Source: Candidatus Latescibacterota bacterium
GTDB lineage: Bacteria > Latescibacterota > CBDEFO01
Length of the DNA: 64,000 nt
Direction: 5' to 3'
NCBI GenBank assembly: GCA_965248755.1
Contig: OZ252149.1
Span: 4,192,001 to 4,256,000 of the forward strand
Below the pieces are notes generated by a model that saw only the letters and a list, made by a program, of their open reading frames with translations, did not search any database and had not been told where the DNA came from. Made by a program: the position numbers and the translations under genes. Position 1 is the first letter of the stretch. Every line of letters starts with the position of its first letter. Below are positions 1 through 64,000 of this stretch, piece by piece.

Positions 1-2155
1 CGGGTTTATATGGACTCCCCCAACAGAAGTTATCCAGAAGGGCTGTATGCTCTAAAGTCCCTCCGACCGATATTACTTGTCTTAGTGCCTCGTCAATGGC
101 GGATGCCGCCATGTGATAGGGGTCTATCTTCCCATATTTGGGATTGAGACCGACAGATAGAACGATGCCCTTTGTAGAATTCATGACTGGCCTTGTGACA
201 GAGGCATCTCCCGGCCCGTCGTTCCTTACGCCCTGAAGAGGTTTAAGCACGCTGCCCCCCTGAACCTCGTGGTCGTACTGTCTTATCACCCATTCTTTGC
301 TGCATACGTTGGGAGATGACAATATGGACTTCAGAATAGGGGTCAGATCCCCTGGATCGGAGAAATCTGGCTCTTCGAAATAGGGCTTATCCCAGGTCGC
401 CTTCAGATTCAATCTTGGGAGGCCGTTGTGCAGAAAATTCATATCCAGGTCGCATACGACATTTCCCTCATAGCGCAGCTTGAGCCTCTTGTCGCCCGTA
501 AATTTCCCTATGACCGTTGCCTCCACGTCCTCCTGGGCGCAGAGCTGTATCAGTTCTTGCACATGTTGAGGAGGCGCAGCTAATATCATCCGCTCCTGAG
601 ACTCCGAGATCCATATCTCCGTGTAGCTGAGACCCTCGTATTTGAGCGGGACTCTATCCAGATCTACCTCGGCCCCTATTTCCACCCCCATCTCGCCGAC
701 CGCAGAGGAGAGTCCACCTCCTCCGCAGTCAGTGATCGAACTGTAAAGATCTAGGTCCCTGGCTTCCAGAATCACATCCACCATCTTCTTTTCGGTTATG
801 GCGTTTCCGATCTGAACGACCCCGCTGGAGAGACTTGCCGTCAGGGCATCTGAGGAGAACGTGACGCCGTGAATCCCGTCTCTCCCCGTGCGCCCCCCGA
901 CCAGAACGATATAGTCTCCATCTTTGAGATGTTTGAACGACTTGTCCACCGGGAGGATGCCCACATTTCCGCAATAGACCAGTGGATTTCCTGTGTAGCC
1001 CTCGTCAAAATATATAGAGCCGTTGACAGTCGGAATGCCCATTCTGTTGCCGTAATCTCCCACGCCCGCTACGACGCCCTTGAAGACCCTTTTGGGATGA
1101 AGACATCCGGACGGGAGCTTATCGTTCGGCAGATCCAGCGGGCCGAAGCAGAAGACGTCCGTGTTTATGATGGGCTTTGCCCCCAGCCCGGTGCCGAGTG
1201 GATCCCTTATCGCTCCCCCCATTCCCGTCCCGGCCCCTCCGTAGGGCTCTAAAGCCGACGGATGATTGTGAGTCTCAACCTTGAAACACAGGTTGTAGTT
1301 TTCATCGAATTTGACGATCCCGGCGTTGTCCTCGAAGACCGAAACGCACCAGTCCTTATCGAGCTCCTCAGTGACCTTCATTATAGTGCTCTTGAGAAGA
1401 TTATGGATCTTTTCTCCATCGTACTCTATAACGCCCTTGAACGTCTTATGCACACAGTGCTCCGACCACGTCTGAGCTACGGTCTCAAGTTCAGCATCCG
1501 TAGGATTCCTGCCTAAATATGTAAAGTGCTCCCTTATCGCCCGCATCTCGTCCAGGTTTAAAGAGAGCTGCCCCCTACGACTGATCTCATTTAGATTGTC
1601 GTCGTGCGCGCCCAATACCTGGACATAGACCAGCTCGAATTTGTAGCAGGGAGGATCAACAAAGGGAGACTCATGACTTACGGCTTGGTGCTGTATAATA
1701 TCGTTCAGGAGCAGATTGTCCCTGATGGTTGTCAACTGGGAATCTGTGATTTCCCCCCTGATGACGTATCTCACGGCCGTCTTAAGGGCCGAAACTCCCC
1801 CGACTCCGAGGTCCTCTATACCCCTTTTAACACTCACCTCTACAGGGTCCATTACCCCGGGGTTGTACGCCACCTCCACAGTGCGGATATCCGGGCTAGA
1901 TCCGTCCAATCTACAAGTCTCGTCTGATTCTTGGGGTATGCTGATGGAGTAATCCTCGGTCACACTGTCCCTCAGTAGTCTTTGGGAGATGAGGACGACA
2001 TCCTCTTTTGATATTTCCCCCTGGATATAATATACTTGCGATGTCGAGCAAGATGTGATAGCAAGAATGCCGAGATCCTCTATTCCCTTCTTTATACCTT
2101 CACCCTGGGAATCGAAAAAGCCCGGCCTTATGCTGACTTCAACTCTCCATAGCAT
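1..2155 (-). CDS. purL: Phosphoribosylformylglycinamidine synthase subunit PurL with N-terminal PurS-like domains (3' end outside window)
   Basis: Manual minus-strand translation: MLWRVEVSIRPGFFDSQGE..., ETVAQTWSEHCVHKTF, FKVETHNHPSALEPYGGAGTGMGGAIRD, DCGGGGLSSA. Missing from the ORF track because its stop is outside the window. Confidence 0.95.
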   Translation of the reverse strand, partial: MLWRVEVSIRPGFFDSQGEGIKKGIEDLGILAITSCSTSQVYYIQGEISKEDVVLISQRLLRDSVTEDYSISIPQESDETCRLDGSSPDIRTVEVAYNPGVMDPVEVSVKRGIEDLGVGGVSALKTAVRYVIRGEITDSQLTTIRDNLLLNDIIQHQAVSHESPFVDPPCYKFELVYVQVLGAHDDNLNEISRRGQLSLNLDEMRAIREHFTYLGRNPTDAELETVAQTWSEHCVHKTFKGVIEYDGEKIHNLLKSTIMKVTEELDKDWCVSVFEDNAGIVKFDENYNLCFKVETHNHPSALEPYGGAGTGMGGAIRDPLGTGLGAKPIINTDVFCFGPLDLPNDKLPSGCLHPKRVFKGVVAGVGDYGNRMGIPTVNGSIYFDEGYTGNPLVYCGNVGILPVDKSFKHLKDGDYIVLVGGRTGRDGIHGVTFSSDALTASLSSGVVQIGNAITEKKMVDVILEARDLDLYSSITDCGGGGLSSAVGEMGVEIGAEVDLDRVPLKYEGLSYTEIWISESQERMILAAPPQHVQELIQLCAQEDVEATVIGKFTGDKRLKLRYEGNVVCDLDMNFLHNGLPRLNLKATWDKPYFEEPDFSDPGDLTPILKSILSSPNVCSKEWVIRQYDHEVQGGSVLKPLQGVRNDGPGDASVTRPVMNSTKGIVLSVGLNPKYGKIDPYHMAASAIDEALRQVISVGGTLEHTALLDNFCWGSPYKP

Positions 2156-2372
2156 TTGTGTTGCGCCTCCGACGCTCACTCGTCAGTTGTCTGTTGTCTG
2201 GTTGAAAGCAAGTTCATAGTCAAATTACGAGGTCTTTACCCCCCCCACTTTGCGGTTCGCTGCCTCTGCTCCAGAACATCGGCCGCGCCGCCTGGGGACT
2301 TTCAAAGTAAATAAATCTGTGGAAAAAAGCAAGCGGCATTTGCGCCGATTCTGTGTTTGTCTGATTTACCCG

Positions 2373-2423
2373 TGTAGGGGCGAGGTTCCCTCGTTCCAAG
2401 GGCTGGGTTACCCAGCCCCTACA
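2373..2423. repeat. GTAG-type REP-like palindrome (TGTAGGGGCG...GCCCCTACA)
   Basis: Terminal inverted repeat TGTAGGGGC/GCCCCTACA with internal hairpins; related copies near 48322, 49577 and 49841. Confidence 0.7.
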
Positions 2424-2575
2424 TTATGCTTATTTGCCTCCATGCATAGATAGTCCTTGACGCCACAGAATTTTTGATGTTAATTTTAGATAAGAGGAGA
2501 AGAAGTAACCAGGGGTGATGTCTTGGCCTTTTGAGAGGGGCATCTAAGAACTTCTTGGAGAAACGGAGGATTGTG

Positions 2576-3805
2576 ATGTCTAGTATCGTAGTGCCTAACG
2601 ACGGAACGAAGATCCAGGTCGAGAACGGGAAGTTGAACGTGCCTTCCAATCCTATTATACCGTTCATTGAGGGTGACGGAACAGGCCCCGATATATGGAA
2701 AGCGTCCGTGGGGGTCTTCGACAGCGCTGTGGAGAAGGCATATTCGGGGAAGAGAAGGATCCACTGGATGGAGGTCTACGCAGGAGAGAGGTCTTACAGG
2801 CTGACAGAAGAGTGGCTGCCCGTGAAGACTGTGAATGCGTTCAGGGACTTTATAGTCGGGATCAAAGGACCACTTACGACGCCTGTGGGGGGAGGCATAA
2901 GGAGCCTGAACGTGGCGCTGAGACAGACCCTGGACCTTTACGTTTGTCTCCGCCCTGTAAAGTGGTTTAAAGGAGTCCCGAGCCCCGTGCGGCACCCCGA
3001 GAAGGTGGATATGGTGGTATTTAGAGAGAACACAGAGGATGTCTACGCAGGATTGGAACTTAAAGAAGGGACAGAAGAGGTAAAGAAGCTTATATCATAT
3101 CTTGAAAAGGAGTTCTGCTGGAAGATAAGGCCCGATTCAGGAGTCGGCATAAAACCTATATCTGAGTTCGGGAGCAAGCGGCTTATCAGGGCTGCGATCA
3201 AGTACGCCATAGAGAACAACAGAAAGAGCGTTACCTTGGTGCATAAGGGCAACATTCAAAAGTTCACCGAGGGGGCTTTCAGGGCGTGGGGCTACCAACT
3301 TGCTACAGAAGAGTTCAAGGATTCTGTCGTAAGTTGGGATGAGTGCAAAGGGGAAGTCCCAGAAGGGAAGATACTGATAAAAGACGCCATGGCCGACATA
3401 TCCTTCCAGCAGATACTCACAAGACCCGACGATTTCGATGTAATCGCAACGATGAACTTGAACGGCGATTATATCTCCGACGCCTTAGCCGCTCAGGTAG
3501 GTGGGATAGGCATCGCCCCGGGGGGTAACATTAATTACGACACGGGACACGCCATCTTTGAAGCCACGCACGGCACGGCTCCTAAATACGCCAATCAGGA
3601 TAAGGTAAACCCCGGATCTGTCATTCTGTCAGGAGTCCTCATGCTCAGACACATCGGATGGCCCGAAGCGGCGGATCTTATAATCGGTGCATTGGAAAGG
3701 ACTATATCTCAGAAGATTGTGACCTACGACTTTGCCCGATTGACACAGGGAGCCAAAGAGGTCAAATGCTCCGAGTTCGGGAAGGCCATAGTTGAGAATA
3801 TGTAA
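2576..3805 (+). CDS. icd: NADP-dependent isocitrate dehydrogenase
   Basis: [56 protein letters not shown] before ATG 2576. Confidence 0.97.
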
Positions 3806-4061
3806 ATAGATAACTTGCAAGAGAACGGAGCAGGTTTATGTTTATGGGCACGAATCGGTTGTATTTTCGAGCCTGATTCTTTATATTTGCATATCGGGAG
3901 TTTCAGCTCAAAGATTTTCAAGGCGCCCAGTTATTGTATCAAAAATAGTTTCGACGACACAATTGAGAGTGCTTCGGGGATCTATCCCTGGCTTGACTGC
4001 AGGCAAAAGCAAGAAATCTAAAATACTTCGCTACTTGTATCTTCTCCTGGGTATCCAGGCA

Positions 4062-5234
4062 ATGCGGAAGAATTTAAAACATAAGGCAACAGAGCTTCTT
4101 GACGGAAAGTGGCACGATAGAGGTAAGCAGGTGCGTCACATCTGGGAGGAGTTCTACGAGGACGGCGGCTTTATGGAGGCGGCCGCTCTGTCTTTCACTA
4201 CTGTTTTGGCATTGGTGCCTGTGACCGCTATAAGCCTTGCCATTTTAGCTACTTTCTCAGGAAGTGAAGACGCGGCCGGGATAGGAGATACGATCAGGAA
4301 ATTCCTCTCCGCACACCTGGTTCCTGACTCCAGGGAAATGGTGATAGATCGTATAACTAATTTTGCCGAAAAGGCGCGGACCATCAGCTTTGTGGGATGG
4401 GTGATATTGATATTGATCTCCCTTTTTGTGTTCAACGCCATAGAAAGCTCGTTCAATCAAATATGGAAGGTCAAAAACAGAAGACCGTTGGTGGCAAGGT
4501 TTATATCTTTCTGGAGCCTCATAACTCTGGGCCCCATACTTTTAGGAATATCTATTTATCTTTCTACAAATTTGAAGGATATGCCAATCATCAGCGGCTT
4601 GATGAATATATCGGTGGTAAGCGAAATAATCTTCTACCTCCTCCCGTTTCTGTTTACGTGGACGGCTCTGATATTAGGATATATACTGCTCCCGAACACT
4701 CATGTCAAGATGAAGACCGCGCTCGTTGGAGGTATCGTCGCCGGTACTATGTGGGAGCTTGGCAAGTTGGGGTTCGACTGGTATGCATCGACCATGGTCG
4801 AAACACATAAGGTCTACGGCTCGCTGAGCATCATGCCGGCATTTTTGGCGTGGATATATTTTACGTGGGTCGTTATCCTGTGGGGTGTACAGACCTGCTA
4901 TGTGATTCAGAACCCCGATCCTTTAGAGGCGATCAGGAGCCGCCGCGATGAATCCTTTTCAGATGAAGTCTGCCTTGCTGTCAGACTGGTGATGGCTATA
5001 GGAGAAAGCTTCCTTGACGGTAAGGGAACTTTAAGCGTAGGTGAGCTTTCAGAAAAAATAGGAGAGGATAAAGATAGAGTGGGAAAGGTTCTATCTAAAT
5101 TAGAACAAAATGACATCCTCTATAGAGCCGACGGAACGGACGGTTCAGTAGATTATCTACCCCAAAGATGGGTGGAAAGGACGACTGTAAGGGAGATCAT
5201 AAAGATGATAAGCAAGATAGAAAGTGGAACTTAA
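4062..5234 (+). CDS. YihY/BrkB family inner membrane protein with C-terminal winged-helix-like region
   Basis: AAALSFTTVLALVP, IESSFNQIW, FISFWSLITLGP, YGSLSIMPAFLAWIY; several TM segments; start uncertain (3963 or 4062). Confidence 0.88.
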   Translation: MRKNLKHKATELLDGKWHDRGKQVRHIWEEFYEDGGFMEAAALSFTTVLALVPVTAISLAILATFSGSEDAAGIGDTIRKFLSAHLVPDSREMVIDRITNFAEKARTISFVGWVILILISLFVFNAIESSFNQIWKVKNRRPLVARFISFWSLITLGPILLGISIYLSTNLKDMPIISGLMNISVVSEIIFYLLPFLFTWTALILGYILLPNTHVKMKTALVGGIVAGTMWELGKLGFDWYASTMVETHKVYGSLSIMPAFLAWIYFTWVVILWGVQTCYVIQNPDPLEAIRSRRDESFSDEVCLAVRLVMAIGESFLDGKGTLSVGELSEKIGEDKDRVGKVLSKLEQNDILYRADGTDGSVDYLPQRWVERTTVREIIKMISKIESGT

Positions 5235-5390
5235 ACGCAGCTACGGGAGTCATTCTCAAAAGGTGGACTTTGTGGCTGATCGATAAGCTGCCAGAGGAGG
5301 TGCCAAACCGCAGAATCTGGACAGAGATGGCGTTGAATAAGTGTAAGAGATTCTAAACCATATTTTATTGTAAGGAGGAGTAATCTTAAG

Positions 5391-6911
5391 ATGCACGACT
5401 TTAAAAGACCACTTCTTATGGCTTCCGCATTTGTCGTCATCGGAGTATTAATCGGGATTCTCCTATCTGCAAATTTCGGGATAACCCAAAAGGGCGTGGC
5501 CTTAGATAAACCTGATAAGGTAGAGTTAGGATCCAATGAAGAAATACCTGAAGACATATTAAACGCCAAGAATATTAGCGAAGCCTCCATAGCTATCTCG
5601 AAGGAGGTCAGACCAGCAGTTGTGAGCATAGCGATCTCCGAGACGATAAGGCGGCGCGGCAGTGGTTCAACACCTCGAAGGCCTTTCCATGAATATTTCC
5701 CCTTCTTCGGTGAGCCGCCTGAGGAGTATAAGAGAAGTGGACTCGGTTCGGGCGTCATAGTCAGCAAAGAGGGATATATCCTGACCAATAATCATGTGGT
5801 CAAAGACGCAGATAAGATTCTAGTGACCCTTATAGATAAGAGGGAGTTCAAGGCAAAGGTCATCGGCCGCGACGAACTGACCGAGGTAGCGGTGGTCAAG
5901 ATAGAGCCGGACGATCTTCCGGTGGCAAGGCTGGGGGATTCGGAGAAGATCCAGATCGGCGAATGGGTTCTGGCCATCGGGAACCCAATGGCGCTGACTT
6001 CGACAGTCACAGGAGGAGTCATAAGTGCCCTGGGGAGGGATGTAGAGATCATTGAGCAACCCTACGGCATCGAGAATTTTATACAGACCGACGCTGTTAT
6101 AAATCCGGGAAACTCCGGAGGGCCGTTGGTGAATATGAGGGGCGAGGTCATAGGCATCAATACCGCTATCCAGACGGAACGATCTCTTCGCACTTACATC
6201 GGCTACGGTTTCGCTATCCCTATTAACCTGGCCAAGAAAGTCATGGAGGACCTCATAACCCATGGCAGGGTTGTCAGGGGCTTTTTAGGGATTTCAATGA
6301 CACGAATAGATGAGGCCATAGCGAAGGGATTCGGACTGGAAAGGCCTATGGGGGTCTTAATAAATGAAGTTTTCCCGGGAAGCCCTGCTGATAGAGCTGG
6401 ATTGAAGGCGGAGGATATTTTGATTGAGATAGACGGTCAAAGGGTAGATCGTCCCAACCAGATTCAGGATATAGTCGCAAGGAAGAGACCGGGCGATAGG
6501 ATCAAGACTAAGATTATCAGGGATGCGGACGAAAAGACGGTAGAGGTCGTCCTGGGGGAAAGGGAGGACTTTGCGGACGTGCTTGCATCCAAAGAAGGAG
6601 CACAGATAAAGGATTTAGGGCTTTCTGTCCGAGATATCACAAGAGAGGACGCCCAACGATACAGATACGAAGGAGAGGAGGGCGTGATCGTAAATGACGT
6701 AGCAAGGTACAGTCCTGCCCATGAAGGGGAAATAAGTAGAGGGGACATTATCCTGGAGATAGGTGTCGGAAAGAACAAGGACAAGATAAAGTCGGTGAGG
6801 GATTTTGAGAAGGCTTTGGAAAAACGTAATGACGATGAAGTTATAGTGTTCCGAATCTTAAGAGATGGAAGAAAGATGTTTAAGACAGTCGAACTTCCAC
6901 AGGAGGAATAA
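5391..6911 (+). CDS. degP: Do/DegP/DegQ family periplasmic serine protease with two PDZ domains
   Basis: GSGVIV, ILTNNHVV, IQTDAVINPGNSGGPLVN; N-terminal anchor; two PDZ domains; AAGGAGGAG RBS. Confidence 0.93.
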   Translation: MHDFKRPLLMASAFVVIGVLIGILLSANFGITQKGVALDKPDKVELGSNEEIPEDILNAKNISEASIAISKEVRPAVVSIAISETIRRRGSGSTPRRPFHEYFPFFGEPPEEYKRSGLGSGVIVSKEGYILTNNHVVKDADKILVTLIDKREFKAKVIGRDELTEVAVVKIEPDDLPVARLGDSEKIQIGEWVLAIGNPMALTSTVTGGVISALGRDVEIIEQPYGIENFIQTDAVINPGNSGGPLVNMRGEVIGINTAIQTERSLRTYIGYGFAIPINLAKKVMEDLITHGRVVRGFLGISMTRIDEAIAKGFGLERPMGVLINEVFPGSPADRAGLKAEDILIEIDGQRVDRPNQIQDIVARKRPGDRIKTKIIRDADEKTVEVVLGEREDFADVLASKEGAQIKDLGLSVRDITREDAQRYRYEGEEGVIVNDVARYSPAHEGEISRGDIILEIGVGKNKDKIKSVRDFEKALEKRNDDEVIVFRILRDGRKMFKTVELPQEE

Positions 6912-6929
6912 GAGACCCGTAGAGAAAAG

Positions 6930-7007
6930 TGGCGGGGTAGACGGGACTCGAACCCGCGACCTACGGCGTGACAGGCCGTCACTCTAACCAAACTGAGCTA
7001 CTACCCC
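6930..7007 (-). tRNA. tRNA-Asp (GTC)
   Basis: Cloverleaf GGGGTAG-TA-GCTCAGTTTGGTTAGAGT-G-ACGGC-CTGTCAC-GCCGT-AGGTC-GCGGG-TTCGAGT-CCCGT-CTACCCC-G-CCA. Confidence 0.98.
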
Positions 7008-7017
7008 GCGCGATGAA

Positions 7018-7046
7018 AATATAACATATAAAACCAAGATTGTCAA
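7018..7046 (-). promoter_or_regulatory. sigma70-type promoter of tRNA-Asp
   Basis: TTGACA-17 nt-TATATT directly upstream of the tRNA. Confidence 0.75.
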
Positions 7047-7222
7047 CCTAAAAATTAGTAACGAACTCTTGCCATCTTTCCTTCCAAACTATCCATATTA
7101 CGGCTCTTTCTTTGGATAAACAACCGAAAGATAAGCGATAAGCTGTCATCTGGGTTTAGGTGTAGAGCTTCCTTCCCGATCCGCAAAAATCCGATCAGCA
7201 ACGCCTCCTCGTAAGTTCCACT

Positions 7223-7411
7223 TCACTCCATGTCGGAAAGGCGCACTCCTCCGACTGCCCAATGTTCCTTCGGGAGTTCCTCGATAGCGATGATCACGGC
7301 CTCAGGCTTGGCGTTGCATATTTCCACCAAATCCTTTGTTATAGCTGCCACAAGCCTTTTCTTCTGTTCATCTGTGCGTCCCCCTAACATCTTAACATTT
7401 ACGTAAGGCAT
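7223..7411 (-). CDS. 4-oxalocrotonate tautomerase family protein
   Basis: M-PYVNVKMLGGRTDEQKKRLV...WAVGG (catalytic Pro1); AAGGAG RBS 6 nt before ATG 7411. Confidence 0.92.
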   Translation of the reverse strand: MPYVNVKMLGGRTDEQKKRLVAAITKDLVEICNAKPEAVIIAIEELPKEHWAVGGVRLSDME

Positions 7412-7623
7412 TTCCATCTCCTTTCCAGTCAGGTGTAAACTAGTAAAATATAATTTAGATTAACGACTTTGAACGTCTCCCGAAGCAGGGCCTTACGCCC
7501 CGGAAAATGAATGTAGACACTGACAAGGGATTCCGGATCTCCTGCTGAGTATATAAGACACGTTTCTTGAGTTTCCTCCCTAATATTATGGTCCGGTTTG
7601 AAGTGGAATATCCTGTCCAAGTA

Positions 7624-8616
7624 TCATCCCTGTACCCTTTCCCACTTCCATATCTTGACCCACCCCTCAGCTGTATTACGCCCCAAGCGGGGATGAAATA
7701 GCTGTAACTGGTAGAGATTACCATCTCCATCTGTGACAAAATCATCTCCACTATTTGGTCTGGGTTGGGTTTTCTTAGGACAATCAGGAACTTTCCCAAG
7801 GTATTGCCTATCACTACTATAAAATTCCATACTTCTCTTTCGATCATCAAGTGCAACAACAAATGAATTTCCTTGTACATCAATTGCGGATACTGTTCCA
7901 TGTCCCGATCCCTGCTTGTTTAATGTTACTTGCAGTCCTGATATGCCTTTTTGAGGGATTTGCGTATATCGCTCGAACGCCCCCCAAGGGTCTCCACTTT
8001 CCGGATTATATTGTATCAAGATGTAATCTGAAAAGGCTGAGGTATGTATTCGGTAAACACTCTCCCTTGATAGCACAGTCCTGCCTTCCCTGTTAAGAAA
8101 TAAAGCACCTCTACCTAAGATGGATATATCCCCTTTAGAATTCACGCGCAGGGAAAGTTCAGTACCGCTTCCAAACTCTACCTGAAAGTGGCTCACAAAC
8201 TTGGCTTGATTGTCTAATTTCCAGCCTCTCAAACCCCGCTTGTGGTCTGTCAATACATAAATATTATCCTGACTATCTACCTCTAAACTTGGCCCTACTT
8301 GTATCCACGATCCATTTTCAGGAGGCCTCCAGGAAAGTATGAAACTGCCATCCTTGTTAAATTTCTGTATCCGACGATTCACATCGTCTTGAATCCAGAA
8401 GTTACCTTTGGAGTCAATAGTGAAATCAGATGGGTACCGCGGCTCACCTTCTGGCTTTGGATTACGTCGTCCAAACTCTCCTGGATTAGCCCCTTCTGGA
8501 GCGGAGAGAACAAGCTTTGGTTTATTAAAGAGGCTCTGGGCTTTTGCCGAGACAATGCAACAGGCCAAGAACGCTGCTGTCACTACTATGGGAATCGAGC
8601 AAATCTTGCGCTTCAT
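7624..8616 (-). CDS. Secreted NHL-repeat/beta-propeller-like protein
   Basis: Signal peptide (..SAKA-Q); PSDFTIDSKGNFWIQDDVNRRIQKFNKDG, EVDSQDNIYV, TDGDGNLY. Confidence 0.7.
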   Translation of the reverse strand: MKRKICSIPIVVTAAFLACCIVSAKAQSLFNKPKLVLSAPEGANPGEFGRRNPKPEGEPRYPSDFTIDSKGNFWIQDDVNRRIQKFNKDGSFILSWRPPENGSWIQVGPSLEVDSQDNIYVLTDHKRGLRGWKLDNQAKFVSHFQVEFGSGTELSLRVNSKGDISILGRGALFLNREGRTVLSRESVYRIHTSAFSDYILIQYNPESGDPWGAFERYTQIPQKGISGLQVTLNKQGSGHGTVSAIDVQGNSFVVALDDRKRSMEFYSSDRQYLGKVPDCPKKTQPRPNSGDDFVTDGDGNLYQLQLFHPRLGRNTAEGWVKIWKWERVQG

Positions 8617-8675
8617 CTTCAGAACGCCTTGTTCATAAACTGAGAGGTTAATTTGAGTCAGTAGTGCTATCGGGA

Positions 8676-9479
8676 TTACAACTCCATAACCACGCCGCCG
8701 TCTATGTGCATGGTCTGTCCGGTTATGTTCTTAGAGTCTTCAGAGCTGAAAAAGACTACGCCTTTCCCAATGTCTTCCGGGGTCTGCTCTCTATTTAGCG
8801 GTACGGCGTTTGTGACCCATTTGTCGAACGACTCTCTTGCGCTGAGTCCTTGAAGTTCAGGATATGTCTCTGCCATAAGAGGAGCGAGTCTCTCCCAGAA
8901 GGGCGTCCATATTATCCCCGGACAGATGACGTTGACGTTGATATTATGGGGTGCAAGGCCTTTGGCCAAAACTTTGGTAAAGCTAAGAAGCGCGGCCTTG
9001 GTTGCGCAGTAGGGTGCCAACATAGGGGGATTTCTCTTGGAAGCGATGGAGCTTATGTTGACTATCTTGCCGCTTTTCTGTTCTATCATGTGAGGAGTAA
9101 CGGCTCTTGTGACGATAAAAGGGGCTTTCATGTTTATGGAGTAATTGAAATCCCAGTTTTCCTCATCGTCTTCGGTGAATGGCATTCCGAGGTTGTGCCC
9201 CCAAGCCCCGGCGTTGTTTACGAGTATGTCGACACCTCCAAATTACTTTACGACCCGGGATACCATGTTTTCCACGTCTTCTCTTTTTGTGACATCTGTC
9301 TTGATTATCATGACTCGGCGGTTCAGGGCCTTTACCTCATCGGCTGTCTTTTGGGCGCTCTCCGTGTCGAGGTCGGCTATTGCTATGTCCGCCCCGTCAC
9401 CTGCGAGGCACAGGACTATCCCTCGCCCTATGCCGCGTCCTCCTCCTGTGACGATGGCTCTTTTGTTCTCAAGTTTCAT
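8676..9479 (-). pseudogene. SDR family oxidoreductase interrupted by in-frame TAA at 9243-9245
   Basis: TGGGRGIG...RVVK*FGGVDILVNNAG...YCATK...GQTMHIDGG; both ORF pieces share one frame. Confidence 0.85.
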
Positions 9480-9512
9480 AGGTTTTTCCTTTCTTCTGAC
9501 GCTTTGATGGAT

Positions 9513-11849
9513 CTATCGTTTTGGGACATGGATGTGCTCCTCATGGTTCTCAACTATCTCCCTGGCTCGGTCCGAGAGCACGTGATCGGGCTGCAGCCTC
9601 AATCCTTCTCTCATATGGAACATTGCTCTGTCGTAAGCTTGCCCAAGATCGTGATAGGTCAATCCTAAATTATAGTGGGCATCTGCGAAGTTGGAGTCTA
9701 TCTTTATCGCCTCTTTGTAGTGTTCGATTCCGTCCTGGGGCATACCCCTGATGACGTATGCTTTTCCCAGGGCGTTATGCGCTCTTGTGTATGTCGAATC
9801 CAGACTTATCGCCCTCATATAGTGCCTTATCGCCTCCTCAGTGGCACCGCTTCCCGAATAGGCGTCTCCCAAATTGTAATGCGCCATCTCGTGATCGGGA
9901 TATATTCTCAACGCCTCTTTAAAATGGAATATGGCCCGCTCTATTTTCCCCTTTATTAAGTAGACGTTTCCCAGATTATTGTGGGCGTTGGCGTAATCGC
10001 TATTGATCCTTAATGCCTCTGTGTAGTGAAATACAGCTTTATCGAGGGAATCTACATAGACGTACACATTGGCAAGGTTGTACTGCAGTTCATCGTAATC
10101 TGGGTTTTCTCTCACTCCTTCTTTATAGTTACTTATAGCCTCTTCGATCATTCCGTTTACGAAGTAAGCTCCCCCCAGGCCGTTGTAGATGTCGTGCTTA
10201 TGAGGGTCAACATCTAAAGCCTTTCTCAGGACTCCTATCGCATCGTGCGTCCTGCCTTTTATAAGATATGCTTTGCCTAAGACCCTGAAGGCCTTTTTTT
10301 CGGGAAAATCCAGGCTAACGGCCTTCTCAAGCTCCAGTATGGCATCTGTTAGAGACCCTTTTATATTGATATAGGCGGAAGCCATATTATAGTGCAGTCT
10401 TGAGTTATCCGAATTTTTCGGGTTCTCCAGTGATTTGGAAAATATGGTGTAGTCATTTTTCCAGTCTTTATTGCGCCTGATTACAATAACGGAGTAGGAG
10501 CATATGAGGCACAGGAAGGCTATGGAAGCGATGGATTTTGCGATATTAAAAGAGAGGATTTGCTGTGGATGCTCTGCCTGAAGTGGACGTTCCACAGACC
10601 TTCCCGAAATGGCACTCTCCAGAATCGCTCCCAGAGCTATGCAGAAGCCGAGGGAGGGGATGTATAAGAATCTTTCGGCTATCAGCTCCCAACTGGGGAT
10701 TATGCCCGATATGAAGGGAAAGAGACACAGAAACCAGAATATGCCGAATGAGACGTCCCTGGCCCTTTTGGTGGTGCGACCACTCCGTAGCGTCATGATG
10801 CCCGCATATATTACCGCTGCTGTGACTGCTATGGATACAAGGTTCGTAATCTGGAGCAGAGATTCGGGTGGAAAGATGTGAATTTCAGCGTCCAACCATA
10901 GAGGCAAGATCAGGATTTTAACGTAATGCGCAAATATCTGAAGGGTTTCGATAAAGGCTAATATAGGGTTCTCAGGGTAGTCGTACCCTCTTTCCATCGC
11001 CCTGTCTCCGATTAGGTAAAGGTGTAGGAAGACGTAAGCCGCGGCTGTTGTGACAAGGGGGGTGTACCTTCTTATAAAGTTCCTTTTGAAAAGCCTAACA
11101 TCTCCCTCAGATATGTAATACCAATCGTAGAGGGCTGCGATTAGAGGGAAGGTTATGGCCACCTCTTTGGACAGGAGCGCAAGGGCAAAGAGGACTACGC
11201 ATAGGGAGTAGAAAAGATGGCCTCTATATTCACGACGAAGTGGTTCCACCACTTTCTGAGAGCGGATGAAGGCCAAAAGGGCTGAGAGGAAGAATATTGC
11301 GGCGAGTATATCCGTCCTGCCGGATATCCATGCCACAGATTCGGTATGAACGGGGTGCAGGGCAAAAAGGAGTGATACAAAAACCGCTCCGAGCACGCTC
11401 TCCAGAATGGCATATCCCAGAAAGAAAACCAGCGCGGAGGCCACAGAATGCAACAGCACATTGGACAGATGATATCCGGCGGGGTTCAGGCCCCAGATGC
11501 TGTGATCTGCGACGAACGACAGTGTGGTGACAGGTCTGTAGAAGCCCGACCGTTCTTCCTTCTGGGGAAAAAAATCTCCCGTGAAGATCTTTCCCAATTG
11601 GTCCCAGTCCTTAATACGGGGATTATACTCTACTATGAACACATCGTCCCACACAAAGCTGTTGCCGAGCGTGTTCAGATAGAGAAAGGTGGCTACCACG
11701 AACACCAGGAGGAGGGATAATATGAGTAGACAGTTGTAATTGGACAGTATGCCGGGCATCCCTCCTCCCTGTTCGCAGTCTAATTTTGTATGTTCACTCT
11801 GGGAGGTTGTCATTCCCTTACCTTTACGGCCCTTTCTGTCTGCCTGCAA
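9513..11849 (-). CDS. TMTC-like membrane glycosyltransferase (GT-C fold) with C-terminal TPR array
   Basis: FVWDD, FYRP, YHLSNVLLH, LFALHPVHTESVAWISGRTD, ALLSKE, AERFLYIPSLG, then about 8 TPRs; start may be 11813 or 11759. Confidence 0.85.
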   Translation of the reverse strand: MQADRKGRKGKGMTTSQSEHTKLDCEQGGGMPGILSNYNCLLILSLLLVFVVATFLYLNTLGNSFVWDDVFIVEYNPRIKDWDQLGKIFTGDFFPQKEERSGFYRPVTTLSFVADHSIWGLNPAGYHLSNVLLHSVASALVFFLGYAILESVLGAVFVSLLFALHPVHTESVAWISGRTDILAAIFFLSALLAFIRSQKVVEPLRREYRGHLFYSLCVVLFALALLSKEVAITFPLIAALYDWYYISEGDVRLFKRNFIRRYTPLVTTAAAYVFLHLYLIGDRAMERGYDYPENPILAFIETLQIFAHYVKILILPLWLDAEIHIFPPESLLQITNLVSIAVTAAVIYAGIMTLRSGRTTKRARDVSFGIFWFLCLFPFISGIIPSWELIAERFLYIPSLGFCIALGAILESAISGRSVERPLQAEHPQQILSFNIAKSIASIAFLCLICSYSVIVIRRNKDWKNDYTIFSKSLENPKNSDNSRLHYNMASAYINIKGSLTDAILELEKAVSLDFPEKKAFRVLGKAYLIKGRTHDAIGVLRKALDVDPHKHDIYNGLGGAYFVNGMIEEAISNYKEGVRENPDYDELQYNLANVYVYVDSLDKAVFHYTEALRINSDYANAHNNLGNVYLIKGKIERAIFHFKEALRIYPDHEMAHYNLGDAYSGSGATEEAIRHYMRAISLDSTYTRAHNALGKAYVIRGMPQDGIEHYKEAIKIDSNFADAHYNLGLTYHDLGQAYDRAMFHMREGLRLQPDHVLSDRAREIVENHEEHIHVPKR

Positions 11850-11946
11850 TAGAATACACGTTGTGTAAATATATGTTCTGGAGTCAAAAAGTCAACCGAA
11901 TTTTCCCAAGACGGCTGCAGCGCATCTCCTCCGTTGAGATGCGCAA

Positions 11947-12009
11947 CGTCATTGCGACCCCCCCCGATTGAATCTATCGGGGGCTAACGCTGAGGTGGCT
12001 AAGCAATCT
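11947..12009 (-). repeat. REP-like element (AGATTGC...GCAATGAC type) containing the CCCCGATAGATTCAATCGGGG hairpin
   Basis: Reverse complement aligns with the copies at 13057-13117 and 49664-49712. Confidence 0.75.
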
Positions 12010-12127
12010 GAATTATGGGGAGAGTTTTGTGTTGACTTGGATGTGAATCTTTCTTTATCTTTCTTGCTGGGGAGGATTTCAAAAAAGACGCTTGCAGATG
12101 GTTGATTTCTCAATATGGGAGGTAGAA

Positions 12128-12898
12128 ATGAGACTGGAGGGTAGGTCTGCTATTATCACAGGATCGTCGAAGGGCTTGGGAAGAGCGATGGCCATAGCGA
12201 TGGCCAAAGAGGGCGCGGATATAGTGGTAAACGGCAGGGATGTGGAGGCTATGGAGGAGACTGGCGCAGAGATAGAAGCGCTAGGACGTAGGGCGATCAT
12301 AGCAAAGGGAGATATACGAAAGATAGATCAGGTCAGAGAGATGGTAGAGAAGGCCGTCTCAGAGTTCGGGAAGGTGGACATTTTAGTGAACAACGCCGGG
12401 GGAGCGCTCTTTACCCCTGTATTCTTCGAGGAACTGACGGAGGAGGACTGGGATAAGGTTGTGGACACTAATCTGAGGGCTGTTTTCCTGTGCTGTCGGG
12501 AGGTCTGGAAGTATATGAAGGAGATGAGGTACGGAAAGATTGTGAATGTCTCCTCCCTATCGGGGAGAATGCACGGCGCGCAACTCTCGGGAGTGCACTA
12601 CTCAAGCGCAAAGGCGGGATTAGGAGGGTTGACACGGCAACTGGCGTACGAATTCGGGCCTTTCGGGGTAACCGTCAACGCTGTAGCTCCGGGACTCTTT
12701 ATGAGCACTCAGAGGGTAAGGGACCTTTGGAACAGCAGGGATGAGGAATTTAAGAAGGAGTTTTTAAAGTCTGTCCCACTGAGGAAGGTCGGCGAGCCGA
12801 AGGAATTAGCTCCGGCAGTTGTCTTTTTAGCTTCTGACGATTCGAGCTACATAACGGGCGCCACTATTGACGTGAACGGTGGGAGATATATGTGTTAG
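12128..12898 (+). CDS. SDR family (FabG-like) NAD(P)-dependent oxidoreductase
   Basis: TGSSKGLG, DILVNNAG, YSSAK, YITGATIDVNGG; GGAGG RBS; TTGACT-18-TATCTT promoter-like sequence upstream. Confidence 0.92.
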   Translation: MRLEGRSAIITGSSKGLGRAMAIAMAKEGADIVVNGRDVEAMEETGAEIEALGRRAIIAKGDIRKIDQVREMVEKAVSEFGKVDILVNNAGGALFTPVFFEELTEEDWDKVVDTNLRAVFLCCREVWKYMKEMRYGKIVNVSSLSGRMHGAQLSGVHYSSAKAGLGGLTRQLAYEFGPFGVTVNAVAPGLFMSTQRVRDLWNSRDEEFKKEFLKSVPLRKVGEPKELAPAVVFLASDDSSYITGATIDVNGGRYMC

Positions 12899-13056
12899 TT
12901 CCAAGGGGAACGCTGAAAGTGTAAAGTCTTTCCGTATTCATTCGGCTTTCAGCCATTGCAATTGGAGGTATCGAAAAACTTCTGGGGAAAAGGTACCAGA
13001 TCCGACGCTGTCAGGAGTTGGGAAGCAGTACCAAACTAAGGGTAAATAGTATAAGT

Positions 13057-13117
13057 GAGATTACTTAGCTACCCCGTGCTACCCCCCGATAGATTCGATC
13101 GGGGGGTAGCAATGACG
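13057..13117 (+). repeat. REP-like element containing the CCCCGATAGATTCGATCGGGG hairpin
   Basis: GAGATTACTTAGCTACC...CCCCCCGATAGATTCGATCGGGGGG-TAGCAATGACG; inverted relative to 11947-12009. Confidence 0.75.
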
Positions 13118-13203
13118 TTGCTTGGTTCTGTAGATGGTGCAGAAGGGAGGATCCGTCACCGTGCGGGATATTGTGCTTCGATTACTAATATAGGAACAGA
13201 CGC

Positions 13204-14661
13204 ATGTCAGATTCTGGCAGACAGGGCTCGTATCAGCAGTATGAAGTGGTCGTAGAGAGGAACGTAATGGTGCCGATGAGGGACGGTGTGAAATTGGCGG
13301 CGGACATCTATTTTCCCGCGCTGGAGGGCAGTCCTGCGAAGGGGAGATTCCCGGCCATTTTGGAGCGGAGTCCGTACGGCAAACAGATAAGGCTGGATAT
13401 GGTCAAAAGCGGCAACTACTTCGCCCGAAGGGGTTATGTGGTCGCCTTCCAGGATGTCAGAGGGAGATTCGACTCTGAGGGCGTATGGTATGCCTTTGCA
13501 AATGAGGCGCCAGATGGGTACGACGCAGTCGAGTGGATAGCGCAACAGAAGTGGTGCGATGGGCAGGTGGGGACTATGGGTCTTTCCTACAGCGGAAGCG
13601 ATCAAAGCGCTCTGGCTACTATGAATCCGCCTCATCTAAAGTGCATGTTCGTAAGCGAGGGGGCATCTAACTATCACACCTGTTCTATGAGGCACAACGG
13701 GGCGTGCGAACTCAGGTTCTTCGTCTATGCCTTTCGCATGGCCTTATCAAGCAAGGAGGCCTTGAAAGACCCTGCTAAAAGGACAGCTGCTGAGGAGGCC
13801 TACAGGAACGTAGGACAGTGGCTGACCAGACTCCCGCACGGGAAGGAAACTTCACCTTTGAGTCTCTTCCCAACTTATGAGCAGTGGATACTGGACATCA
13901 TGACCACAGGGGACTATTATAAGTACTGGAAACAGAGGGGATACAGCATCGAGGAATACTACGACGAACACGCCGATGTGCCTGCGTATTACTTAGGGGG
14001 GTGGTACGACTCTTACACGAGAGCCACGACGGACAATTACGTGCGGCTGTCCACTATGAAAAAGGAGCCGATAAGACTGATTATGGGTCCCTGGTCGCAC
14101 GGCGCGCAGACTTTGGAATTGTCCCGCTACGGTGATGTGGAGTTCGGCGCAGATGCCGCTCTGGACTACAACGATTTCAGGTTAAGGTGGTTCGACTACA
14201 ATCTCAAGGGATTGGATACGGGGATTATGGACGATCCACCGGTCAAAATATTCGTTATGGGAGGAGGTGACGGTAGGCAGACTATAGACGGAGGGCTGAA
14301 TCACGGCGGAAGATGGAGGTTTGAGAACGAATGGCCTCTGGAAAGGACTATATATACTAAGTATTACATCCATCTGGACGGACGCCTCTCTACCGGTGTC
14401 CAGGATGACGATCCTCCAAGCAGCTACACTTTCGATCCGCGCGATCCTGTTCCGACTATCGGGGGCAATATATCAGCCGCAGATGATGTGATACCGGCAG
14501 GGGCCTTCGATCAGAGGGGAAGGGGAGATTTCTTCGGGTGCAGGGATAGTATGCCCCTTTCGGCAAGGAACGATGTATTGGTATTCCAAACTGATGTCTT
14601 GGAGAAGAAAGTTGTGTACTGCCTCCCTGGAAAGCGACATCAATTACGCAAGCTGGGGTAG
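13204..14661 (+). pseudogene. CocE/NonD family hydrolase, C-terminally truncated
   Basis: VPMRDGVKLAADIY, GLSYSG nucleophile motif, GGWYD, MGPWSH, YTFDPRDPVPTIGG; family-like sequence stops after DVLVFQTDVLE (~14610), part-way through the C-terminal domain. Confidence 0.8.
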
Positions 14662-14819
14662 CAGATAAAACTGTTCCTCTAGTCTTCTCGGGTCTTATAT
14701 CCCAAGGACGAATGGAAACGCTTTCTGTTGTCGTCATCGATCCTTTGGGATATCCCTGTGGTCCGCCTTGTCCTCTGGCATTACTTCTTTGAACTTGTCG
14801 AACCGATTGACCTTGATTC

Positions 14820-14983
14820 TTCTACTAACTTCTACTAGATTTCTACTGAACGAGCGGGAATACTATAAAATAACACTAAACAAGAATAAAGTCAATAGCC
14901 CTTATCGAAATACAGCACAACCAGTTAGGGAAACACACTAAACCGAAAGGAAAACCCATATCTGACTACAAGTCAGATGCTCT
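14820..14983 (+). mobile_element. Orphan integrase attachment-site remnant (arm repeats plus core resembling the tRNA-Thr(TGT) anticodon arm)
   Basis: Three TTCTACT direct repeats, then ~114 nt later TCTGACTACAAGTCAGATGCTCT (reverse complement AGAGCA-TCTGA-CTTGTAG-TCAGA); same layout at 44166-44325. Confidence 0.55.
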
Positions 14984-15822
14984 TGAAGGACTTGAAGTGA
15001 AGTCTTTGCACAGACATTTGAGGTAGAAGAGATAATTGGAAAAGCAGAGAAATTTAAGCAGAGAGCTGTTGATTTGTACAAAGTTTTTGATTCAGCAAGA
15101 CGGAGTGTCTTGTTTGAATATTTCTTTTTCTTTCTTTTTATTCTTTGCCGGATCTGATGATATCAAGCAGATATTAAATTTTGATAAATAAAAAATTCTA
15201 AAAATTCACTCAAGCTGACTTTTGGGAAGAGACACGAAAAGCATTTAAGGAACTCGGTTGTCACAAGCTAACCATAAAAGTCTTTCGGGCAATTGTGTGG
15301 ATTTGTGGCTATCGTCTAAAAGGGCCTGAACCGCGTAGCGGTTGGGAAAAGTTTGATCCAAGCTTATTTTGCGTTTAAGTCCATTGGTGTAGGATCTCTG
15401 ATGTACCTTGGTTATGAATTCATCATGAGTAATATACCAGCCTATAGGCTTGGAATCTGTATCGATAACTCTGATCCACAACTCAACAACTGGGTCTCTT
15501 ACCTGAAGCAAATTAACTCCCTTACGACTTAAAAGTTTGACGCCAATGACTTCATTGCCTAAACGGATAAAGCCGCTACCTTCGGCCCGATATTGGAGAT
15601 ATTCAATGGCAGTTAGGTCAGGTAGTGAAATGATGGATGGATACCTTTCCCCACAGTAGCTTGCACCGACGGCTTTACCAATCCAGTCCGATCCCAGTAG
15701 TCTCTTTGGGGGATGGGTGCACCCGGAACGTTAGACAGCAATGTTTAGTAAATACTGGTACTTGCACTAACTCTAGAAGCCCCGTTGCGATCTATAATTT
15801 TCAGTGTGTAGATAGCATTATG

Positions 15823-16551
15823 TTAAGACTCGACCTCCTCTAATTCCTGCTCCACATATTCGAGGTAGATCTTCCCTAGATCCATCCCTTCGAACGCATC
15901 TCTTGTGAATATCTTCGAGAGGTTGCCCTTGTTCATTATGCCCACTCTGTCGGCTATTTCTCTTGCACGAAATATATCGTGGGTCGTCATCCATATCGCC
16001 TTGTCCTCTCCTCTTAGTTCGTCCAGAAGTTTGAGAAACTCCGCGCCGCTTTTCGGATCCAGTCCACTCGTGGGCTCATCTAAGAGGATCACCTGTGCAT
16101 CCTTCATAATCGCTATGGCTATCCCCAACTTCTGCCGCATCCCCTTTGAGAACCCGTCCAATCTCTTTGAAAAGCAATCCGAATCTAGGCCTACGCGAGC
16201 CATCACTGCATCGTAATCGTCACCTTTAGCGTCTTTTCTCCCGCCAAGTTTGGTGAAGAAATCCAGATTCTGCCTCGCCGTAAAGTTTCCGTACAGCATG
16301 ACGTTTTCCGAGACATACGCCACATGCTTCTTCGCCTCCAAAGGATCTTTAGTAATATCTATTCCGCATATTTCGATCGTGCCCTCCGTGGGCTCGGTGA
16401 ATCCCAACGCCACCATCAAGGTCGTGGTCTTTCCGGCGCCGTTTGCCCCCAACATGCCGAATACCTTGCCTCTGTTCACGGTCATACTCAGCTTATTGAC
16501 CGCCAAAGTTCCATCCTCATACCTCTTGGACATATTGATTACGTTAAGCAT
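15823..16551 (-). CDS. ABC transporter ATP-binding protein
   Basis: Walker A GANGAGKTT, signature FSKGMRQK, Walker B ILLDEPTSGLD, H-switch TTHD. Confidence 0.96.
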   Translation of the reverse strand: MLNVINMSKRYEDGTLAVNKLSMTVNRGKVFGMLGANGAGKTTTLMVALGFTEPTEGTIEICGIDITKDPLEAKKHVAYVSENVMLYGNFTARQNLDFFTKLGGRKDAKGDDYDAVMARVGLDSDCFSKRLDGFSKGMRQKLGIAIAIMKDAQVILLDEPTSGLDPKSGAEFLKLLDELRGEDKAIWMTTHDIFRAREIADRVGIMNKGNLSKIFTRDAFEGMDLGKIYLEYVEQELEEVES

Positions 16552-16622
16552 TGCATACTCCCTTTCTTCAGGTCAATTCAGCAGGATCGTAAATAAGCTC
16601 CATTTCGACTATGAAGAATAGA

Positions 16623-18026
16623 TCAATCGAAGACCAGGAGTCCTAATCTCTGTGGTCTCTGATACAACCCTCCAGCCTCCGGGATCCACTCGCAGTACTC
16701 GGAATCCTCTATCCTAACTCTGACCAGGTTGATTCTCCACACAGTACCTTTTCCTACCTTTGCGCCCTCTAAGTCCTCAAACGGAATCCCAAGCTCCAAT
16801 GTCCAGAACTTTTCTTCTATTTTAGTCGCTAGATCGTAGTTCCCGTTCCACGAGGTATCTAGGAGGTTAGCGCTTGGTTCCCGATATGCGTCCCATATAG
16901 TCCCTATGGCGTTTATGATAATGTGGTGGTACGTCCTCTTGTCACGATTTATGTCCAGATGGACCTGAATGCAATCGTCCTCCCAGGTCTTGTTTTCTCT
17001 TTCTTTATACTTTAGGGTGAGATATTCTGTGGAATCCTCGTAGCCCTTGAAAGCTATATATAACTTATCGTGCGTGTATCCAATGAACGCCTCAGTTTTG
17101 CCATCGGTGGGAACAGACGACACCTTGGTTATAAGCTTATAAAAGTCCGTCACACGCTCAGCCTCCTTCCAGCAGGCATCGCCTATGTCTCCATCTACGA
17201 TTGGAGGAACAGAAAGTCTCCGTGCGTACGCCAGCATGCCGTGTTCCCTCAAGATATCCATCCCCTTCTGTTCATCTTCGTTGTCGATGTAGAACATACC
17301 CAGGACCCAATTTGCGTTCTTGCTGTTCGGCACGAGCTCCAAGGCCTCTCTATACTTCTGTTCCGCACCCGCAAGATCTGCCCCTAAAGAAAGTTTATTT
17401 CCTTCGTCTATGATCTGCTGAGCTATACGTTCTACGAATTCTACCGCCTCATGTCTTACTCTCTCGTCCTTATCTTTTGAAAGCTCCTTAGTCGCTTCTG
17501 TAAGGCGTTGTCTCTGCTCATCCGTCATATGCTCGCCCCCAACAATTACCCTGTTTTTGATTTCCCATCCTCCTTGGCTCCTGAGCGCCAGAAGAGCCTG
17601 ATACCTCACCTCACTTTCTTCATCGGTCAGCCTGTCCATCAAAACGTCCGTAGCCTCTTCGGTCTTGAGACGTCCAAACGCCTTGACGATTCCCTCCCTT
17701 ATCTTAGGATCCTCGTCATCCACGTGCATTAGAAGAGTTTTCTCTATCCTCGGATCGTGTTCCCTGAAGGACAACCTGTAGAGAATCTCGACAACATCCG
17801 ACCTTATATTGGGAGGCGTATTTTCATCAGAAAGCGCCTCGATGAGAGGAGGAATTGCATAATTCTTCGACAGCACAAGCCTCAACATCGCCTCGTCGCG
17901 CTCTTCCTTGCTGCCTCCGAGTCTCTTAATCTCCCCTTTCGGATCCGATCCACAGCCCAGAAAAGCTGTCAAAAGGACGAACGACAAGAGAAAGAGGATT
18001 GAAGTCAGTCTCCTTATATCTACCAT
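16623..18026 (-). CDS. Lipoprotein: HEAT repeats + TPR + CBM9/DOMON-like C-terminal domain
   Basis: Lipobox FLG-C; HEAT repeats (LIEALSDE, LMDRLTDEESEVRYQALLAL); TPR (YREALELVPNS); PPIVDGDIGDACW...WEDDCIQV...WTLELGIPF...WRINLVR. Confidence 0.8.
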   Translation of the reverse strand: MVDIRRLTSILFLLSFVLLTAFLGCGSDPKGEIKRLGGSKEERDEAMLRLVLSKNYAIPPLIEALSDENTPPNIRSDVVEILYRLSFREHDPRIEKTLLMHVDDEDPKIREGIVKAFGRLKTEEATDVLMDRLTDEESEVRYQALLALRSQGGWEIKNRVIVGGEHMTDEQRQRLTEATKELSKDKDERVRHEAVEFVERIAQQIIDEGNKLSLGADLAGAEQKYREALELVPNSKNANWVLGMFYIDNEDEQKGMDILREHGMLAYARRLSVPPIVDGDIGDACWKEAERVTDFYKLITKVSSVPTDGKTEAFIGYTHDKLYIAFKGYEDSTEYLTLKYKERENKTWEDDCIQVHLDINRDKRTYHHIIINAIGTIWDAYREPSANLLDTSWNGNYDLATKIEEKFWTLELGIPFEDLEGAKVGKGTVWRINLVRVRIEDSEYCEWIPEAGGLYQRPQRLGLLVFD

Positions 18027-18052
18027 CTAATATCACCTCTTTTTGTCATCTT

Positions 18053-19432
18053 TTAGTTTAGGTCGGCCCTGATGAACGACAGATAGGCCGCTACAAAGAA
18101 GACTAGGTTCCACAGCATCAAAAGAAGGAGATTCATTCCCGTCTCTCTCAATCTATCGGAAAGTAAGCTGTATTCGTAGCGGAATTGCGGATAATCGGTG
18201 ACGTCGAACACCTCCGTGTTCCGGTCTGTCTCTCTTAACTGTGCCTGCTTTTCGTAGGAATAGTTGACCAATTTCTCTCTATAGCGCGAAACGACTTTCA
18301 AGAACCTATCTCTTTCCTTTATGCCTGTTCCCGATATATCGGTGGCAGAATAGATAAAGGGAGCAAGGGGTGATGCCCGCGAGAGATTCTTGGCGAGTCT
18401 GATCTGCTTGTCCAGATCTCTTCTGAAGTAATCGTTCAGCTTCTGTTGCTCCTCCCTGACGGCCTTTCTCCCCTCTCTTCGGAGGTTTGAAAAGAATGTT
18501 CCGGCCTCCTTACTCCACTGCTCCTTGGCGACTTGGGTCCAGTATTTTACCGACTTTTCCTGCATTTCTTTATTCTTCTCCCTCTCCATCTGCCTCTTTT
18601 GCCCTTCGAGCACCTGCACAGACTCCACAGAGCTGATCTGATTGGCGATGTAGGGCATCACGTTGGGAACTATGAGAATGGCCACGATCCATATCAAAAG
18701 AAGAACTGTTATCGAGGAAGACGCTGTCTCCGTCCTGGTCGATACGAAAAGTCCCAGGGAATATATCGCAGATATGTATAAGAGCGATACGAGCATTATG
18801 GTCAAGAGATTGAGCCAGTTGCCTTCCAACTTTACGTCGGGAAAGAACATAACTATCAAAGTCCCGCACAGAAGCGACAGGACAAAGGGAGCAACCAGCG
18901 CTAAGTATCCCCCGAACCACTTGCCTAAAATAACGGTGTGTCTCGGAATATCATACGACATAAGCAGCTTCAACGTCCCGGATTCCTTCTCTCCTGAGAT
19001 TGCATCGTAGCTGAAGGCTACTGCCAAAAGACTCATAATCACGCCTATGAAGAAGGTTAGGTCTATGGCTGGAAAGAAGGGGATTATGGGATTTTCCTCA
19101 TATTCGGCTTCGAACTGAGGATCTAAGAAGGCCGTGACCCTCACCGTCGCACCATTATTCTTCTCTATGCCCTTGAAGAATACCTTCATACTGTTCAGAG
19201 GCTTATCTATCTTCGTTCCTCTCCACAAAAGCTGTCCGGGCAGCTCGACGCTCAGAATCTCTTCTCTGTGCATAAATATGTTGGTGTTGTAGTCGACTAT
19301 GGCCTCCTTGTAGTCCTTCGTCAAAACGAAGACACTGGACATTATAACCACAAAGCATATTATGCAGGACATGGTGAACCGAAGGCTTAAGATGTGATCC
19401 AAAAGCTCCTTTTTGACTAACAGAAAGAACAT
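18053..19432 (-). CDS. ABC-2 type permease with large periplasmic helical loops
   Basis: LVKKELLDHILSLRF, YDAISGEKESGTLKLLMS, ILGKWFG; about 6 TMs. Confidence 0.92.
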   Translation of the reverse strand: MFFLLVKKELLDHILSLRFTMSCIICFVVIMSSVFVLTKDYKEAIVDYNTNIFMHREEILSVELPGQLLWRGTKIDKPLNSMKVFFKGIEKNNGATVRVTAFLDPQFEAEYEENPIIPFFPAIDLTFFIGVIMSLLAVAFSYDAISGEKESGTLKLLMSYDIPRHTVILGKWFGGYLALVAPFVLSLLCGTLIVMFFPDVKLEGNWLNLLTIMLVSLLYISAIYSLGLFVSTRTETASSSITVLLLIWIVAILIVPNVMPYIANQISSVESVQVLEGQKRQMEREKNKEMQEKSVKYWTQVAKEQWSKEAGTFFSNLRREGRKAVREEQQKLNDYFRRDLDKQIRLAKNLSRASPLAPFIYSATDISGTGIKERDRFLKVVSRYREKLVNYSYEKQAQLRETDRNTEVFDVTDYPQFRYEYSLLSDRLRETGMNLLLLMLWNLVFFVAAYLSFIRADLN

Positions 19433-19470
19433 AGTTGATCTCCTTTTTAACCCCGACCGGGGAGGTGATC

Positions 19471-20937
19471 CTAGGTTACGTCGTATCTCATAAAGAAGAG
19501 GTAAGATCCTGTAAAAAATACTATGACAAACATAAACATCAAAATTACGTCTATCAGGACGAAATCTATGCTCTCGTTAAGATTAGCGTCGATCAGCCTT
19601 AATCTTGGGAGTTCCTCAGGACGGAGCCAGTCATCTTCCAATTTTCGGCTTCGCATTTTCTCCCATATCAGTTTCTGGTAGTCTTCAAAATCGTTCTCAA
19701 AGCGCCTGTACGCCTTTTTGAATCCGTCGTACTGATTTATTCCTGTCTGGGCCAGCTCCGAAGAGGCGTATTTGAAACTCGCAGAGGGAGAAAGGCGCGA
19801 AAGGACTTTGGCTATTGATATCTGCGTTCCTAGTTCCTTTTCAAAGAAGTCGTCCAGCTCCCGGTGGCGCCTCGTCTTCTCCTCTTCGAGCTCATCCAAG
19901 AGCTTCTTGTGGCGCCCCAGGTGCTTAAATCCGACCAGGTTCTCCCCGATTTCTCTCTTTCTTACAGTCATTTCCTGGTCTATGGCGGCCTTCTCCCCTT
20001 CTATCTTCTGAAGCGTCGGCACAGGAGAGGCTATTCTGGCGATAACGGGCGAGAGATTTGGAATCACTAAAATCCAGATCACCCACACAAAGAGCGAGAC
20101 CAATAGCGCCGTAGCTGATCTGTGCGTAACAGTGGATATAAATATCCCCAGTCCACAGAAGAGCAAAATGTAAAGCATGGAGACGAACAAGAGCAGCGCT
20201 ATCCTGAAAAGTTCTTCTGTGCCTAAGGGAACGACGGCCGAAATGTATACATATGCGAGTCCTGCAGATATAGCTATAATAAACGGGACAATAAGAGTCA
20301 GATATGCACCTGCCCACTTAGCCAGTATCAGGGCGTCTCTTGCGACCGAATTGGAAAGGACAAGCCTCAGAGTTCCTCGCTCCTTCTCCCCACAGATCGT
20401 ATCGAAGACGAAGATCAAAGCCAGAAGGCTTAAGACGATGTTGACGATGTACGAAAAATCAGGGGTGGCGACGAGCAGGAAGAGTGGATTTTTGAAGAGC
20501 TCTTCGTTTACCTTTCTCGTATGCCCGCGTGAGACGTGCACCTGAGAAGGCATACTCTCTTCTAGTCCCTTGGACAGAAAGCTCAAGACCCTCGGGGGCC
20601 TCGGCGAGTATATGCCTCTGCTTCCCAAAAGCTCTCGGACCTTCTCCCCAGGATCTTCGATGGCATCTATCTCGTTTATGGCATCTCTGTTTGCCGCTTC
20701 ATTTGAGTTATATTTTTCCTTATTTATTCTGTAATCGTTGGTAAGTATGTAGATACTCAGGAGTATCCCTCCGAAGAAAAGAGCGAACGTCACGGCAAAT
20801 CTGGCGGTGAGTATGTTGGAGAGTATCTCCTTCTTTAAAAGAGTGGCAAAGGAGACGCTGGAGCGATCCTTTTCAAGTGCTTTCTTTCCTCCCTGGACTG
20901 CATCTGCGTCTGGCACTTCTTTCGTAACATCGTCCAT
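19471..20937 (-). CDS. ABC-2 type permease (paralog)
   Basis: LLKKEILSNILTARF, FDTICGEKERGTLRLVLS, ILAKWAG; GGAGG RBS before ATG 20937. Confidence 0.92.
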   Translation of the reverse strand: MDDVTKEVPDADAVQGGKKALEKDRSSVSFATLLKKEILSNILTARFAVTFALFFGGILLSIYILTNDYRINKEKYNSNEAANRDAINEIDAIEDPGEKVRELLGSRGIYSPRPPRVLSFLSKGLEESMPSQVHVSRGHTRKVNEELFKNPLFLLVATPDFSYIVNIVLSLLALIFVFDTICGEKERGTLRLVLSNSVARDALILAKWAGAYLTLIVPFIIAISAGLAYVYISAVVPLGTEELFRIALLLFVSMLYILLFCGLGIFISTVTHRSATALLVSLFVWVIWILVIPNLSPVIARIASPVPTLQKIEGEKAAIDQEMTVRKREIGENLVGFKHLGRHKKLLDELEEEKTRRHRELDDFFEKELGTQISIAKVLSRLSPSASFKYASSELAQTGINQYDGFKKAYRRFENDFEDYQKLIWEKMRSRKLEDDWLRPEELPRLRLIDANLNESIDFVLIDVILMFMFVIVFFTGSYLFFMRYDVT

Positions 20938-20982
20938 TCTTGGCCTCCATCGCAATTATAAGCCGCCCTTACCAGAACGGGG

Positions 20983-22383
20983 TCAATCGAAGACGATAAG
21001 TCCGAACCCTTGAGGTCTCCCTAATCGAGTCCGTGCCCATTCCCCGTACTCGGCAACCTCAACTCTCATTCTGGCTACGTTAAATCCCCACATAGTGTCT
21101 CTTTCCACCTTGGCGTTTCCCAGGTCCACAAAGGGAATCCCGATCTCTAAAGTCCAAAACTTATCCTCTATCTTAGTCACCAAATCGTAGTTCCCGTTCC
21201 ACGAGGTATCTATCTCACGGTTACGCCGGTGGGCGTCCCATATCGTTCCTATGGCGTTCACGATAATGTGATAGTACGACCTCCTGTCCCAATTTGTATC
21301 GAAACATATCTCAGCGCAATCGTCCTCCTAGACCCTCCCTTTATCTCTGTCCTTATACTTTAAAACGAGATTCTTCATAGATTCCTCGTAGCCTCTAACT
21401 CCTATGTATATCTTATCGTCTGTATATCCGACAAATGCCTCAGATTTGCCCTTTACAGGAACTGCTGCCAGCCGGGTGACATTATAAAACTCCGTAAGAT
21501 GCTGTGCATCCTTCCAGCATGGGTCTGTTAAATACCCATCTATAATAGGTGGAGAAGAAAACCTTTTGGCGTAAGTCAGCAAACCGTGCTTCCTCAATAT
21601 CTCCAGTCCTTTCTCCTTATCTCCGTTGTCTATGTAGAACATAGCTAACACATGATTTACGTTCTTGCTGTTCGGCGCAAGCTCTAGCGCCTCGTGATAT
21701 TTCTGCTCTGCACCTTCCAGATCAGCATTCAGAGCCGACTTGTCCCCTTCCTGTGTAATCTGAGAAGCTATACGCTCTACGAACTCGACCGCTTCAACGC
21801 TAATTCTCTCGTCATTATCTTTTGCAAGCACCTTAGTCATATCTGAAAGACGCTTCCGTTGCTGCTCCGTCATATACTCGCCTCCCTCTACCCTCTGCCG
21901 CACATCCCATTCTCTCACCCTATCGAGTGCTAATAGAGCCTGATATTTCACCTGGCTATCTTTATCGTTCAATCTGTCCATTAAAACATCAGTCGCCTCT
22001 TCCGCCTTCATATACCCGAACGCCCGAACGATCGCCTTCCTTACTTCTGAATCCTTATCGTCTGCATGCTGCAACAGGGCAGGCAGGATCCTTAGGTCGT
22101 GCTCTCTTAAGGCCAACCTGTATAGCACCTCAACAACAGCTCTCCTTACATTAGGAGGCATTTTCTCATTTGAAAGTGCCTCGATGAGCGGGGGGATGGA
22201 GTAACTCTTCGACAGGACGAGCCTCAGCATCGCCTTGTCTTGCTCTTCTTTGTTTCCTCCAAGCTTCTTTATGTCTGCCTTGGGATCCGATCCGCATCCT
22301 TGAAGAGTCACGATTGCCACAGATAAAGAAAGGACAAACAACAAAAGGTAAAAGATGTAAGATAGTCCCTTCACATTTAGCAC
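20983..22383 (-). pseudogene. Second HEAT-TPR-CBM9-like lipoprotein with in-frame TAG at 21328-21330
   Basis: Paralog of 16623..18026 (GCGSDPK lipobox); KGRV*EDDCAEI aligns with NKTWEDDCIQV, i.e. TGG>TAG; the frame continues to ...GLIVFD. Confidence 0.85.
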
Positions 22384-22389
22384 CTGACA

Positions 22390-24033
22390 TCACCTCCTAT
22401 TTGACCTTATAGTGGTTACGACAACGACCATTATCACTCCGATGACGGCCAAAACCAAAAGCGTATTTTTCAGTATATTCGCCTTCTCACTGACTCTGAT
22501 AGTAACGTCCTTTTCGTCCGATTCGACTTTGATGTTTCCCACTGTGCCGAGGGCTTCCAATCGGATCTCATATTCTCCAATGACCAAATCCTCAGGCGGA
22601 GTAATAGTTATATTTACCGGCTCCTTTTTCCCCGCCTTCACCTCCGCTATCATCGCAGGGATGGCCTCAACCTCCCATCCCAAAGGGGCGCTCACGTCAG
22701 TCGTTACACCGAAGACGGCCAAGGTCCCCGTATTGTGGATGTCTATCCTCACCGACACCACTTCTCCTACCTTAATCTCCTGATACCTGTCGGTTGTCAC
22801 GACCTCCATAGCCCCTTCGCCTCTCGGTAATAGTTCCAGTTTAACCTTACTCGCCTTCACGGTGTTTATCTGGGTCTCAGGGATAATGGTGTCCTTATAT
22901 TTTGCCCTGAGTTTGCTTAATTCTTCAAACCCCTCTCTATCAGTCACCAAAACGAAGAACTCCAGCGTAGAGTCGATGTACTCCCTGCTCAACTTCTCAG
23001 GTATCGATATCTCCAGATACAGTTGAATCTTGGTCGTCGATTCCGTGAATTTCACCTGACTCAGACTCGCCTTGGTGCCCTGATCGACAAATGAGTAGTC
23101 TATCTCCATAGGAATATTCAAAAGAGCCAGCCTGAAGGTCTTTTCCTCCTCCGAGAGCCTCTCGAGGATTATGTCAAAGTTCACTATTGAGTTAAGATTC
23201 CCCTCTTGAGAGAACTGTGCCGAGTTTATCATAGGCAAGTCCTCCAGTGCCTCTTTTTTCAGCACCACGGGGATAGTCTTCTCTGTCTCCAAGTATTTCA
23301 TCTTTATCCCAAGCTCCTCCACGTCCATAAGCAGTCGAAAGGTCAGGGTCTTTTCCTCTTTGAGTTTCAGAAACGGCAATATGACCTCGTACGGCTCGGC
23401 TATGATAAGACCAGAGGCAGACGCTCTCGAAGTGGCTTTTTTCTTCTGAGCTTTTTTCCGCGAACTTTCCTCGTCCTCTTGTTCTTCTTCGGGCCTTTTC
23501 GGTTTTTCCTCTTTCTTCGTCGTCCCTGTGCCCCCCGAGGTCAAAGAAATCATTATGTTCTGTATCTCTAGGAGCGAGACGACCTGGTCACGCGAAAGGT
23601 CTTTATTCAGATTCATAGCCTGGGCGATGTGAGACGAGTTGCCCAGAGTTATGTCTACCATCCTTCTGCCATCAGGCGTCCTGTACTTTCTGGCCTCCTT
23701 CACGGAGATATGCATCACACCTGCCAAAAACTCAAGTTTCTGCCTCTCAAGACCGATCTTCTGCTGCTTATACGCCAGTTGGGCGCTTTTGTACTTCCTC
23801 TCCTCTTGGTTTCTATCCTGAAGCGTTATGAGGCCCTCTTCAAAGAGCTGTTGCGCTCCCTCTGCCTCTCTCTTTGTTCTAGCCATCCGTATTTTAGTCC
23901 TCTCAAGCCCTAGTTCTGCCTCCCTGAGCTTGATCTCTTGCAGCCTCTCTTCCTTAGTCTGGGCATCTGCTTGTAGTGTGCATAAGAGCGACTGAATGAT
24001 CAATAGTATAGATATCAAATGTAAAGAGAACAT
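22390..24033 (-). CDS. Exported protein: helical hairpin + Ig-like/NEW3 (NPCBM-associated) domain + C-terminal TM anchor
   Basis: Signal peptide (..ADA-Q); hairpin AQQLFEEGLITLQ; HNTGTLAVFGV..SAPLGWEV..ITPPEDLVIGEYEI; hydrophobic C-terminus + RSNRR; alternative start 24045. Confidence 0.75.
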   Translation of the reverse strand: MFSLHLISILLIIQSLLCTLQADAQTKEERLQEIKLREAELGLERTKIRMARTKREAEGAQQLFEEGLITLQDRNQEERKYKSAQLAYKQQKIGLERQKLEFLAGVMHISVKEARKYRTPDGRRMVDITLGNSSHIAQAMNLNKDLSRDQVVSLLEIQNIMISLTSGGTGTTKKEEKPKRPEEEQEDEESSRKKAQKKKATSRASASGLIIAEPYEVILPFLKLKEEKTLTFRLLMDVEELGIKMKYLETEKTIPVVLKKEALEDLPMINSAQFSQEGNLNSIVNFDIILERLSEEEKTFRLALLNIPMEIDYSFVDQGTKASLSQVKFTESTTKIQLYLEISIPEKLSREYIDSTLEFFVLVTDREGFEELSKLRAKYKDTIIPETQINTVKASKVKLELLPRGEGAMEVVTTDRYQEIKVGEVVSVRIDIHNTGTLAVFGVTTDVSAPLGWEVEAIPAMIAEVKAGKKEPVNITITPPEDLVIGEYEIRLEALGTVGNIKVESDEKDVTIRVSEKANILKNTLLVLAVIGVIMVVVVTTIRSNRR

Positions 24034-24064
24034 GGATTCTCCCATCTTGGATGTGCTCTGGTTG

Positions 24065-25591
24065 CTATCTTCTGCTGACCCTGCGTATAGCCACGACCAT
24101 CCCGACGAGCATCAGAATCAACACGCCCACGAGAGTCAGACTGCCTGCGAGGCTCGCCTCTGAGCCGACCCTTATCGTGATGTTCTTCTTCACCGATTCA
24201 ACTTTCACGTTTCCCACCTCTCCCTGGGCTTCGACTCCTACAGTATAATCGCCCACTCCTATGTCAGGCGGCGGAAGGATTTTGAGCGTGACGGGTATTT
24301 TATCGTCGGGATCGATGATCTTTATCAGGTCTGGCTCAATCTCATAGTACCACTCATAGGGCAGATCGGGGGCCAGTTTCACGTTGCCGACTCCGAGCGT
24401 CCCTCTGTTGTGGATCTCCACCTTCAAGGAGAGCTCGGTCTGGTCGGTACCTATCTCTTGATAGCGGTTTGAGATGACGACGACAAGCTCCCCAACGCCT
24501 CTGGGGATCAGCTCCAATTTTACTTTATCCCCCTTCAGCCTTTCTATCTGTTCTTCGGGGATCGTATCCTCTCCATATTTGTCCTTGAGCTCGTTTATCT
24601 TCGCCAGCTCCGAAGTCTGAGTCACCAGGACGTAGAAGGTCGAAGTTTTGTCTATCAGATCCCTGTCCAGATTCTCATGTATCGCCAGCACAAGGTTCAG
24701 GATGATCTTGGACGTCTGCTCGGTGAACCTGACCTGCGAAAGGCTCGCCCTTGTTTCAGGATCGAAGAAAGAATGTTCGATCTGACGGGGAAGGTTCAGA
24801 ACCACCAGTCTGAAGCTCTTCTCATCCTCAGAGAGTCTCTCAAGTACTATTCCATAGCTAATTCTGGAATCTATCTCCCCTTCCTGTGAAAACTGGCTCG
24901 AGCTTATGGTGGGAACGTCGTCCAAAGACCCTTTCTTCAGCACCACAGAGTAGATCCTTTCGGATTCCAAGAAGCTCATCACCACGTCGAGTTGATCGGA
25001 ATCTTTCAGGAGTCTGAAGGTAATCTTCTTCTTTTCGTGTAAGGCTATCGTCGGAATGATGACCTCATACGGCTCCCCCGCGATGGCCCCGTCTCTGATC
25101 GAGACGATCACGTTTTGAATTCCCAGAAGGTCGTCTAATTTGTCCTCTCCAAGAACCTCGGCCCAGTCGGCGTTGGATGTGTTCTTAAGGACTATATCGA
25201 CCATCCTCTTACCACCTTTTAGGCTCTTGTACTTGTTCGCCTCGACTATGGTGATGTTGGAGACATCCTGCAAGAGATCCAGCTCGGTCCTTTCGAGGTC
25301 AATCTGGCTCTGCTTGTAGTCGAGCTCGGCCTTTTCATAGCCCTTTCGAATCTTGTTGAACTCCTGAAGTGTCAGGACATCCTCTCTGTAGAGTCTCTGT
25401 GCGTTTTCGAATTCTACCATATAGCTCTCCAGGGCCTCCTTCGCATGCTCCAGGCCGAGTCTGGCGTCCTGGATCTTAAGGAGACTCAGCTTTTTTTCCT
25501 TCGTCATCGCCTCCTCGGCAGAGACGGCCCAGGGAAGCAAAGAAACCAGGACAGACAGAATCAAAAAGAGTGTTGACAAATCTCTTATCAT
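24065..25591 (-). CDS. Exported protein: helical hairpin + Ig-like/NEW3 domain + C-terminal TM anchor (paralog)
   Basis: Signal peptide (..VSA-E); AQRLYREDVLTLQEF hairpin; HNRGTLGVGNV..LPYEWYY..PPPDIGVGDYTV; TM + RRVSRR; start overlaps the upstream stop (ATGA). Confidence 0.75.
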   Translation of the reverse strand: MIRDLSTLFLILSVLVSLLPWAVSAEEAMTKEKKLSLLKIQDARLGLEHAKEALESYMVEFENAQRLYREDVLTLQEFNKIRKGYEKAELDYKQSQIDLERTELDLLQDVSNITIVEANKYKSLKGGKRMVDIVLKNTSNADWAEVLGEDKLDDLLGIQNVIVSIRDGAIAGEPYEVIIPTIALHEKKKITFRLLKDSDQLDVVMSFLESERIYSVVLKKGSLDDVPTISSSQFSQEGEIDSRISYGIVLERLSEDEKSFRLVVLNLPRQIEHSFFDPETRASLSQVRFTEQTSKIILNLVLAIHENLDRDLIDKTSTFYVLVTQTSELAKINELKDKYGEDTIPEEQIERLKGDKVKLELIPRGVGELVVVISNRYQEIGTDQTELSLKVEIHNRGTLGVGNVKLAPDLPYEWYYEIEPDLIKIIDPDDKIPVTLKILPPPDIGVGDYTVGVEAQGEVGNVKVESVKKNITIRVGSEASLAGSLTLVGVLILMLVGMVVAIRRVSRR

Positions 25592-26955
25592 TCGAAAAGC
25601 CCCATTATGAGCCTCAGGTCCTCCCGAGCATTGATATACCTGTCTTGGTCTGCGAAGAATCTGTCCTGTGCCTGGAAGAACTGGAGCCTGAATCTCTCCA
25701 CTTCGTCGTCCTTGGCCTTTCCTTCATCTTTGTATCTCTTGAATATCTCGAATCGTCTCTTGGCGATCTCGGCCCTCCTCTCCTGAATGTCCCTTTTAGT
25801 CCGGACCTCGAGGAGCGATTGATAGGCGCTTCTTGTGGCCAACTCGACCTTCTCGTTCTCGTTTGAGAATATCGCCTCGGCCTGTCTTAACCTCTCCCTT
25901 TGACGCTTCAGTTCACCGTATCTTGAGAGTCCCTCAAAGATAGGTATGTCCAATTGAAGATTGGCAAAGATGTCTCTTTCATTCCCTTTGAGCACAAACG
26001 AAGGGCTGTCGTCTTCTCTTTTGACAGCTACTTTTCCTTGGGCGTCAACGCTCCACGTATCGCCTTTGTTAGACAGATCAAAAAAGACCTTCTTACCGTC
26101 CTTCTCGATTCCGGACTGGAAGGTCAGATCTGGCATGAACTCCCACGCGACTTCCCTGGATACCCTCTTGGCCTCCCAGCGTCTTTCTTTGGCTAAGGCC
26201 ACCGGGACGCTGTTTTTCAGGGCTATCTGAACGGCCTCCTCCTCGTTTATCTGAAAGTCCAATAGCTCGCCTCTGATCTGACTTTCTATGTTTCCTATTG
26301 GGCGTCCCAAGAGCTTCAGAAGCTTCAGCTTACTCCTGAACTGATCCCTCTGGAGTGAGTTTATCCTGTCCTTTTCAGTCAGGACGTCAAGCTCCGCCGC
26401 CAGGATATCCAAAGGATCGGCCATCCTGAGCTCCTCTTTCTTCTTGGTCCTCTCCCATAGCTTCTGAAAGTCTTCGAGAAGGCCCTGCCTTATCTTTATC
26501 TGTTCTTCTCTCAGAAGGACGGTGAAGAAGGATCGTCTCACCTCAGAGAGGACGCGCCTCACGTCAGATTCGTAGCCGTATATGGCTACTCTTCGATCCT
26601 CCCTGAAATTGACGTCCAGCGGGGAGTCCTTTCCGAACTCCAAGAACCTCTGACTCGCCACAAGTGAGGTCTCGTGTAAGTCGTCCTCTATCCTTCCCGG
26701 ATCTTTTCTAGAGTAATCAAATAGCGTTAGAAAAGAAACATGGGGGAGAAATCTGGATCTGACGATTATTCGGTCTCCGCCTGTCTCTTCCACTCTCCTT
26801 ATGGCCTTTATGATATCTTTGTTGTCTTTCATCGCGAGTGATATGCATTCTTTGAGTGTAAGTTCCGAAGTGTCCTTCGCCCATATCTCTGCGACGTAAA
26901 CCAAACCGAACAGGACCGCAAAAGAGAACAAAGCTAACTTAGATCCAAGGTTCAT
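25588..26955 (-). CDS. TolC-family outer membrane efflux protein
   Basis: Signal peptide; LTLKECISLAMKDN; RFLPHVSF; EVRRSFFTVL; LQLDIPIFEG; ATRSAYQSL; YINAREDLRLIMG (two OEP-like repeats). Confidence 0.85.
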   Translation of the reverse strand: MNLGSKLALFSFAVLFGLVYVAEIWAKDTSELTLKECISLAMKDNKDIIKAIRRVEETGGDRIIVRSRFLPHVSFLTLFDYSRKDPGRIEDDLHETSLVASQRFLEFGKDSPLDVNFREDRRVAIYGYESDVRRVLSEVRRSFFTVLLREEQIKIRQGLLEDFQKLWERTKKKEELRMADPLDILAAELDVLTEKDRINSLQRDQFRSKLKLLKLLGRPIGNIESQIRGELLDFQINEEEAVQIALKNSVPVALAKERRWEAKRVSREVAWEFMPDLTFQSGIEKDGKKVFFDLSNKGDTWSVDAQGKVAVKREDDSPSFVLKGNERDIFANLQLDIPIFEGLSRYGELKRQRERLRQAEAIFSNENEKVELATRSAYQSLLEVRTKRDIQERRAEIAKRRFEIFKRYKDEGKAKDDEVERFRLQFFQAQDRFFADQDRYINAREDLRLIMGLFE

Positions 26956-27022
26956 AAGATCCCTCCTATACCATATGGGATGCGCGTAGGTTGAACTTCA
27001 CGTGGAATTATCTGATACTTTG

Positions 27023-27460
27023 TCAAATTAGGTCAGTCCTTATGAACGACAGTTAGGCCGCCACAAAGAAGACTAGGTTCCACAGGATCAGAATGAGGAG
27101 GTTCAGTCCTGTCTGCCTCAATCTGTCGGAAAGTTCGCTCCATTCGTAGTGGAATTTCGGATAATCGCTGATGTCGAATGTCCCTCTGTCCCAGTCGGTC
27201 TCCGCCTGCTTGCTGCTTGTCTAAAAGTATCCTAATCTTTACCCCTCGCTCCAAAGCCCTGAGCAATGCGTCGGCAATAGGCTCTGAAGTAAAGCTATAC
27301 ATAGCCACATCAATCTATTTTCCGACTTGTCTATCTCTTGGATAACCTTTTCCGTGCAACCACCATTGGGGCTGAAGAACACCTCCTGACCATAAACAGA
27401 TACATTGATAAATAAAAAGGCTATCACGATTGTAACACTGGTTAGCCTCCTCTTGTCCAT
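27023..27460 (-). pseudogene. Chimeric remnant: PLD/Nuc-like nuclease 5' part fused to the 3' end of an ABC-2 permease paralog
   Basis: EVFFSPNGGCTEKVIQEIDKS / frameshift / AMYSFTSEPIADALLRALERGVKIRILLD; 27023-~27200 is homologous to 18053-~18230 (FDISDYPKF..LWNLVFFVAA*LSFIR). Confidence 0.8.
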
Positions 27461-27676
27461 CGCTTGTCCCTCCTTTTAAAGGGATCCCACAAGAATTGGC
27501 TATGAGTTACAAGAACAGTTGGACCGCTATAGACTGTCCTCAGAAATGATACGACAACGCCTGTACAGGGGGGCATATCACTGTAGAATCGATTCTTTTA
27601 ACACTGATGGCATATTCCCCACTGGAATATTTGAAGCGATTTCTGGGCTATTAAACGACGATTCTACCGACGGACT

Positions 27677-30392
27677 CTATTTCACTAATACTAGCTTCCT
27701 TGTCTTCACAAATCCATCTGTTTCCATCCGATACAGATAGACTCCGCTGGCAAGGCTCTTTTGATTGTCATCTTTGCCGTCCCAGACTACCAAGTAGCTA
27801 CCATCTGATCTGTGACCATCCACCAGTGTCGCTAACTTCTGCCCCATGAGATTGAACACAGATAGCTTAACGTGGCCTCCAACAGGATGATCGAAACGGA
27901 TCACTGTCTGGGGGTTAAACGGATTGGGAAAGTTCTGCTCCAGGGTAAATCCTTGTGGGCGTCCGGCGATGTGCTCTTCCAGCACGGCGGTGATCGCTCT
28001 AGCGGTGACCAGGCGTATATCATCGAGAAAGAAGGTACCTTCCAGATTCCCAAAAAAACCGATACCCTCGATCGGCTCGGTCAGTTCAAGCGCTTCCAGA
28101 CCAATCTCCACCTCCTGCCAGTCCTTCAGATCCAGATCCACTATATCTTCTTCCAGTAACTCCACGATATTGGGAGTACCTGCACTACGAAAGTCCACAT
28201 TAAAAAGCGCTTCTCCTTCAGAAGGTCGGATCGCATCTCCTGGATGAAAGGAAAAACTTAGAGATTTATAAGACAGAGGATCTACAGGATCGGCCAGCAG
28301 ATATATAAAAGCAAAACCTTCTCCCGGCGGGCCCCCGACCGGTGAAGGCCCGCTCTCCACTGCCAGGGCAAACTGTCCCTGGTGGACTACGGTATCTTCC
28401 TGGAAGTCCAGCTTCCCCTGGAAGGCTTGCACCTGCCCAATGTCCGCCAGTGCATCTGCGAAGATTACCAGATCCTCGGTCGGCAACCCGACCGGTACGC
28501 GGATGCCCTTAGACAAATTCGTCCAATAGGGTCCCAGCAAAGTGGCCTGTTCAATCAGGATCGATACAATCTTTAAGCCAGTGAGATCTCCCACCGCAAG
28601 GATCACCGGTTCCAGCCGGTAGGTGCCATCCCCCCTGTTCATAAGAGGCACCGCCTCAGGTCCACCGAGACCGCTCAGATCCGCTGTGACCCGGGTGATC
28701 TGGGCCCCCGCTTCAAAGAGGGCCGGCCGTACCGTGGCGATTAAATCGATTGTCTCGCCAACAAGCACGGAATCGGGGAAATTGTTTTCCCAGACCGCGG
28801 GGTGGACAACGTGGTAGTCCTCCCGTCCCTCGAAGACGCGGATCTTCTGATCCGCCGGAACATCGCTCAAAACATCCACCACCCCAGAAGGCCAGTGGAT
28901 CTCCAGTTGATCTACCTGGGTGTGCGCTCCCAGACCGAAATGCACTACTATCTCCTCCTGGGTGAAGCCGTTGCCCCCGAAGATATCCCGCGTCTGTTGC
29001 AGATTTCCAGATGTGGCCACCAGCCGCGCGCCGATGCCGTTGCGATTGCTCTGAATGCCCACCAACTCCACCCGCAGATAGTGGTTGTCGTTGCCGTTGT
29101 TGCGGTACAACGCCGGATCGGAGGAGGTGAATTCTCCTGGGACACCGCTGCCCGATACCCACACATCCAGGAAGCCATCTCCGTCGAAGTCAGCGAACGA
29201 GAAAAAGCCCGCTGAGTTTATTCCCAACCGGCTTGTCTGCTCCACGAAGGTCCCATCCCCGTTGTTTTCAAAGAGCCGAATGAAGGGAGCCCCGATCAGC
29301 AGATCCAGCTCCCCATCGTTATCGATATCCACCAGGGTGGCTATCGCATTTTCCGACAGATATGTGGGCGGCACTTCATACAATATGGATAATCCCGCTT
29401 CATTGGCAACGTTTGCGAAACGGCCCTCTCCCAGGTTTGAGAACAAAAAAGAGGGAGACGGTGTAGTACCGCCAGCCACGCCGCCGCCGCCGGCCTGGAA
29501 AATATCCAGATCCCCGTCGTTGTCGATGTCCCCCACGGTCACCCCGAAGACTTTGCCAGAATCCTCGATCGCCGGCGTGGTAGCATCCCGGAACCCGCCT
29601 TGACCATCGCTCAGAAAGAGGCGGTTGGGCGCATTCCAGACGCCTAAGTAGAGATCTGGCCAGCCGTCGTTGTCGAAATCACCGGCCCCTATCCCGTGGA
29701 CGCTCCCCCCCCCCGGTTGGGTGTAACTGCAGATCCAGGCCAGCTTGCTCGGTCACGTCTGTGAAGGTGCCATCCCCATTGTTGCGGTGGAGTTTGTTGC
29801 GGAGCTCCGGATCGTCCTCCGAACCACCAATTGAGCTCGGCAGAAACCAGTGTCCCACGTAGAGGTCCAGGTGCCCATCCCGGTTATAGTCCAGCCAGAT
29901 GGCGTTGTCCGTGGGCAGGATATCCACCAGGCCTGCCTCCTGGGTTACGCCCCGGAACACTCCTTGGTTGTTGCGCAGAAGCGCATCCTGTCTGCGCTCG
30001 AATACATGTCCGACTGGCAGGTAAAGATCCAGATCGCCGTCGTTATCGTAGTCCCCGAAGACCGATCCTCCGCCTTTCAGTCCTGAGGGTATATCTGCTC
30101 GTATGGCAGCAGTTCGATCCGTAAACCGGCCATTGCCCTCGTTGTACAGCAGCCTTAACCCAGCCCCCCCAAACGCCGCGATAAACAGGTCAGATCGGCC
30201 ATCGTTATTGTAATCTCCAAAGGCAATACTCCCGGCGTCGGGCCGCACACCCGGCAGCGGCCTTCCGATAATTCCTTCGGTCACATCCGTAAAGAAAGTC
30301 TGTGCAGCAATCGGGTCAGCCAAAAGAATGCTAAAGCAGAAGAGAGCATTCCACAATATAAATAACCCCAAGCGAGCTGGTGTACCAATCAT
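27677..30392 (-). pseudogene. FG-GAP repeat / ASPIC-UnbV (CRTAC1-like) secreted protein with FlgD-Ig/T9SS-like CTD; frameshift at poly-C ~29705-29714
   Basis: Signal peptide; GDYNNDGRSDLF, GDYDNDGDLDLY, GDIDNDGDLDIF; SNRNGIGAR..HFGLG..IHWPSG; LEQNFPNPFNPQT..SGVYLYRM. The shift lies in a homopolymer and may be a sequencing error. Confidence 0.8.
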
Positions 30393-30507
30393 CTCTTACC
30401 TCCCGGTCAATATTAAGAGGACTCCCATACATGGAAGACCCAAAGTTGTATTATGAAGTCTTAATTTAGCATACATTTCCCATTTGACTTCTAGACGGGG
30501 AGAATCC

Positions 30508-30580
30508 CCCTAACGACCAAGCTCACCTGCCCCTATGAAGCACAGCGGAATAGCAGTCGGGTGCAGCTGCTTTGTTAGGT
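30508..30580 (-). other. Integron attC recombination site (solitary)
   Basis: Minus strand ACCTAAC-AAAGCAGCTGCACCCGAC...GGCAGGTGAGCTTGGTC-GTTAGGG: RYYYAAC and GTTRRR boxes around a 73-nt imperfect palindrome. Confidence 0.75.
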
Positions 30581-30590
30581 TTTGTTATTT

Positions 30591-30658
30591 CGACATTCCC
30601 CATATCACATACATGAGGGATTATATTTCGATACAATCTTGTTTGTGAATGAATATTA
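30591..30658 (-). mobile_element. Orphan IS1380 right-end fragment
   Basis: CGACATTCCCCATATCACA..GAGGGATTATATTTCGATAC.., near-identical to 37794-37861. Confidence 0.8.
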
Positions 30659-30689
30659 ACTTGTATTTCATTCCATTACTTAACTCTAT

Positions 30690-30806
30690 CTTGGCGTTGC
30701 TACTCGTACTCGGTAGTGTCGAACAATCAGGAAAATGATATAAATGGGTAGATCAATTTGGTGGTAAGATACAAAATTAGACAGTGGATGTCAATAGGAA
30801 TTGTGG
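30690..30806 (-). promoter_or_regulatory. Duplicated sigma70 promoter and leader segment, copy 1
   Basis: TTGACA (30794-30789)-17 nt-TATCTT (30771-30766); homologous to 42347-42466. Confidence 0.65.
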
Positions 30807-30860
30807 GGCAGAAAGTCAGACTAAGAAACGCCAACGCTCCGCAACCGACTGCAAAAAATG

Positions 30861-31331
30861 TTAGGTGGAATTGTCTCTAACAGGTTGCTTAATATCAGAT
30901 GTCTTACCGAGAAGGTCAAGGCTCCACAACCCGCTCCCGATCCATATGAGATAGAGGCACAGGGCAATGGTAATGGCCGGGATGATCGGCTTTTCTGGCT
31001 GCAAAGGGAACAGCCTGGGATCATCCACGACTAAGTGGACGTAGGTCGCAACCACCATCATCACAATCGCAGGGAGGATGGCCAGACGCGACAGAAACCC
31101 CAAGATGAAGAGTGCTCCGACGACAATCTCAACCGCCGGCACAACCCACATATTGAGCGAGTGGAACGGGATACCAGCTGCAGTTAGCTGGCCGGAAAAC
31201 GCGGAACGGAGATCGGAAACGGCGAACTTCATAACGCCTGACGACAGGAATAGTAGCCCCAGAAGGATACGGATTACGGCGGCGGAATAGCTGGCCCGCG
31301 TTTGACGCAACTTGGTCAACGTCTCGTTCAT
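30861..31331 (-). CDS. DoxX family membrane protein
   Basis: IRILLGLLFLSSGVMKF, EIVVGALFILGFLSRLA, GSGLWSLD. Confidence 0.9.
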   Translation of the reverse strand: MNETLTKLRQTRASYSAAVIRILLGLLFLSSGVMKFAVSDLRSAFSGQLTAAGIPFHSLNMWVVPAVEIVVGALFILGFLSRLAILPAIVMMVVATYVHLVVDDPRLFPLQPEKPIIPAITIALCLYLIWIGSGLWSLDLLGKTSDIKQPVRDNST

Positions 31332-31506
31332 CTTGTGCTCCTTATCGTCTTTACTTTCTGTAGAGAGAAAATATGTAACAAGATAAAAGTTGTCACGACA
31401 TAAGGTGGAATCAGGTCAAACATTTAGATAGTGGAAGTCAATGAAAATAGGGCAGTTTTTGCCCTCAACAAATCAATACTATTGATAGTGGAGATGGCAA
31501 TATCTC

Positions 31507-31932
31507 TCAGTTCTTTACTTCGGGTTCCCAGTCTTCTAGCCCGTGCAACGCACGAACGTCCGGCACGACACCCTCTTCAAACGTGCGCAGGGGCACGAAT
31601 TTTAGATCGTTCCAGCGGGCAATGCCGAGCTCGATGGAAAACTCTTCCAGCTTATGAGGCTCTTTGGTCTCGACAGCCCAGAGGAAAGTGTGTTCGAGAC
31701 CGGAATGATATCGGTCCAAAATAGCAGTGACTCCATACTTCTCCATCAACGGTCGGAGGTCCATCGCGTTGGCTGCGATTACCTCTTTAGCCGTCTCGCG
31801 ATTGTTGACTGGGCAGTCGTGCCGGTTGTGCGCACCGTAGATTCCCCACAAAGTTGGTTCCGCCGAGGCGCTTCCAGCAAAGAACGATACCGATGCGATA
31901 ATCGATGCATAGACGAGATGCTTCACTCTCAT
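31507..31932 (-). CDS. Secreted hypothetical protein
   Basis: AAGGAG RBS; signal peptide MRVKHLVYASIIASVSFFAGSASA; HNRHDCP and LEHTFLWAVET motifs. Confidence 0.7.
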   Translation of the reverse strand: MRVKHLVYASIIASVSFFAGSASAEPTLWGIYGAHNRHDCPVNNRETAKEVIAANAMDLRPLMEKYGVTAILDRYHSGLEHTFLWAVETKEPHKLEEFSIELGIARWNDLKFVPLRTFEEGVVPDVRALHGLEDWEPEVKN

Positions 31933-32324
31933 TACTGGTCTCCTTACTGTTTTAAGGCTTCTCATGCCAGATCTTCCAGACCTAAAACTTGTTACCCGCC
32001 ATCTTGGCTCACTTCGTTCCATCCAGTAGGGTATAGTAAACATGATGCGACTCCTTTTGTTTTGTCTCTCCCAACAAACAATGCCGTGTAGCACTTGCTG
32101 CAGGTTTGAGTTTTTCTTTGGCATTTCCTGATTCCGAATGATGCATGTGTTCAGATGTTGTTCTTCCTCCATACAATGCCTTTCATATTGATAGACAGCT
32201 ATGTTCTTGTTTGCTGTCCACGTTGTTGCCAGCTTGCCCTATGGCCTCAGTCCTGGCCTAACCTCTTTGACTTTGCGAGTGTATTCTTCCAAGGTTGAGA
32301 CACCTATATATATAACCTAACTCG

Positions 32325-33035
32325 TCACCTATCGATAGCCATAAACAACGTGTTTAGTGATTCAGCCAGCGTGGGATGAGAGAACATGCCATCGCGAAGG
32401 GCAGTGTAGGGCAGGTTGCCCATCATCGCCAATTGGAGCATCGACATGATCTCGCCCCCTTCGATGCCCAGAATGACAGCGCCCAGAATTTGATCGGTAT
32501 CAGCATCGACGATGGCCTTCATAAAACCTCTAGTCTCGCCGACATCCATTGCTCTGAGTACCATCGCCATAGGAAGTCTGGCAACTCGAATGTTGCGTCC
32601 TTGCGCGCGGGCCTCCGTCTCGGTCAGCCCAACCCGACCCAGTTGGGGATCGATGAATGTAGTATGGCGCACCACTTCAGGAAGACTCTCGGTAAGCATT
32701 GCCGTAACCGTGGTTCCCGTGAGCAGGCCGAATCTCGGCACCAAACCCGTAACCGCCCAGTCCCGAGTAATTTCGATGTCGTCAATGTGCACGAGCAGAG
32801 TGTCGCCCTTCTCCGCGCCATTGACGTAGACCGGTCATGTTTGCGGGTTCAAGTACGGATATTTACAGACCTCGGAATAACCTTGCTCTTCGCGCACCAA
32901 GCGATTCTCTAAGCAGTCCACACAGTGAATACGTACACGCTGCCCTGGCTCTACATCGGCAATCGCTTCATGGGCGGCCGAAAACGTATACAGATACCGT
33001 TGGTGTTGATGAATATCCAAGATTTCGTCACTCAT
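32325..33035 (-). pseudogene. Chimeric remnant: acetamidase/formamidase N-terminus fused to a MerA/RclA-like disulfide-reductase dimerisation domain
   Basis: YTFSAAHEAIADVEPGQRVRIHCVDC..LNPQT / frameshift / VYVNGAEKGDTLLVHIDDI, then from ~32668 FIDPQLGRVGLTE..GFMKAIVD..ILGA..HPTLAESLN. Confidence 0.8.
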
Positions 33036-33060
33036 ACTACTGCTCCTTGCGAGTCCTTCT

Positions 33061-35649
33061 TCAGTTGTACGGCAGCAACCTGAGCGGGCTTCCGCCTTCT
33101 TCAACTCTGCGGAAAAATGTCAACTCGAGTTGGCTGGCCAGATCAGGTCTAGCCTTCAGAAGGGACAATCGATCCCGCACCAGAGGGGCGACCGGTGCGG
33201 CTTTGGCGCCGAGAGCGATGAGGTACCTGACTACATCCTTCCACGCCCCGGAATTCTCTTTGTCGCCCAGCAGCCCGACCATAGTTTTGAGGTCTGACTC
33301 CTCGCCACGAATGCAGAACAGGGCGTAGCACGTGTCAGCCAGGTGTGAGTTTTGCGGCGTGCGGTACCGTTCCAGGACCGGGACGGCCTCAGAGGCCGCC
33401 GGCCCTATCGCCGCCAGCGTGCGGGCGATCAGATTCTCATTGCCTTCGGATTCTTCGTACGCCTTCGCGAGGGTGGGAACAGCACTCGCAGCCCCCGGAC
33501 CCATGCCCGATAGCACCTGCAAGCCGACCGCCTTACGGAGGTAAAGAGGGAAAGGACCATCATAGTGGGTTCCCAGCAGAGCCAACGCGTCAGGCAGCGC
33601 GGGTGCAGCCGCCTCACCGCAGAGGAACAGCCCGAGAGCGGCCAACTGCACGACCGAGCCGCCCCCGTCTCGCAGCGCCTGGCGAAGCGGTGCGACAACA
33701 GTACGAGCATACGGCGACAGATCATCCGGTAGGTAGCCCTTCACATCTTCATCCCAGCTCGGGGGACGCGTCATGCCGGTGAGGGCGAACGTTGCGCCCA
33801 GACGCACGTAAGCATCGGGATGCGACAGAAGCGACGACACTCTCGGCGCCGCCAGATACGCATCCGGACCGATCATTTCGATTGCGCGCAATGCCGGAAT
33901 GCGAACCTCCGGATCCGCAAGCGCCTCGACCAGTGCATCCACGGCCGGGGATACCCCCGGGCCGTCCATCTCAAAGAGCGCCCACGCCGCAGCGCGACGC
34001 TCGGAGGTCTCGGCGCTTTTCAATCCCGCGATGCATTCATCCACCGACTTGCCCCGGAAGGCGGCGGCCTCGTCCTTGAGGTTCGTGACCGGCCACGGCT
34101 CAACGCGGCCGGTCGGCGCGCTCAGCTTCTCTATATAGTCGGACGCAGTTGCCAGTATCTCGTCGTATTCATCGAAGGTCAACGGTTTTCCCTCCTCGAC
34201 CAGGTGGGGATCGAACGGGGCCAGGCGGGCCCGCAGGGCCTCGAGCCATGCGGCCGCCTCCACGGCTAGGGGATCACCCTCGTTCGCCGCCGCGCAGTCC
34301 TCGACCATCTGGAGATAGCGATAGTCGTCAACGCCCTCGCGACGCGCTTCCCAGCCGGTGAGGGGCATCGGCTCGTCACTGCCGGGCAACCACCAGGCAT
34401 GGCCGTGGCGGGTTCCGTCGGTGTAGGCCCATACGACATTCCCCCCAAGCCGGTGCGCCCAGGTGTAAAGTCCCGCATAGTAACGCTGCCGAACCGGCTT
34501 GTAGCCTTCTCTCAGTATGCGATACGAATACGTCCAGACCTGCGCTCCGCGGCGCTCCGCCTCGGCCCGCATCTCGGGCGTGATATGTCCGTCATGAACG
34601 ATCCACACATCGTGGACGTCACCGTGCGCGTACGTCGCCGTGCCAGACATGCCTGTCCCCAACCGCATGGACACGTCGCGCATAGGAAGATACGTTTCCC
34701 TCAACCCGGGTGCGGGATAGGGCGGCTCATCCCAGCCGTATACGATGATCTCCGGCCATCCCTGCTCCAGGCGTTGCGCCTCCAGCCACGCCACCGCCGC
34801 TCTTCTCTGTCCTTCCTCGATGTTCGCGATATTGCCCTGTAGAATGAGACACGGCACATCCGGATGGATGAGTCCCGCCTCCTTCGCCAACCCCAGGGAC
34901 TTCGGCAGCCTGCTGCTCTTGGGTGGCGACTCGCTGAAGTCTCCCGCCCCGTAGAACGTGACTGAGTTCTGCCCGTGCACCGTCATGTCCCGATAGTCAG
35001 GAAGGGAACCCCCGCGATAGAACATGCCGAACGCGGCGCGCGGCGTCTGTAGCAGAAAGGGTCGCACCTGTACGTTGAGATCAACAACCGTCACCGGCTT
35101 GACCGCGGGTTTGATGCGGATCTTGCCCGCGTGCGGACCCTCGGATGTCTCGCGATCCGCAAGAAACGTCAGCCAGAAATTGACGCTCGTGCCCCTGGGA
35201 AGGTCGGCTACGACATCACCCCGCTGCAGATAGACTTCTCCGAGTATCGTGCTCAGCCACGGCATGTCCGTTTCAGCTAGTTTCTGATTGACGCCAGGGT
35301 CGATGCGATGATAAACGGTTACCTCGAGGTCCGATTCCACCTCGATCCGGACGTCCTTGACGCCGTCCGAGATCGCGTGCACGCCGAACTGAATAGACTC
35401 GTACTCATTCCTGGCTAAGGCGCATGAAAGTTTCTTCACAACGTCGCCCGGCGCGGGTACGTGCGAAGGCGGCAGGTTCTTCAGCGTGCTGTAATTAAAG
35501 ACAACGTAACCCTTGTCTCGATCCAGTTTCATCCACTCCACGGGCGCACCTGAATTATCCTTCATGTTAGCTTCCCCCTCTTAGTTGGCATTGAGAACCG
35601 TTAATCCAACGGCCAGTAATGTATAGGCAATTATGCTGCGTTTTCTCAT
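33061..35649 (-). pseudogene. GH123/DUF4091-like glycoside-hydrolase-domain protein with C-terminal HEAT repeats; in-frame TAA (35581-35583) after the signal peptide
   Basis: GGAG RBS + MRKRSIIAYTLLAVGLTVLNAN*EGEAN in frame with the 834-aa ORF; ARNEYESIQFGV, YGWDEP, WEARREGVDDYRYL; HEAT repeats. The downstream ORF from 35565 could still be translated. Confidence 0.7.
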
Positions 35650-35801
35650 GTTCCATCTCCTTTCAGCGAGTTAGGATCCGTTTTGTCGGCACGTTGCGAC
35701 CGGCCAATTCACTTCCCCACCGAAAAGACCCTTTATCTTTCCTATACCTTTTACCAGGTCCTACAAGCGACAATGTCTAGCGACATGGAAGTTCTCTTGC
35801 T

Positions 35802-36197
35802 TCACCGCAACAGCAATCTGAGAGGCGGCGCCCCTTCCTCCACTCTCTTGAAGAAAACGTCCTCGATGTAGCGCCTTAGCGAAGGATCGGTATCCAGAAG
35901 TGGTAGCCGTTCCCTGACCAGGGGGACAACCGACGCGGCCTCGCTGCCCAGGGCCGAGAGGAACCTGGCGGCATCCCGCCACCAGTCAGGTATTCCCGTC
36001 GTATCCGTTCCCTCCGCTACCTCAAATCGAATACCCTTGTTCCCTTCATATTGTCTTGTGTGGATAACGTCACCAAAAATAATCGGCTCTGGGATGCCTT
36101 CAGAAAAAGCCTCGCAACCCAAAATATCATTATCCCAAATATACTGAGGCATGTAATATCGACATACCACACAGATTGGAGCCACTCCAATGGTCAC
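35802..36197 (-). pseudogene. Chimeric ORF: phage-type small Cys/His protein fused to the C-terminus of a paralog of the HEAT protein
   Basis: CVVC..CEAFSEGIPEPIIFG..HTRQYEGNKGIRFE, then WRDAARFLSALG..FFKRVEEGAPPLRLL, matching the end of 33061..35565. Confidence 0.65.
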
Positions 36198-36504
36198 TTT
36201 GCACCAATCCTCTTTTTAGCTTGAGTATTTCTTCCTTGGCTTTTTTCTGTGCCTTCGGCGTTAGTTCAGCAATATATTTAACAACAAGAAGTATCTATCC
36301 AAACACTGTTTTTCATAATATCCAACAATTCTTTGTGGTGTCTAACGTAAGGAAGACTCTTAATTGCACATAGCGAAGGCTTCACCAATGTCTGATATTT
36401 ACGTGGGTCTGAGAAAAAACCCAAGACAGACTTACACTATGAACGCAAAATGTACACCACATTTATATGGAGGAACTTCAGATGGAGATTAACTAAAGGA
36501 AATA

Positions 36505-36834
36505 TTATAAGGAGGAGAACGGCGGAGAGCGACTGCGGAGAAGTAAAAGGAAAGGATAGGATATGCGCGGACAGAAAAGCGGAATGAGGCTTATCAGAAA
36601 AGCTGTCGGATAAATCAGGACCGCAGACGAACGCACACACACCGGAATGTGAGTCAAGATGCATAAAGGACAGTTGATCTCATCCAGATAATTTGTCCCA
36701 TATGGATGTACATGCCCCCAGGCTTCTGTCCCATATGCATGAACGTGACCCCAGGCTATGAAGAACAACAATAGAAGAACCAGGGCTATAAGAGGCGCGA
36801 AAATTGAACCGAAACTATGTCTGGTATTGTTCAC
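36505..36834 (-). CDS. DUF2946-like small protein (TM, His-rich, CPLC, C-terminal RSPP)
   Basis: Hydrophobic N-terminus; AWGHVH(A/P)YGT twice; CPLC; RSRSPP. Confidence 0.6.
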   Translation of the reverse strand: MNNTRHSFGSIFAPLIALVLLLLFFIAWGHVHAYGTEAWGHVHPYGTNYLDEINCPLCILTHIPVCVRSSAVLIYPTAFLISLIPLFCPRISYPFLLLLRSRSPPFSSL

Positions 36835-37028
36835 TGTAACGTACCCCGCTTAAAATCCCGGTCAAGTATGGGTTTTCTTTGTAGTAAATATGTTAAATGA
36901 CAATGCCAAGGTCAAGCTCTTTTTGAAGCTTACATAAAAACAGCGAGGGCCAGAGCAACAAGATTTGGAAAGAATGTATAACAGGGCGGACAGAAGGAGG
37001 GCTAAATAATACTTACATTTTGCGACGT

Positions 37029-37792
37029 TTACAGGGAGTTAACGCTGCTTTTCAAAGCTATGAGATTCTGAACGGCGTTTTCGTAGTTAGGATCTAATCT
37101 TAAGGCGGCTCTGTAGCTGGATAGAGCCGATTCGTACTGTCCCATCTGCGCATAGCAGGAGCCGAGATTGGTAAGAACTTGGGGGTCAGCATTGCCACTC
37201 TCACAGTTGTTACGGTGGAGGAATCTTTCGTAAAGCCCTGCGGCTGTTTCGTAATCTGCAATGTTCACGCTTATGTCTCCGAGCTTCCTGATGGCTTTAA
37301 GTGACATGTCTTCGACAAGTTTTGTCCTTTCGACGATGCTTTTGACCTTGTCCCTTCTATCTTGAGCGATATATACCTGGGCCAGATTCAAAAGGGCTTC
37401 CGGCCAGTCAGGCTTGTACCTCAGGGCAGCATTTAACTCCTCTAGAGCCTTATCGAGTTTGCCCTTGAGAAGATATACATACCCAAGTCCATTGTGAGCC
37501 TCAGAATATGTGGGGTCTATCTCTGAGGAAGCTTTGTATGCCCGTTCGGCTTCCTCCAAAAAGGTCAGCGATTTTGAGGAAGAGTGGTGCGACCATAGTG
37601 AAAGGTAGCAGTATCCGATCAAAGAGTAGGCGATTGCATGGTCTTCTATGGTGTTGACTATGAGAAAGTTGAGCTTTGGGCTATCAACCCATTCTTGCCT
37701 TTTTGCAAGATAGGTCTGTAGAACTTGGATGGACTTTTCGTGTTCCCTTGTTTGGAGATAGACCTGTCCCAATGTAAGAAGGACGTCTATAT
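37029..37792 (-). pseudogene. TPR-repeat protein, 5' part removed at the IS1380 boundary
   Basis: Several TPRs (EAHNGLGYVY, EALLNLAQVY, VLTNLGSCY); the ORF-track start (37817) lies inside the IS end. Confidence 0.8.
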
Positions 37793-39418
37793 CCGACATT
37801 CCCCATATCACATTCATGAGGGATTATATTTCGATACATTCTTGTTTCTGAATTAATATTACCACTTTTACATTTTTCAACAAGTACTTTTTTCAATTAA
37901 AATAGTATTTTCCTCTGAATTATCACTTTCTTTGTGTTTAAATCCTCCAATTAGAGACACCTCTCCATCGACTCACAAAAAAATGTGGCAGTTTAAACAG
38001 AATAACATCGCAATCGTTCAATCCGGGATAATATTTCGGCAAATAACCTCTTGTCTATCCCAACCTCAGCCATTTGAAACGTAATATATCCGCTGTGTCT
38101 GACAATCTTCGCTCCGATTTTGATAAATTTCACGAGGAGGCTGCGTAGTGACCAGTGTTTGATTTTCTTCGGAAGAACAAAACGTCGCAGGAAGTTGCCC
38201 AAGTTGTAAGCCAGAACAAACAGCCAGAGCCTCACCTGATTGGAGACGAAACGCTTGCATGAGAGTCGGGTCCAGTTCAGAGCATACTTGCCCTCCTTAA
38301 TCCACTGCTCAGCTCTGCCACGGCCATTGTAGAAGTGTACCACGCCTTCTGGCTTGGCGCTCATGTTGGTCACGATAAATCCCACTCTTGGGAATAACTC
38401 CCCTTGGTGCCATTCAACCTTGGCGACCACTCGCCTCGATTGATCCCAACTGGCCGCTTTATATTGAAATTCATATAACGATACAATCGGTTTCCTCGGC
38501 GGTCGTCCAACTGGCCGAGTCAGCAGGTATCGTATCTTTTCATAGAGTATCTCATTTGCGGGAAGCCGAATGGCATACAAATAGCCGTTTCCCTCCAGAT
38601 AATCATAAATCTCAGGCTTTGCGAATGCAGCATCGCCTCGAAAGTATTTCCTATTCTTCTTGCTCTCGTATCTCTTGACGATCGGTTCCAGAACTTCCTT
38701 CCAACGATCAGCACTGTGAACATTACCAGAGCGAAGTAGGACTCCTTCACAATCCCCGAACTGATTGAAGCAGAACACTGGATGAAAACAGGTACATCCG
38801 AAATGACCGTTGTAAGCTGATCCTTCCTGCTGGCCATGTACCGGACTCTCCGAACTGTCCATGTCCAGAATGATTCGTTGATGCTGTGTTTTACTCATCG
38901 CTTTTTGAACCCACTTGCCATTGATATCTGACAAGTTTCTGAGATTGTCATGCTGAGTCAGTATATCAGTTTCAAAACGTCCTATCGTGTTGGAGCTGGC
39001 AGCTTGCCTGCCTTTGTCCTTCTTTCCGGTAATCGCTCGCATGACGGGATCAACGGATAATCGCTCGGCGTCATTTACATCTTCATATCCTGCAAGACGG
39101 CTGTATATCGATTGACGCAGGAGAGTAGATATATCATGTTGGATATTACGGCCTGTGCGTTTATCGGTAAAAACCGCTGATACCGAATCAAATAATCCCA
39201 GTGCGTAATCAAGGTCACGATACGCAAGAAGTCCACCGTTTGATGTCACCTTTGCACCATGAAATTCAAGCTTTATTCCTCCATCAAAACCTACTTTCAT
39301 TCTTTCACCCTCTGGATGATCAATATTTATCCGCCATTTATGAGTCTTATTTATTGTAATATAACATGTTCTGGCGACTTTGACAACCATTTTTCGGGTC
39401 TAATATGGCGAATGGGGG
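37793..39418 (-). mobile_element. IS1380-family insertion sequence
   Basis: Imperfect terminal IRs CCGACATTCCCCATAT (37793) and ATATGGCGAATGGGGG (ends 39418), 13/16 match; encloses a DDE transposase; no clean target duplication. Confidence 0.9.
37993..39390 (-). CDS. IS1380 family transposase
   Basis: VTSNGGLL, LAGYEDVNDA, ILDMDSS, LRSGNVHSA, FRGDAAF, FYNGRGRAEQWIKEGK, NQVRL, LAYNL; start uncertain (possibly 39300). Confidence 0.95.
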   Translation of the reverse strand: MVVKVARTCYITINKTHKWRINIDHPEGERMKVGFDGGIKLEFHGAKVTSNGGLLAYRDLDYALGLFDSVSAVFTDKRTGRNIQHDISTLLRQSIYSRLAGYEDVNDAERLSVDPVMRAITGKKDKGRQAASSNTIGRFETDILTQHDNLRNLSDINGKWVQKAMSKTQHQRIILDMDSSESPVHGQQEGSAYNGHFGCTCFHPVFCFNQFGDCEGVLLRSGNVHSADRWKEVLEPIVKRYESKKNRKYFRGDAAFAKPEIYDYLEGNGYLYAIRLPANEILYEKIRYLLTRPVGRPPRKPIVSLYEFQYKAASWDQSRRVVAKVEWHQGELFPRVGFIVTNMSAKPEGVVHFYNGRGRAEQWIKEGKYALNWTRLSCKRFVSNQVRLWLFVLAYNLGNFLRRFVLPKKIKHWSLRSLLVKFIKIGAKIVRHSGYITFQMAEVGIDKRLFAEILSRIERLRCYSV

Positions 39419-39473
39419 TTAATATCTCCTGTGCCATGATACTGTGCAGCGAAACTCTCCGCCCAGCTTTCCC

Positions 39474-40310
39474 TTATGGGGTCTGGTCCTGCAATTCATA
39501 GAGTGACACGAGCTTACTCTCATACTGGGGAATTGGGAATTCGTCCATCGTGAGACGGGCCACAGGGGAGCGCTGACCGCGTACCAGTCGGACGTGCTCT
39601 TCGACAAACCCCGTTATCTCACCACAATAGATCAGGTATGCATCTGCGGCCCGGTAACTCAGAATGAGTGTCCGACGCGGCTCTTTTGACGTGTTCGTGA
39701 CAGAGGCGTGCGGGGTCATACAGCTCATAAAGATGGCCGAGCCCACTTCGCCTTCTAGCGGCACCGCCTGCGTCGCGTCCACCGGCTCTGTTACCTTTCC
39801 GCGGAAAAGCCCGTCAGAGCTATGCTCCATCAAGGATGTCTGATGGCGACGTGGGATCACCTGCAGGCAGCCGTTTTGCACGGTGGCGTCATCCAGGTAG
39901 AAGAGGATAGAGACGGAGTCCCGGTTCGTAAGGGGGTAGTAGGAGAGATCCTGATGCCATTCAACGGGTGATCCGATCCCGGCAGGCTTCATGTTAATTT
40001 TGCTGTAATGGAAAAGGATATTCGAGCCGAGTAACTGCTCCACACAATCCAGTAATCGGTCCGATTCGGAGAACTCCCGGAAGCGCTCGTAGTAAGTGCA
40101 GGGCTCGTTGATACGCCGGACCAGGGTCCCATCCGGGGCCTGCTTCGGCTCCATCTCCAGACGCGTGTTGTCGTGATGTGCAAGCGTATTGTCCGCGGTG
40201 ATGGCCTCCATCTCGGCGTGAAAAGCCGCGACCTCGTCCCCGGACAGGAATCCCGGATAGACGCTGTACCCCTCGCGGTGGTAGTGTTCGACCTGTTGTG
40301 GTGATAGCAT
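39474..40310 (-). CDS. Phytanoyl-CoA dioxygenase (PhyH) family 2OG-Fe(II) oxygenase
   Basis: WHQD, LDDATVQNGCLQVIP, TPHAS..N..PRR. Confidence 0.92.
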   Translation of the reverse strand: MLSPQQVEHYHREGYSVYPGFLSGDEVAAFHAEMEAITADNTLAHHDNTRLEMEPKQAPDGTLVRRINEPCTYYERFREFSESDRLLDCVEQLLGSNILFHYSKINMKPAGIGSPVEWHQDLSYYPLTNRDSVSILFYLDDATVQNGCLQVIPRRHQTSLMEHSSDGLFRGKVTEPVDATQAVPLEGEVGSAIFMSCMTPHASVTNTSKEPRRTLILSYRAADAYLIYCGEITGFVEEHVRLVRGQRSPVARLTMDEFPIPQYESKLVSLYELQDQTP

Positions 40311-40424
40311 GGTTATGCCCTCCGGTTGCAGTAAGATTACTCGCCCAAAAGACACAATTCACCTATACCGCTTCTCGAACAAACGGACAGTGCTCTGCAC
40401 GGTCAGACAGCCCAGTCTGACCCG

Positions 40425-40664
40425 CTACTCAAAGCTCCCGTACATGCCAAACTCGGTCCCGAATGCCAGTCCGTAGGTGCGCGACACCATCACAGACGCC
40501 GTGTTCTGATTAACCAGATCGCTGAGCTTGGTGGGCTCGCCGACGGTGCTCTTCAGAATCTCGGTCTCTTCCTCTGCCGCAGACTTTTCGGCACAACCAG
40601 CATAAGGCAGAATGGCCGCAAGGCAAAACATAATACTTATTACACTAAGCCAATCCCATTCCAT
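40425..40664 (-). pseudogene. Probable truncated lipoprotein fragment
   Basis: AAAGGA RBS; lipobox-like YAG-C; short, ends abruptly. Confidence 0.4.
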
Positions 40665-40979
40665 ATCGATTCCTTTCAGACTTGAAAATTAGGACAATAA
40701 ATATATATCACACTCACATACGAATTGCCCGGGGTAGAAAATCGTCACCTGTCTACTTTACAGTAGAGATTTTCTCCAGGCATAGAAAGGTTCGCCTTCT
40801 CTCAGGCCATAGATCCATTGAAAAACCCCCGGTATCGTTAGTATTTTGTTGCCGTCTCCACCTTCTCCACGAGGAGCGTGTATGCCTTGGCGTAAAGTCG
40901 GTATGGCAACGCATATCCCCACAGGTCATGCCGGGATATACCTCCACCAACAGAACCGGCTGTTGTGCAGCATACCGGC

Positions 40980-42215
40980 CTATTCTTGCGGCAAACGCCA
41001 GCGAACCACTTCACAATTGAAGAGTTTGTCCGGTGTCGGCGGGTCCGGTGGCCAGCCGTCAGGTCGCCAATACGAATAGCTGGTTACCAGTGTACCATCG
41101 TCGAGCTCGACGGTGTTGCCGAAACCTCCACCCGAGCAGCGGCCGATGGGAGTTCTGATGTCAACCATGAAGACGTCGTGCTCAAAATCGAATTCAAAGC
41201 CGTCTTCGCTTTCACGGCCGAGTACCGCACGGACGCCGAGGGGAGGATCGATCGAGCGCTGAGTATAAGTAAACAGCAGCCGTCCATCCCTCAACCGCAG
41301 AATGGAATGAAACATGCGGCCGTAGTCGCCCAAATCCGCACCGGCCTGCCACGTATGGCCCTGGTCGGTGGAGAAGAAAGCTTTCAGTCTATGGAACTGG
41401 TCGAAGTTAAGTTCGGAAATACTCTGAGCAGGGGGCTCACTGTAGTGAAGCATGGTGATGGCAGCGTTGCCGAGTTCTTGGGGGGTCAGCACCCGCCCCG
41501 GAAGGGCATAGAACCGATGATCAACCCTGGCTATGGCGTAAATCTTCCCGGAACGCGCCTGCCAGAGCACTGCTTCGGCAAATATGGACCCTGGATAGCG
41601 TTCCGGTACCCCTTCTACTTCTATCGGGTAGCAGTCCGGCCACGTCCGACCCCCATCGTAGCTCCGGGCTACGTATTCGTCCCCGTATTGAGCATGGAGA
41701 GGAGGATTCTGTTCTTTTGGTATATCCACGATCTGCAGCAACGAACCGTCTTCCAACTGCAGTATATTTCGCGAACAGTTGTTCCCTCTGACCCTGCGCG
41801 AGTTGTTCCCCCTGACCCTGGTGGCAAATTCCGGAGGCAAGTGGTATTCCGACCAGGTGTGTCCATTGTCCTCAGAACGGTACCCCCACGGGCCTCCCGT
41901 GACCAACAGGGTTCCGTCTCGCATTTGAGATAAATAGGGCTCTTCGCCGTCCGGCAGGTTGGTAGTGTGACGCCCTCCCTCCCAGGTCCGACCGCCGTCG
42001 TGCGAACGATACAGATAGATGGGTAGCCCCGCTGTCACATCAAGAAGGTAGCACAATAGCAGCAACTCGTTTCCACCCAGGTATGCGATATTAGGCTTGT
42101 ATTCAAGCTTTTGGCCTACCGGAACCCGTTCGGCTTGCAGCTTTTCTACCGTTAGCTTGCGCGGGTTTCGAATGGCAATGAAGTCCTGAAAGGGCTCCTG
42201 TGGTGAGTTATTCAT
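40980..42215 (-). CDS. Sialidase/BNR (Asp-box) beta-propeller protein
   Basis: Asp-boxes SHDGGRTW, SEDNGHTW, SYDGGRTW, STDQGHTW; AAGGAG RBS. Confidence 0.85.
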   Translation of the reverse strand: MNNSPQEPFQDFIAIRNPRKLTVEKLQAERVPVGQKLEYKPNIAYLGGNELLLLCYLLDVTAGLPIYLYRSHDGGRTWEGGRHTTNLPDGEEPYLSQMRDGTLLVTGGPWGYRSEDNGHTWSEYHLPPEFATRVRGNNSRRVRGNNCSRNILQLEDGSLLQIVDIPKEQNPPLHAQYGDEYVARSYDGGRTWPDCYPIEVEGVPERYPGSIFAEAVLWQARSGKIYAIARVDHRFYALPGRVLTPQELGNAAITMLHYSEPPAQSISELNFDQFHRLKAFFSTDQGHTWQAGADLGDYGRMFHSILRLRDGRLLFTYTQRSIDPPLGVRAVLGRESEDGFEFDFEHDVFMVDIRTPIGRCSGGGFGNTVELDDGTLVTSYSYWRPDGWPPDPPTPDKLFNCEVVRWRLPQE

Positions 42216-42346
42216 CTCTGTCTTCTCCTTTCGATGGTTTTCTCTTTACGTGGTTGTTAAAGGTGACATTCTAAGCAAAAGGACAATTTCAACAAAGTTG
42301 CCTTGCCAGAGATATTCCACGCATCTTCAGTCACAGTTCTGCAATC

Positions 42347-42466
42347 TTGGAGTTCGTAATCATACTCGTCAGTGTTCGTCAATGCAGGAAGAAAGACATA
42401 AAGGTACAGATCAATTTGGTGGGAAGATACAGAATAAGACAGTGGATGTCAATAGGAATTGTGGAG
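42347..42466 (-). promoter_or_regulatory. Duplicated sigma70 promoter and leader segment, copy 2
   Basis: TTGACA (42452-42447)-17 nt-TATCTT (42429-42424); homologous to 30690-30806. Confidence 0.65.
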
Positions 42467-42967
42467 TGGATCGTCAGGCTCTCAACGAACTATTACTCTG
42501 GACGGCGGGCTCATACTTTTTTAAGAAAGTTGCCGGTGTCCATATAGTGTCCAAAATATGTCAAAACAGATGGAAACAGATGGAAAGAGATAATAATAGA
42601 TAACAGTAGATAGCGATATCCAATTTCTGTAAAATTAAGCACGTAACCTGTATCCTATTGTATTGCAATATCTTACACAAAAGGGTATGAATAATAATAC
42701 ATAATAATTGGCCGTCATTTCCCGATATACACACAAAATTTCCAGACATGGTTCCACTAATCTAAAACCCCTTTGATACCAGTAGCCTCGAGTAGTACTG
42801 CCCCACACAAAATACGTACAGGGAAACGGAATTTCATGAAATCTCCATATCAGTATTACGACCACTTCCGTAGCGGAGTATGCCGACCACTTCTGGACTG
42901 CTTTTGAGCCGAGCGATGAGATCTTCCAGATCCTGAAACATTGAATTTTTATATCCCTCATATAGAG

Positions 42968-43612
42968 TCAGTCTGCCTGCTCGCCGCCTCCGGGGTTTAT
43001 GGGAGCTCCCTCCCAGAGTTGGAGGAATTCCTGAGCTTTTTGCGACGTGTGCAGATAAGAAAAGCGAGCCACCTGGCGTCCGATGTCCATGACCCTTTCC
43101 TGCAGTCGGTCGTCTTTCAAATTTCCGTCCTCATCGAACGCATTCCATGCTTCAGGGATAGATGCCTGTTCCGGGATGACCCATGCATGGAGCGCACGTC
43201 CTACCGTCCGGAGACTGTTCAAGGCGTTAAGACCGCCCATCTGTCCCCCCGATACGCCCACAAGCCCGATCATCTTGCCTTCAAACTCATCAAACCCCAG
43301 CAGATCTACGGCGTTTTTCAACACACCGCTGAAGCTACCATGATACTCAGGTGTCCCCAGAATAATACCTCGTGCCCTACTTACCTCTTCCCGCAGTTTA
43401 AAGATGTCCTCGGGATAGGCACTTTCGTCTTCCTTCCCATCGCACAAAATGAGGTCGTATTCCTTCAAGTCTATCAATTGGGTCTGGACACCCACCTCCA
43501 GAGCACCTTGTAGTGCGACGTTCACTGCCATGCGGGTATAGCTGCCATCTCTAAGGCTCCCACAGATGCCGACGATCAGGATGTTGTTTTCCGTATGATC
43601 TGTTTGATTCAT
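42968..43612 (-). CDS. NADPH-dependent FMN reductase
   Basis: GICGSLRDGSYT, GTPEYHGSFSGVLKNAVD. Confidence 0.94.
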   Translation of the reverse strand: MNQTDHTENNILIVGICGSLRDGSYTRMAVNVALQGALEVGVQTQLIDLKEYDLILCDGKEDESAYPEDIFKLREEVSRARGIILGTPEYHGSFSGVLKNAVDLLGFDEFEGKMIGLVGVSGGQMGGLNALNSLRTVGRALHAWVIPEQASIPEAWNAFDEDGNLKDDRLQERVMDIGRQVARFSYLHTSQKAQEFLQLWEGAPINPGGGEQAD

Positions 43613-43822
43613 GGTGATCTCCTTTTGACATTGACGTCAAGTAAACGTCCCTCAAATACGCTAAGAACGAACCGACTCTTTTACCGAATAATCACGGCTA
43701 CAATTCTATCCGCTTATAGAGTCCCGCTGCATAAAGATGTGCCGCATCATTTAGTCTTTCTATCGTATGCTGGTTCCATTGATTTGTTCTGAGCACGGTG
43801 ATCCCCATCAGTGAAGCATCAA

Positions 43823-43977
43823 CCAACATTCCCCATATCACATTCATGAGGGGTTTTATATCGATACAATCTTATTTGTGAATGAATATTACCACTTTTA
43901 TATTTTTCAACAAGTACTTTTTTCAATCAAAATAGCATTTTCCTCTGAATTATCACTTTCTTTGTGTTTAAATCCTC
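43823..43977 (-). mobile_element. Orphan IS1380 right end (155 bp)
   Basis: Colinear, highly similar copy of 37793-37947, including the IR CCAACATTCCCCATAT. Confidence 0.88.
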
Positions 43978-44160
43978 GGGGTCGAAGGGGCGTCCACTGA
44001 GACGGTAGTGGTTAAGCGTGATAGGGAACTCCTACATCCCAAATTGTCATGTGCACTTGCAGGCGACCATATGCACTCCGCAAGGCTAAATGCCTCACTA
44101 ATGAGCAGTATGTATAAAGTACAAAAAATCCACCACAATCACAAGACAACTTTTGACCTT
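43978..44160 (+). ncRNA. Probable group II intron domain I fragment
   Basis: Ordered motifs GGGGTCGAAGGG..GATAGGGAACTCCTACA..CATATGCA..GCAAGGCTAAATGCC recall bacterial group II intron domain I (from memory); no domain V or RT nearby. Confidence 0.45.
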
Positions 44161-44165
44161 TACTT

Positions 44166-44325
44166 TTCTACCAACTTCTACTAAATTTCTACTGGAACAA
44201 GCCAAAACACCGTGAAACACAAAGAAACACCGTAGAAGGTGAAGGGTTGTTAGCCTAAATAAAATAAAGAGTTAGGTAACAACACGAAACAGCAGGGAAA
44301 ACACTTAACTGACAGTGGGTCAGAC
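44166..44325 (+). mobile_element. Orphan integrase attachment-site remnant, second copy
   Basis: TTCTACC/TTCTACT/TTCTACT with the same 10/11-nt spacing as at 14820, then CTGAC-AGTGG-GTCAG about 115 nt downstream. Confidence 0.5.
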
Positions 44326-44520
44326 AGGAATGTCACTGGAAGGTTTCCTCACCATAGCGTTCACCTCCTGCCGCCTAAGATACTACAGAACTAATAATAG
44401 GGCAATACTTAAGAGGAGTGACTACCTAGCCGCAAACTTTCCCCGCGAATTTTATAGTCAATTGAAGATAGGTGCAGTATAGTCTTCCGTCAAGAATGCA
44501 TCTGTCCTTGTATTACTTAG

Positions 44521-44549
44521 TTGACACTCCATCACGAATTCCTTATATT
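44521..44549 (+). promoter_or_regulatory. sigma70-type promoter
   Basis: TTGACA-17 nt-TATATT upstream of 44663. Confidence 0.65.
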
Positions 44550-44662
44550 ACTTCATATCAGTCTCTCGGAACTCTACTTGAAATAATCAGGCAAGGCTGC
44601 AGGCGAGATTCCGTGCCATCCGTGTTACGATCGGTAAGAACACGACTGCTCAAGGCGAAAGA

Positions 44663-45067
44663 ATGTACAGACTCTTCTTAACTTTCTTTGCAATAGTATC
44701 TTTGATCCTTTACACTGGATGCTCTCAGACAAGGCCGATAAAGACGGTCGATTCGATTTTACCGGAAGATATAAAAGAGGGAGAAGAAGCCAAGATTATC
44801 CTCAAGGATCGGACCACAGCCGAGGGCACGATTATCTCTTCAAATGAAGATGAGATAACCCTCAAAATTGTGTATCAAGATTACGAAAAAGGCGGGAAAA
44901 GAGCAAAGTTCATATCTTACAGATGGGATGACATCGAAAGAGTCGAATCCAAGTCACAGGGGGAAAAGACCAGAAGCAGCCTTCGCGTGGCGGCGATAAT
45001 GACCGGTATTGTAATAGGTACCGGTTTTCTGCTTTTGGGACTCATAACAGATGCCCTGTCCAATTGA
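44663..45067 (+). CDS. Hypothetical lipoprotein with C-terminal TM
   Basis: Lipobox YTG-C; small beta-rich core (KIILKD..EGTI..ITL); hydrophobic C-terminus. Confidence 0.7.
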   Translation: MYRLFLTFFAIVSLILYTGCSQTRPIKTVDSILPEDIKEGEEAKIILKDRTTAEGTIISSNEDEITLKIVYQDYEKGGKRAKFISYRWDDIERVESKSQGEKTRSSLRVAAIMTGIVIGTGFLLLGLITDALSN

Positions 45068-45171
45068 TTGAGCTCTTTAAGTAAGAAGCTCCAAAAGTGC
45101 AACAGCAGAGAGTCCTGATGCCTGAAGAATCCTTTGTGCTGAATTAATACTGAAGAAGGACTACACCAAAT

Positions 45172-45792
45172 ATGAAGGTCAACAAAAAGGGAGTGGCTTT
45201 CTTGATTTCGGGGATGTGCAGCCCGTTTATCCTGCTCTTTCTGACCTCAATCCCTATAGTCTATCTGCATACATCTTCCCTCGGTTCCTTTCTGCTGTTC
45301 TTCTTTTTGACTCTTGTCTTTGTAATTATGGTTCCTCTGGTTTCTATTGTTATGCTGTTCGTAAAGGGGAAGATAACGAGCATACACATTATAGACAAAG
45401 GTGAACGCAAGCTCCCCTTTGTAGTGGTGATCTTAAGCGTGTGCCTCGGTCTGGTTTTTTTTTATCTTTTCGATGCTCCGCTGGAGCTTATCGCTTTGGC
45501 TATTACATTTATAGCTAATGGTATTGTTCTGGCGGCGATCACACCCTATTGGAAAGTGAGCCTGCACGTAGCCGCGGCGACGTGCTGTTTTACAGCGGTG
45601 ACCGTGTTCTGCGGATGGAAGATGTCTTTTTCGTTTCTTGCTCTTCCTCTCATATCGTGGGCGAGGATCTCGAGAGGGAGGCACAATCTTGCGCAGTCGC
45701 TGGGAGCAGTTTTGGCCTCACTGGTAGTGACGATTTTGATGTTCTATATATTCCTGCCCGATTATATACACAGGCTGTTGTCTTTCGAGTAG
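45172..45792 (+). CDS. Membrane protein, PAP2-superfamily-like
   Basis: About 6 TMs; ERKLPF, WKVSLH, WARISRGRHNLAQ. Confidence 0.75.
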   Translation: MKVNKKGVAFLISGMCSPFILLFLTSIPIVYLHTSSLGSFLLFFFLTLVFVIMVPLVSIVMLFVKGKITSIHIIDKGERKLPFVVVILSVCLGLVFFYLFDAPLELIALAITFIANGIVLAAITPYWKVSLHVAAATCCFTAVTVFCGWKMSFSFLALPLISWARISRGRHNLAQSLGAVLASLVVTILMFYIFLPDYIHRLLSFE

Positions 45793-45975
45793 CAACGAAT
45801 GATATAAGGGGATGATCTGTTTGGACGATCTAAAATCGTGGCTGACTCTATTTAACATTAAGGGTGTGATAAGACTAATAAATCTGTATTAAAATGTGTA
45901 AATACGGCTCATGCGGTTATGGATCCTGAGCTTTTAGTTCAAACTATCAATGGGGTAAAGAATAGATAAGAAAGA

Positions 45976-47310
45976 GTGTATAGAATGCCAATTCATAGAG
46001 AATCAACCAACATTAGTGGAAAGTTAGTTCCTAATATTTTGATGGTAGGCTCAGGTCATTATACCACTGGTTGGGTTAAAGGACAACAAAACAAATCAGA
46101 TAAGAAGATAGGTGTTATTGCTCCTGTTCTTTTTGATCAAAGAAGATTAGGTAATGTAGGAAATTTATCTATGGTTGGAACGAATGGAACAAGATTCCCT
46201 GAGATAAGATCACATTTAGAAGAACATGTTGCACAGGTCTATAGAGACATGGATACTTCTTTTAGATCATTTCCAAATGATGACGTTAAAAGTAATCCTT
46301 TGGCATATTTGGAAGCTATGGAAACTTTGGATCCCGGGGATGCAGTTATAATTACCACGCCAGATGATACCCACTTCAAAATCGCAAAAGCTGCTATAGA
46401 AAAAGGTCTTCACTTTTTGATTACAAAACCGCCAGTAAAGACACTTAAAGAGCATCTTGAACTAATTAATATTGCAAAACAACATGATGTACTGGGTGCT
46501 GTTGATGTGCATAAAAGATATGATACAGTGTATGCTGATGCAAGACAACAAATAAGGGAACAATTACAAAAACATGAACGTCTTACTTGCCTACAGGCAC
46601 ATATGACCTGTCAAAAAGAACGACTGGATAATGTCCCTTGGGCCGGAAAATCGAGCGATGTTAGTTATTATTTGAATTCACACCATATTGACTGGCATGT
46701 GTGGACTATGGAAGATTTTGCTAGACCCGTTAAGGTTTATGCTACTGCTGCCAAAGGTATTGCAAATAACCCTCCTCATAATTTACCGACAGAAGATATG
46801 ATTATATTAACTGTTGATTGGGAACATTTCTCTGATCCCAAAAATAATGGGATAGCTGTGTACATAGCAGGATGGGTAGATCCAGCAAGTGATGTCTATA
46901 CAGAACAAGGATTTACAATCAATGTACCAGGGTACAAAATAGATGCTGACCAAAGTCGTAGAGGTTACATGACATCAGAAGATGGTCCAGGTATTAAGTC
47001 ACTAAATCCCTTTTATATGAAGTACTCACCTAATGAAGAAGGGTACTTTGATAGTAGAGGTTACGGGTGTTTATGCATTGCAGCTTTTATAGAAGCTATC
47101 GGTCAAATACTAAATAAACAAAAAACTGTAACAGATTATGATAGAACACTCCCCATAATTGCTAGGACAACCCAGATGACAGCAATTTTAGAAGCAGGAA
47201 GAGAAAGTTTAGATGCTGGAGGAGTTCCTGTGTCCATTAAATATGATAAGAAAGATAAATCGCTTCCGGTTGGGCTGACTAAGTACAAATTATTAAGAAC
47301 AAGAATGTAA
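45976..47310 (+). CDS. Gfo/Idh/MocA oxidoreductase, D-galacturonate reductase (GaaA)-like
   Basis: LMVGSGHYTTG..SDKKIGV, TPDDTH, LITKP, HKRYD, WAGKSSDVSYYLNSHHID, NPFYMKYSP; AT-rich. Confidence 0.85.
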   Translation: MYRMPIHRESTNISGKLVPNILMVGSGHYTTGWVKGQQNKSDKKIGVIAPVLFDQRRLGNVGNLSMVGTNGTRFPEIRSHLEEHVAQVYRDMDTSFRSFPNDDVKSNPLAYLEAMETLDPGDAVIITTPDDTHFKIAKAAIEKGLHFLITKPPVKTLKEHLELINIAKQHDVLGAVDVHKRYDTVYADARQQIREQLQKHERLTCLQAHMTCQKERLDNVPWAGKSSDVSYYLNSHHIDWHVWTMEDFARPVKVYATAAKGIANNPPHNLPTEDMIILTVDWEHFSDPKNNGIAVYIAGWVDPASDVYTEQGFTINVPGYKIDADQSRRGYMTSEDGPGIKSLNPFYMKYSPNEEGYFDSRGYGCLCIAAFIEAIGQILNKQKTVTDYDRTLPIIARTTQMTAILEAGRESLDAGGVPVSIKYDKKDKSLPVGLTKYKLLRTRM

Positions 47311-47649
47311 CGAAAGAAAAAATGTGATTTTGCAAGACCTTGATTCATTATAGACAAGAAGAAACTTCGATTGGAGCAAGAAAGAAACTTTAAGTATAGA
47401 CTTGCATTCTTTGCCTCAGTCGTACATTTCCCATACTAACTGATATAGTTGAAAATGAGGCTGACCCCCCCTACTTAGCTGAAGATTTACTCTAAAACTG
47501 GATAAGGATGCAGGAAACTTGTGCTCTCTCATTTTCTGATAACTTTCTCCTTCTCTTAATCCTAAGTCGCCTTACGAGATCTCTGTCAAGTGAACTATTA
47601 GATACGCACGCTGGCTTAATGCACAATAAGATTTGTATCATTGAATAAT

Positions 47650-48141
47650 GTAGATAGGACATTTGCAGACAAGGTAGATTATGCCACTGGAGATACTGCC
47701 AATTGAGTCTTCAGTGCAGATTTAGATAGTGATGGTGATAATGACATGGCAGTGGCTAATGTTGACAGCGGTAGTGTATCAGTGTTTTTGAATCGCTCTG
47801 ATATACCCACTGCTGGTGTCACTGCTGTAATCGAGTATAAAGGACCATTATCAGTTATTCCCGAAGCTTATGCTTTCTCGCAGAACTATCAAAATCCCTG
47901 TATCCCCTCAGACGGTGATCTATCATGATCTTCGTGTTTGAACCACGTTAACTTATCTAGCTTCAACATGGTGGGGCAGGAGGTGGCGACGTTGGTGGAT
48001 GGAGAGACGGATGCGGGCAGGCATTCAGTGGTCTGGGATGCTAAGGATAGCGACGGATAAAGCCTTGCCAGCGGAGTCTATCTGTATCGGATGGAGACAG
48101 ATGGATTTACAATGACAAGGGAACCGATATTAATGAGATAG
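47650..48141 (+). pseudogene. Decayed 3' remnant of an FG-GAP + FlgD-Ig/T9SS-like CTD gene
   Basis: TFADKVDYATG, SADLDSDGDNDMAVAN, FSQNYQNP, LASGVYLYRMETDG, with several stops and frameshifts. Confidence 0.8.
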
Positions 48142-48170
48142 ACCTTCTCATCTTAAGTGATGCGACAGAG

Positions 48171-48204
48171 CCGGAGCTCAGTTTATAAGGGTTTCGGTTT
48201 TTTG
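48171..48204 (+). terminator. Putative intrinsic terminator
   Basis: CCGGAGCTC..GGGTTTCGG hairpin followed by a T-run. Confidence 0.5.
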
Positions 48205-48234
48205 TCTAACTGAATCTGCCCGATGAAGTTATTG

Positions 48235-48263
48235 TTGACATCTGTTTCGTTTTTCCTTATCTT
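48235..48263 (+). promoter_or_regulatory. sigma70-type promoter for the beta-helix/repeat-protein genes
   Basis: TTGACA-17 nt-TATCTT. Confidence 0.65.
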
Positions 48264-48466
48264 GTGACCCATATCACAGTACGGACGCTAAAGTTTGATT
48301 ATCTTAACTGAGATAATTAAATGTAGGGGCGGGGTTATTCCCCCCTATAGGATTGTAGTGGAACGTAAATTCAATAAGTCATCTTCAGCCCATGGATGAG
48401 GAGGTGATACGATTTATCCGGGCTTAAATAGAGTCGAAGTTTTGTCAGTTGGTCAATGTTTTTCAA

Positions 48467-48489
48467 TCCCCGATAGATTCAATCGGGGA
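48467..48489. repeat. Stand-alone mini-palindrome TCCCCGATAGATTCAATCGGGGA
   Basis: Same core as at 11961, 13082, 49676 and 58205. Confidence 0.8.
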
Positions 48490-48512
48490 TCAATCTCAAG
48501 GAGGTTTTTGCA

Positions 48513-49544
48513 ATGACTGCCAAGATATTCTGCTTGGTCGTTTTGGTCATAGCCATCTGCGCGCTTGCAACGTCTGCCACTGCCAAAATTTGGCGGGTTG
48601 ATAACAATCCTGGTAACGCGGCGGACTGGAGGACCATACAAGCGGCTCACGACGGCTCAGCAAGCGGCGATACGCTCTATGTTTCGGGTACTGCAATTAG
48701 CTATGGTAATTTGTTTGCTTCAAAGAAACTGTTTGTCTTCGGACCCGGTTATCTCCTGGGTGAAAATCCCAAAACCCAGGCAAATCTAGCCTCTGCCAAA
48801 ACTGACGCTATTAGATTCGACTCGGGTTCGGATAGTTCACTCGTCACAGGTTTAGATGTACAGGGTACATTAGAAGTTAATATTGGTGTGAGCAGCGTTA
48901 CTATCAAGAGAAATAGAATAGTCCACAGCTTTAGTCCGTGTGTCTGGATAGATGACAATACCACCAATATATTCGTTATACAGAATTACATACAAATGAC
49001 TAGTAATTCTTCTGGCACCGACGCAATCCGAGTAGATCCTGGTGTCAGCTCTACTTTCATCAATAATAATTTCATAGAGGCTGGCGTCACAACTACCGAC
49101 GCAATCGACGCAAGTACCACCTCATCTATCACCGTTGAGCAAAATGTTATCCGCGGAGATGTGATAGTATATAATACGGGTTTTAACAATAACGTATGGA
49201 GAGAGGGGACTTTTACCGGTACGAATAATGCCGTATTCAATAACATCACAAATAGTACACAGTTTGCAAGCTTTGATACAACCAACGCTAATCAATCCAG
49301 CGTAGATATGGCGACTGTTTTTGTGGGAACCGGCAGCACCGATGGCCAATGGCAATTGACAACAGGTTCTCCTGCAATCGGTGCGGGCTTAGGTGGTAAT
49401 GATATTGGAATGTTCGGTGGACTTGATCCTTATATCCTTTCCGGGATGCCTGCTATTCCTGCCATTTACTTTTTCAGCGCCCCTGTATCGGGTTCAAACA
49501 CCAGCGGCCTTCCGGTTCAAGTGAAAGTCAAATCGCATAACTGA
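48513..49544 (+). CDS. Secreted right-handed beta-helix-like protein
   Basis: AAGGAGG RBS; signal peptide; WRVDNN..TIQAAHD..SGDTLYV..GPGY; Asn-rich parallel-beta repeats; SPAIGAG..DIGMFGG..PY. Confidence 0.8.
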   Translation: MTAKIFCLVVLVIAICALATSATAKIWRVDNNPGNAADWRTIQAAHDGSASGDTLYVSGTAISYGNLFASKKLFVFGPGYLLGENPKTQANLASAKTDAIRFDSGSDSSLVTGLDVQGTLEVNIGVSSVTIKRNRIVHSFSPCVWIDDNTTNIFVIQNYIQMTSNSSGTDAIRVDPGVSSTFINNNFIEAGVTTTDAIDASTTSSITVEQNVIRGDVIVYNTGFNNNVWREGTFTGTNNAVFNNITNSTQFASFDTTNANQSSVDMATVFVGTGSTDGQWQLTTGSPAIGAGLGGNDIGMFGGLDPYILSGMPAIPAIYFFSAPVSGSNTSGLPVQVKVKSHN

Positions 49545-49576
49545 TAATCGACACAAACAGTAGGCAGCATATTTTT

Positions 49577-49897
49577 GTTGGGGCGAGGTTCTCTCGGCTA
49601 ATGGTTGGGTAGCCCAGCCTTTACACGATAGGTGATACGGAGAAGAGAAGGTGCCCTGCCTACGAGATTGCTTCCCCCCGATAGATTCAATCGGGGGTCG
49701 CTCGCAATGACACGGTGTACTTTTGCCTTCGATCATTGAGAGGGGTGGAACCTCGACTCCGTCAGGAGTTACGACCCCGAGGAGACGCGAAGCGGAAGCA
49801 GAACCAAGCTCAAAGACTTTTTTCTAATGAAAAGTAATCAGTAGGGGCGAGCCCATGTGTTCACCCAGTGGGTAGGGGACACATCCTTCTCCCTATT
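49577..49897. repeat. Cluster of REP-like palindromes
   Basis: Degenerate copy of the 2373 element (49577-49625); GAGATTGCTTC[hairpin]GTCGCTCGCAATGAC (49664-49712); GTAGGGGCGAGCCC.. (49841-). Confidence 0.65.
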
Positions 49898-49938
49898 TGC
49901 TAACAGAACAGACTCCTCCCCATAACAGGAGTATAGAG

Positions 49939-52900
49939 ATGAGTAGAGTGCAGTATGCACTCAGCGCGGTAATTCTTGCCATTTTGCTTGGTCCACAGGC
50001 GCTGTACGCACAAAACATTGTGCGGGTGGAGTACTACATCGACTCAGACCCCGGATTTGGGAATGCAACTCAGCTGGGCATTACGCCTGCCCCCGAACTG
50101 GATCTAAACTTCAATGCAAATCTTTCAGGCATAAGCGCAGGCTTGCATACTCTGTATGTTCGAGCCAAGGACGATAGTAGTAAATGGAGTTTGTCCTATA
50201 CCAAGCCCTTCTGGACTCTGGCGCTCGATGTTGCTCCAAACATTACGAAAGTGGAATATTACATAGACACAGATCCGGCCTTTGAAGCGGGCGTGGATGT
50301 GCCGATTACGCCGGGAAGTGACGTTACGCAGGATTTCACAGTTGACTTGAGTGGTCAAAGTACAGGCTTGCACGTGCTATATATTCGAGCCAAGGATCAA
50401 GGTGGCAACTGGAGTTTATCCTACGCAAAGCCCTTTATAACAGTTGCGTTGACTGTTACGCCTGATATTACGCAGGTAGAATATTACGTAGACACAGATC
50501 CTGGTTTTGGAGCGGGTGTGGATGTGCCGATTACGCCGGGAAGTGAAGTTACGCAGGATTTCACAGTTGACTTGAGCAGTCAAAGCGAAGGACTTCACGT
50601 TTTGTATGTTCGAGCCAAGGATCAAGGTGGCAATTGGAGTTTGTCCTATGCTAAGCCCTTCATAACACTTGCTTTGACTGTTGCGCCTGATATTGCGCAG
50701 GTAGAATATTACATAGACACAGACCCAGGATATGGAGCGGGCGTGGATGTGCCGATTACGCCGGGAAGTGACGTTACGCAGGATTTCACAGTTGACTTGA
50801 GTGGTCAAAGCGAAGGACTTCACGTTTTGTATGTTCGAGCCAAGGATCAAGGTGGCAATTGGAGTTTGTCCTATGCAAAGCCCTTCATAACAGTTGCTTT
50901 GACTGTTGTGTCTGATATTACGCAGGTAGAATATTACATCGACACAGATCCAGGCTTTGGAGCGGGTGTGGATGTGCCGATTACACCGGGAAGTGACATC
51001 ACACAGACTTTCACAGTTGACTTGACTGGTCAAAGCGAAGGACTTCACGTTTTGTATGTTCGAGCCAAGGATCAAGGTGGCAGTTGGAGTTTGTCCTACG
51101 CCAAGCCCTTCATAACGGTCTCTCTCGCAGTTGCTTCAAACATCATGAAGGCAGAATATTACATAGACACAGACCCCGGCCTTGGAAACGGCGTAGAAAT
51201 GCCTATTACTACACTGGGGACTGACATTACGCAGGATTTCACAGTTGACTTGAGCGGTCAGAGCGGAGGACTTCACGTTTTGTATGTTCGAGCGCAGGAT
51301 GAAAGCGGCGATTGGAGTTTGTCCCTGGCAAAGAGCTTTACTGTCATTGTGGATGTTTCGCCTGAAGTTGTACAGATGGAATATTATATCGACACAGACC
51401 CTGGCTTTGGAGCAGGTGTGGACGTGCCTATTTCTACACCTGGAAATGACGTCACGCGGGGTTTCATAGTAGACTTAAGCAGTCAAAGCGAAGGACTTCA
51501 TGTTCTATATGTTCGAGCCAAGGACCAAGGTGGTAACTGGAGCTTATCTCATGCCAAGCCATTTACAAAGGTGACTTTAGCTGTGGCGTCTGATATTGTT
51601 CAGATGGAGTATTATATTGACACAGACCCTGGCTTTGGAGCAGGTGTGAATGTTTCTATTGGTACACCGGGTGTTGACATTACACAAAGTCTCACAGTCG
51701 ACCTGAGTGTTCAAAGCGATGGACTCCACGTTCTATATATTCGAGCTAAGGATCAGAATGGCAGTTGGAGTTTGTCCCATGCCAAGCCATTTACGAAGGT
51801 GACTTTAGCAGTTGCTTCTGATATTGTTCAGATGGAGTATTATATTGACACAGACCCTGGATTTGGAGCAGGTGTGAATGTGCCTATTGCTTCACCGGGT
51901 GTTGACATTACACAGAGTCTCACAGTCGACCTGAGTGTTCAAAGCGATGGACTCCACGTTCTATATATTCGGGCCAAGGATCAAAATGGGAATTGGAGTT
52001 TATCATATGCTAAACCATTTACAAAGGTGACTTTAGCTGTGGCGTCTGATATTGTTCAGATGGAGTATTATATTGACACAGACCCTGGCTTTGGAGCAGG
52101 TGTGAATGTTTCTATTGGTACACCGGGTGTTGACATTACACAAAGTCTCACAGTCGACCTGAGTGTTCAAAGCGATGGACTCCACGTTCTATATATTCGA
52201 GCTAAGGATCAGAATGGCAGTTGGAGTTTGTCCCATGCCAAGCCATTTACGAAGGTGACTTTAGCAGTTGCTTCAGATATTGTTAAGATGGAGTATTACA
52301 TAGACACAGACCCTGGGTTTGGAGCAGGTGTGAATGTTTCTATTGTAACTCCGGGTGTTGATATTACACAAAGTCTCACAGTCGACTTGAGCGGTCAAAG
52401 TGATGGGCTTCATGTCCTGTATGTTCGAGCTAAGGATCAAAATGGGAATTGGAGTTTATCTTATGCTAAGCCTTTTACGAAGGTGACTTTAGCTGTGGCA
52501 TCTGATATTGTTCAGATGGAGTATTACATAGACACAGACCCTGGATTTGGAGCAGGTGTGAATGTGCCTATTGCTTCACCGGGTGTTGACATTACACAGA
52601 GTCTCACAGTCGACCTGAGTGTTCAAAGCGATGGACTCCACGTTCTATATATTCGGGCCAAGGATCAAAATGGGAATTGGAGTTTATCATATGCTAAACC
52701 ATTTACAAAGGTGACTTTAGCTGTGGCGTCTGATATTGTTCAGATGGAGTATTATATTGACACAGACCCTGGCTTTGGAGCAGGTGTGAATGTTTCTATT
52801 GGTACACCGGGTGTTGACATTACACAAAGTCTCACAGTCGACCTGAGTGTTCAAAGCGATGGACTCCACGTTCTATATATTCGAGCTAAGGATCAGAATG

Positions 52901-55900
52901 GCAGTTGGAGTTTGTCCCATGCCAAGCCATTTACGAAGGTGACTTTAGCAGTTGCTTCTGATATTGTTCAGATGGAGTATTACATAGACACAGACCCTGG
53001 ATTTGGAGCAGGTGTGAATGTTTCTATTGTAACTCCGGGTGTTGATATTACACAAAGTCTCACAGTCGACTTGAGCGGTCAAAGCGATGGTCTCCACGTT
53101 CTATATATTCGAGCTAAGGATCAAAATGGGAATTGGAGTTTATCGTATGCTAAGCCTTTTACGAAGGTGACTTTAGCTGTGGCGTCTGATATTGTTCAGA
53201 TGGAGTATTACATAGACACAGACCCTGGCTTTGGAGCAGGTGTGAATGTGCCTATCGCTACACCGGGTGTTGACATTACACAGAGTGTCACAGTAGACTT
53301 GAGTGTTCAAAGCGATGGGCTTCATGTCCTGTATGTTCGGGCTAAGGATCAGAATGGCAGTTGGAGTTTGTCATATGCTAAGCCATTTACGAAGGTGACT
53401 TTAGCTGTGGCGTCTGATATTGTTCAGATGGAGTATTACATAGACACAGACCCCGGGTTTGGAGCAGGTGTAAATGTTCCTATTGTTACACCGGGTGTTG
53501 ACATTACACAGAGTCTCACAGTTGACTTGAGCGGTCAGAGTGATGGGCTTCATGTCCTGTATGTTCGGGCTAAGGATCAGAATGGCAGTTGGAGTTTGTC
53601 ATATGCTAAGCCATTTACGAAGGTGACTTTAGCTGTGGCGTCTGATATTGTTCAGATGGAGTATTACATAGACACAGACCCCGGGTTTGGAGCAGGTGTG
53701 GATGTTTCTATTGCTACACCGGGTGTTGACGTTGAGCAAAGTTTTGTGGTTGACCTGGGTGTTCAGAGCGATGGTCTGCACGTTCTATATGTTCGGGCTA
53801 AGGATCAGAATGGCAGTTGGAGTTTGTCATATGCTAAGCCATTTACGAAGGTGACTTTAGCTGTGGCGTCTGATATTGTTCAGATGGAGTATTACATAGA
53901 CACAGACCCTGGGTTTGGAGCAGCTGTGGATGTGGCTATTGCTACACCGGGTGTTGACATTACACAAAGTCTCACAGTCGACCTGAGCGGTCAGAGCGAT
54001 GGACTCCACGTTCTATATATTCGAGCTAAGGATCAGAATGGCAGTTGGAGTTTATCATATGCCAAGCCATTTACGAAGGTGACTTTAGCAGTTGCTTCTG
54101 ATATTGTTCAGATGGAGTATTACATAGACACAGACCCTGGGTTTGGAGCAGGTGTGGAGGTTACTATTGTTACACCGGGTGTTGACATTACACAGAGTCT
54201 CACAGTTGACTTGAGCGGTCAAGGAGATGGTCTGCACGTTCTATATATTCGGGCCAAGGATCAAAATGGGAATTGGAGTTTATCATATGCTAAGCCATTT
54301 ACGAAGGTGCGTCGTGAAATAGCCCCAAATATCACTGCTGTTGAATACTATTTCATTAAGGATGGGACAAAGACCCAGGTCAGTACTTACACGAATTTCA
54401 CATCCACAACAGATGTTGGGGCCAATTTCGTAGCGGATATATCAGCCTTGGATAATAATAGTTCCTACAATTGGCATATCTACGGCATAGCTGAGGACGA
54501 CAGAAGGAGTTTGGAGTACGTTCACTCATTTACGGTCGGAAACGCCCCTCCGGTTGCCGTGGACGATACCGTAACCACGCCTGAGGACACGTCGATTGTC
54601 ATCGCTGTGCTTTCCAACGATTTTGACGTGGCTGGAGACACGCTCAAAGTGCAATCGGTTGACACGACCGGCACTGTAGGAAGGGTCGTCGTCGATCCCG
54701 GTGATACTACACTAACGTATGCGCCGAAGGCCGACTTCAACGGTATAGATACGTTCGAGTACGTGGTAACAGATGGTGTAGTGACTGACACAGCCACGGT
54801 CACGGTTACAGTGGAACCGGTGAACGACGCGCCGGGGGACTTTGTCCGGCTTTTGCCCGCTGATAGTAGCCTCGTCCAGCGCGATTCTGTCCTTTTCCTC
54901 TGGACAGCAGCGTCCGATGCGGACAGGGATACGGTGGAATATACGATAAGTATCTCTTTCGCTCAGATCGATACTAGCTTTGTCGTGGAAGACACGACGT
55001 TAGTGGTCGATTTCCGAACGTTTGAGCTGCCCAAGGCCCAGCTTCCTGTGACGTGGTTGGTAGTCGCCTCAGATGGCATCGTGACCTCTGGGCCGACCAA
55101 TGGAAACGGGAACTTTACTTTGAACACGCCACTTCTGTTCGGCGATGTATCGGGCAACGGCGAGATCACCTCCTTCGATGCGGTGTTGATCTTGCAGCAT
55201 ACGGTGGGGCTGATCACACTGACGGATCCCTTTGCCCGCGTTGCAGATGTCTCCGACAACGGCAGAATCAGCGCCTTTGACGCCGCTTTAGTGCTGCGCT
55301 TTGTCGTGGGTGGTATCTCGTGCTTGCCGGCTGACCCAGACTGTGGAGTATTAGCTAAGGGTAAAGCCGTTGCAGGCACACTTGCCTGGTCAGAGACTCA
55401 GTCAGGAGATGTGCCCGGGCACGTCGATCTACCGATCATGTGGAACAGTGAGATGGGAGATGTGATCTCCGCAGAGTTCACCGTGCAGATCGACACGAGT
55501 TTTGCAAAGTTAGTAGATGTGGTTTCAAACCTTCCGGGGGACTGGCAGATGGTGTATAGTTTCTCCAGCGGTGAGCTAAAAGTGGCGATGGCTGGTCTCA
55601 CACGTATATCTGACGCACGCTTAGCTACGCTCCGGTTGCTGATGAGCCAACGGGAGACAGAGGTGACGATTCGCGGTGTAGGGTCGGTCAACGAGGAGCA
55701 GGAGCAGGAGTTGGGAGCTGCAAGGGTCCGGTATGTGCCGAAGGAATACGCGCTGGAGCAGAACTATCCCAATCCATTCAATCCCCAGACTGTGATCCGT
55801 TACGATCTTCCTGTCCGAAGCCAAGTTACCTTATCTGTCTTTAACATAGTGGGACAGAAAGTTGCCACACTGCTGAATGAGGAGATGGATGGAGGCAGTT

Positions 55901-56019
55901 ACTCTATCGTCTGGGACGGTAAAGATCATAGTGGAAGGAGCCTTGCCAGCGGAGTCTATCTGTATCGGTTGGAGACAGATGGGTTTGTTCAGACAAAAAA
56001 GCTGGTGTTGATGAGATAG
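49939..56019 (+). CDS. Giant surface protein: 19 DTDPG repeats + Ig/cadherin-like + dockerin + cohesin-like + FlgD-Ig/T9SS-like CTD
   Basis: AGGAG RBS; signal peptide (..LYA-Q); repeated EYYIDTDPGFGAG..GLHVLYVRAKD..WS; APPVAVDDTVTTPEDT; GDVSGNGEITSFDA..ADVSDNGRISAFDA; LEQNYPNPFNPQT..SGVYLYRL. Confidence 0.9.
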   Translation: MSRVQYALSAVILAILLGPQALYAQNIVRVEYYIDSDPGFGNATQLGITPAPELDLNFNANLSGISAGLHTLYVRAKDDSSKWSLSYTKPFWTLALDVAPNITKVEYYIDTDPAFEAGVDVPITPGSDVTQDFTVDLSGQSTGLHVLYIRAKDQGGNWSLSYAKPFITVALTVTPDITQVEYYVDTDPGFGAGVDVPITPGSEVTQDFTVDLSSQSEGLHVLYVRAKDQGGNWSLSYAKPFITLALTVAPDIAQVEYYIDTDPGYGAGVDVPITPGSDVTQDFTVDLSGQSEGLHVLYVRAKDQGGNWSLSYAKPFITVALTVVSDITQVEYYIDTDPGFGAGVDVPITPGSDITQTFTVDLTGQSEGLHVLYVRAKDQGGSWSLSYAKPFITVSLAVASNIMKAEYYIDTDPGLGNGVEMPITTLGTDITQDFTVDLSGQSGGLHVLYVRAQDESGDWSLSLAKSFTVIVDVSPEVVQMEYYIDTDPGFGAGVDVPISTPGNDVTRGFIVDLSSQSEGLHVLYVRAKDQGGNWSLSHAKPFTKVTLAVASDIVQMEYYIDTDPGFGAGVNVSIGTPGVDITQSLTVDLSVQSDGLHVLYIRAKDQNGSWSLSHAKPFTKVTLAVASDIVQMEYYIDTDPGFGAGVNVPIASPGVDITQSLTVDLSVQSDGLHVLYIRAKDQNGNWSLSYAKPFTKVTLAVASDIVQMEYYIDTDPGFGAGVNVSIGTPGVDITQSLTVDLSVQSDGLHVLYIRAKDQNGSWSLSHAKPFTKVTLAVASDIVKMEYYIDTDPGFGAGVNVSIVTPGVDITQSLTVDLSGQSDGLHVLYVRAKDQNGNWSLSYAKPFTKVTLAVASDIVQMEYYIDTDPGFGAGVNVPIASPGVDITQSLTVDLSVQSDGLHVLYIRAKDQNGNWSLSYAKPFTKVTLAVASDIVQMEYYIDTDPGFGAGVNVSIGTPGVDITQSLTVDLSVQSDGLHVLYIRAKDQNGSWSLSHAKPFTKVTLAVASDIVQMEYYIDTDPGFGAGVNVSIVTPGVDITQSLTVDLSGQSDGLHVLYIRAKDQNGNWSLSYAKPFTKVTLAVASDIVQMEYYIDTDPGFGAGVNVPIATPGVDITQSVTVDLSVQSDGLHVLYVRAKDQNGSWSLSYAKPFTKVTLAVASDIVQMEYYIDTDPGFGAGVNVPIVTPGVDITQSLTVDLSGQSDGLHVLYVRAKDQNGSWSLSYAKPFTKVTLAVASDIVQMEYYIDTDPGFGAGVDVSIATPGVDVEQSFVVDLGVQSDGLHVLYVRAKDQNGSWSLSYAKPFTKVTLAVASDIVQMEYYIDTDPGFGAAVDVAIATPGVDITQSLTVDLSGQSDGLHVLYIRAKDQNGSWSLSYAKPFTKVTLAVASDIVQMEYYIDTDPGFGAGVEVTIVTPGVDITQSLTVDLSGQGDGLHVLYIRAKDQNGNWSLSYAKPFTKVRREIAPNITAVEYYFIKDGTKTQVSTYTNFTSTTDVGANFVADISALDNNSSYNWHIYGIAEDDRRSLEYVHSFTVGNAPPVAVDDTVTTPEDTSIVIAVLSNDFDVAGDTLKVQSVDTTGTVGRVVVDPGDTTLTYAPKADFNGIDTFEYVVTDGVVTDTATVTVTVEPVNDAPGDFVRLLPADSSLVQRDSVLFLWTAASDADRDTVEYTISISFAQIDTSFVVEDTTLVVDFRTFELPKAQLPVTWLVVASDGIVTSGPTNGNGNFTLNTPLLFGDVSGNGEITSFDAVLILQHTVGLITLTDPFARVADVSDNGRISAFDAALVLRFVVGGISCLPADPDCGVLAKGKAVAGTLAWSETQSGDVPGHVDLPIMWNSEMGDVISAEFTVQIDTSFAKLVDVVSNLPGDWQMVYSFSSGELKVAMAGLTRISDARLATLRLLMSQRETEVTIRGVGSVNEEQEQELGAARVRYVPKEYALEQNYPNPFNPQTVIRYDLPVRSQVTLSVFNIVGQKVATLLNEEMDGGSYSIVWDGKDHSGRSLASGVYLYRLETDGFVQTKKLVLMR
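50011..54309 (+). repeat. Intragenic tandem array of 19 units of 225-228 nt
   Basis: Same register at 51601, 52741 and 53881 (1140 nt = 5 x 228). Confidence 0.93.
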
Positions 56020-56197
56020 GATCCGTTCAAAAGAGATAATATCTTGTAGCTAAGGTAGACTATCCGCGGAGATAGGAGGCGATGCACAAATATCTTGATT
56101 TTCGGGTCAGTTTGGGGTATATTGTTACCTAAATTAGATCGTCACCTGATAGATAATCGTGTTTTTTCCATTTGCATCATAGTCAAGGAGATAGATT

Positions 56198-58022
56198 ATG
56201 TATGGATGGACAGGAAAGATTCTGCGCGTTGAGCTTACGCGCGGCACGTGGCAGGTTGAGGATGTGCCGAAAGCGTGGATGCGCGATTTTGTCGGCGGAC
56301 GCGGGCTGGCGGCCAAGTACCTATACGAGGAGATGGACCCTATGGTGGGCTTTAAGCCCCGAGAATAAGTTGATTCTGGCTACGGATCCCCTTACCGGCA
56401 CGCCCGTCTCCTGCGGTGCGCGCTATATGGTTGTGACCAAGGGGCCTTTGACAGGGGCTATTACCACATCCAACTCCGGCGGACACTGGGGACCGGAGCT
56501 CAAGTTCGCAGGTTATGATATGGTCATCGTAGAGGGGAAGGCACAAAAGCCGTCCTACATCTTCATCTACAACGACCGCGTGGAAATACGCGATGCCAAG
56601 AACGTATGGGGCAAGACGGTCTCTGAGACTGAAGACCTTATCCGTGCGGAATTGGGCGTTCCGGGAACGCGTGTGACGGGCATAGGCCCTGCAGGAGAAA
56701 ATCTCGTTCGGTTCGCCTGCATTATCAACGACAAGCACCGTGCGGCAGGGCGCTCCGGAGTGGGCGCCGCTATGGGTTCCAAGAACCTGAAGGCTATCGC
56801 CGTGCGGGGCACAAAAGCTGTCAGGGTCGCGCGCCCTGAGGATTTTATACGCTCTATGTGGGACTTTGCCCAAAAGCTCGCGAAAAGCCAGGAGCGAGCA
56901 GGGTTGACAGAATTAGGCACAGCTCCGACTATCGATCTTGTGAACGCCTTCGGCGGCCTTCCGACGCGCAACTTTCAGGAGGGACAGTTCGATCAGGCGG
57001 ACAACCTCAATGGCAACAGCATCAAAGACCAGCGGCTTGTAACCAATAAAGCCTGTTTTGCCTGCAATATCGCCTGCGGGCGAGTGACGCAGTTGGGGGA
57101 CGGATCCGGCAAGTTCCTGGTCAACACTCACCCGCGCAACTGGGACGTAGCCGGCGAAGGCCCCGAATACGAGACGGTCTGGGCGCTCGGCGCAGATACG
57201 GGCGTGGGTGACCTGAACGCGGTGATCAAGGCTAACTTCCTTTGCAACGATCTGGGCATGGACCCCATCTCGATGGGTGCGACACTTGCCGCGGCGATGG
57301 AACTCTACGAGAAGGGCTTCATCGATGACTCGATGGTTGAAATTCCCCTGGAGTTCGGAAGCGGCGACGCCCTGGTGCGTATGACAGAGGCGACGGGCTA
57401 CCGAGAGGGCTTCGGAGACAAACTTTCCCAGGGCAGCAAGCTCATGACCGAAAAATTCAAGCATCCCGAATTATTTATGGGCGTCAAGGGCCAGGAATTT
57501 CCGGCTTATGACCCGCGGGGCTTCCAGGGCATGGGAGTCGCCTATGCCACCTGCAACCGTGGCGCATGCCACATTCGAGCCTGGACCCCCGCTGTAGAGG
57601 CGTTAGGGGATATGGACCCGCATACGACCGAGGGCAAATCCAAATGGGTAGTAGATGAGAAAGATAGGACGACGGTGCACGATGCTACGGGTATCTGTCT
57701 CTTCATCACAGCGGGCGCTTCGCTTGAGGACCTCCTGCCCTGCCTTATAGGAGCCACAGGGATAGACTACACCTGGGATGACTTCGTCAAAGCCGGCGAG
57801 CGCATCTGGAACATCGAGCGACTTTGGAACCTCAAGGCGGGGCTGACTTCCAAGGACGACACCCTGCCCAAGCGTCTGATGACCGAGGCGCACAAATCGG
57901 GACCGTCGGAGGGCGTCACCGTCAAATTGGACCGGATGTTGCCCGAGTACTATGAAGAGCGATGCTGGACGCCCGACGGAGTGCCGAGGGAGGAGAAACT
58001 TGTGGAACTGGGACTCCTGTAA
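56198..58022 (+). pseudogene. Aldehyde:ferredoxin oxidoreductase (W/Mo AOR family), frameshift near 56348
   Basis: AAGGAG RBS + MYGWTGKILRVELT..GGRGLAAKYLYEEMDP in one frame; ALSPENKLI..SNSGG..GRSGVGAAMGSKNLKAI..CFACNIAC..EGPEYET..RGACH in another; TTGATT-17-TATATT promoter upstream. May be a sequencing indel. Confidence 0.85.
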
Positions 58023-58204
58023 GACGAACAGAAAAGCTACGGTGTTCCGTCTTCGTATCCTGTGCGACTGTCAAAGAGATGGTCGCCCAGTTTCCTATGC
58101 TCCACCATTATCCTCGCACTACAGGGTCGTTGCAGTTTGATACATACTTGCCAAGTAGTCTTGAAATGCGAGGGACAATGTTACACATTTCCCTGGTGCT
58201 GTTG

Positions 58205-58227
58205 TCCCCGATTGAATCTATCGGGGA
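58205..58227. repeat. Stand-alone mini-palindrome TCCCCGATTGAATCTATCGGGGA
   Basis: Reverse complement is identical to 48467-48489. Confidence 0.8.
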
Positions 58228-58506
58228 TCAACCTCCTGCTCCTTCGGATCCTTGCGACCACGCCGAGACTTCAGGCTCTCCTGGCCTCCTTCTAAGAAAC
58301 TATCACGCCAAGCATATGCCTGCTACTGGCTGATTCCATTCTTCCGACATACTTCCGATACATCCACTCCTTTCAAAAGAGTCAGCACCACCTCTGCCTT
58401 TCGGGTCGCCGTCCAGCGCTTACTATCTTTCACTTCGGGGCTTGACACTTTGACCTCCTTTCCCAGATAGTATCACTCGGGGACAAGCCTCAAACCCCAA
58501 TTTACA
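58228..58506 (-). mobile_element. IS3-family remnant (left end + disrupted OrfA)
   Basis: TG-starting end TGTAAATTGGGG; AAGGAGG RBS + GTG 58448: ..KRWTATRKAEVVLTLLKG..SEVCRKNGISQ*QAYAWRDSFLEGG (HTH), internal TAG, no OrfB. Confidence 0.7.
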
Positions 58507-59109
58507 AAATATTTGTCGCTCTGTCAAGGGGAGCGGTATGCCGCAGCGTCTTCTACTGTAAGAAAATACGATGCCGATGGCAGTAAAAAGACGACTTTCG
58601 GCAGAGTTTCGGCACCTTCGCCAAAAACAAGAGGATCAAAATGAAGTCCCACTTCGCGATCGAAGGCAACAGCGTCCTCATTCATGCCCCTAACTTTTGC
58701 TTCGGTACACCTATGAGCAAATTGGAAGTATTGTTTAACTTCCTCAGTTCTTGGCATGTATTAGAAAGTTTTCCTGGGCAGATGTCAAAAAGCTGACTAC
58801 AAAAGTTATGATCCATCGGAGGATGACACTGTTTGTTTAGGTTGGAAGACCGGTTAAGTTCTTTGGGTGAGACACATGGGAAAGGATTGATTCTTGTAAG
58901 AAAAAGAAGACTTTTCCTTGTTATCTGCTCAAAGATTTAGTATATTAATACATATCACCTATGAGCGGGGTAGAAATGTCTGAGGAGGATTTAAGTGAAA
59001 AAGTTTATTGTATTCGCTCTTAGTGGACCTGAAACGCTACCGGCCTCATTTACTATTCATGAAGAGCAGTTAATTCTACTTGCTGAAGAAGAAAAGAAAA
59101 CAGTCGAAT

Positions 59110-59270
59110 CCGTTGATCTTCCTACAGTTCAGAAACTTATGGGAGACAAGATCATCGAGATGACATTACACTATGCCCATCTTACCCCAGATCATCTAAA
59201 AGATTCTATCAATAAACTGAATCTTGGTGGACACTATTTGGAGGCCGAGCAAAAACTGGAGGGCAGGTAG
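59110..59270 (+). pseudogene. Tyrosine recombinase C-terminal remnant
   Basis: VDLPTVQKLMGDKIIEMTLHYAHLTPDHLK (box II with catalytic Tyr; conserved His replaced by Asp); preceded by unrelated sequence. Confidence 0.75.
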
Positions 59271-59316
59271 AAACAGGATACTATTACGTATACTGTTGAT
59301 AAACCACAACATACAG

Positions 59317-60414
59317 ATGGATGATCTAAAATCGTGGCTAACCCTATTTAACATTAAGGGTGTGGGACCGAACCGCTTTCGGGCTCTTGTAGGGAAGTTC
59401 GGATCTCCCGCGGCGGCTCTTGAGGCGAGCACTTCTGATCTGATGTCCGTGCCTACTATAGACGAAAAGATATCAGCCGCTATAAAGGGGTACAAAAACG
59501 AGGTGGAGATAGAAAGACAGATGGCGGCTATAGAAAAAAAGGGAGTTCGTTCTATCACGTGTTTCGATACAGATTATCCCGAGTTGCTGAAGAACATATA
59601 CGATCCTCCACCTATGCTGTTTGTGAAGGGAACTATAAAGCAGGAGGATTCCTCGGCAGTGGCTGTGGTAGGTACGCGCAACCCTAAGCGCTACGGGAAG
59701 ATGATGGCTGAAAAGCTGTCCAGGGAGCTAGCTGATGGGGGAATTACCGTAGTAAGCGGGCTTGCACGGGGAATAGACTCACTAGCGCACAAGGGTGCGC
59801 TGTCAAGAGGAGGACGGACAATAGGCGTGTTGGGTTGCGGCGTTGATGTGGTCTATCCCCCTGAACATAAGAAACTCTTTGAGGCCGTTATCGCTAATGG
59901 TGCCCTCATCTCCGAGTTTCCGATGGGGACAAGACCGGAAGCACCGAACTTCCCCCGCAGAAACAGAGTCATAAGCGGCATGAGTTTAGGTGTTGTGATA
60001 GTTCAGGCGCCGGCCAAAAGTGGAGCTCTTTTGACGGCTCGATACGCTCTGGATCAAAACAGGGAGGTATTTTCCGTACCAGGGAACGTGGACGATATGC
60101 AGAGCCGCGGGACAAATGGCCTCATTAAACAGGGGGCAAAGTTAGTAGAAGATGTAGAGGATATACTTGAGGAGATAAAGAGCTCCCTAAGGATGCCCAT
60201 AGAACCGAAGCCGCCTGTGCCTGATGACGTTGAGGAATTGGAACCTAATGAAAGGTCGGTGCTCCAGGCTCTGACGGACGAGCCAAAGCATATAGACGCC
60301 ATATGCAATCAGACTAGATTAGAACCATCTATTACCTTGGCTGCACTCTTATCATTAGAACTTTCGGGACTGGTAAGACAGCTTTCGGGGAAGATGTTTT
60401 TAAGACAAGTATAG
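59317..60414 (+). CDS. dprA: DNA-processing protein DprA
   Basis: YPELLKNIYDPPPMLFVKG, AVVGTR, VVSGLARGIDS, FPRRNRVISG, SGALLTA; C-terminal winged helix. Confidence 0.97.
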   Translation: MDDLKSWLTLFNIKGVGPNRFRALVGKFGSPAAALEASTSDLMSVPTIDEKISAAIKGYKNEVEIERQMAAIEKKGVRSITCFDTDYPELLKNIYDPPPMLFVKGTIKQEDSSAVAVVGTRNPKRYGKMMAEKLSRELADGGITVVSGLARGIDSLAHKGALSRGGRTIGVLGCGVDVVYPPEHKKLFEAVIANGALISEFPMGTRPEAPNFPRRNRVISGMSLGVVIVQAPAKSGALLTARYALDQNREVFSVPGNVDDMQSRGTNGLIKQGAKLVEDVEDILEEIKSSLRMPIEPKPPVPDDVEELEPNERSVLQALTDEPKHIDAICNQTRLEPSITLAALLSLELSGLVRQLSGKMFLRQV

Positions 60415-60431
60415 AAAGGAGAGCATACGGG

Positions 60432-60542
60432 ATGACTAAGACGCCGAGAAAATTGAGGATAAAAAAGAGAGCAAAGCAAAACGCCGCCGACAGGAGGGCT
60501 ACAAGAAAGGCAAGCAGAAAAAAGGTCAAAAGACAGTTGTGA
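60432..60542 (+). CDS. 36-aa highly basic small protein
   Basis: AAAGGAG RBS; MTKTPRKLRIKKRAKQNAADRRATRKASRKKVKRQL*; below the ORF-track size cutoff. Confidence 0.55.
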   Translation: MTKTPRKLRIKKRAKQNAADRRATRKASRKKVKRQL

Positions 60543-60589
60543 TTCCAAAGCCCTGCCGAAGTTGGCAACGCTCTCCTTTCTCTTCGGGC

Positions 60590-61123
60590 TTATTTCCACT
60601 TTATAGTGCAGCCAACAGCCTCCGTCTCAGTTACCGCAACTTCTGCTCCTGAAAGGACAGCGTCGATGGCGTTTCTGAGATCCGGGGATTTGATGCTGTC
60701 GGGGTCCTCCCAGTTGTCGTCAATTCTGCCTTGATAGCGCAGTGTGCGTTGGGAATCGAACAGGAACATCTCAGGAGTCCTCTCAGCTCCGTAGGCGGAG
60801 GCGGCACTCTGAGCTTCGTCTCTCAAATATGGAAAGTTGAAGCCCCTTTCCTCTGCCCGTATAACCATATTGTCGAAACCGTCTTCCGGGTGGTTCATAT
60901 CCTCGTTGGGGTTGATAGCTACAAGAGCCACACCATTGTCCTGGTAGTCTTTCTGTATGGCAATAATTCTCTCTTCGTATGCCTGCGCATAGGGACAGTG
61001 GTTGCAAGTGAATACCACGATTAACACTTCTTTATCCTTGAAATCGTCCATACTGTGATTCACCCCGTCCACACCGGGAAGATCAAAAGGCGGTGCTTTG
61101 TCGCCTATCTTCAGATCTGCCAT
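60590..61123 (-). CDS. Thioredoxin-fold (AhpC/TSA-like) protein
   Basis: GDKAPPFDLPG, FTCNHCPY, YQGRIDD, GCTIKW. Confidence 0.93.
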   Translation of the reverse strand: MADLKIGDKAPPFDLPGVDGVNHSMDDFKDKEVLIVVFTCNHCPYAQAYEERIIAIQKDYQDNGVALVAINPNEDMNHPEDGFDNMVIRAEERGFNFPYLRDEAQSAASAYGAERTPEMFLFDSQRTLRYQGRIDDNWEDPDSIKSPDLRNAIDAVLSGAEVAVTETEAVGCTIKWK

Positions 61124-61205
61124 GCTATTTTCCTTCCTTTATATGATTAAGCTCTGCTCGTGGCATCACTTAGGAAGAATCAGTATTAATGCTTCCGTTG
61201 CGATT

Positions 61206-62069
61206 TCATCTTAGTAGAACCATCTTTCTTGTGGCGGTAAAGTCCCCCGCTTTCAAGATGTAGAAATAGACTCCGCTCGCCACGCTCCTGCCCTCTTCAT
61301 CCAGACCGTTCCACACTAAAGAATAGCTTCCTGCGTCTGCCTGACCCTCCATAAGCTTCCTTACTGCCTGTCCGTTGATGTTGTAAATGACAAGCTTTGC
61401 CCTTGAGTCTTCGGGCACATCGTAAGCTATGGTGGTCTCGGGGTTGAAGGGATTGGGATAGTTCTGGGAGAGAGAATAGACGGTCGGTATATCCTGTGTG
61501 TCTTTGAAGCCTGACCGGGTCCGTCTGACGACGATCTGAACTGGATCCAGGGATTCTATCAGGTCAATGTCGTCTTTAGCGATCCCTTTAAGCTCTATTC
61601 TGGCGAGAGTGAAAGTGACCTCAGATCCTACGGGAAGTTCACCTGAAGGTATAAATGAGATTACCCCCAGAAGTCCCTCTCCAGAGGGAGCTGTCCTATG
61701 GTCGGGCTTCACAATGGCGTTGGCTACGATGACCCTGTTCTCCCTTTGCGTCTTCAAAGAGATGGGTGTTGCACCTCCCCTGGAGGATAGTATGTTGCGC
61801 TTCCCTTCACAAGATGCCAGCGTGGAAGGCTCGTTCCAGGAGAAAAGCTCGCTGTCATATAGGAGGTCTATGCGGTAAGCAGTCAGGTCAGATACGCCTT
61901 CTGCATAGACAGCCACATCTACAGTCTGCTGATTGGACTTATACAGATCGAGTCTCAGTGAGGCTGCGCTGTTTGTGCCTGCCATTGGCTCCGATATAGG
62001 CATCAGAGCGACAGTCAGAAGGATAGCTCCAATAACGATGACTCTGGATATCATGATTTCCTCCTCCAT
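61206..62069 (-). CDS. Secreted cohesin-like domain protein with FlgD-Ig/T9SS-like CTD
   Basis: Signal peptide; VDVAVYAEGVSDLTAYRIDLLYD..SGEGLLGVISF; LSQNYPNPFNPET..SGVYFY; start may be 62054. Confidence 0.8.
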   Translation of the reverse strand: MEEEIMISRVIVIGAILLTVALMPISEPMAGTNSAASLRLDLYKSNQQTVDVAVYAEGVSDLTAYRIDLLYDSELFSWNEPSTLASCEGKRNILSSRGGATPISLKTQRENRVIVANAIVKPDHRTAPSGEGLLGVISFIPSGELPVGSEVTFTLARIELKGIAKDDIDLIESLDPVQIVVRRTRSGFKDTQDIPTVYSLSQNYPNPFNPETTIAYDVPEDSRAKLVIYNINGQAVRKLMEGQADAGSYSLVWNGLDEEGRSVASGVYFYILKAGDFTATRKMVLLR

Positions 62070-62219
62070 TTAGGGTTGAATTGAGATTATGCTCGATCTT
62101 TGTGAGTATGTTTACTGATTATGTTTACAGTTCTTATGCGTACAATATACAATATAATCGCTCAAAAGCCAAATCTTTTTTTTCATCAGAGAATATTTAG
62201 TCAATATACAACCGTAAAG

Positions 62220-62912
62220 CTATCCTGTTTTGCCGAAGTTATCCAGAAAAAGGACAAAGTCGGAAAGGCCTACCTCTTCATCATTATCCAAATCAAATGT
62301 AGAATCCCAATTGGTAGAACTGGACGTCGTCCCGAACACATCCAGAAAAAGGACAAAGTCGGAAAGACCTACTTCATTGTCGCCGTCGAAGTCTCCTACA
62401 AGTCGGATGGCAGCGCCGTCTGAGCTGAGGAACTGTATTTCATAAATGACAGCGCCACCGACAACCTGGAAGCTGATGTTATCAATGGCAAATTCCGGCG
62501 AACCAGGGATATCGTACCAACCGGTGACTCCAGCGGGTACAACCGCCTCATGTCCGTAGAGCGACGTCAGCCCACCTACACGAAAGCCCTCCTCAGTGAA
62601 GCCCCCTCCTAAATAGCCGAATACTCTGTATTGGTACATCTCTCCGAGATAGACCCGGATAGTCTGAAGCCGTACAGTGTCAGGCCACGATACAGCCAAC
62701 AAACCGATCCAATCCCATACAAAAGCGGGAGCGTCCGGGTCAATATCGGGCGTGCGCCCATCGGTGAGTGAGGCTACATCGCCTGTCCAGGTGTTGTGCG
62801 TGGTGGCCATGGTAATTGCATCGGGGGTGATGTCTTTGGCAGAAAAGCTTCCTATGGTCGCGAGGATGATAGGAACTCCCACGATCACTAATATAAGGAT
62901 AATCTTATACAA
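62220..62912 (-). CDS. Secreted protein with C-terminal dockerin-like/EF-hand pair
   Basis: N-terminal hydrophobic segment; discoidin-like LTDG motif; GDFDGDNEVGLSDFVLFLDVFG and DLDNDEEVGLSDFVLFLDNFG. Confidence 0.78.
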   Translation of the reverse strand: MYKIILILVIVGVPIILATIGSFSAKDITPDAITMATTHNTWTGDVASLTDGRTPDIDPDAPAFVWDWIGLLAVSWPDTVRLQTIRVYLGEMYQYRVFGYLGGGFTEEGFRVGGLTSLYGHEAVVPAGVTGWYDIPGSPEFAIDNISFQVVGGAVIYEIQFLSSDGAAIRLVGDFDGDNEVGLSDFVLFLDVFGTTSSSTNWDSTFDLDNDEEVGLSDFVLFLDNFGKTG

Positions 62913-62997
62913 GGAGTTCTTATCCTATTCCCACTGACAGATTTGAGGAGGACTTTCCTGGTGCACTCAAAGAGAAAACCCTGAAGGTGAGAAAAGC

Positions 62998-64000
62998 TTA
63001 TGCCTTCCACTCTTCAAGCCATTTATACTTCTCCGGCAAGTAGTCTCCCTGGCTCTCGTCGGCTGCTTGAGCATAGATCTGCAAAAGTCGGATGTCCATC
63101 TCAGATAAGCCATCGCCCTGCGTCGCTCCTACGTTCTCTACAACTTCATCTATAGAATTCATCGCCGGGATCGTGCTGGCAATCTCCTTGGCTTCCAGGA
63201 TAAACCTCAATGCCGCCTGAGGGAGACTTGACTCGATGCCCTCTAGCTCCGCTAGAAGAGGATCTGAGGGCTCCAGGTTAAGCAAAGCTCCTCCGGCAAA
63301 TGGCTTGATCCCTATGAGCCCCAGGCCGGCTTCGCTGATCCGGGTGGCAAAGTCGGGCTCGTCACAAGGCTCGAAGAAGCAGTCGACAGTTTGCTGAGCG
63401 GCTTTCGGCGCTCGGTCAGCAGTCACTCCCGCCTTGATCTGTCCCCAGGAAGAGGCCTGAGCTGAGGTGACAGGAGATAATCTCCGATGCCGGAAGTTAT
63501 ACGGTAGGAACAGGTAGTCCAATTCCGGATTGTCGCTAAGTAGCTCCAGCAATCTTTTCTGATCGTGATTCGTTACCCCAATGGCCCTTATCTTGCCCTG
63601 CTCCTTGGCCTGCTGCAAAATTTTGAAACGCCCGGTCTCGCCGCGCGCGTCGCGATAGAGATCGATGTAATCGGTATTGAAGGTCTTCAAGGCAAATTCG
63701 ATCTCCCCCATGAGGTCGCTCTCCACGGCGACTAGAGATATTACGACATCTTGGCGCACCGGTCCCAACACCTCGCTCATCAGATCAAACTGATGATAAT
63801 TGTGCTCATAGATGTCGAAGAGGTTTATGCCTAACTCTAAGCCTTTTCTGATTACCGCTGCTCTCGCCTGGGGATCACCCCTTTTGTCTTGATTGAGATG
63901 AGATCCAAAGCCCATCTCTGAGACGCGGATTCCTGTTTTACCCAGTGTTCTATATTTCATGTCCCCTGAAGCAGTCGTAGAGCCGGAACTTGCAACAGCA
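62998..64000 (-). CDS. Aldo/keto reductase family protein (N-terminus probably extends beyond the window)
   Basis: YRTLGKTGIRVSEMGFG, GINLFD, TDYIDLY, GKIRAIGVTNH, IKPFAGG, AALRFIL; frame open upstream of M63960 to the window edge. Confidence 0.9.
   Translation of the reverse strand, partial: AVASSGSTTASGDMKYRTLGKTGIRVSEMGFGSHLNQDKRGDPQARAAVIRKGLELGINLFDIYEHNYHQFDLMSEVLGPVRQDVVISLVAVESDLMGEIEFALKTFNTDYIDLYRDARGETGRFKILQQAKEQGKIRAIGVTNHDQKRLLELLSDNPELDYLFLPYNFRHRRLSPVTSAQASSWGQIKAGVTADRAPKAAQQTVDCFFEPCDEPDFATRISEAGLGLIGIKPFAGGALLNLEPSDPLLAELEGIESSLPQAALRFILEAKEIASTIPAMNSIDEVVENVGATQGDGLSEMDIRLLQIYAQAADESQGDYLPEKYKWLEEWKA

Follow-up and report, generated by a model that had tools for sequence, protein, structure and literature searches.

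Several described systems couple an ABC motor to TolC through a canonical adaptor, including MacAB-TolC and the E. coli systems YbhGFSR and YhiI-RbbA-YhhJ, and YbhFSR-type systems contain ABC-2 permease pairs; to our knowledge, none of the three has a dispersed multi-permease repertoire. The TolC barrel is a 12-stranded trimer with four strands per protomer. NosY/NosFY is a mechanical motor and not a translocator, and GldG is a membrane-anchored periplasmic partner of GldA-GldF. The periplasmic adaptor proteins (PAPs) covered in the consulted part of a review have one architecture, in which an alpha-hairpin is inserted in the lipoyl domain, with a beta-barrel below and an N-terminal anchor (PMC13328181). 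The TriABC-OpmH pump of Pseudomonas aeruginosa uses two different adaptors, TriA and TriB, which are 36% identical according to the same part of that review (PMC13328181). No TolC-pump adaptor built like the two proteins described below was found in the papers searched (mostly from non-subscription journals, main texts), and no relevant paper on a NEW3-domain ABC/TolC system, on COG1470, on non-canonical adaptors, on NosDFY/NosY or on Latescibacterota TolC-ABC export was found in the literature searched.

We analyzed a 64,000-nucleotide stretch (the window) of a Candidatus Latescibacterota genome, in which eight minus-strand genes are read in the order TolC, HA, HB, lipoprotein A, permease A, permease B, lipoprotein B and ATPase (Table 1). 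The intergenic spacing from TolC to the ATPase was -4, 19, 6, 27, 38, 26 and 71 bp, and the genes between these two were paralog pairs, with identities of 42% for HA/HB, 59-60% for the lipoproteins and 31% for the permeases. Both the tight, co-oriented packing and the pairing of paralogs reported in a preliminary description of this DNA were thereby confirmed. Pfam searches detected OEP in TolC, NEW3 in both HA and HB, ABC2_membrane_2 and DUF3526 in both permeases, ABC_tran in the ATPase, HEAT in both lipoproteins and CBM9_1 in lipoprotein B. The earlier TolC, NEW3, HEAT and ABC-2 calls held, but TPR remained below the cut-off and lipoprotein A proved to be broken by a TAG codon. Contigs from Logan for runs X1 and X2, which represent one sample and possibly the source, spanned positions 15578-27749 with no differences. 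Just upstream of TolC, a third-permease remnant is joined to a PLD-like remnant, and the PLD-like remnant lies outside the system. Scans of the locus for promoters (19 vs 11.0+/-3.2) and terminators (14 vs 10.3+/-2.7) gave counts near chance.

Table 1. Features of the locus, in reading order, with positions in the window
Feature	Position	Strand	Basis or remark
PLD-like gene remnant, frameshifted and truncated	27141..27460	-	Pfam PLDc_2 2.6e-9
Third permease, decayed 3' end	27023..27211	-	permease-B-like, 69% over 64 residues, 1 internal stop
TolC-family outer membrane factor, 455 aa	25588..26955	-	Pfam OEP 3e-38
HA, 508 aa, proposed inverted adaptor subunit 1	24065..25591	-	AF2 model, Pfam NEW3
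PAP-type alpha-hairpin of HA, residues 31-110	25262..25501	-	PDB profile search, own-genome HMM, AcrA superposition
HB, 551 aa, proposed adaptor subunit 2	22390..24045	-	42% identical to HA; separate clade
Lipoprotein A (LQG-C lipobox, HEAT, TPR-like, CBM9-like), 351 aa as read	20983..22383	-	TAG-interrupted
Premature TAG in lipoprotein A	21328..21330	-	also in the X1 and X2 contigs
Permease A, type V ABC membrane domain (NosY-like) plus DUF3526 helices in the periplasm	19471..20955	-	ABC2_membrane_2 8e-32
Permease B, 459 aa, permease A's family	18053..19432	-	AF2 model pLDDT 90.7
Lipoprotein B, intact, 467 aa (FLG-C lipobox, HEAT repeats, TPR-like, CBM9-like)	16623..18026	-	HEAT_2, CBM9_1 2.6e-6
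ABC ATPase, 242 aa	15823..16551	-	ABC_tran

The AF2 model of HA (pLDDT 92.7) contained, in order, a signal peptide, the alpha-hairpin, three Ig-like domains (residues 113-217, 228-364 and 369-476, the third being NEW3), a C-terminal TM helix and an SRR tail; by eye and by hydropathy, the N-terminal hydrophobic segment resembles a signal peptide. HB carries a low-complexity insertion within its first Ig domain. The combination of hairpin, Ig domains and C-terminal TM was found in 206 of 255 homologs and a C-terminal TM with a basic tail in 237, and the hairpin was absent from at least two homologs (P0162 and P0158). The Ig stalk is variable in length, since the first Ig domain is tripled in three homologs. 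In a quick-search tree, where HA and HB of this locus both have long branches, the two proteins fell into two clades of 32 rows with support of 96 and 99; gene order was fixed in the 32 loci and the tip sequences were distinct. In this tree, HA and HB form two old clades. Foldseek with whole HA returned generic Ig arrays alone (integrins, CEP192 and ciliary proteins).

The hairpin was compared with PAPs by profile searches. A PDB search with a 79-row profile (E<=10) matched 32 sequences, 20 of which were PAPs; the best 11 were all PAPs (E 5e-7 to 5e-3), with the TriA-TriB fusion 6vej first, and the PAP matches were confined to profile positions 25-108. When the hairpin HMM was run against 15,445 ORFs of the same genome, the top seven non-self matches were four PAPs and three TolC-family ORFs (best E 0.007), and a profile from the genome's nine PAPs matched HA at residues 38-104 only. 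The HA hairpin was superposed on AcrA 96-176, and the fold match is unspecific, with helices of MORC2 and FCHO2 at Z 10.3 vs 10.6 for AcrA and HlyD. Like the hairpins of AcrA, MexA, MacA, HlyD and EmrA, that of HA/HB is of equal length, aligns (nearly) without gaps and carries a tip Leu and mostly a Ser/Thr. The Leu was present in 79/79 rows (Leu67 in HA) and Ser/Thr at +7 in 65/79. The tip motif of PAP hairpins is RLS according to the part of the review consulted (PMC13328181); in the register set by the TriA/TriB alignment, Thr74 of HA occupies the Ser position and the Arg is mostly lost, being found in just 5/79 rows. By these sequence comparisons, the HA/HB hairpin is homologous to PAP hairpins.

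Outside the hairpin, HA/HB differ from PAPs. They have three Ig-like domains, and the lipoyl, beta-barrel and membrane-proximal domains are missing in the HA model, in which the signal peptide alone precedes the hairpin. The hairpin is predicted to lie at the mature N-terminus and the membrane anchor at the opposite, C-terminal end; the PAPs described in the part of the review consulted are N-terminally anchored (PMC13328181). By this prediction, HA/HB have exchanged both the N-terminal anchor of PAPs and their lipoyl, beta-barrel and membrane-proximal domains for other parts.

The TolC of the locus contains a signal peptide and two OEP repeats, and its profile matches CmeC, SilC and TolC. An HlyD-type gene was found within 5.2 kb of each of the genome's seven other full-length TolC genes, but the one nearest to the locus TolC is 1.03 Mb away, making it the genome's sole full-length TolC without a canonical adaptor nearby. 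The claim that the locus lacks a canonical adaptor was correct as to its surroundings and has to be amended as to the hairpin, which is recognizably adaptor-derived. The strand pattern of 37 rows, read from sequence, showed four amphipathic stretches of alternating hydrophobicity in repeat 2 where two are expected, and the strand segment of this repeat measured 64-68 residues in 10 sampled rows vs 32-56 in the seven other TolCs. The locus TolC may possibly contribute six strands per protomer; no relevant report of an 18-stranded TolC was found in the literature searched.

TolC sits directly beside a co-oriented hairpin/NEW3 gene, or a pair of them, in 33/34 named loci, the single miss being at a contig edge, and in 14/19 relative loci. 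Depending on the lineage, it lies upstream or downstream of these genes, and at least two TolC lineages are involved. Adjacent TolC was not found at L023 (genome G056, single contig, ample flanks), where no match to the locus-TolC subfamily was detected either, nor at L028, a frameshifted second copy with ample flanks. TolC was also not found in the loci of a lineage with permease-hairpin fusions (L067, L068 and L071), whose contigs end early. The conserved core is TolC beside one or two hairpin/NEW3 genes; the refuting condition named earlier, a gene order that relatives do not keep, applies to the eight-gene order and not to TolC-HA-HB. A canonical PAP was present within 10 kb in 4/34 loci and was rejected as a part of the system, as in the two loci examined (L039 and L057) an AcrB-like gene follows it and it lies apart from the permeases.

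Homology in permease A begins near residue 36, and its true start is probably downstream. Permease B contains a long periplasmic helical hairpin (residues 272-351) and matched NosY with Z 25.7 and an rmsd of 2.6 over 254 residues, the next structure having Z 18.9; NosY was also the best sequence match of the permeases (E 7e-16). The ATPase contains GANGAGKT (Walker A), LLDEP (Walker B), TH (H-loop) and a variant signature, FSKGM, and its best bacterial ATPase match in the PDB was NosF. Among 60 genomes, the permease and hairpin families occurred together in 17, the hairpin only in 1, the permease only in 3 (61-80% complete) and neither in 39, a co-occurrence that is overstated because the permease profile derives in part from the counted genomes and related genomes are non-independent. 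Permease-hairpin fusions were found in P0237 and L067, which are ~70% identical to each other. Six genomes contained 10-26 permease matches vs 1-3 hairpin-family matches each, and the 20 kb windows around three permease pairs in G054 contained no ATPase, TolC, hairpin-gene or PAP match. No paper on DUF3526 was found in the literature searched (mostly non-subscription journals, main texts). Complex prediction with HA 225-508 and permease A, one permease of a presumed dimer, gave a score of 0.00 in two runs, in which controls were not folded, and speaks neither for nor against binding.

We consider it likely that HA/HB act as adaptors and, with less confidence, probable that they join TolC to the NosY-type ABC transporter in an envelope-spanning export pump with an inverted Ig-stalk adaptor. 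The heteromeric, ABC-powered conduit with non-canonical adaptors suggested earlier is supported by the PAP-homologous hairpin, the TolC linkage, the HA/HB clades, and the permease co-occurrence and fusions. After signal cleavage, the C-terminus of HA/HB would lie in the inner membrane with the hairpin pointing outward, so that the chain would run in the direction opposite to that of a canonical adaptor. Three HA and three HB hairpins would form a ring that meets the TolC trimer tip-to-tip, as in TriA/TriB, and the Ig stalk would surround the tall periplasmic helices of the dimer of permeases A and B and so bridge what remains of the periplasm. Moved by ATP hydrolysis, these helices would push cargo into the TolC channel, probably after loading from the periplasm or the outer leaflet. 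Permease pairs may serve as exchangeable specificity parts on a shared conduit, as may the HEAT-CBM9 lipoproteins in one lineage. The cargo is a tentative guess, perhaps a bulky glycan, glycoconjugate or peptide; the idea of glycan or glycoprotein export comes solely from the CBM9-like domain that an accessory gene encodes.

The lipoproteins are accessory. They occur in 5/34 named loci and in full length in 4/60 relatives, and one of the two copies here is broken, so that their proposed place in the core is not supported. The TAG cuts the CBM9-like domain of lipoprotein A at a site that is Trp in lipoprotein B (V*EDDC vs TWEDDC), and the frame stays open for 114 codons further. Pyrrolysine read-through was ruled out, with no PylS over the cut-off and no tRNA-Pyl among 48 ARAGORN genes.

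A serious alternative, although a rather unlikely one, is that the ABC core drives import, with TolC and the Ig-stalk adaptor replacing a TonB-dependent receptor as the entry through the outer membrane and the CBM9 lipoproteins binding sugar. The nearest ABC core among the cultured organisms searched is a Bacteroidota unit of a TonB-dependent receptor, two DUF3526 permeases and an ATPase; its ATPase is 42-47% identical and its permeases hit the profiles with E values between 1e-26 and 1e-55. The plasmid-collection ATPases closest to that of the locus (4 records) are 44-50% identical to it; in each of the three records examined, the neighbors include a TonB-dependent receptor as well as two DUF3526 permeases, and one such unit clusters with a Fur-family repressor, FolE and MerC. 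This association suggests uptake, and the units can be likened by description to Caulobacter znuGHI, an ABC-2 ATPase with two permeases that lies by the receptor znuK and is presented in the part of the source consulted as a Zur-repressed, putative uptake system (PMC4176598). Import by some type V transporters is mentioned in the part consulted of another paper (PMC10094684), and the 14 near-full-length lipoprotein matches vs 3 permeases in G059 are in a proportion characteristic of importers that use numerous binding proteins. The Bacteroidota units differ from the locus in having a TonB-dependent receptor as outer-membrane partner and no hairpin/NEW3 protein or TolC in the 10-kb regions examined. 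Against import, the lipoproteins are missing from 29/34 named loci, and in the systems treated in the part of the review consulted, export is the function of PAP hairpins and of TolC (PMC13328181). An elaboration in which a widened TolC, with six strands in each protomer, and an Ig-stalk heterohexamer of adjustable length would form a shared trunk for inward oligosaccharide uptake, with up to a dozen permease pairs and sugar-binding lipoprotein families plugging in, appears quite unlikely.

The NosY and NosF matches also raise the possibility of a NosDFY-like assembly motor, in which nothing would pass the inner membrane, ATP would move periplasmic partners, and HA/HB-TolC would be a strut or hand-over path. 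The permease fold and the ATPase are indeed related to those of NosDFY(L), but NosY (~275 aa) lacks the long periplasmic helices and its system has no TolC or adaptor. No match to nosD, nosL or nosZ partners was found among the eight locus genes, a strut has no obvious need for a full channel protein, and the periplasmic pick-up step overlaps that of the export pump. We regard such a motor as improbable. Least credible is an ordinary NEW3-protein/ABC-2 unit with an unrelated TolC beside it by chance: the Ig stalk is similar to NEW3/COG1470-type clusters (leads only, with scores of 0.88-0.92), and G056 and the hairpin-less forms have no evident TolC, but the adaptor-type hairpin on a NEW3 protein, the 4-bp TolC/HA overlap and the recurrence of TolC on either side, from more than one lineage, largely refute it.

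The proposed export pump also differs from the other systems compared. It shares with PAP-containing systems the position of the adaptor gene beside TolC and an inner-membrane transporter, and with TriABC-OpmH the use of two different adaptors; TriA and TriB, however, are canonical four-domain PAPs working with an RND pump, in contrast to the type V ABC motor here. MacAB-TolC likewise combines an ABC motor, an adaptor and TolC, but MacB is type VII and the adaptor is canonical. Type I secretion, which uses an HlyB-like type IV ABC transporter and an HlyD adaptor, differs in that the locus has a separate ATPase with type V permeases and no HlyD-type gene within 1 Mb. GldA-GldF-GldG also contains an ABC-2 ATPase and permease; the locus does not map onto it, since the matches to GldA (152 of 402.6 bits) and GldF (25 of 288.5) were far under the cut-offs, and the NCBIfam GldG model did not match HA or HB.

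These results suggest that the hairpin which docks on TolC is portable as a module and can be carried by an unrelated Ig stalk, anchored at the opposite end and lengthened by domain repeats, and the minimal needs for engaging and opening TolC become testable. They also offer an initial functional context for DUF3526 permeases, which are partnered with a TonB receptor in some bacteria and with TolC in others, and for the extensive multiplication of permeases in genomes of uncultured, Latescibacterota-like bacteria.

The preliminary description had set out eight co-oriented genes, running from TolC through two hairpin/NEW3 proteins (HA and HB), lipoprotein A, permeases A and B and lipoprotein B to an ATPase, and this order held: all eight are minus-strand genes, separated by -4 to 71 bp. 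The proposed paralog pairs were likewise borne out, with identities of 42% (HA/HB), 31% (permeases) and 59-60% (lipoproteins). In lipoprotein A an in-frame TAG (21330-21328) breaks off the coding sequence at a site occupied by Trp in lipoprotein B; past it, the frame stays open to 20983. Contigs of two sequencing runs, X1 and X2, both from one sample, maybe the source, covered 15578-27749 with 0 differences, indicating that the TAG is not an assembly slip. Neither PylS over the cut-off nor tRNA-Pyl was found in the window's genome. Immediately before TolC, on its upstream side, are the decayed end of a permease gene and the frameshifted remains of a PLD gene, so a third permease was once part of the locus. 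In G001, the sole same-genus genome searched (96% complete), HA was unmatched with these queries, and the same queries found neither a full-length permease nor this subfamily's TolC. Among the other genes of the window, the multi-TM/TPR protein resembles TMTC-type glycosyltransferases.

The HA model, built from an alignment of 79 rows, reached a pLDDT of 92.7 and a pTM of 0.62, so its domain arrangement is loose. Its third sandwich is Pfam NEW3 and structurally matches a sialidase Ig domain (Z 11.4). An HMM and hydropathy census found the hairpin, Ig domains and C-terminal TM together in 206 of 255 homologs; of the 237 with a C-terminal TM, at least 206 end in RR or KR. The first Ig domain is tripled in three homologs (718-797 aa), and the hairpin is absent from at least 2 of the 255. 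The family comprises 287 clusters (E<=1e-30, 50%-identity representatives), with source names pointing to Latescibacterota, KSB1 and Gemmatimonadota-labelled records.

Features of HA, of the window and of related loci
Feature	Position	Strand	Basis or remark
HA leader helix	N-terminal		AF2 model
HA helical hairpin	residues 31-110		AF2 model
HA three beta-sandwiches	residues 113-217, 228-364, 369-476		AF2 model
HA C-terminal helix	residues 481-507		AF2 model
Multi-TM protein, C-terminal TPR array	window 9513-11849	-	Pfam: TPR, weak Wzy_C_2
CocE/NonD-type S15 peptidase	window 13204-14661	+	C-terminus apparently truncated
~1.1 kb without long ORFs, after S15 peptidase	window 14660-15820		repeat-like contig variants around 14730-15480
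FG-GAP/ASPIC-UnbV protein, FlgD-Ig C-terminal domain	window 27677-30392	-	seemingly two ORFs; higher-GC stretch
Transposase	window 37993-39390	-	DDE_Tnp_1_4
2040-aa protein	window 49897-56019	+	Y_Y_Y/GbpA-like repeats, Ig/cadherin domains
TolC with long first repeat	G000 (apparently the window's genome), C1:2763195-2769949		three tandem canonical adaptors; similar to the system's TolC in relatives G006/G011/G047
Four near-identical 200-codon ORFs	G000:C1:3964534-3974434		~3.1 kb spacing; suggests 3.1-kb-unit tandem repeat
Six tandem permeases (three alternating pairs), then hairpin gene and ATPase	L071:171-11115		metagenome contig
Sigma-54 response regulator beside single-hairpin system	L017:2350-5264, L020:408-1784, L022:3591-6264		L017 and L022 also carry a GAF histidine kinase
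HEAT-CBM9 lipoprotein with permease-like N-terminus	L012:16676-18133, L043:6113-7570		

The HA hairpin superimposed on AcrA 96-176 with a Z of 10.6 (rmsd 1.8 over 81); HlyD, EmrA, MacA and MexA overlaid too. Unrelated helical hairpins scored about as well as AcrA/HlyD, making the overlay alone weak evidence for kinship with periplasmic adaptor proteins (PAPs). The stronger indication of a PAP-derived hairpin comes from sequence. When 177,635 PDB sequences were searched with a profile, 32 matched at E<=10; of these 20, including all the best 11, were PAPs, with the TriA-TriB fusion 6vej first (5e-7); every PAP match was confined to profile positions 25-108. In a hairpin HMM search of the window's own genome, the best seven non-self matches were four PAPs and three TolC-family ORFs. 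The tip motif of PAP hairpins is RLS (PMC13328181, partial text), and in this register of the hairpin alignment 79/79 rows have Leu, 65/79 Ser/Thr and only 5/79 Arg. These matches argue that the HA/HB hairpin is adaptor-derived. HA and HB are adaptor-like at their working end, yet are not members of the PAP family. PAPs consist of membrane-proximal, beta-barrel, lipoyl and hairpin domains with an N-terminal anchor (PMC13328181, partial text), whereas HA and HB lack the first three and have a predicted C-terminal anchor.

That HA and HB take the adaptor role is, as a step by itself, very likely; that TolC, HA, HB and the permeases form an export conduit is the most likely reading, and a probable one. 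Uptake through the same trunk is less likely. In its favor, the nearest cores in cultured bacteria combine two DUF3526 permeases and an ATPase with a TonB-dependent receptor (3/3 records), a gene arrangement like that of Caulobacter znuK/znuGHI (PMC4176598, partial text). The permease B model (pLDDT 90.7, pTM 0.87) aligned with NosY (Z 25.7, rmsd 2.6 over 254; runner-up 18.9) and has additional long periplasmic helices. A NosDFY-like motor without transport, a reading based on the NosFY mechanism, is less likely still. Permeases and hairpin genes occurred together in 17 of 60 relatives, a hairpin gene only in 1, permeases only in 3 (61-80% complete) and neither in 39, with a weak hairpin-only match in G020 scored negative and with rows from some counted genomes in the permease profile. 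Six genomes gave at least 26, 20, 18, 11, 10 and 10 permease matches (matches, not copy numbers) and 1-3 hairpin matches, and in G054 three permease pairs are solitary in 20-kb windows. In P0237 and L067 a permease is fused to an entire hairpin/Ig protein, in one ORF each, and L071 carries the same types unfused; no TolC was seen in the short loci of this fusion lineage, L067 and L071 among them.

TolC adjoins the hairpin genes in 33 of 34 named GTDB loci (31 upstream, 2 downstream), which were retrieved with a close alignment and several of which are cut by contig ends; the remaining one is at a contig edge. Two hairpin genes are present in 31 of these loci; 23 have an ATPase, 22 have permeases and 5 have lipoproteins. 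Among 19 loci from 18 same-phylum genomes, a set that partly overlaps the first, both being mostly of one lineage, TolC was adjacent in 14. Three of the five misses are contig edges, and the real ones are L023, in a genome (G056) without TolC of this subfamily, and L028, a frameshifted second copy. Of the eight-gene order only TolC-HA-HB is conserved, and the arrangement around it varies freely. Linkage of TolC and HA/HB by chance is nearly excluded. The previously noted lack of a canonical adaptor nearby was confirmed, no PAP being found within 1 Mb of the window's TolC; a canonical PAP lies within 5.2 kb of all 7 other full-length TolC genes of that genome. In a quick tree of 80 rows, leaving out four duplicate and two broken or partial loci, the first hairpin genes form one clade and the second ones another, each of 32 rows (SH-aLRT support 96 and 99); genes from single-gene loci branch outside both. 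The hairpin tips of the first and second genes are consistently distinct. The two clades parallel TriA/TriB, an adaptor pair with separate roles (PMC13328181, partial text). No sigma-54 regulator or GAF histidine kinase adjoins the window's locus.

Full-length HEAT-CBM9 lipoproteins were found in 4 of 60 relatives; these four belong to a single family, and each has the system. In G059, 14 matches are near full length, and 2 of the 16 in total contain internal stops. The lipoproteins look like a lineage-specific accessory with fast turnover, and may bind sugar, judging only from a weak Pfam CBM9_1 match (2.6e-6). The N-terminus of the L012 and L043 lipoproteins is like the start of the neighboring permeases (IIRKEIVNNILSFRF), ahead of the lipobox, as though the signal peptide derived from a permease start. 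Repeat 2 of the system's TolC has four alternating hydrophobic stretches spread over 64-68 residues in all, versus 32-56 residues in the other TolCs of the window's genome, from which a wider barrel would result. The first repeat is similarly long in two further TolCs of that genome, so a long repeat is not unique to the HA/HB system.

The literature searched, in partial texts and with subscription journals and supplements aside, held no description of the HA/HB-TolC-ABC architecture. In the export conduit, C-terminally anchored HA and HB would surround the permease dimer, with their hairpins docked on TolC; ATP would move the periplasmic helices and push cargo outward, and the permease pairs would set specificity. 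TolC has been proposed as a participant in beta-glucan export (PMC13438883, partial text), a precedent by analogy for glycan export as a candidate function.
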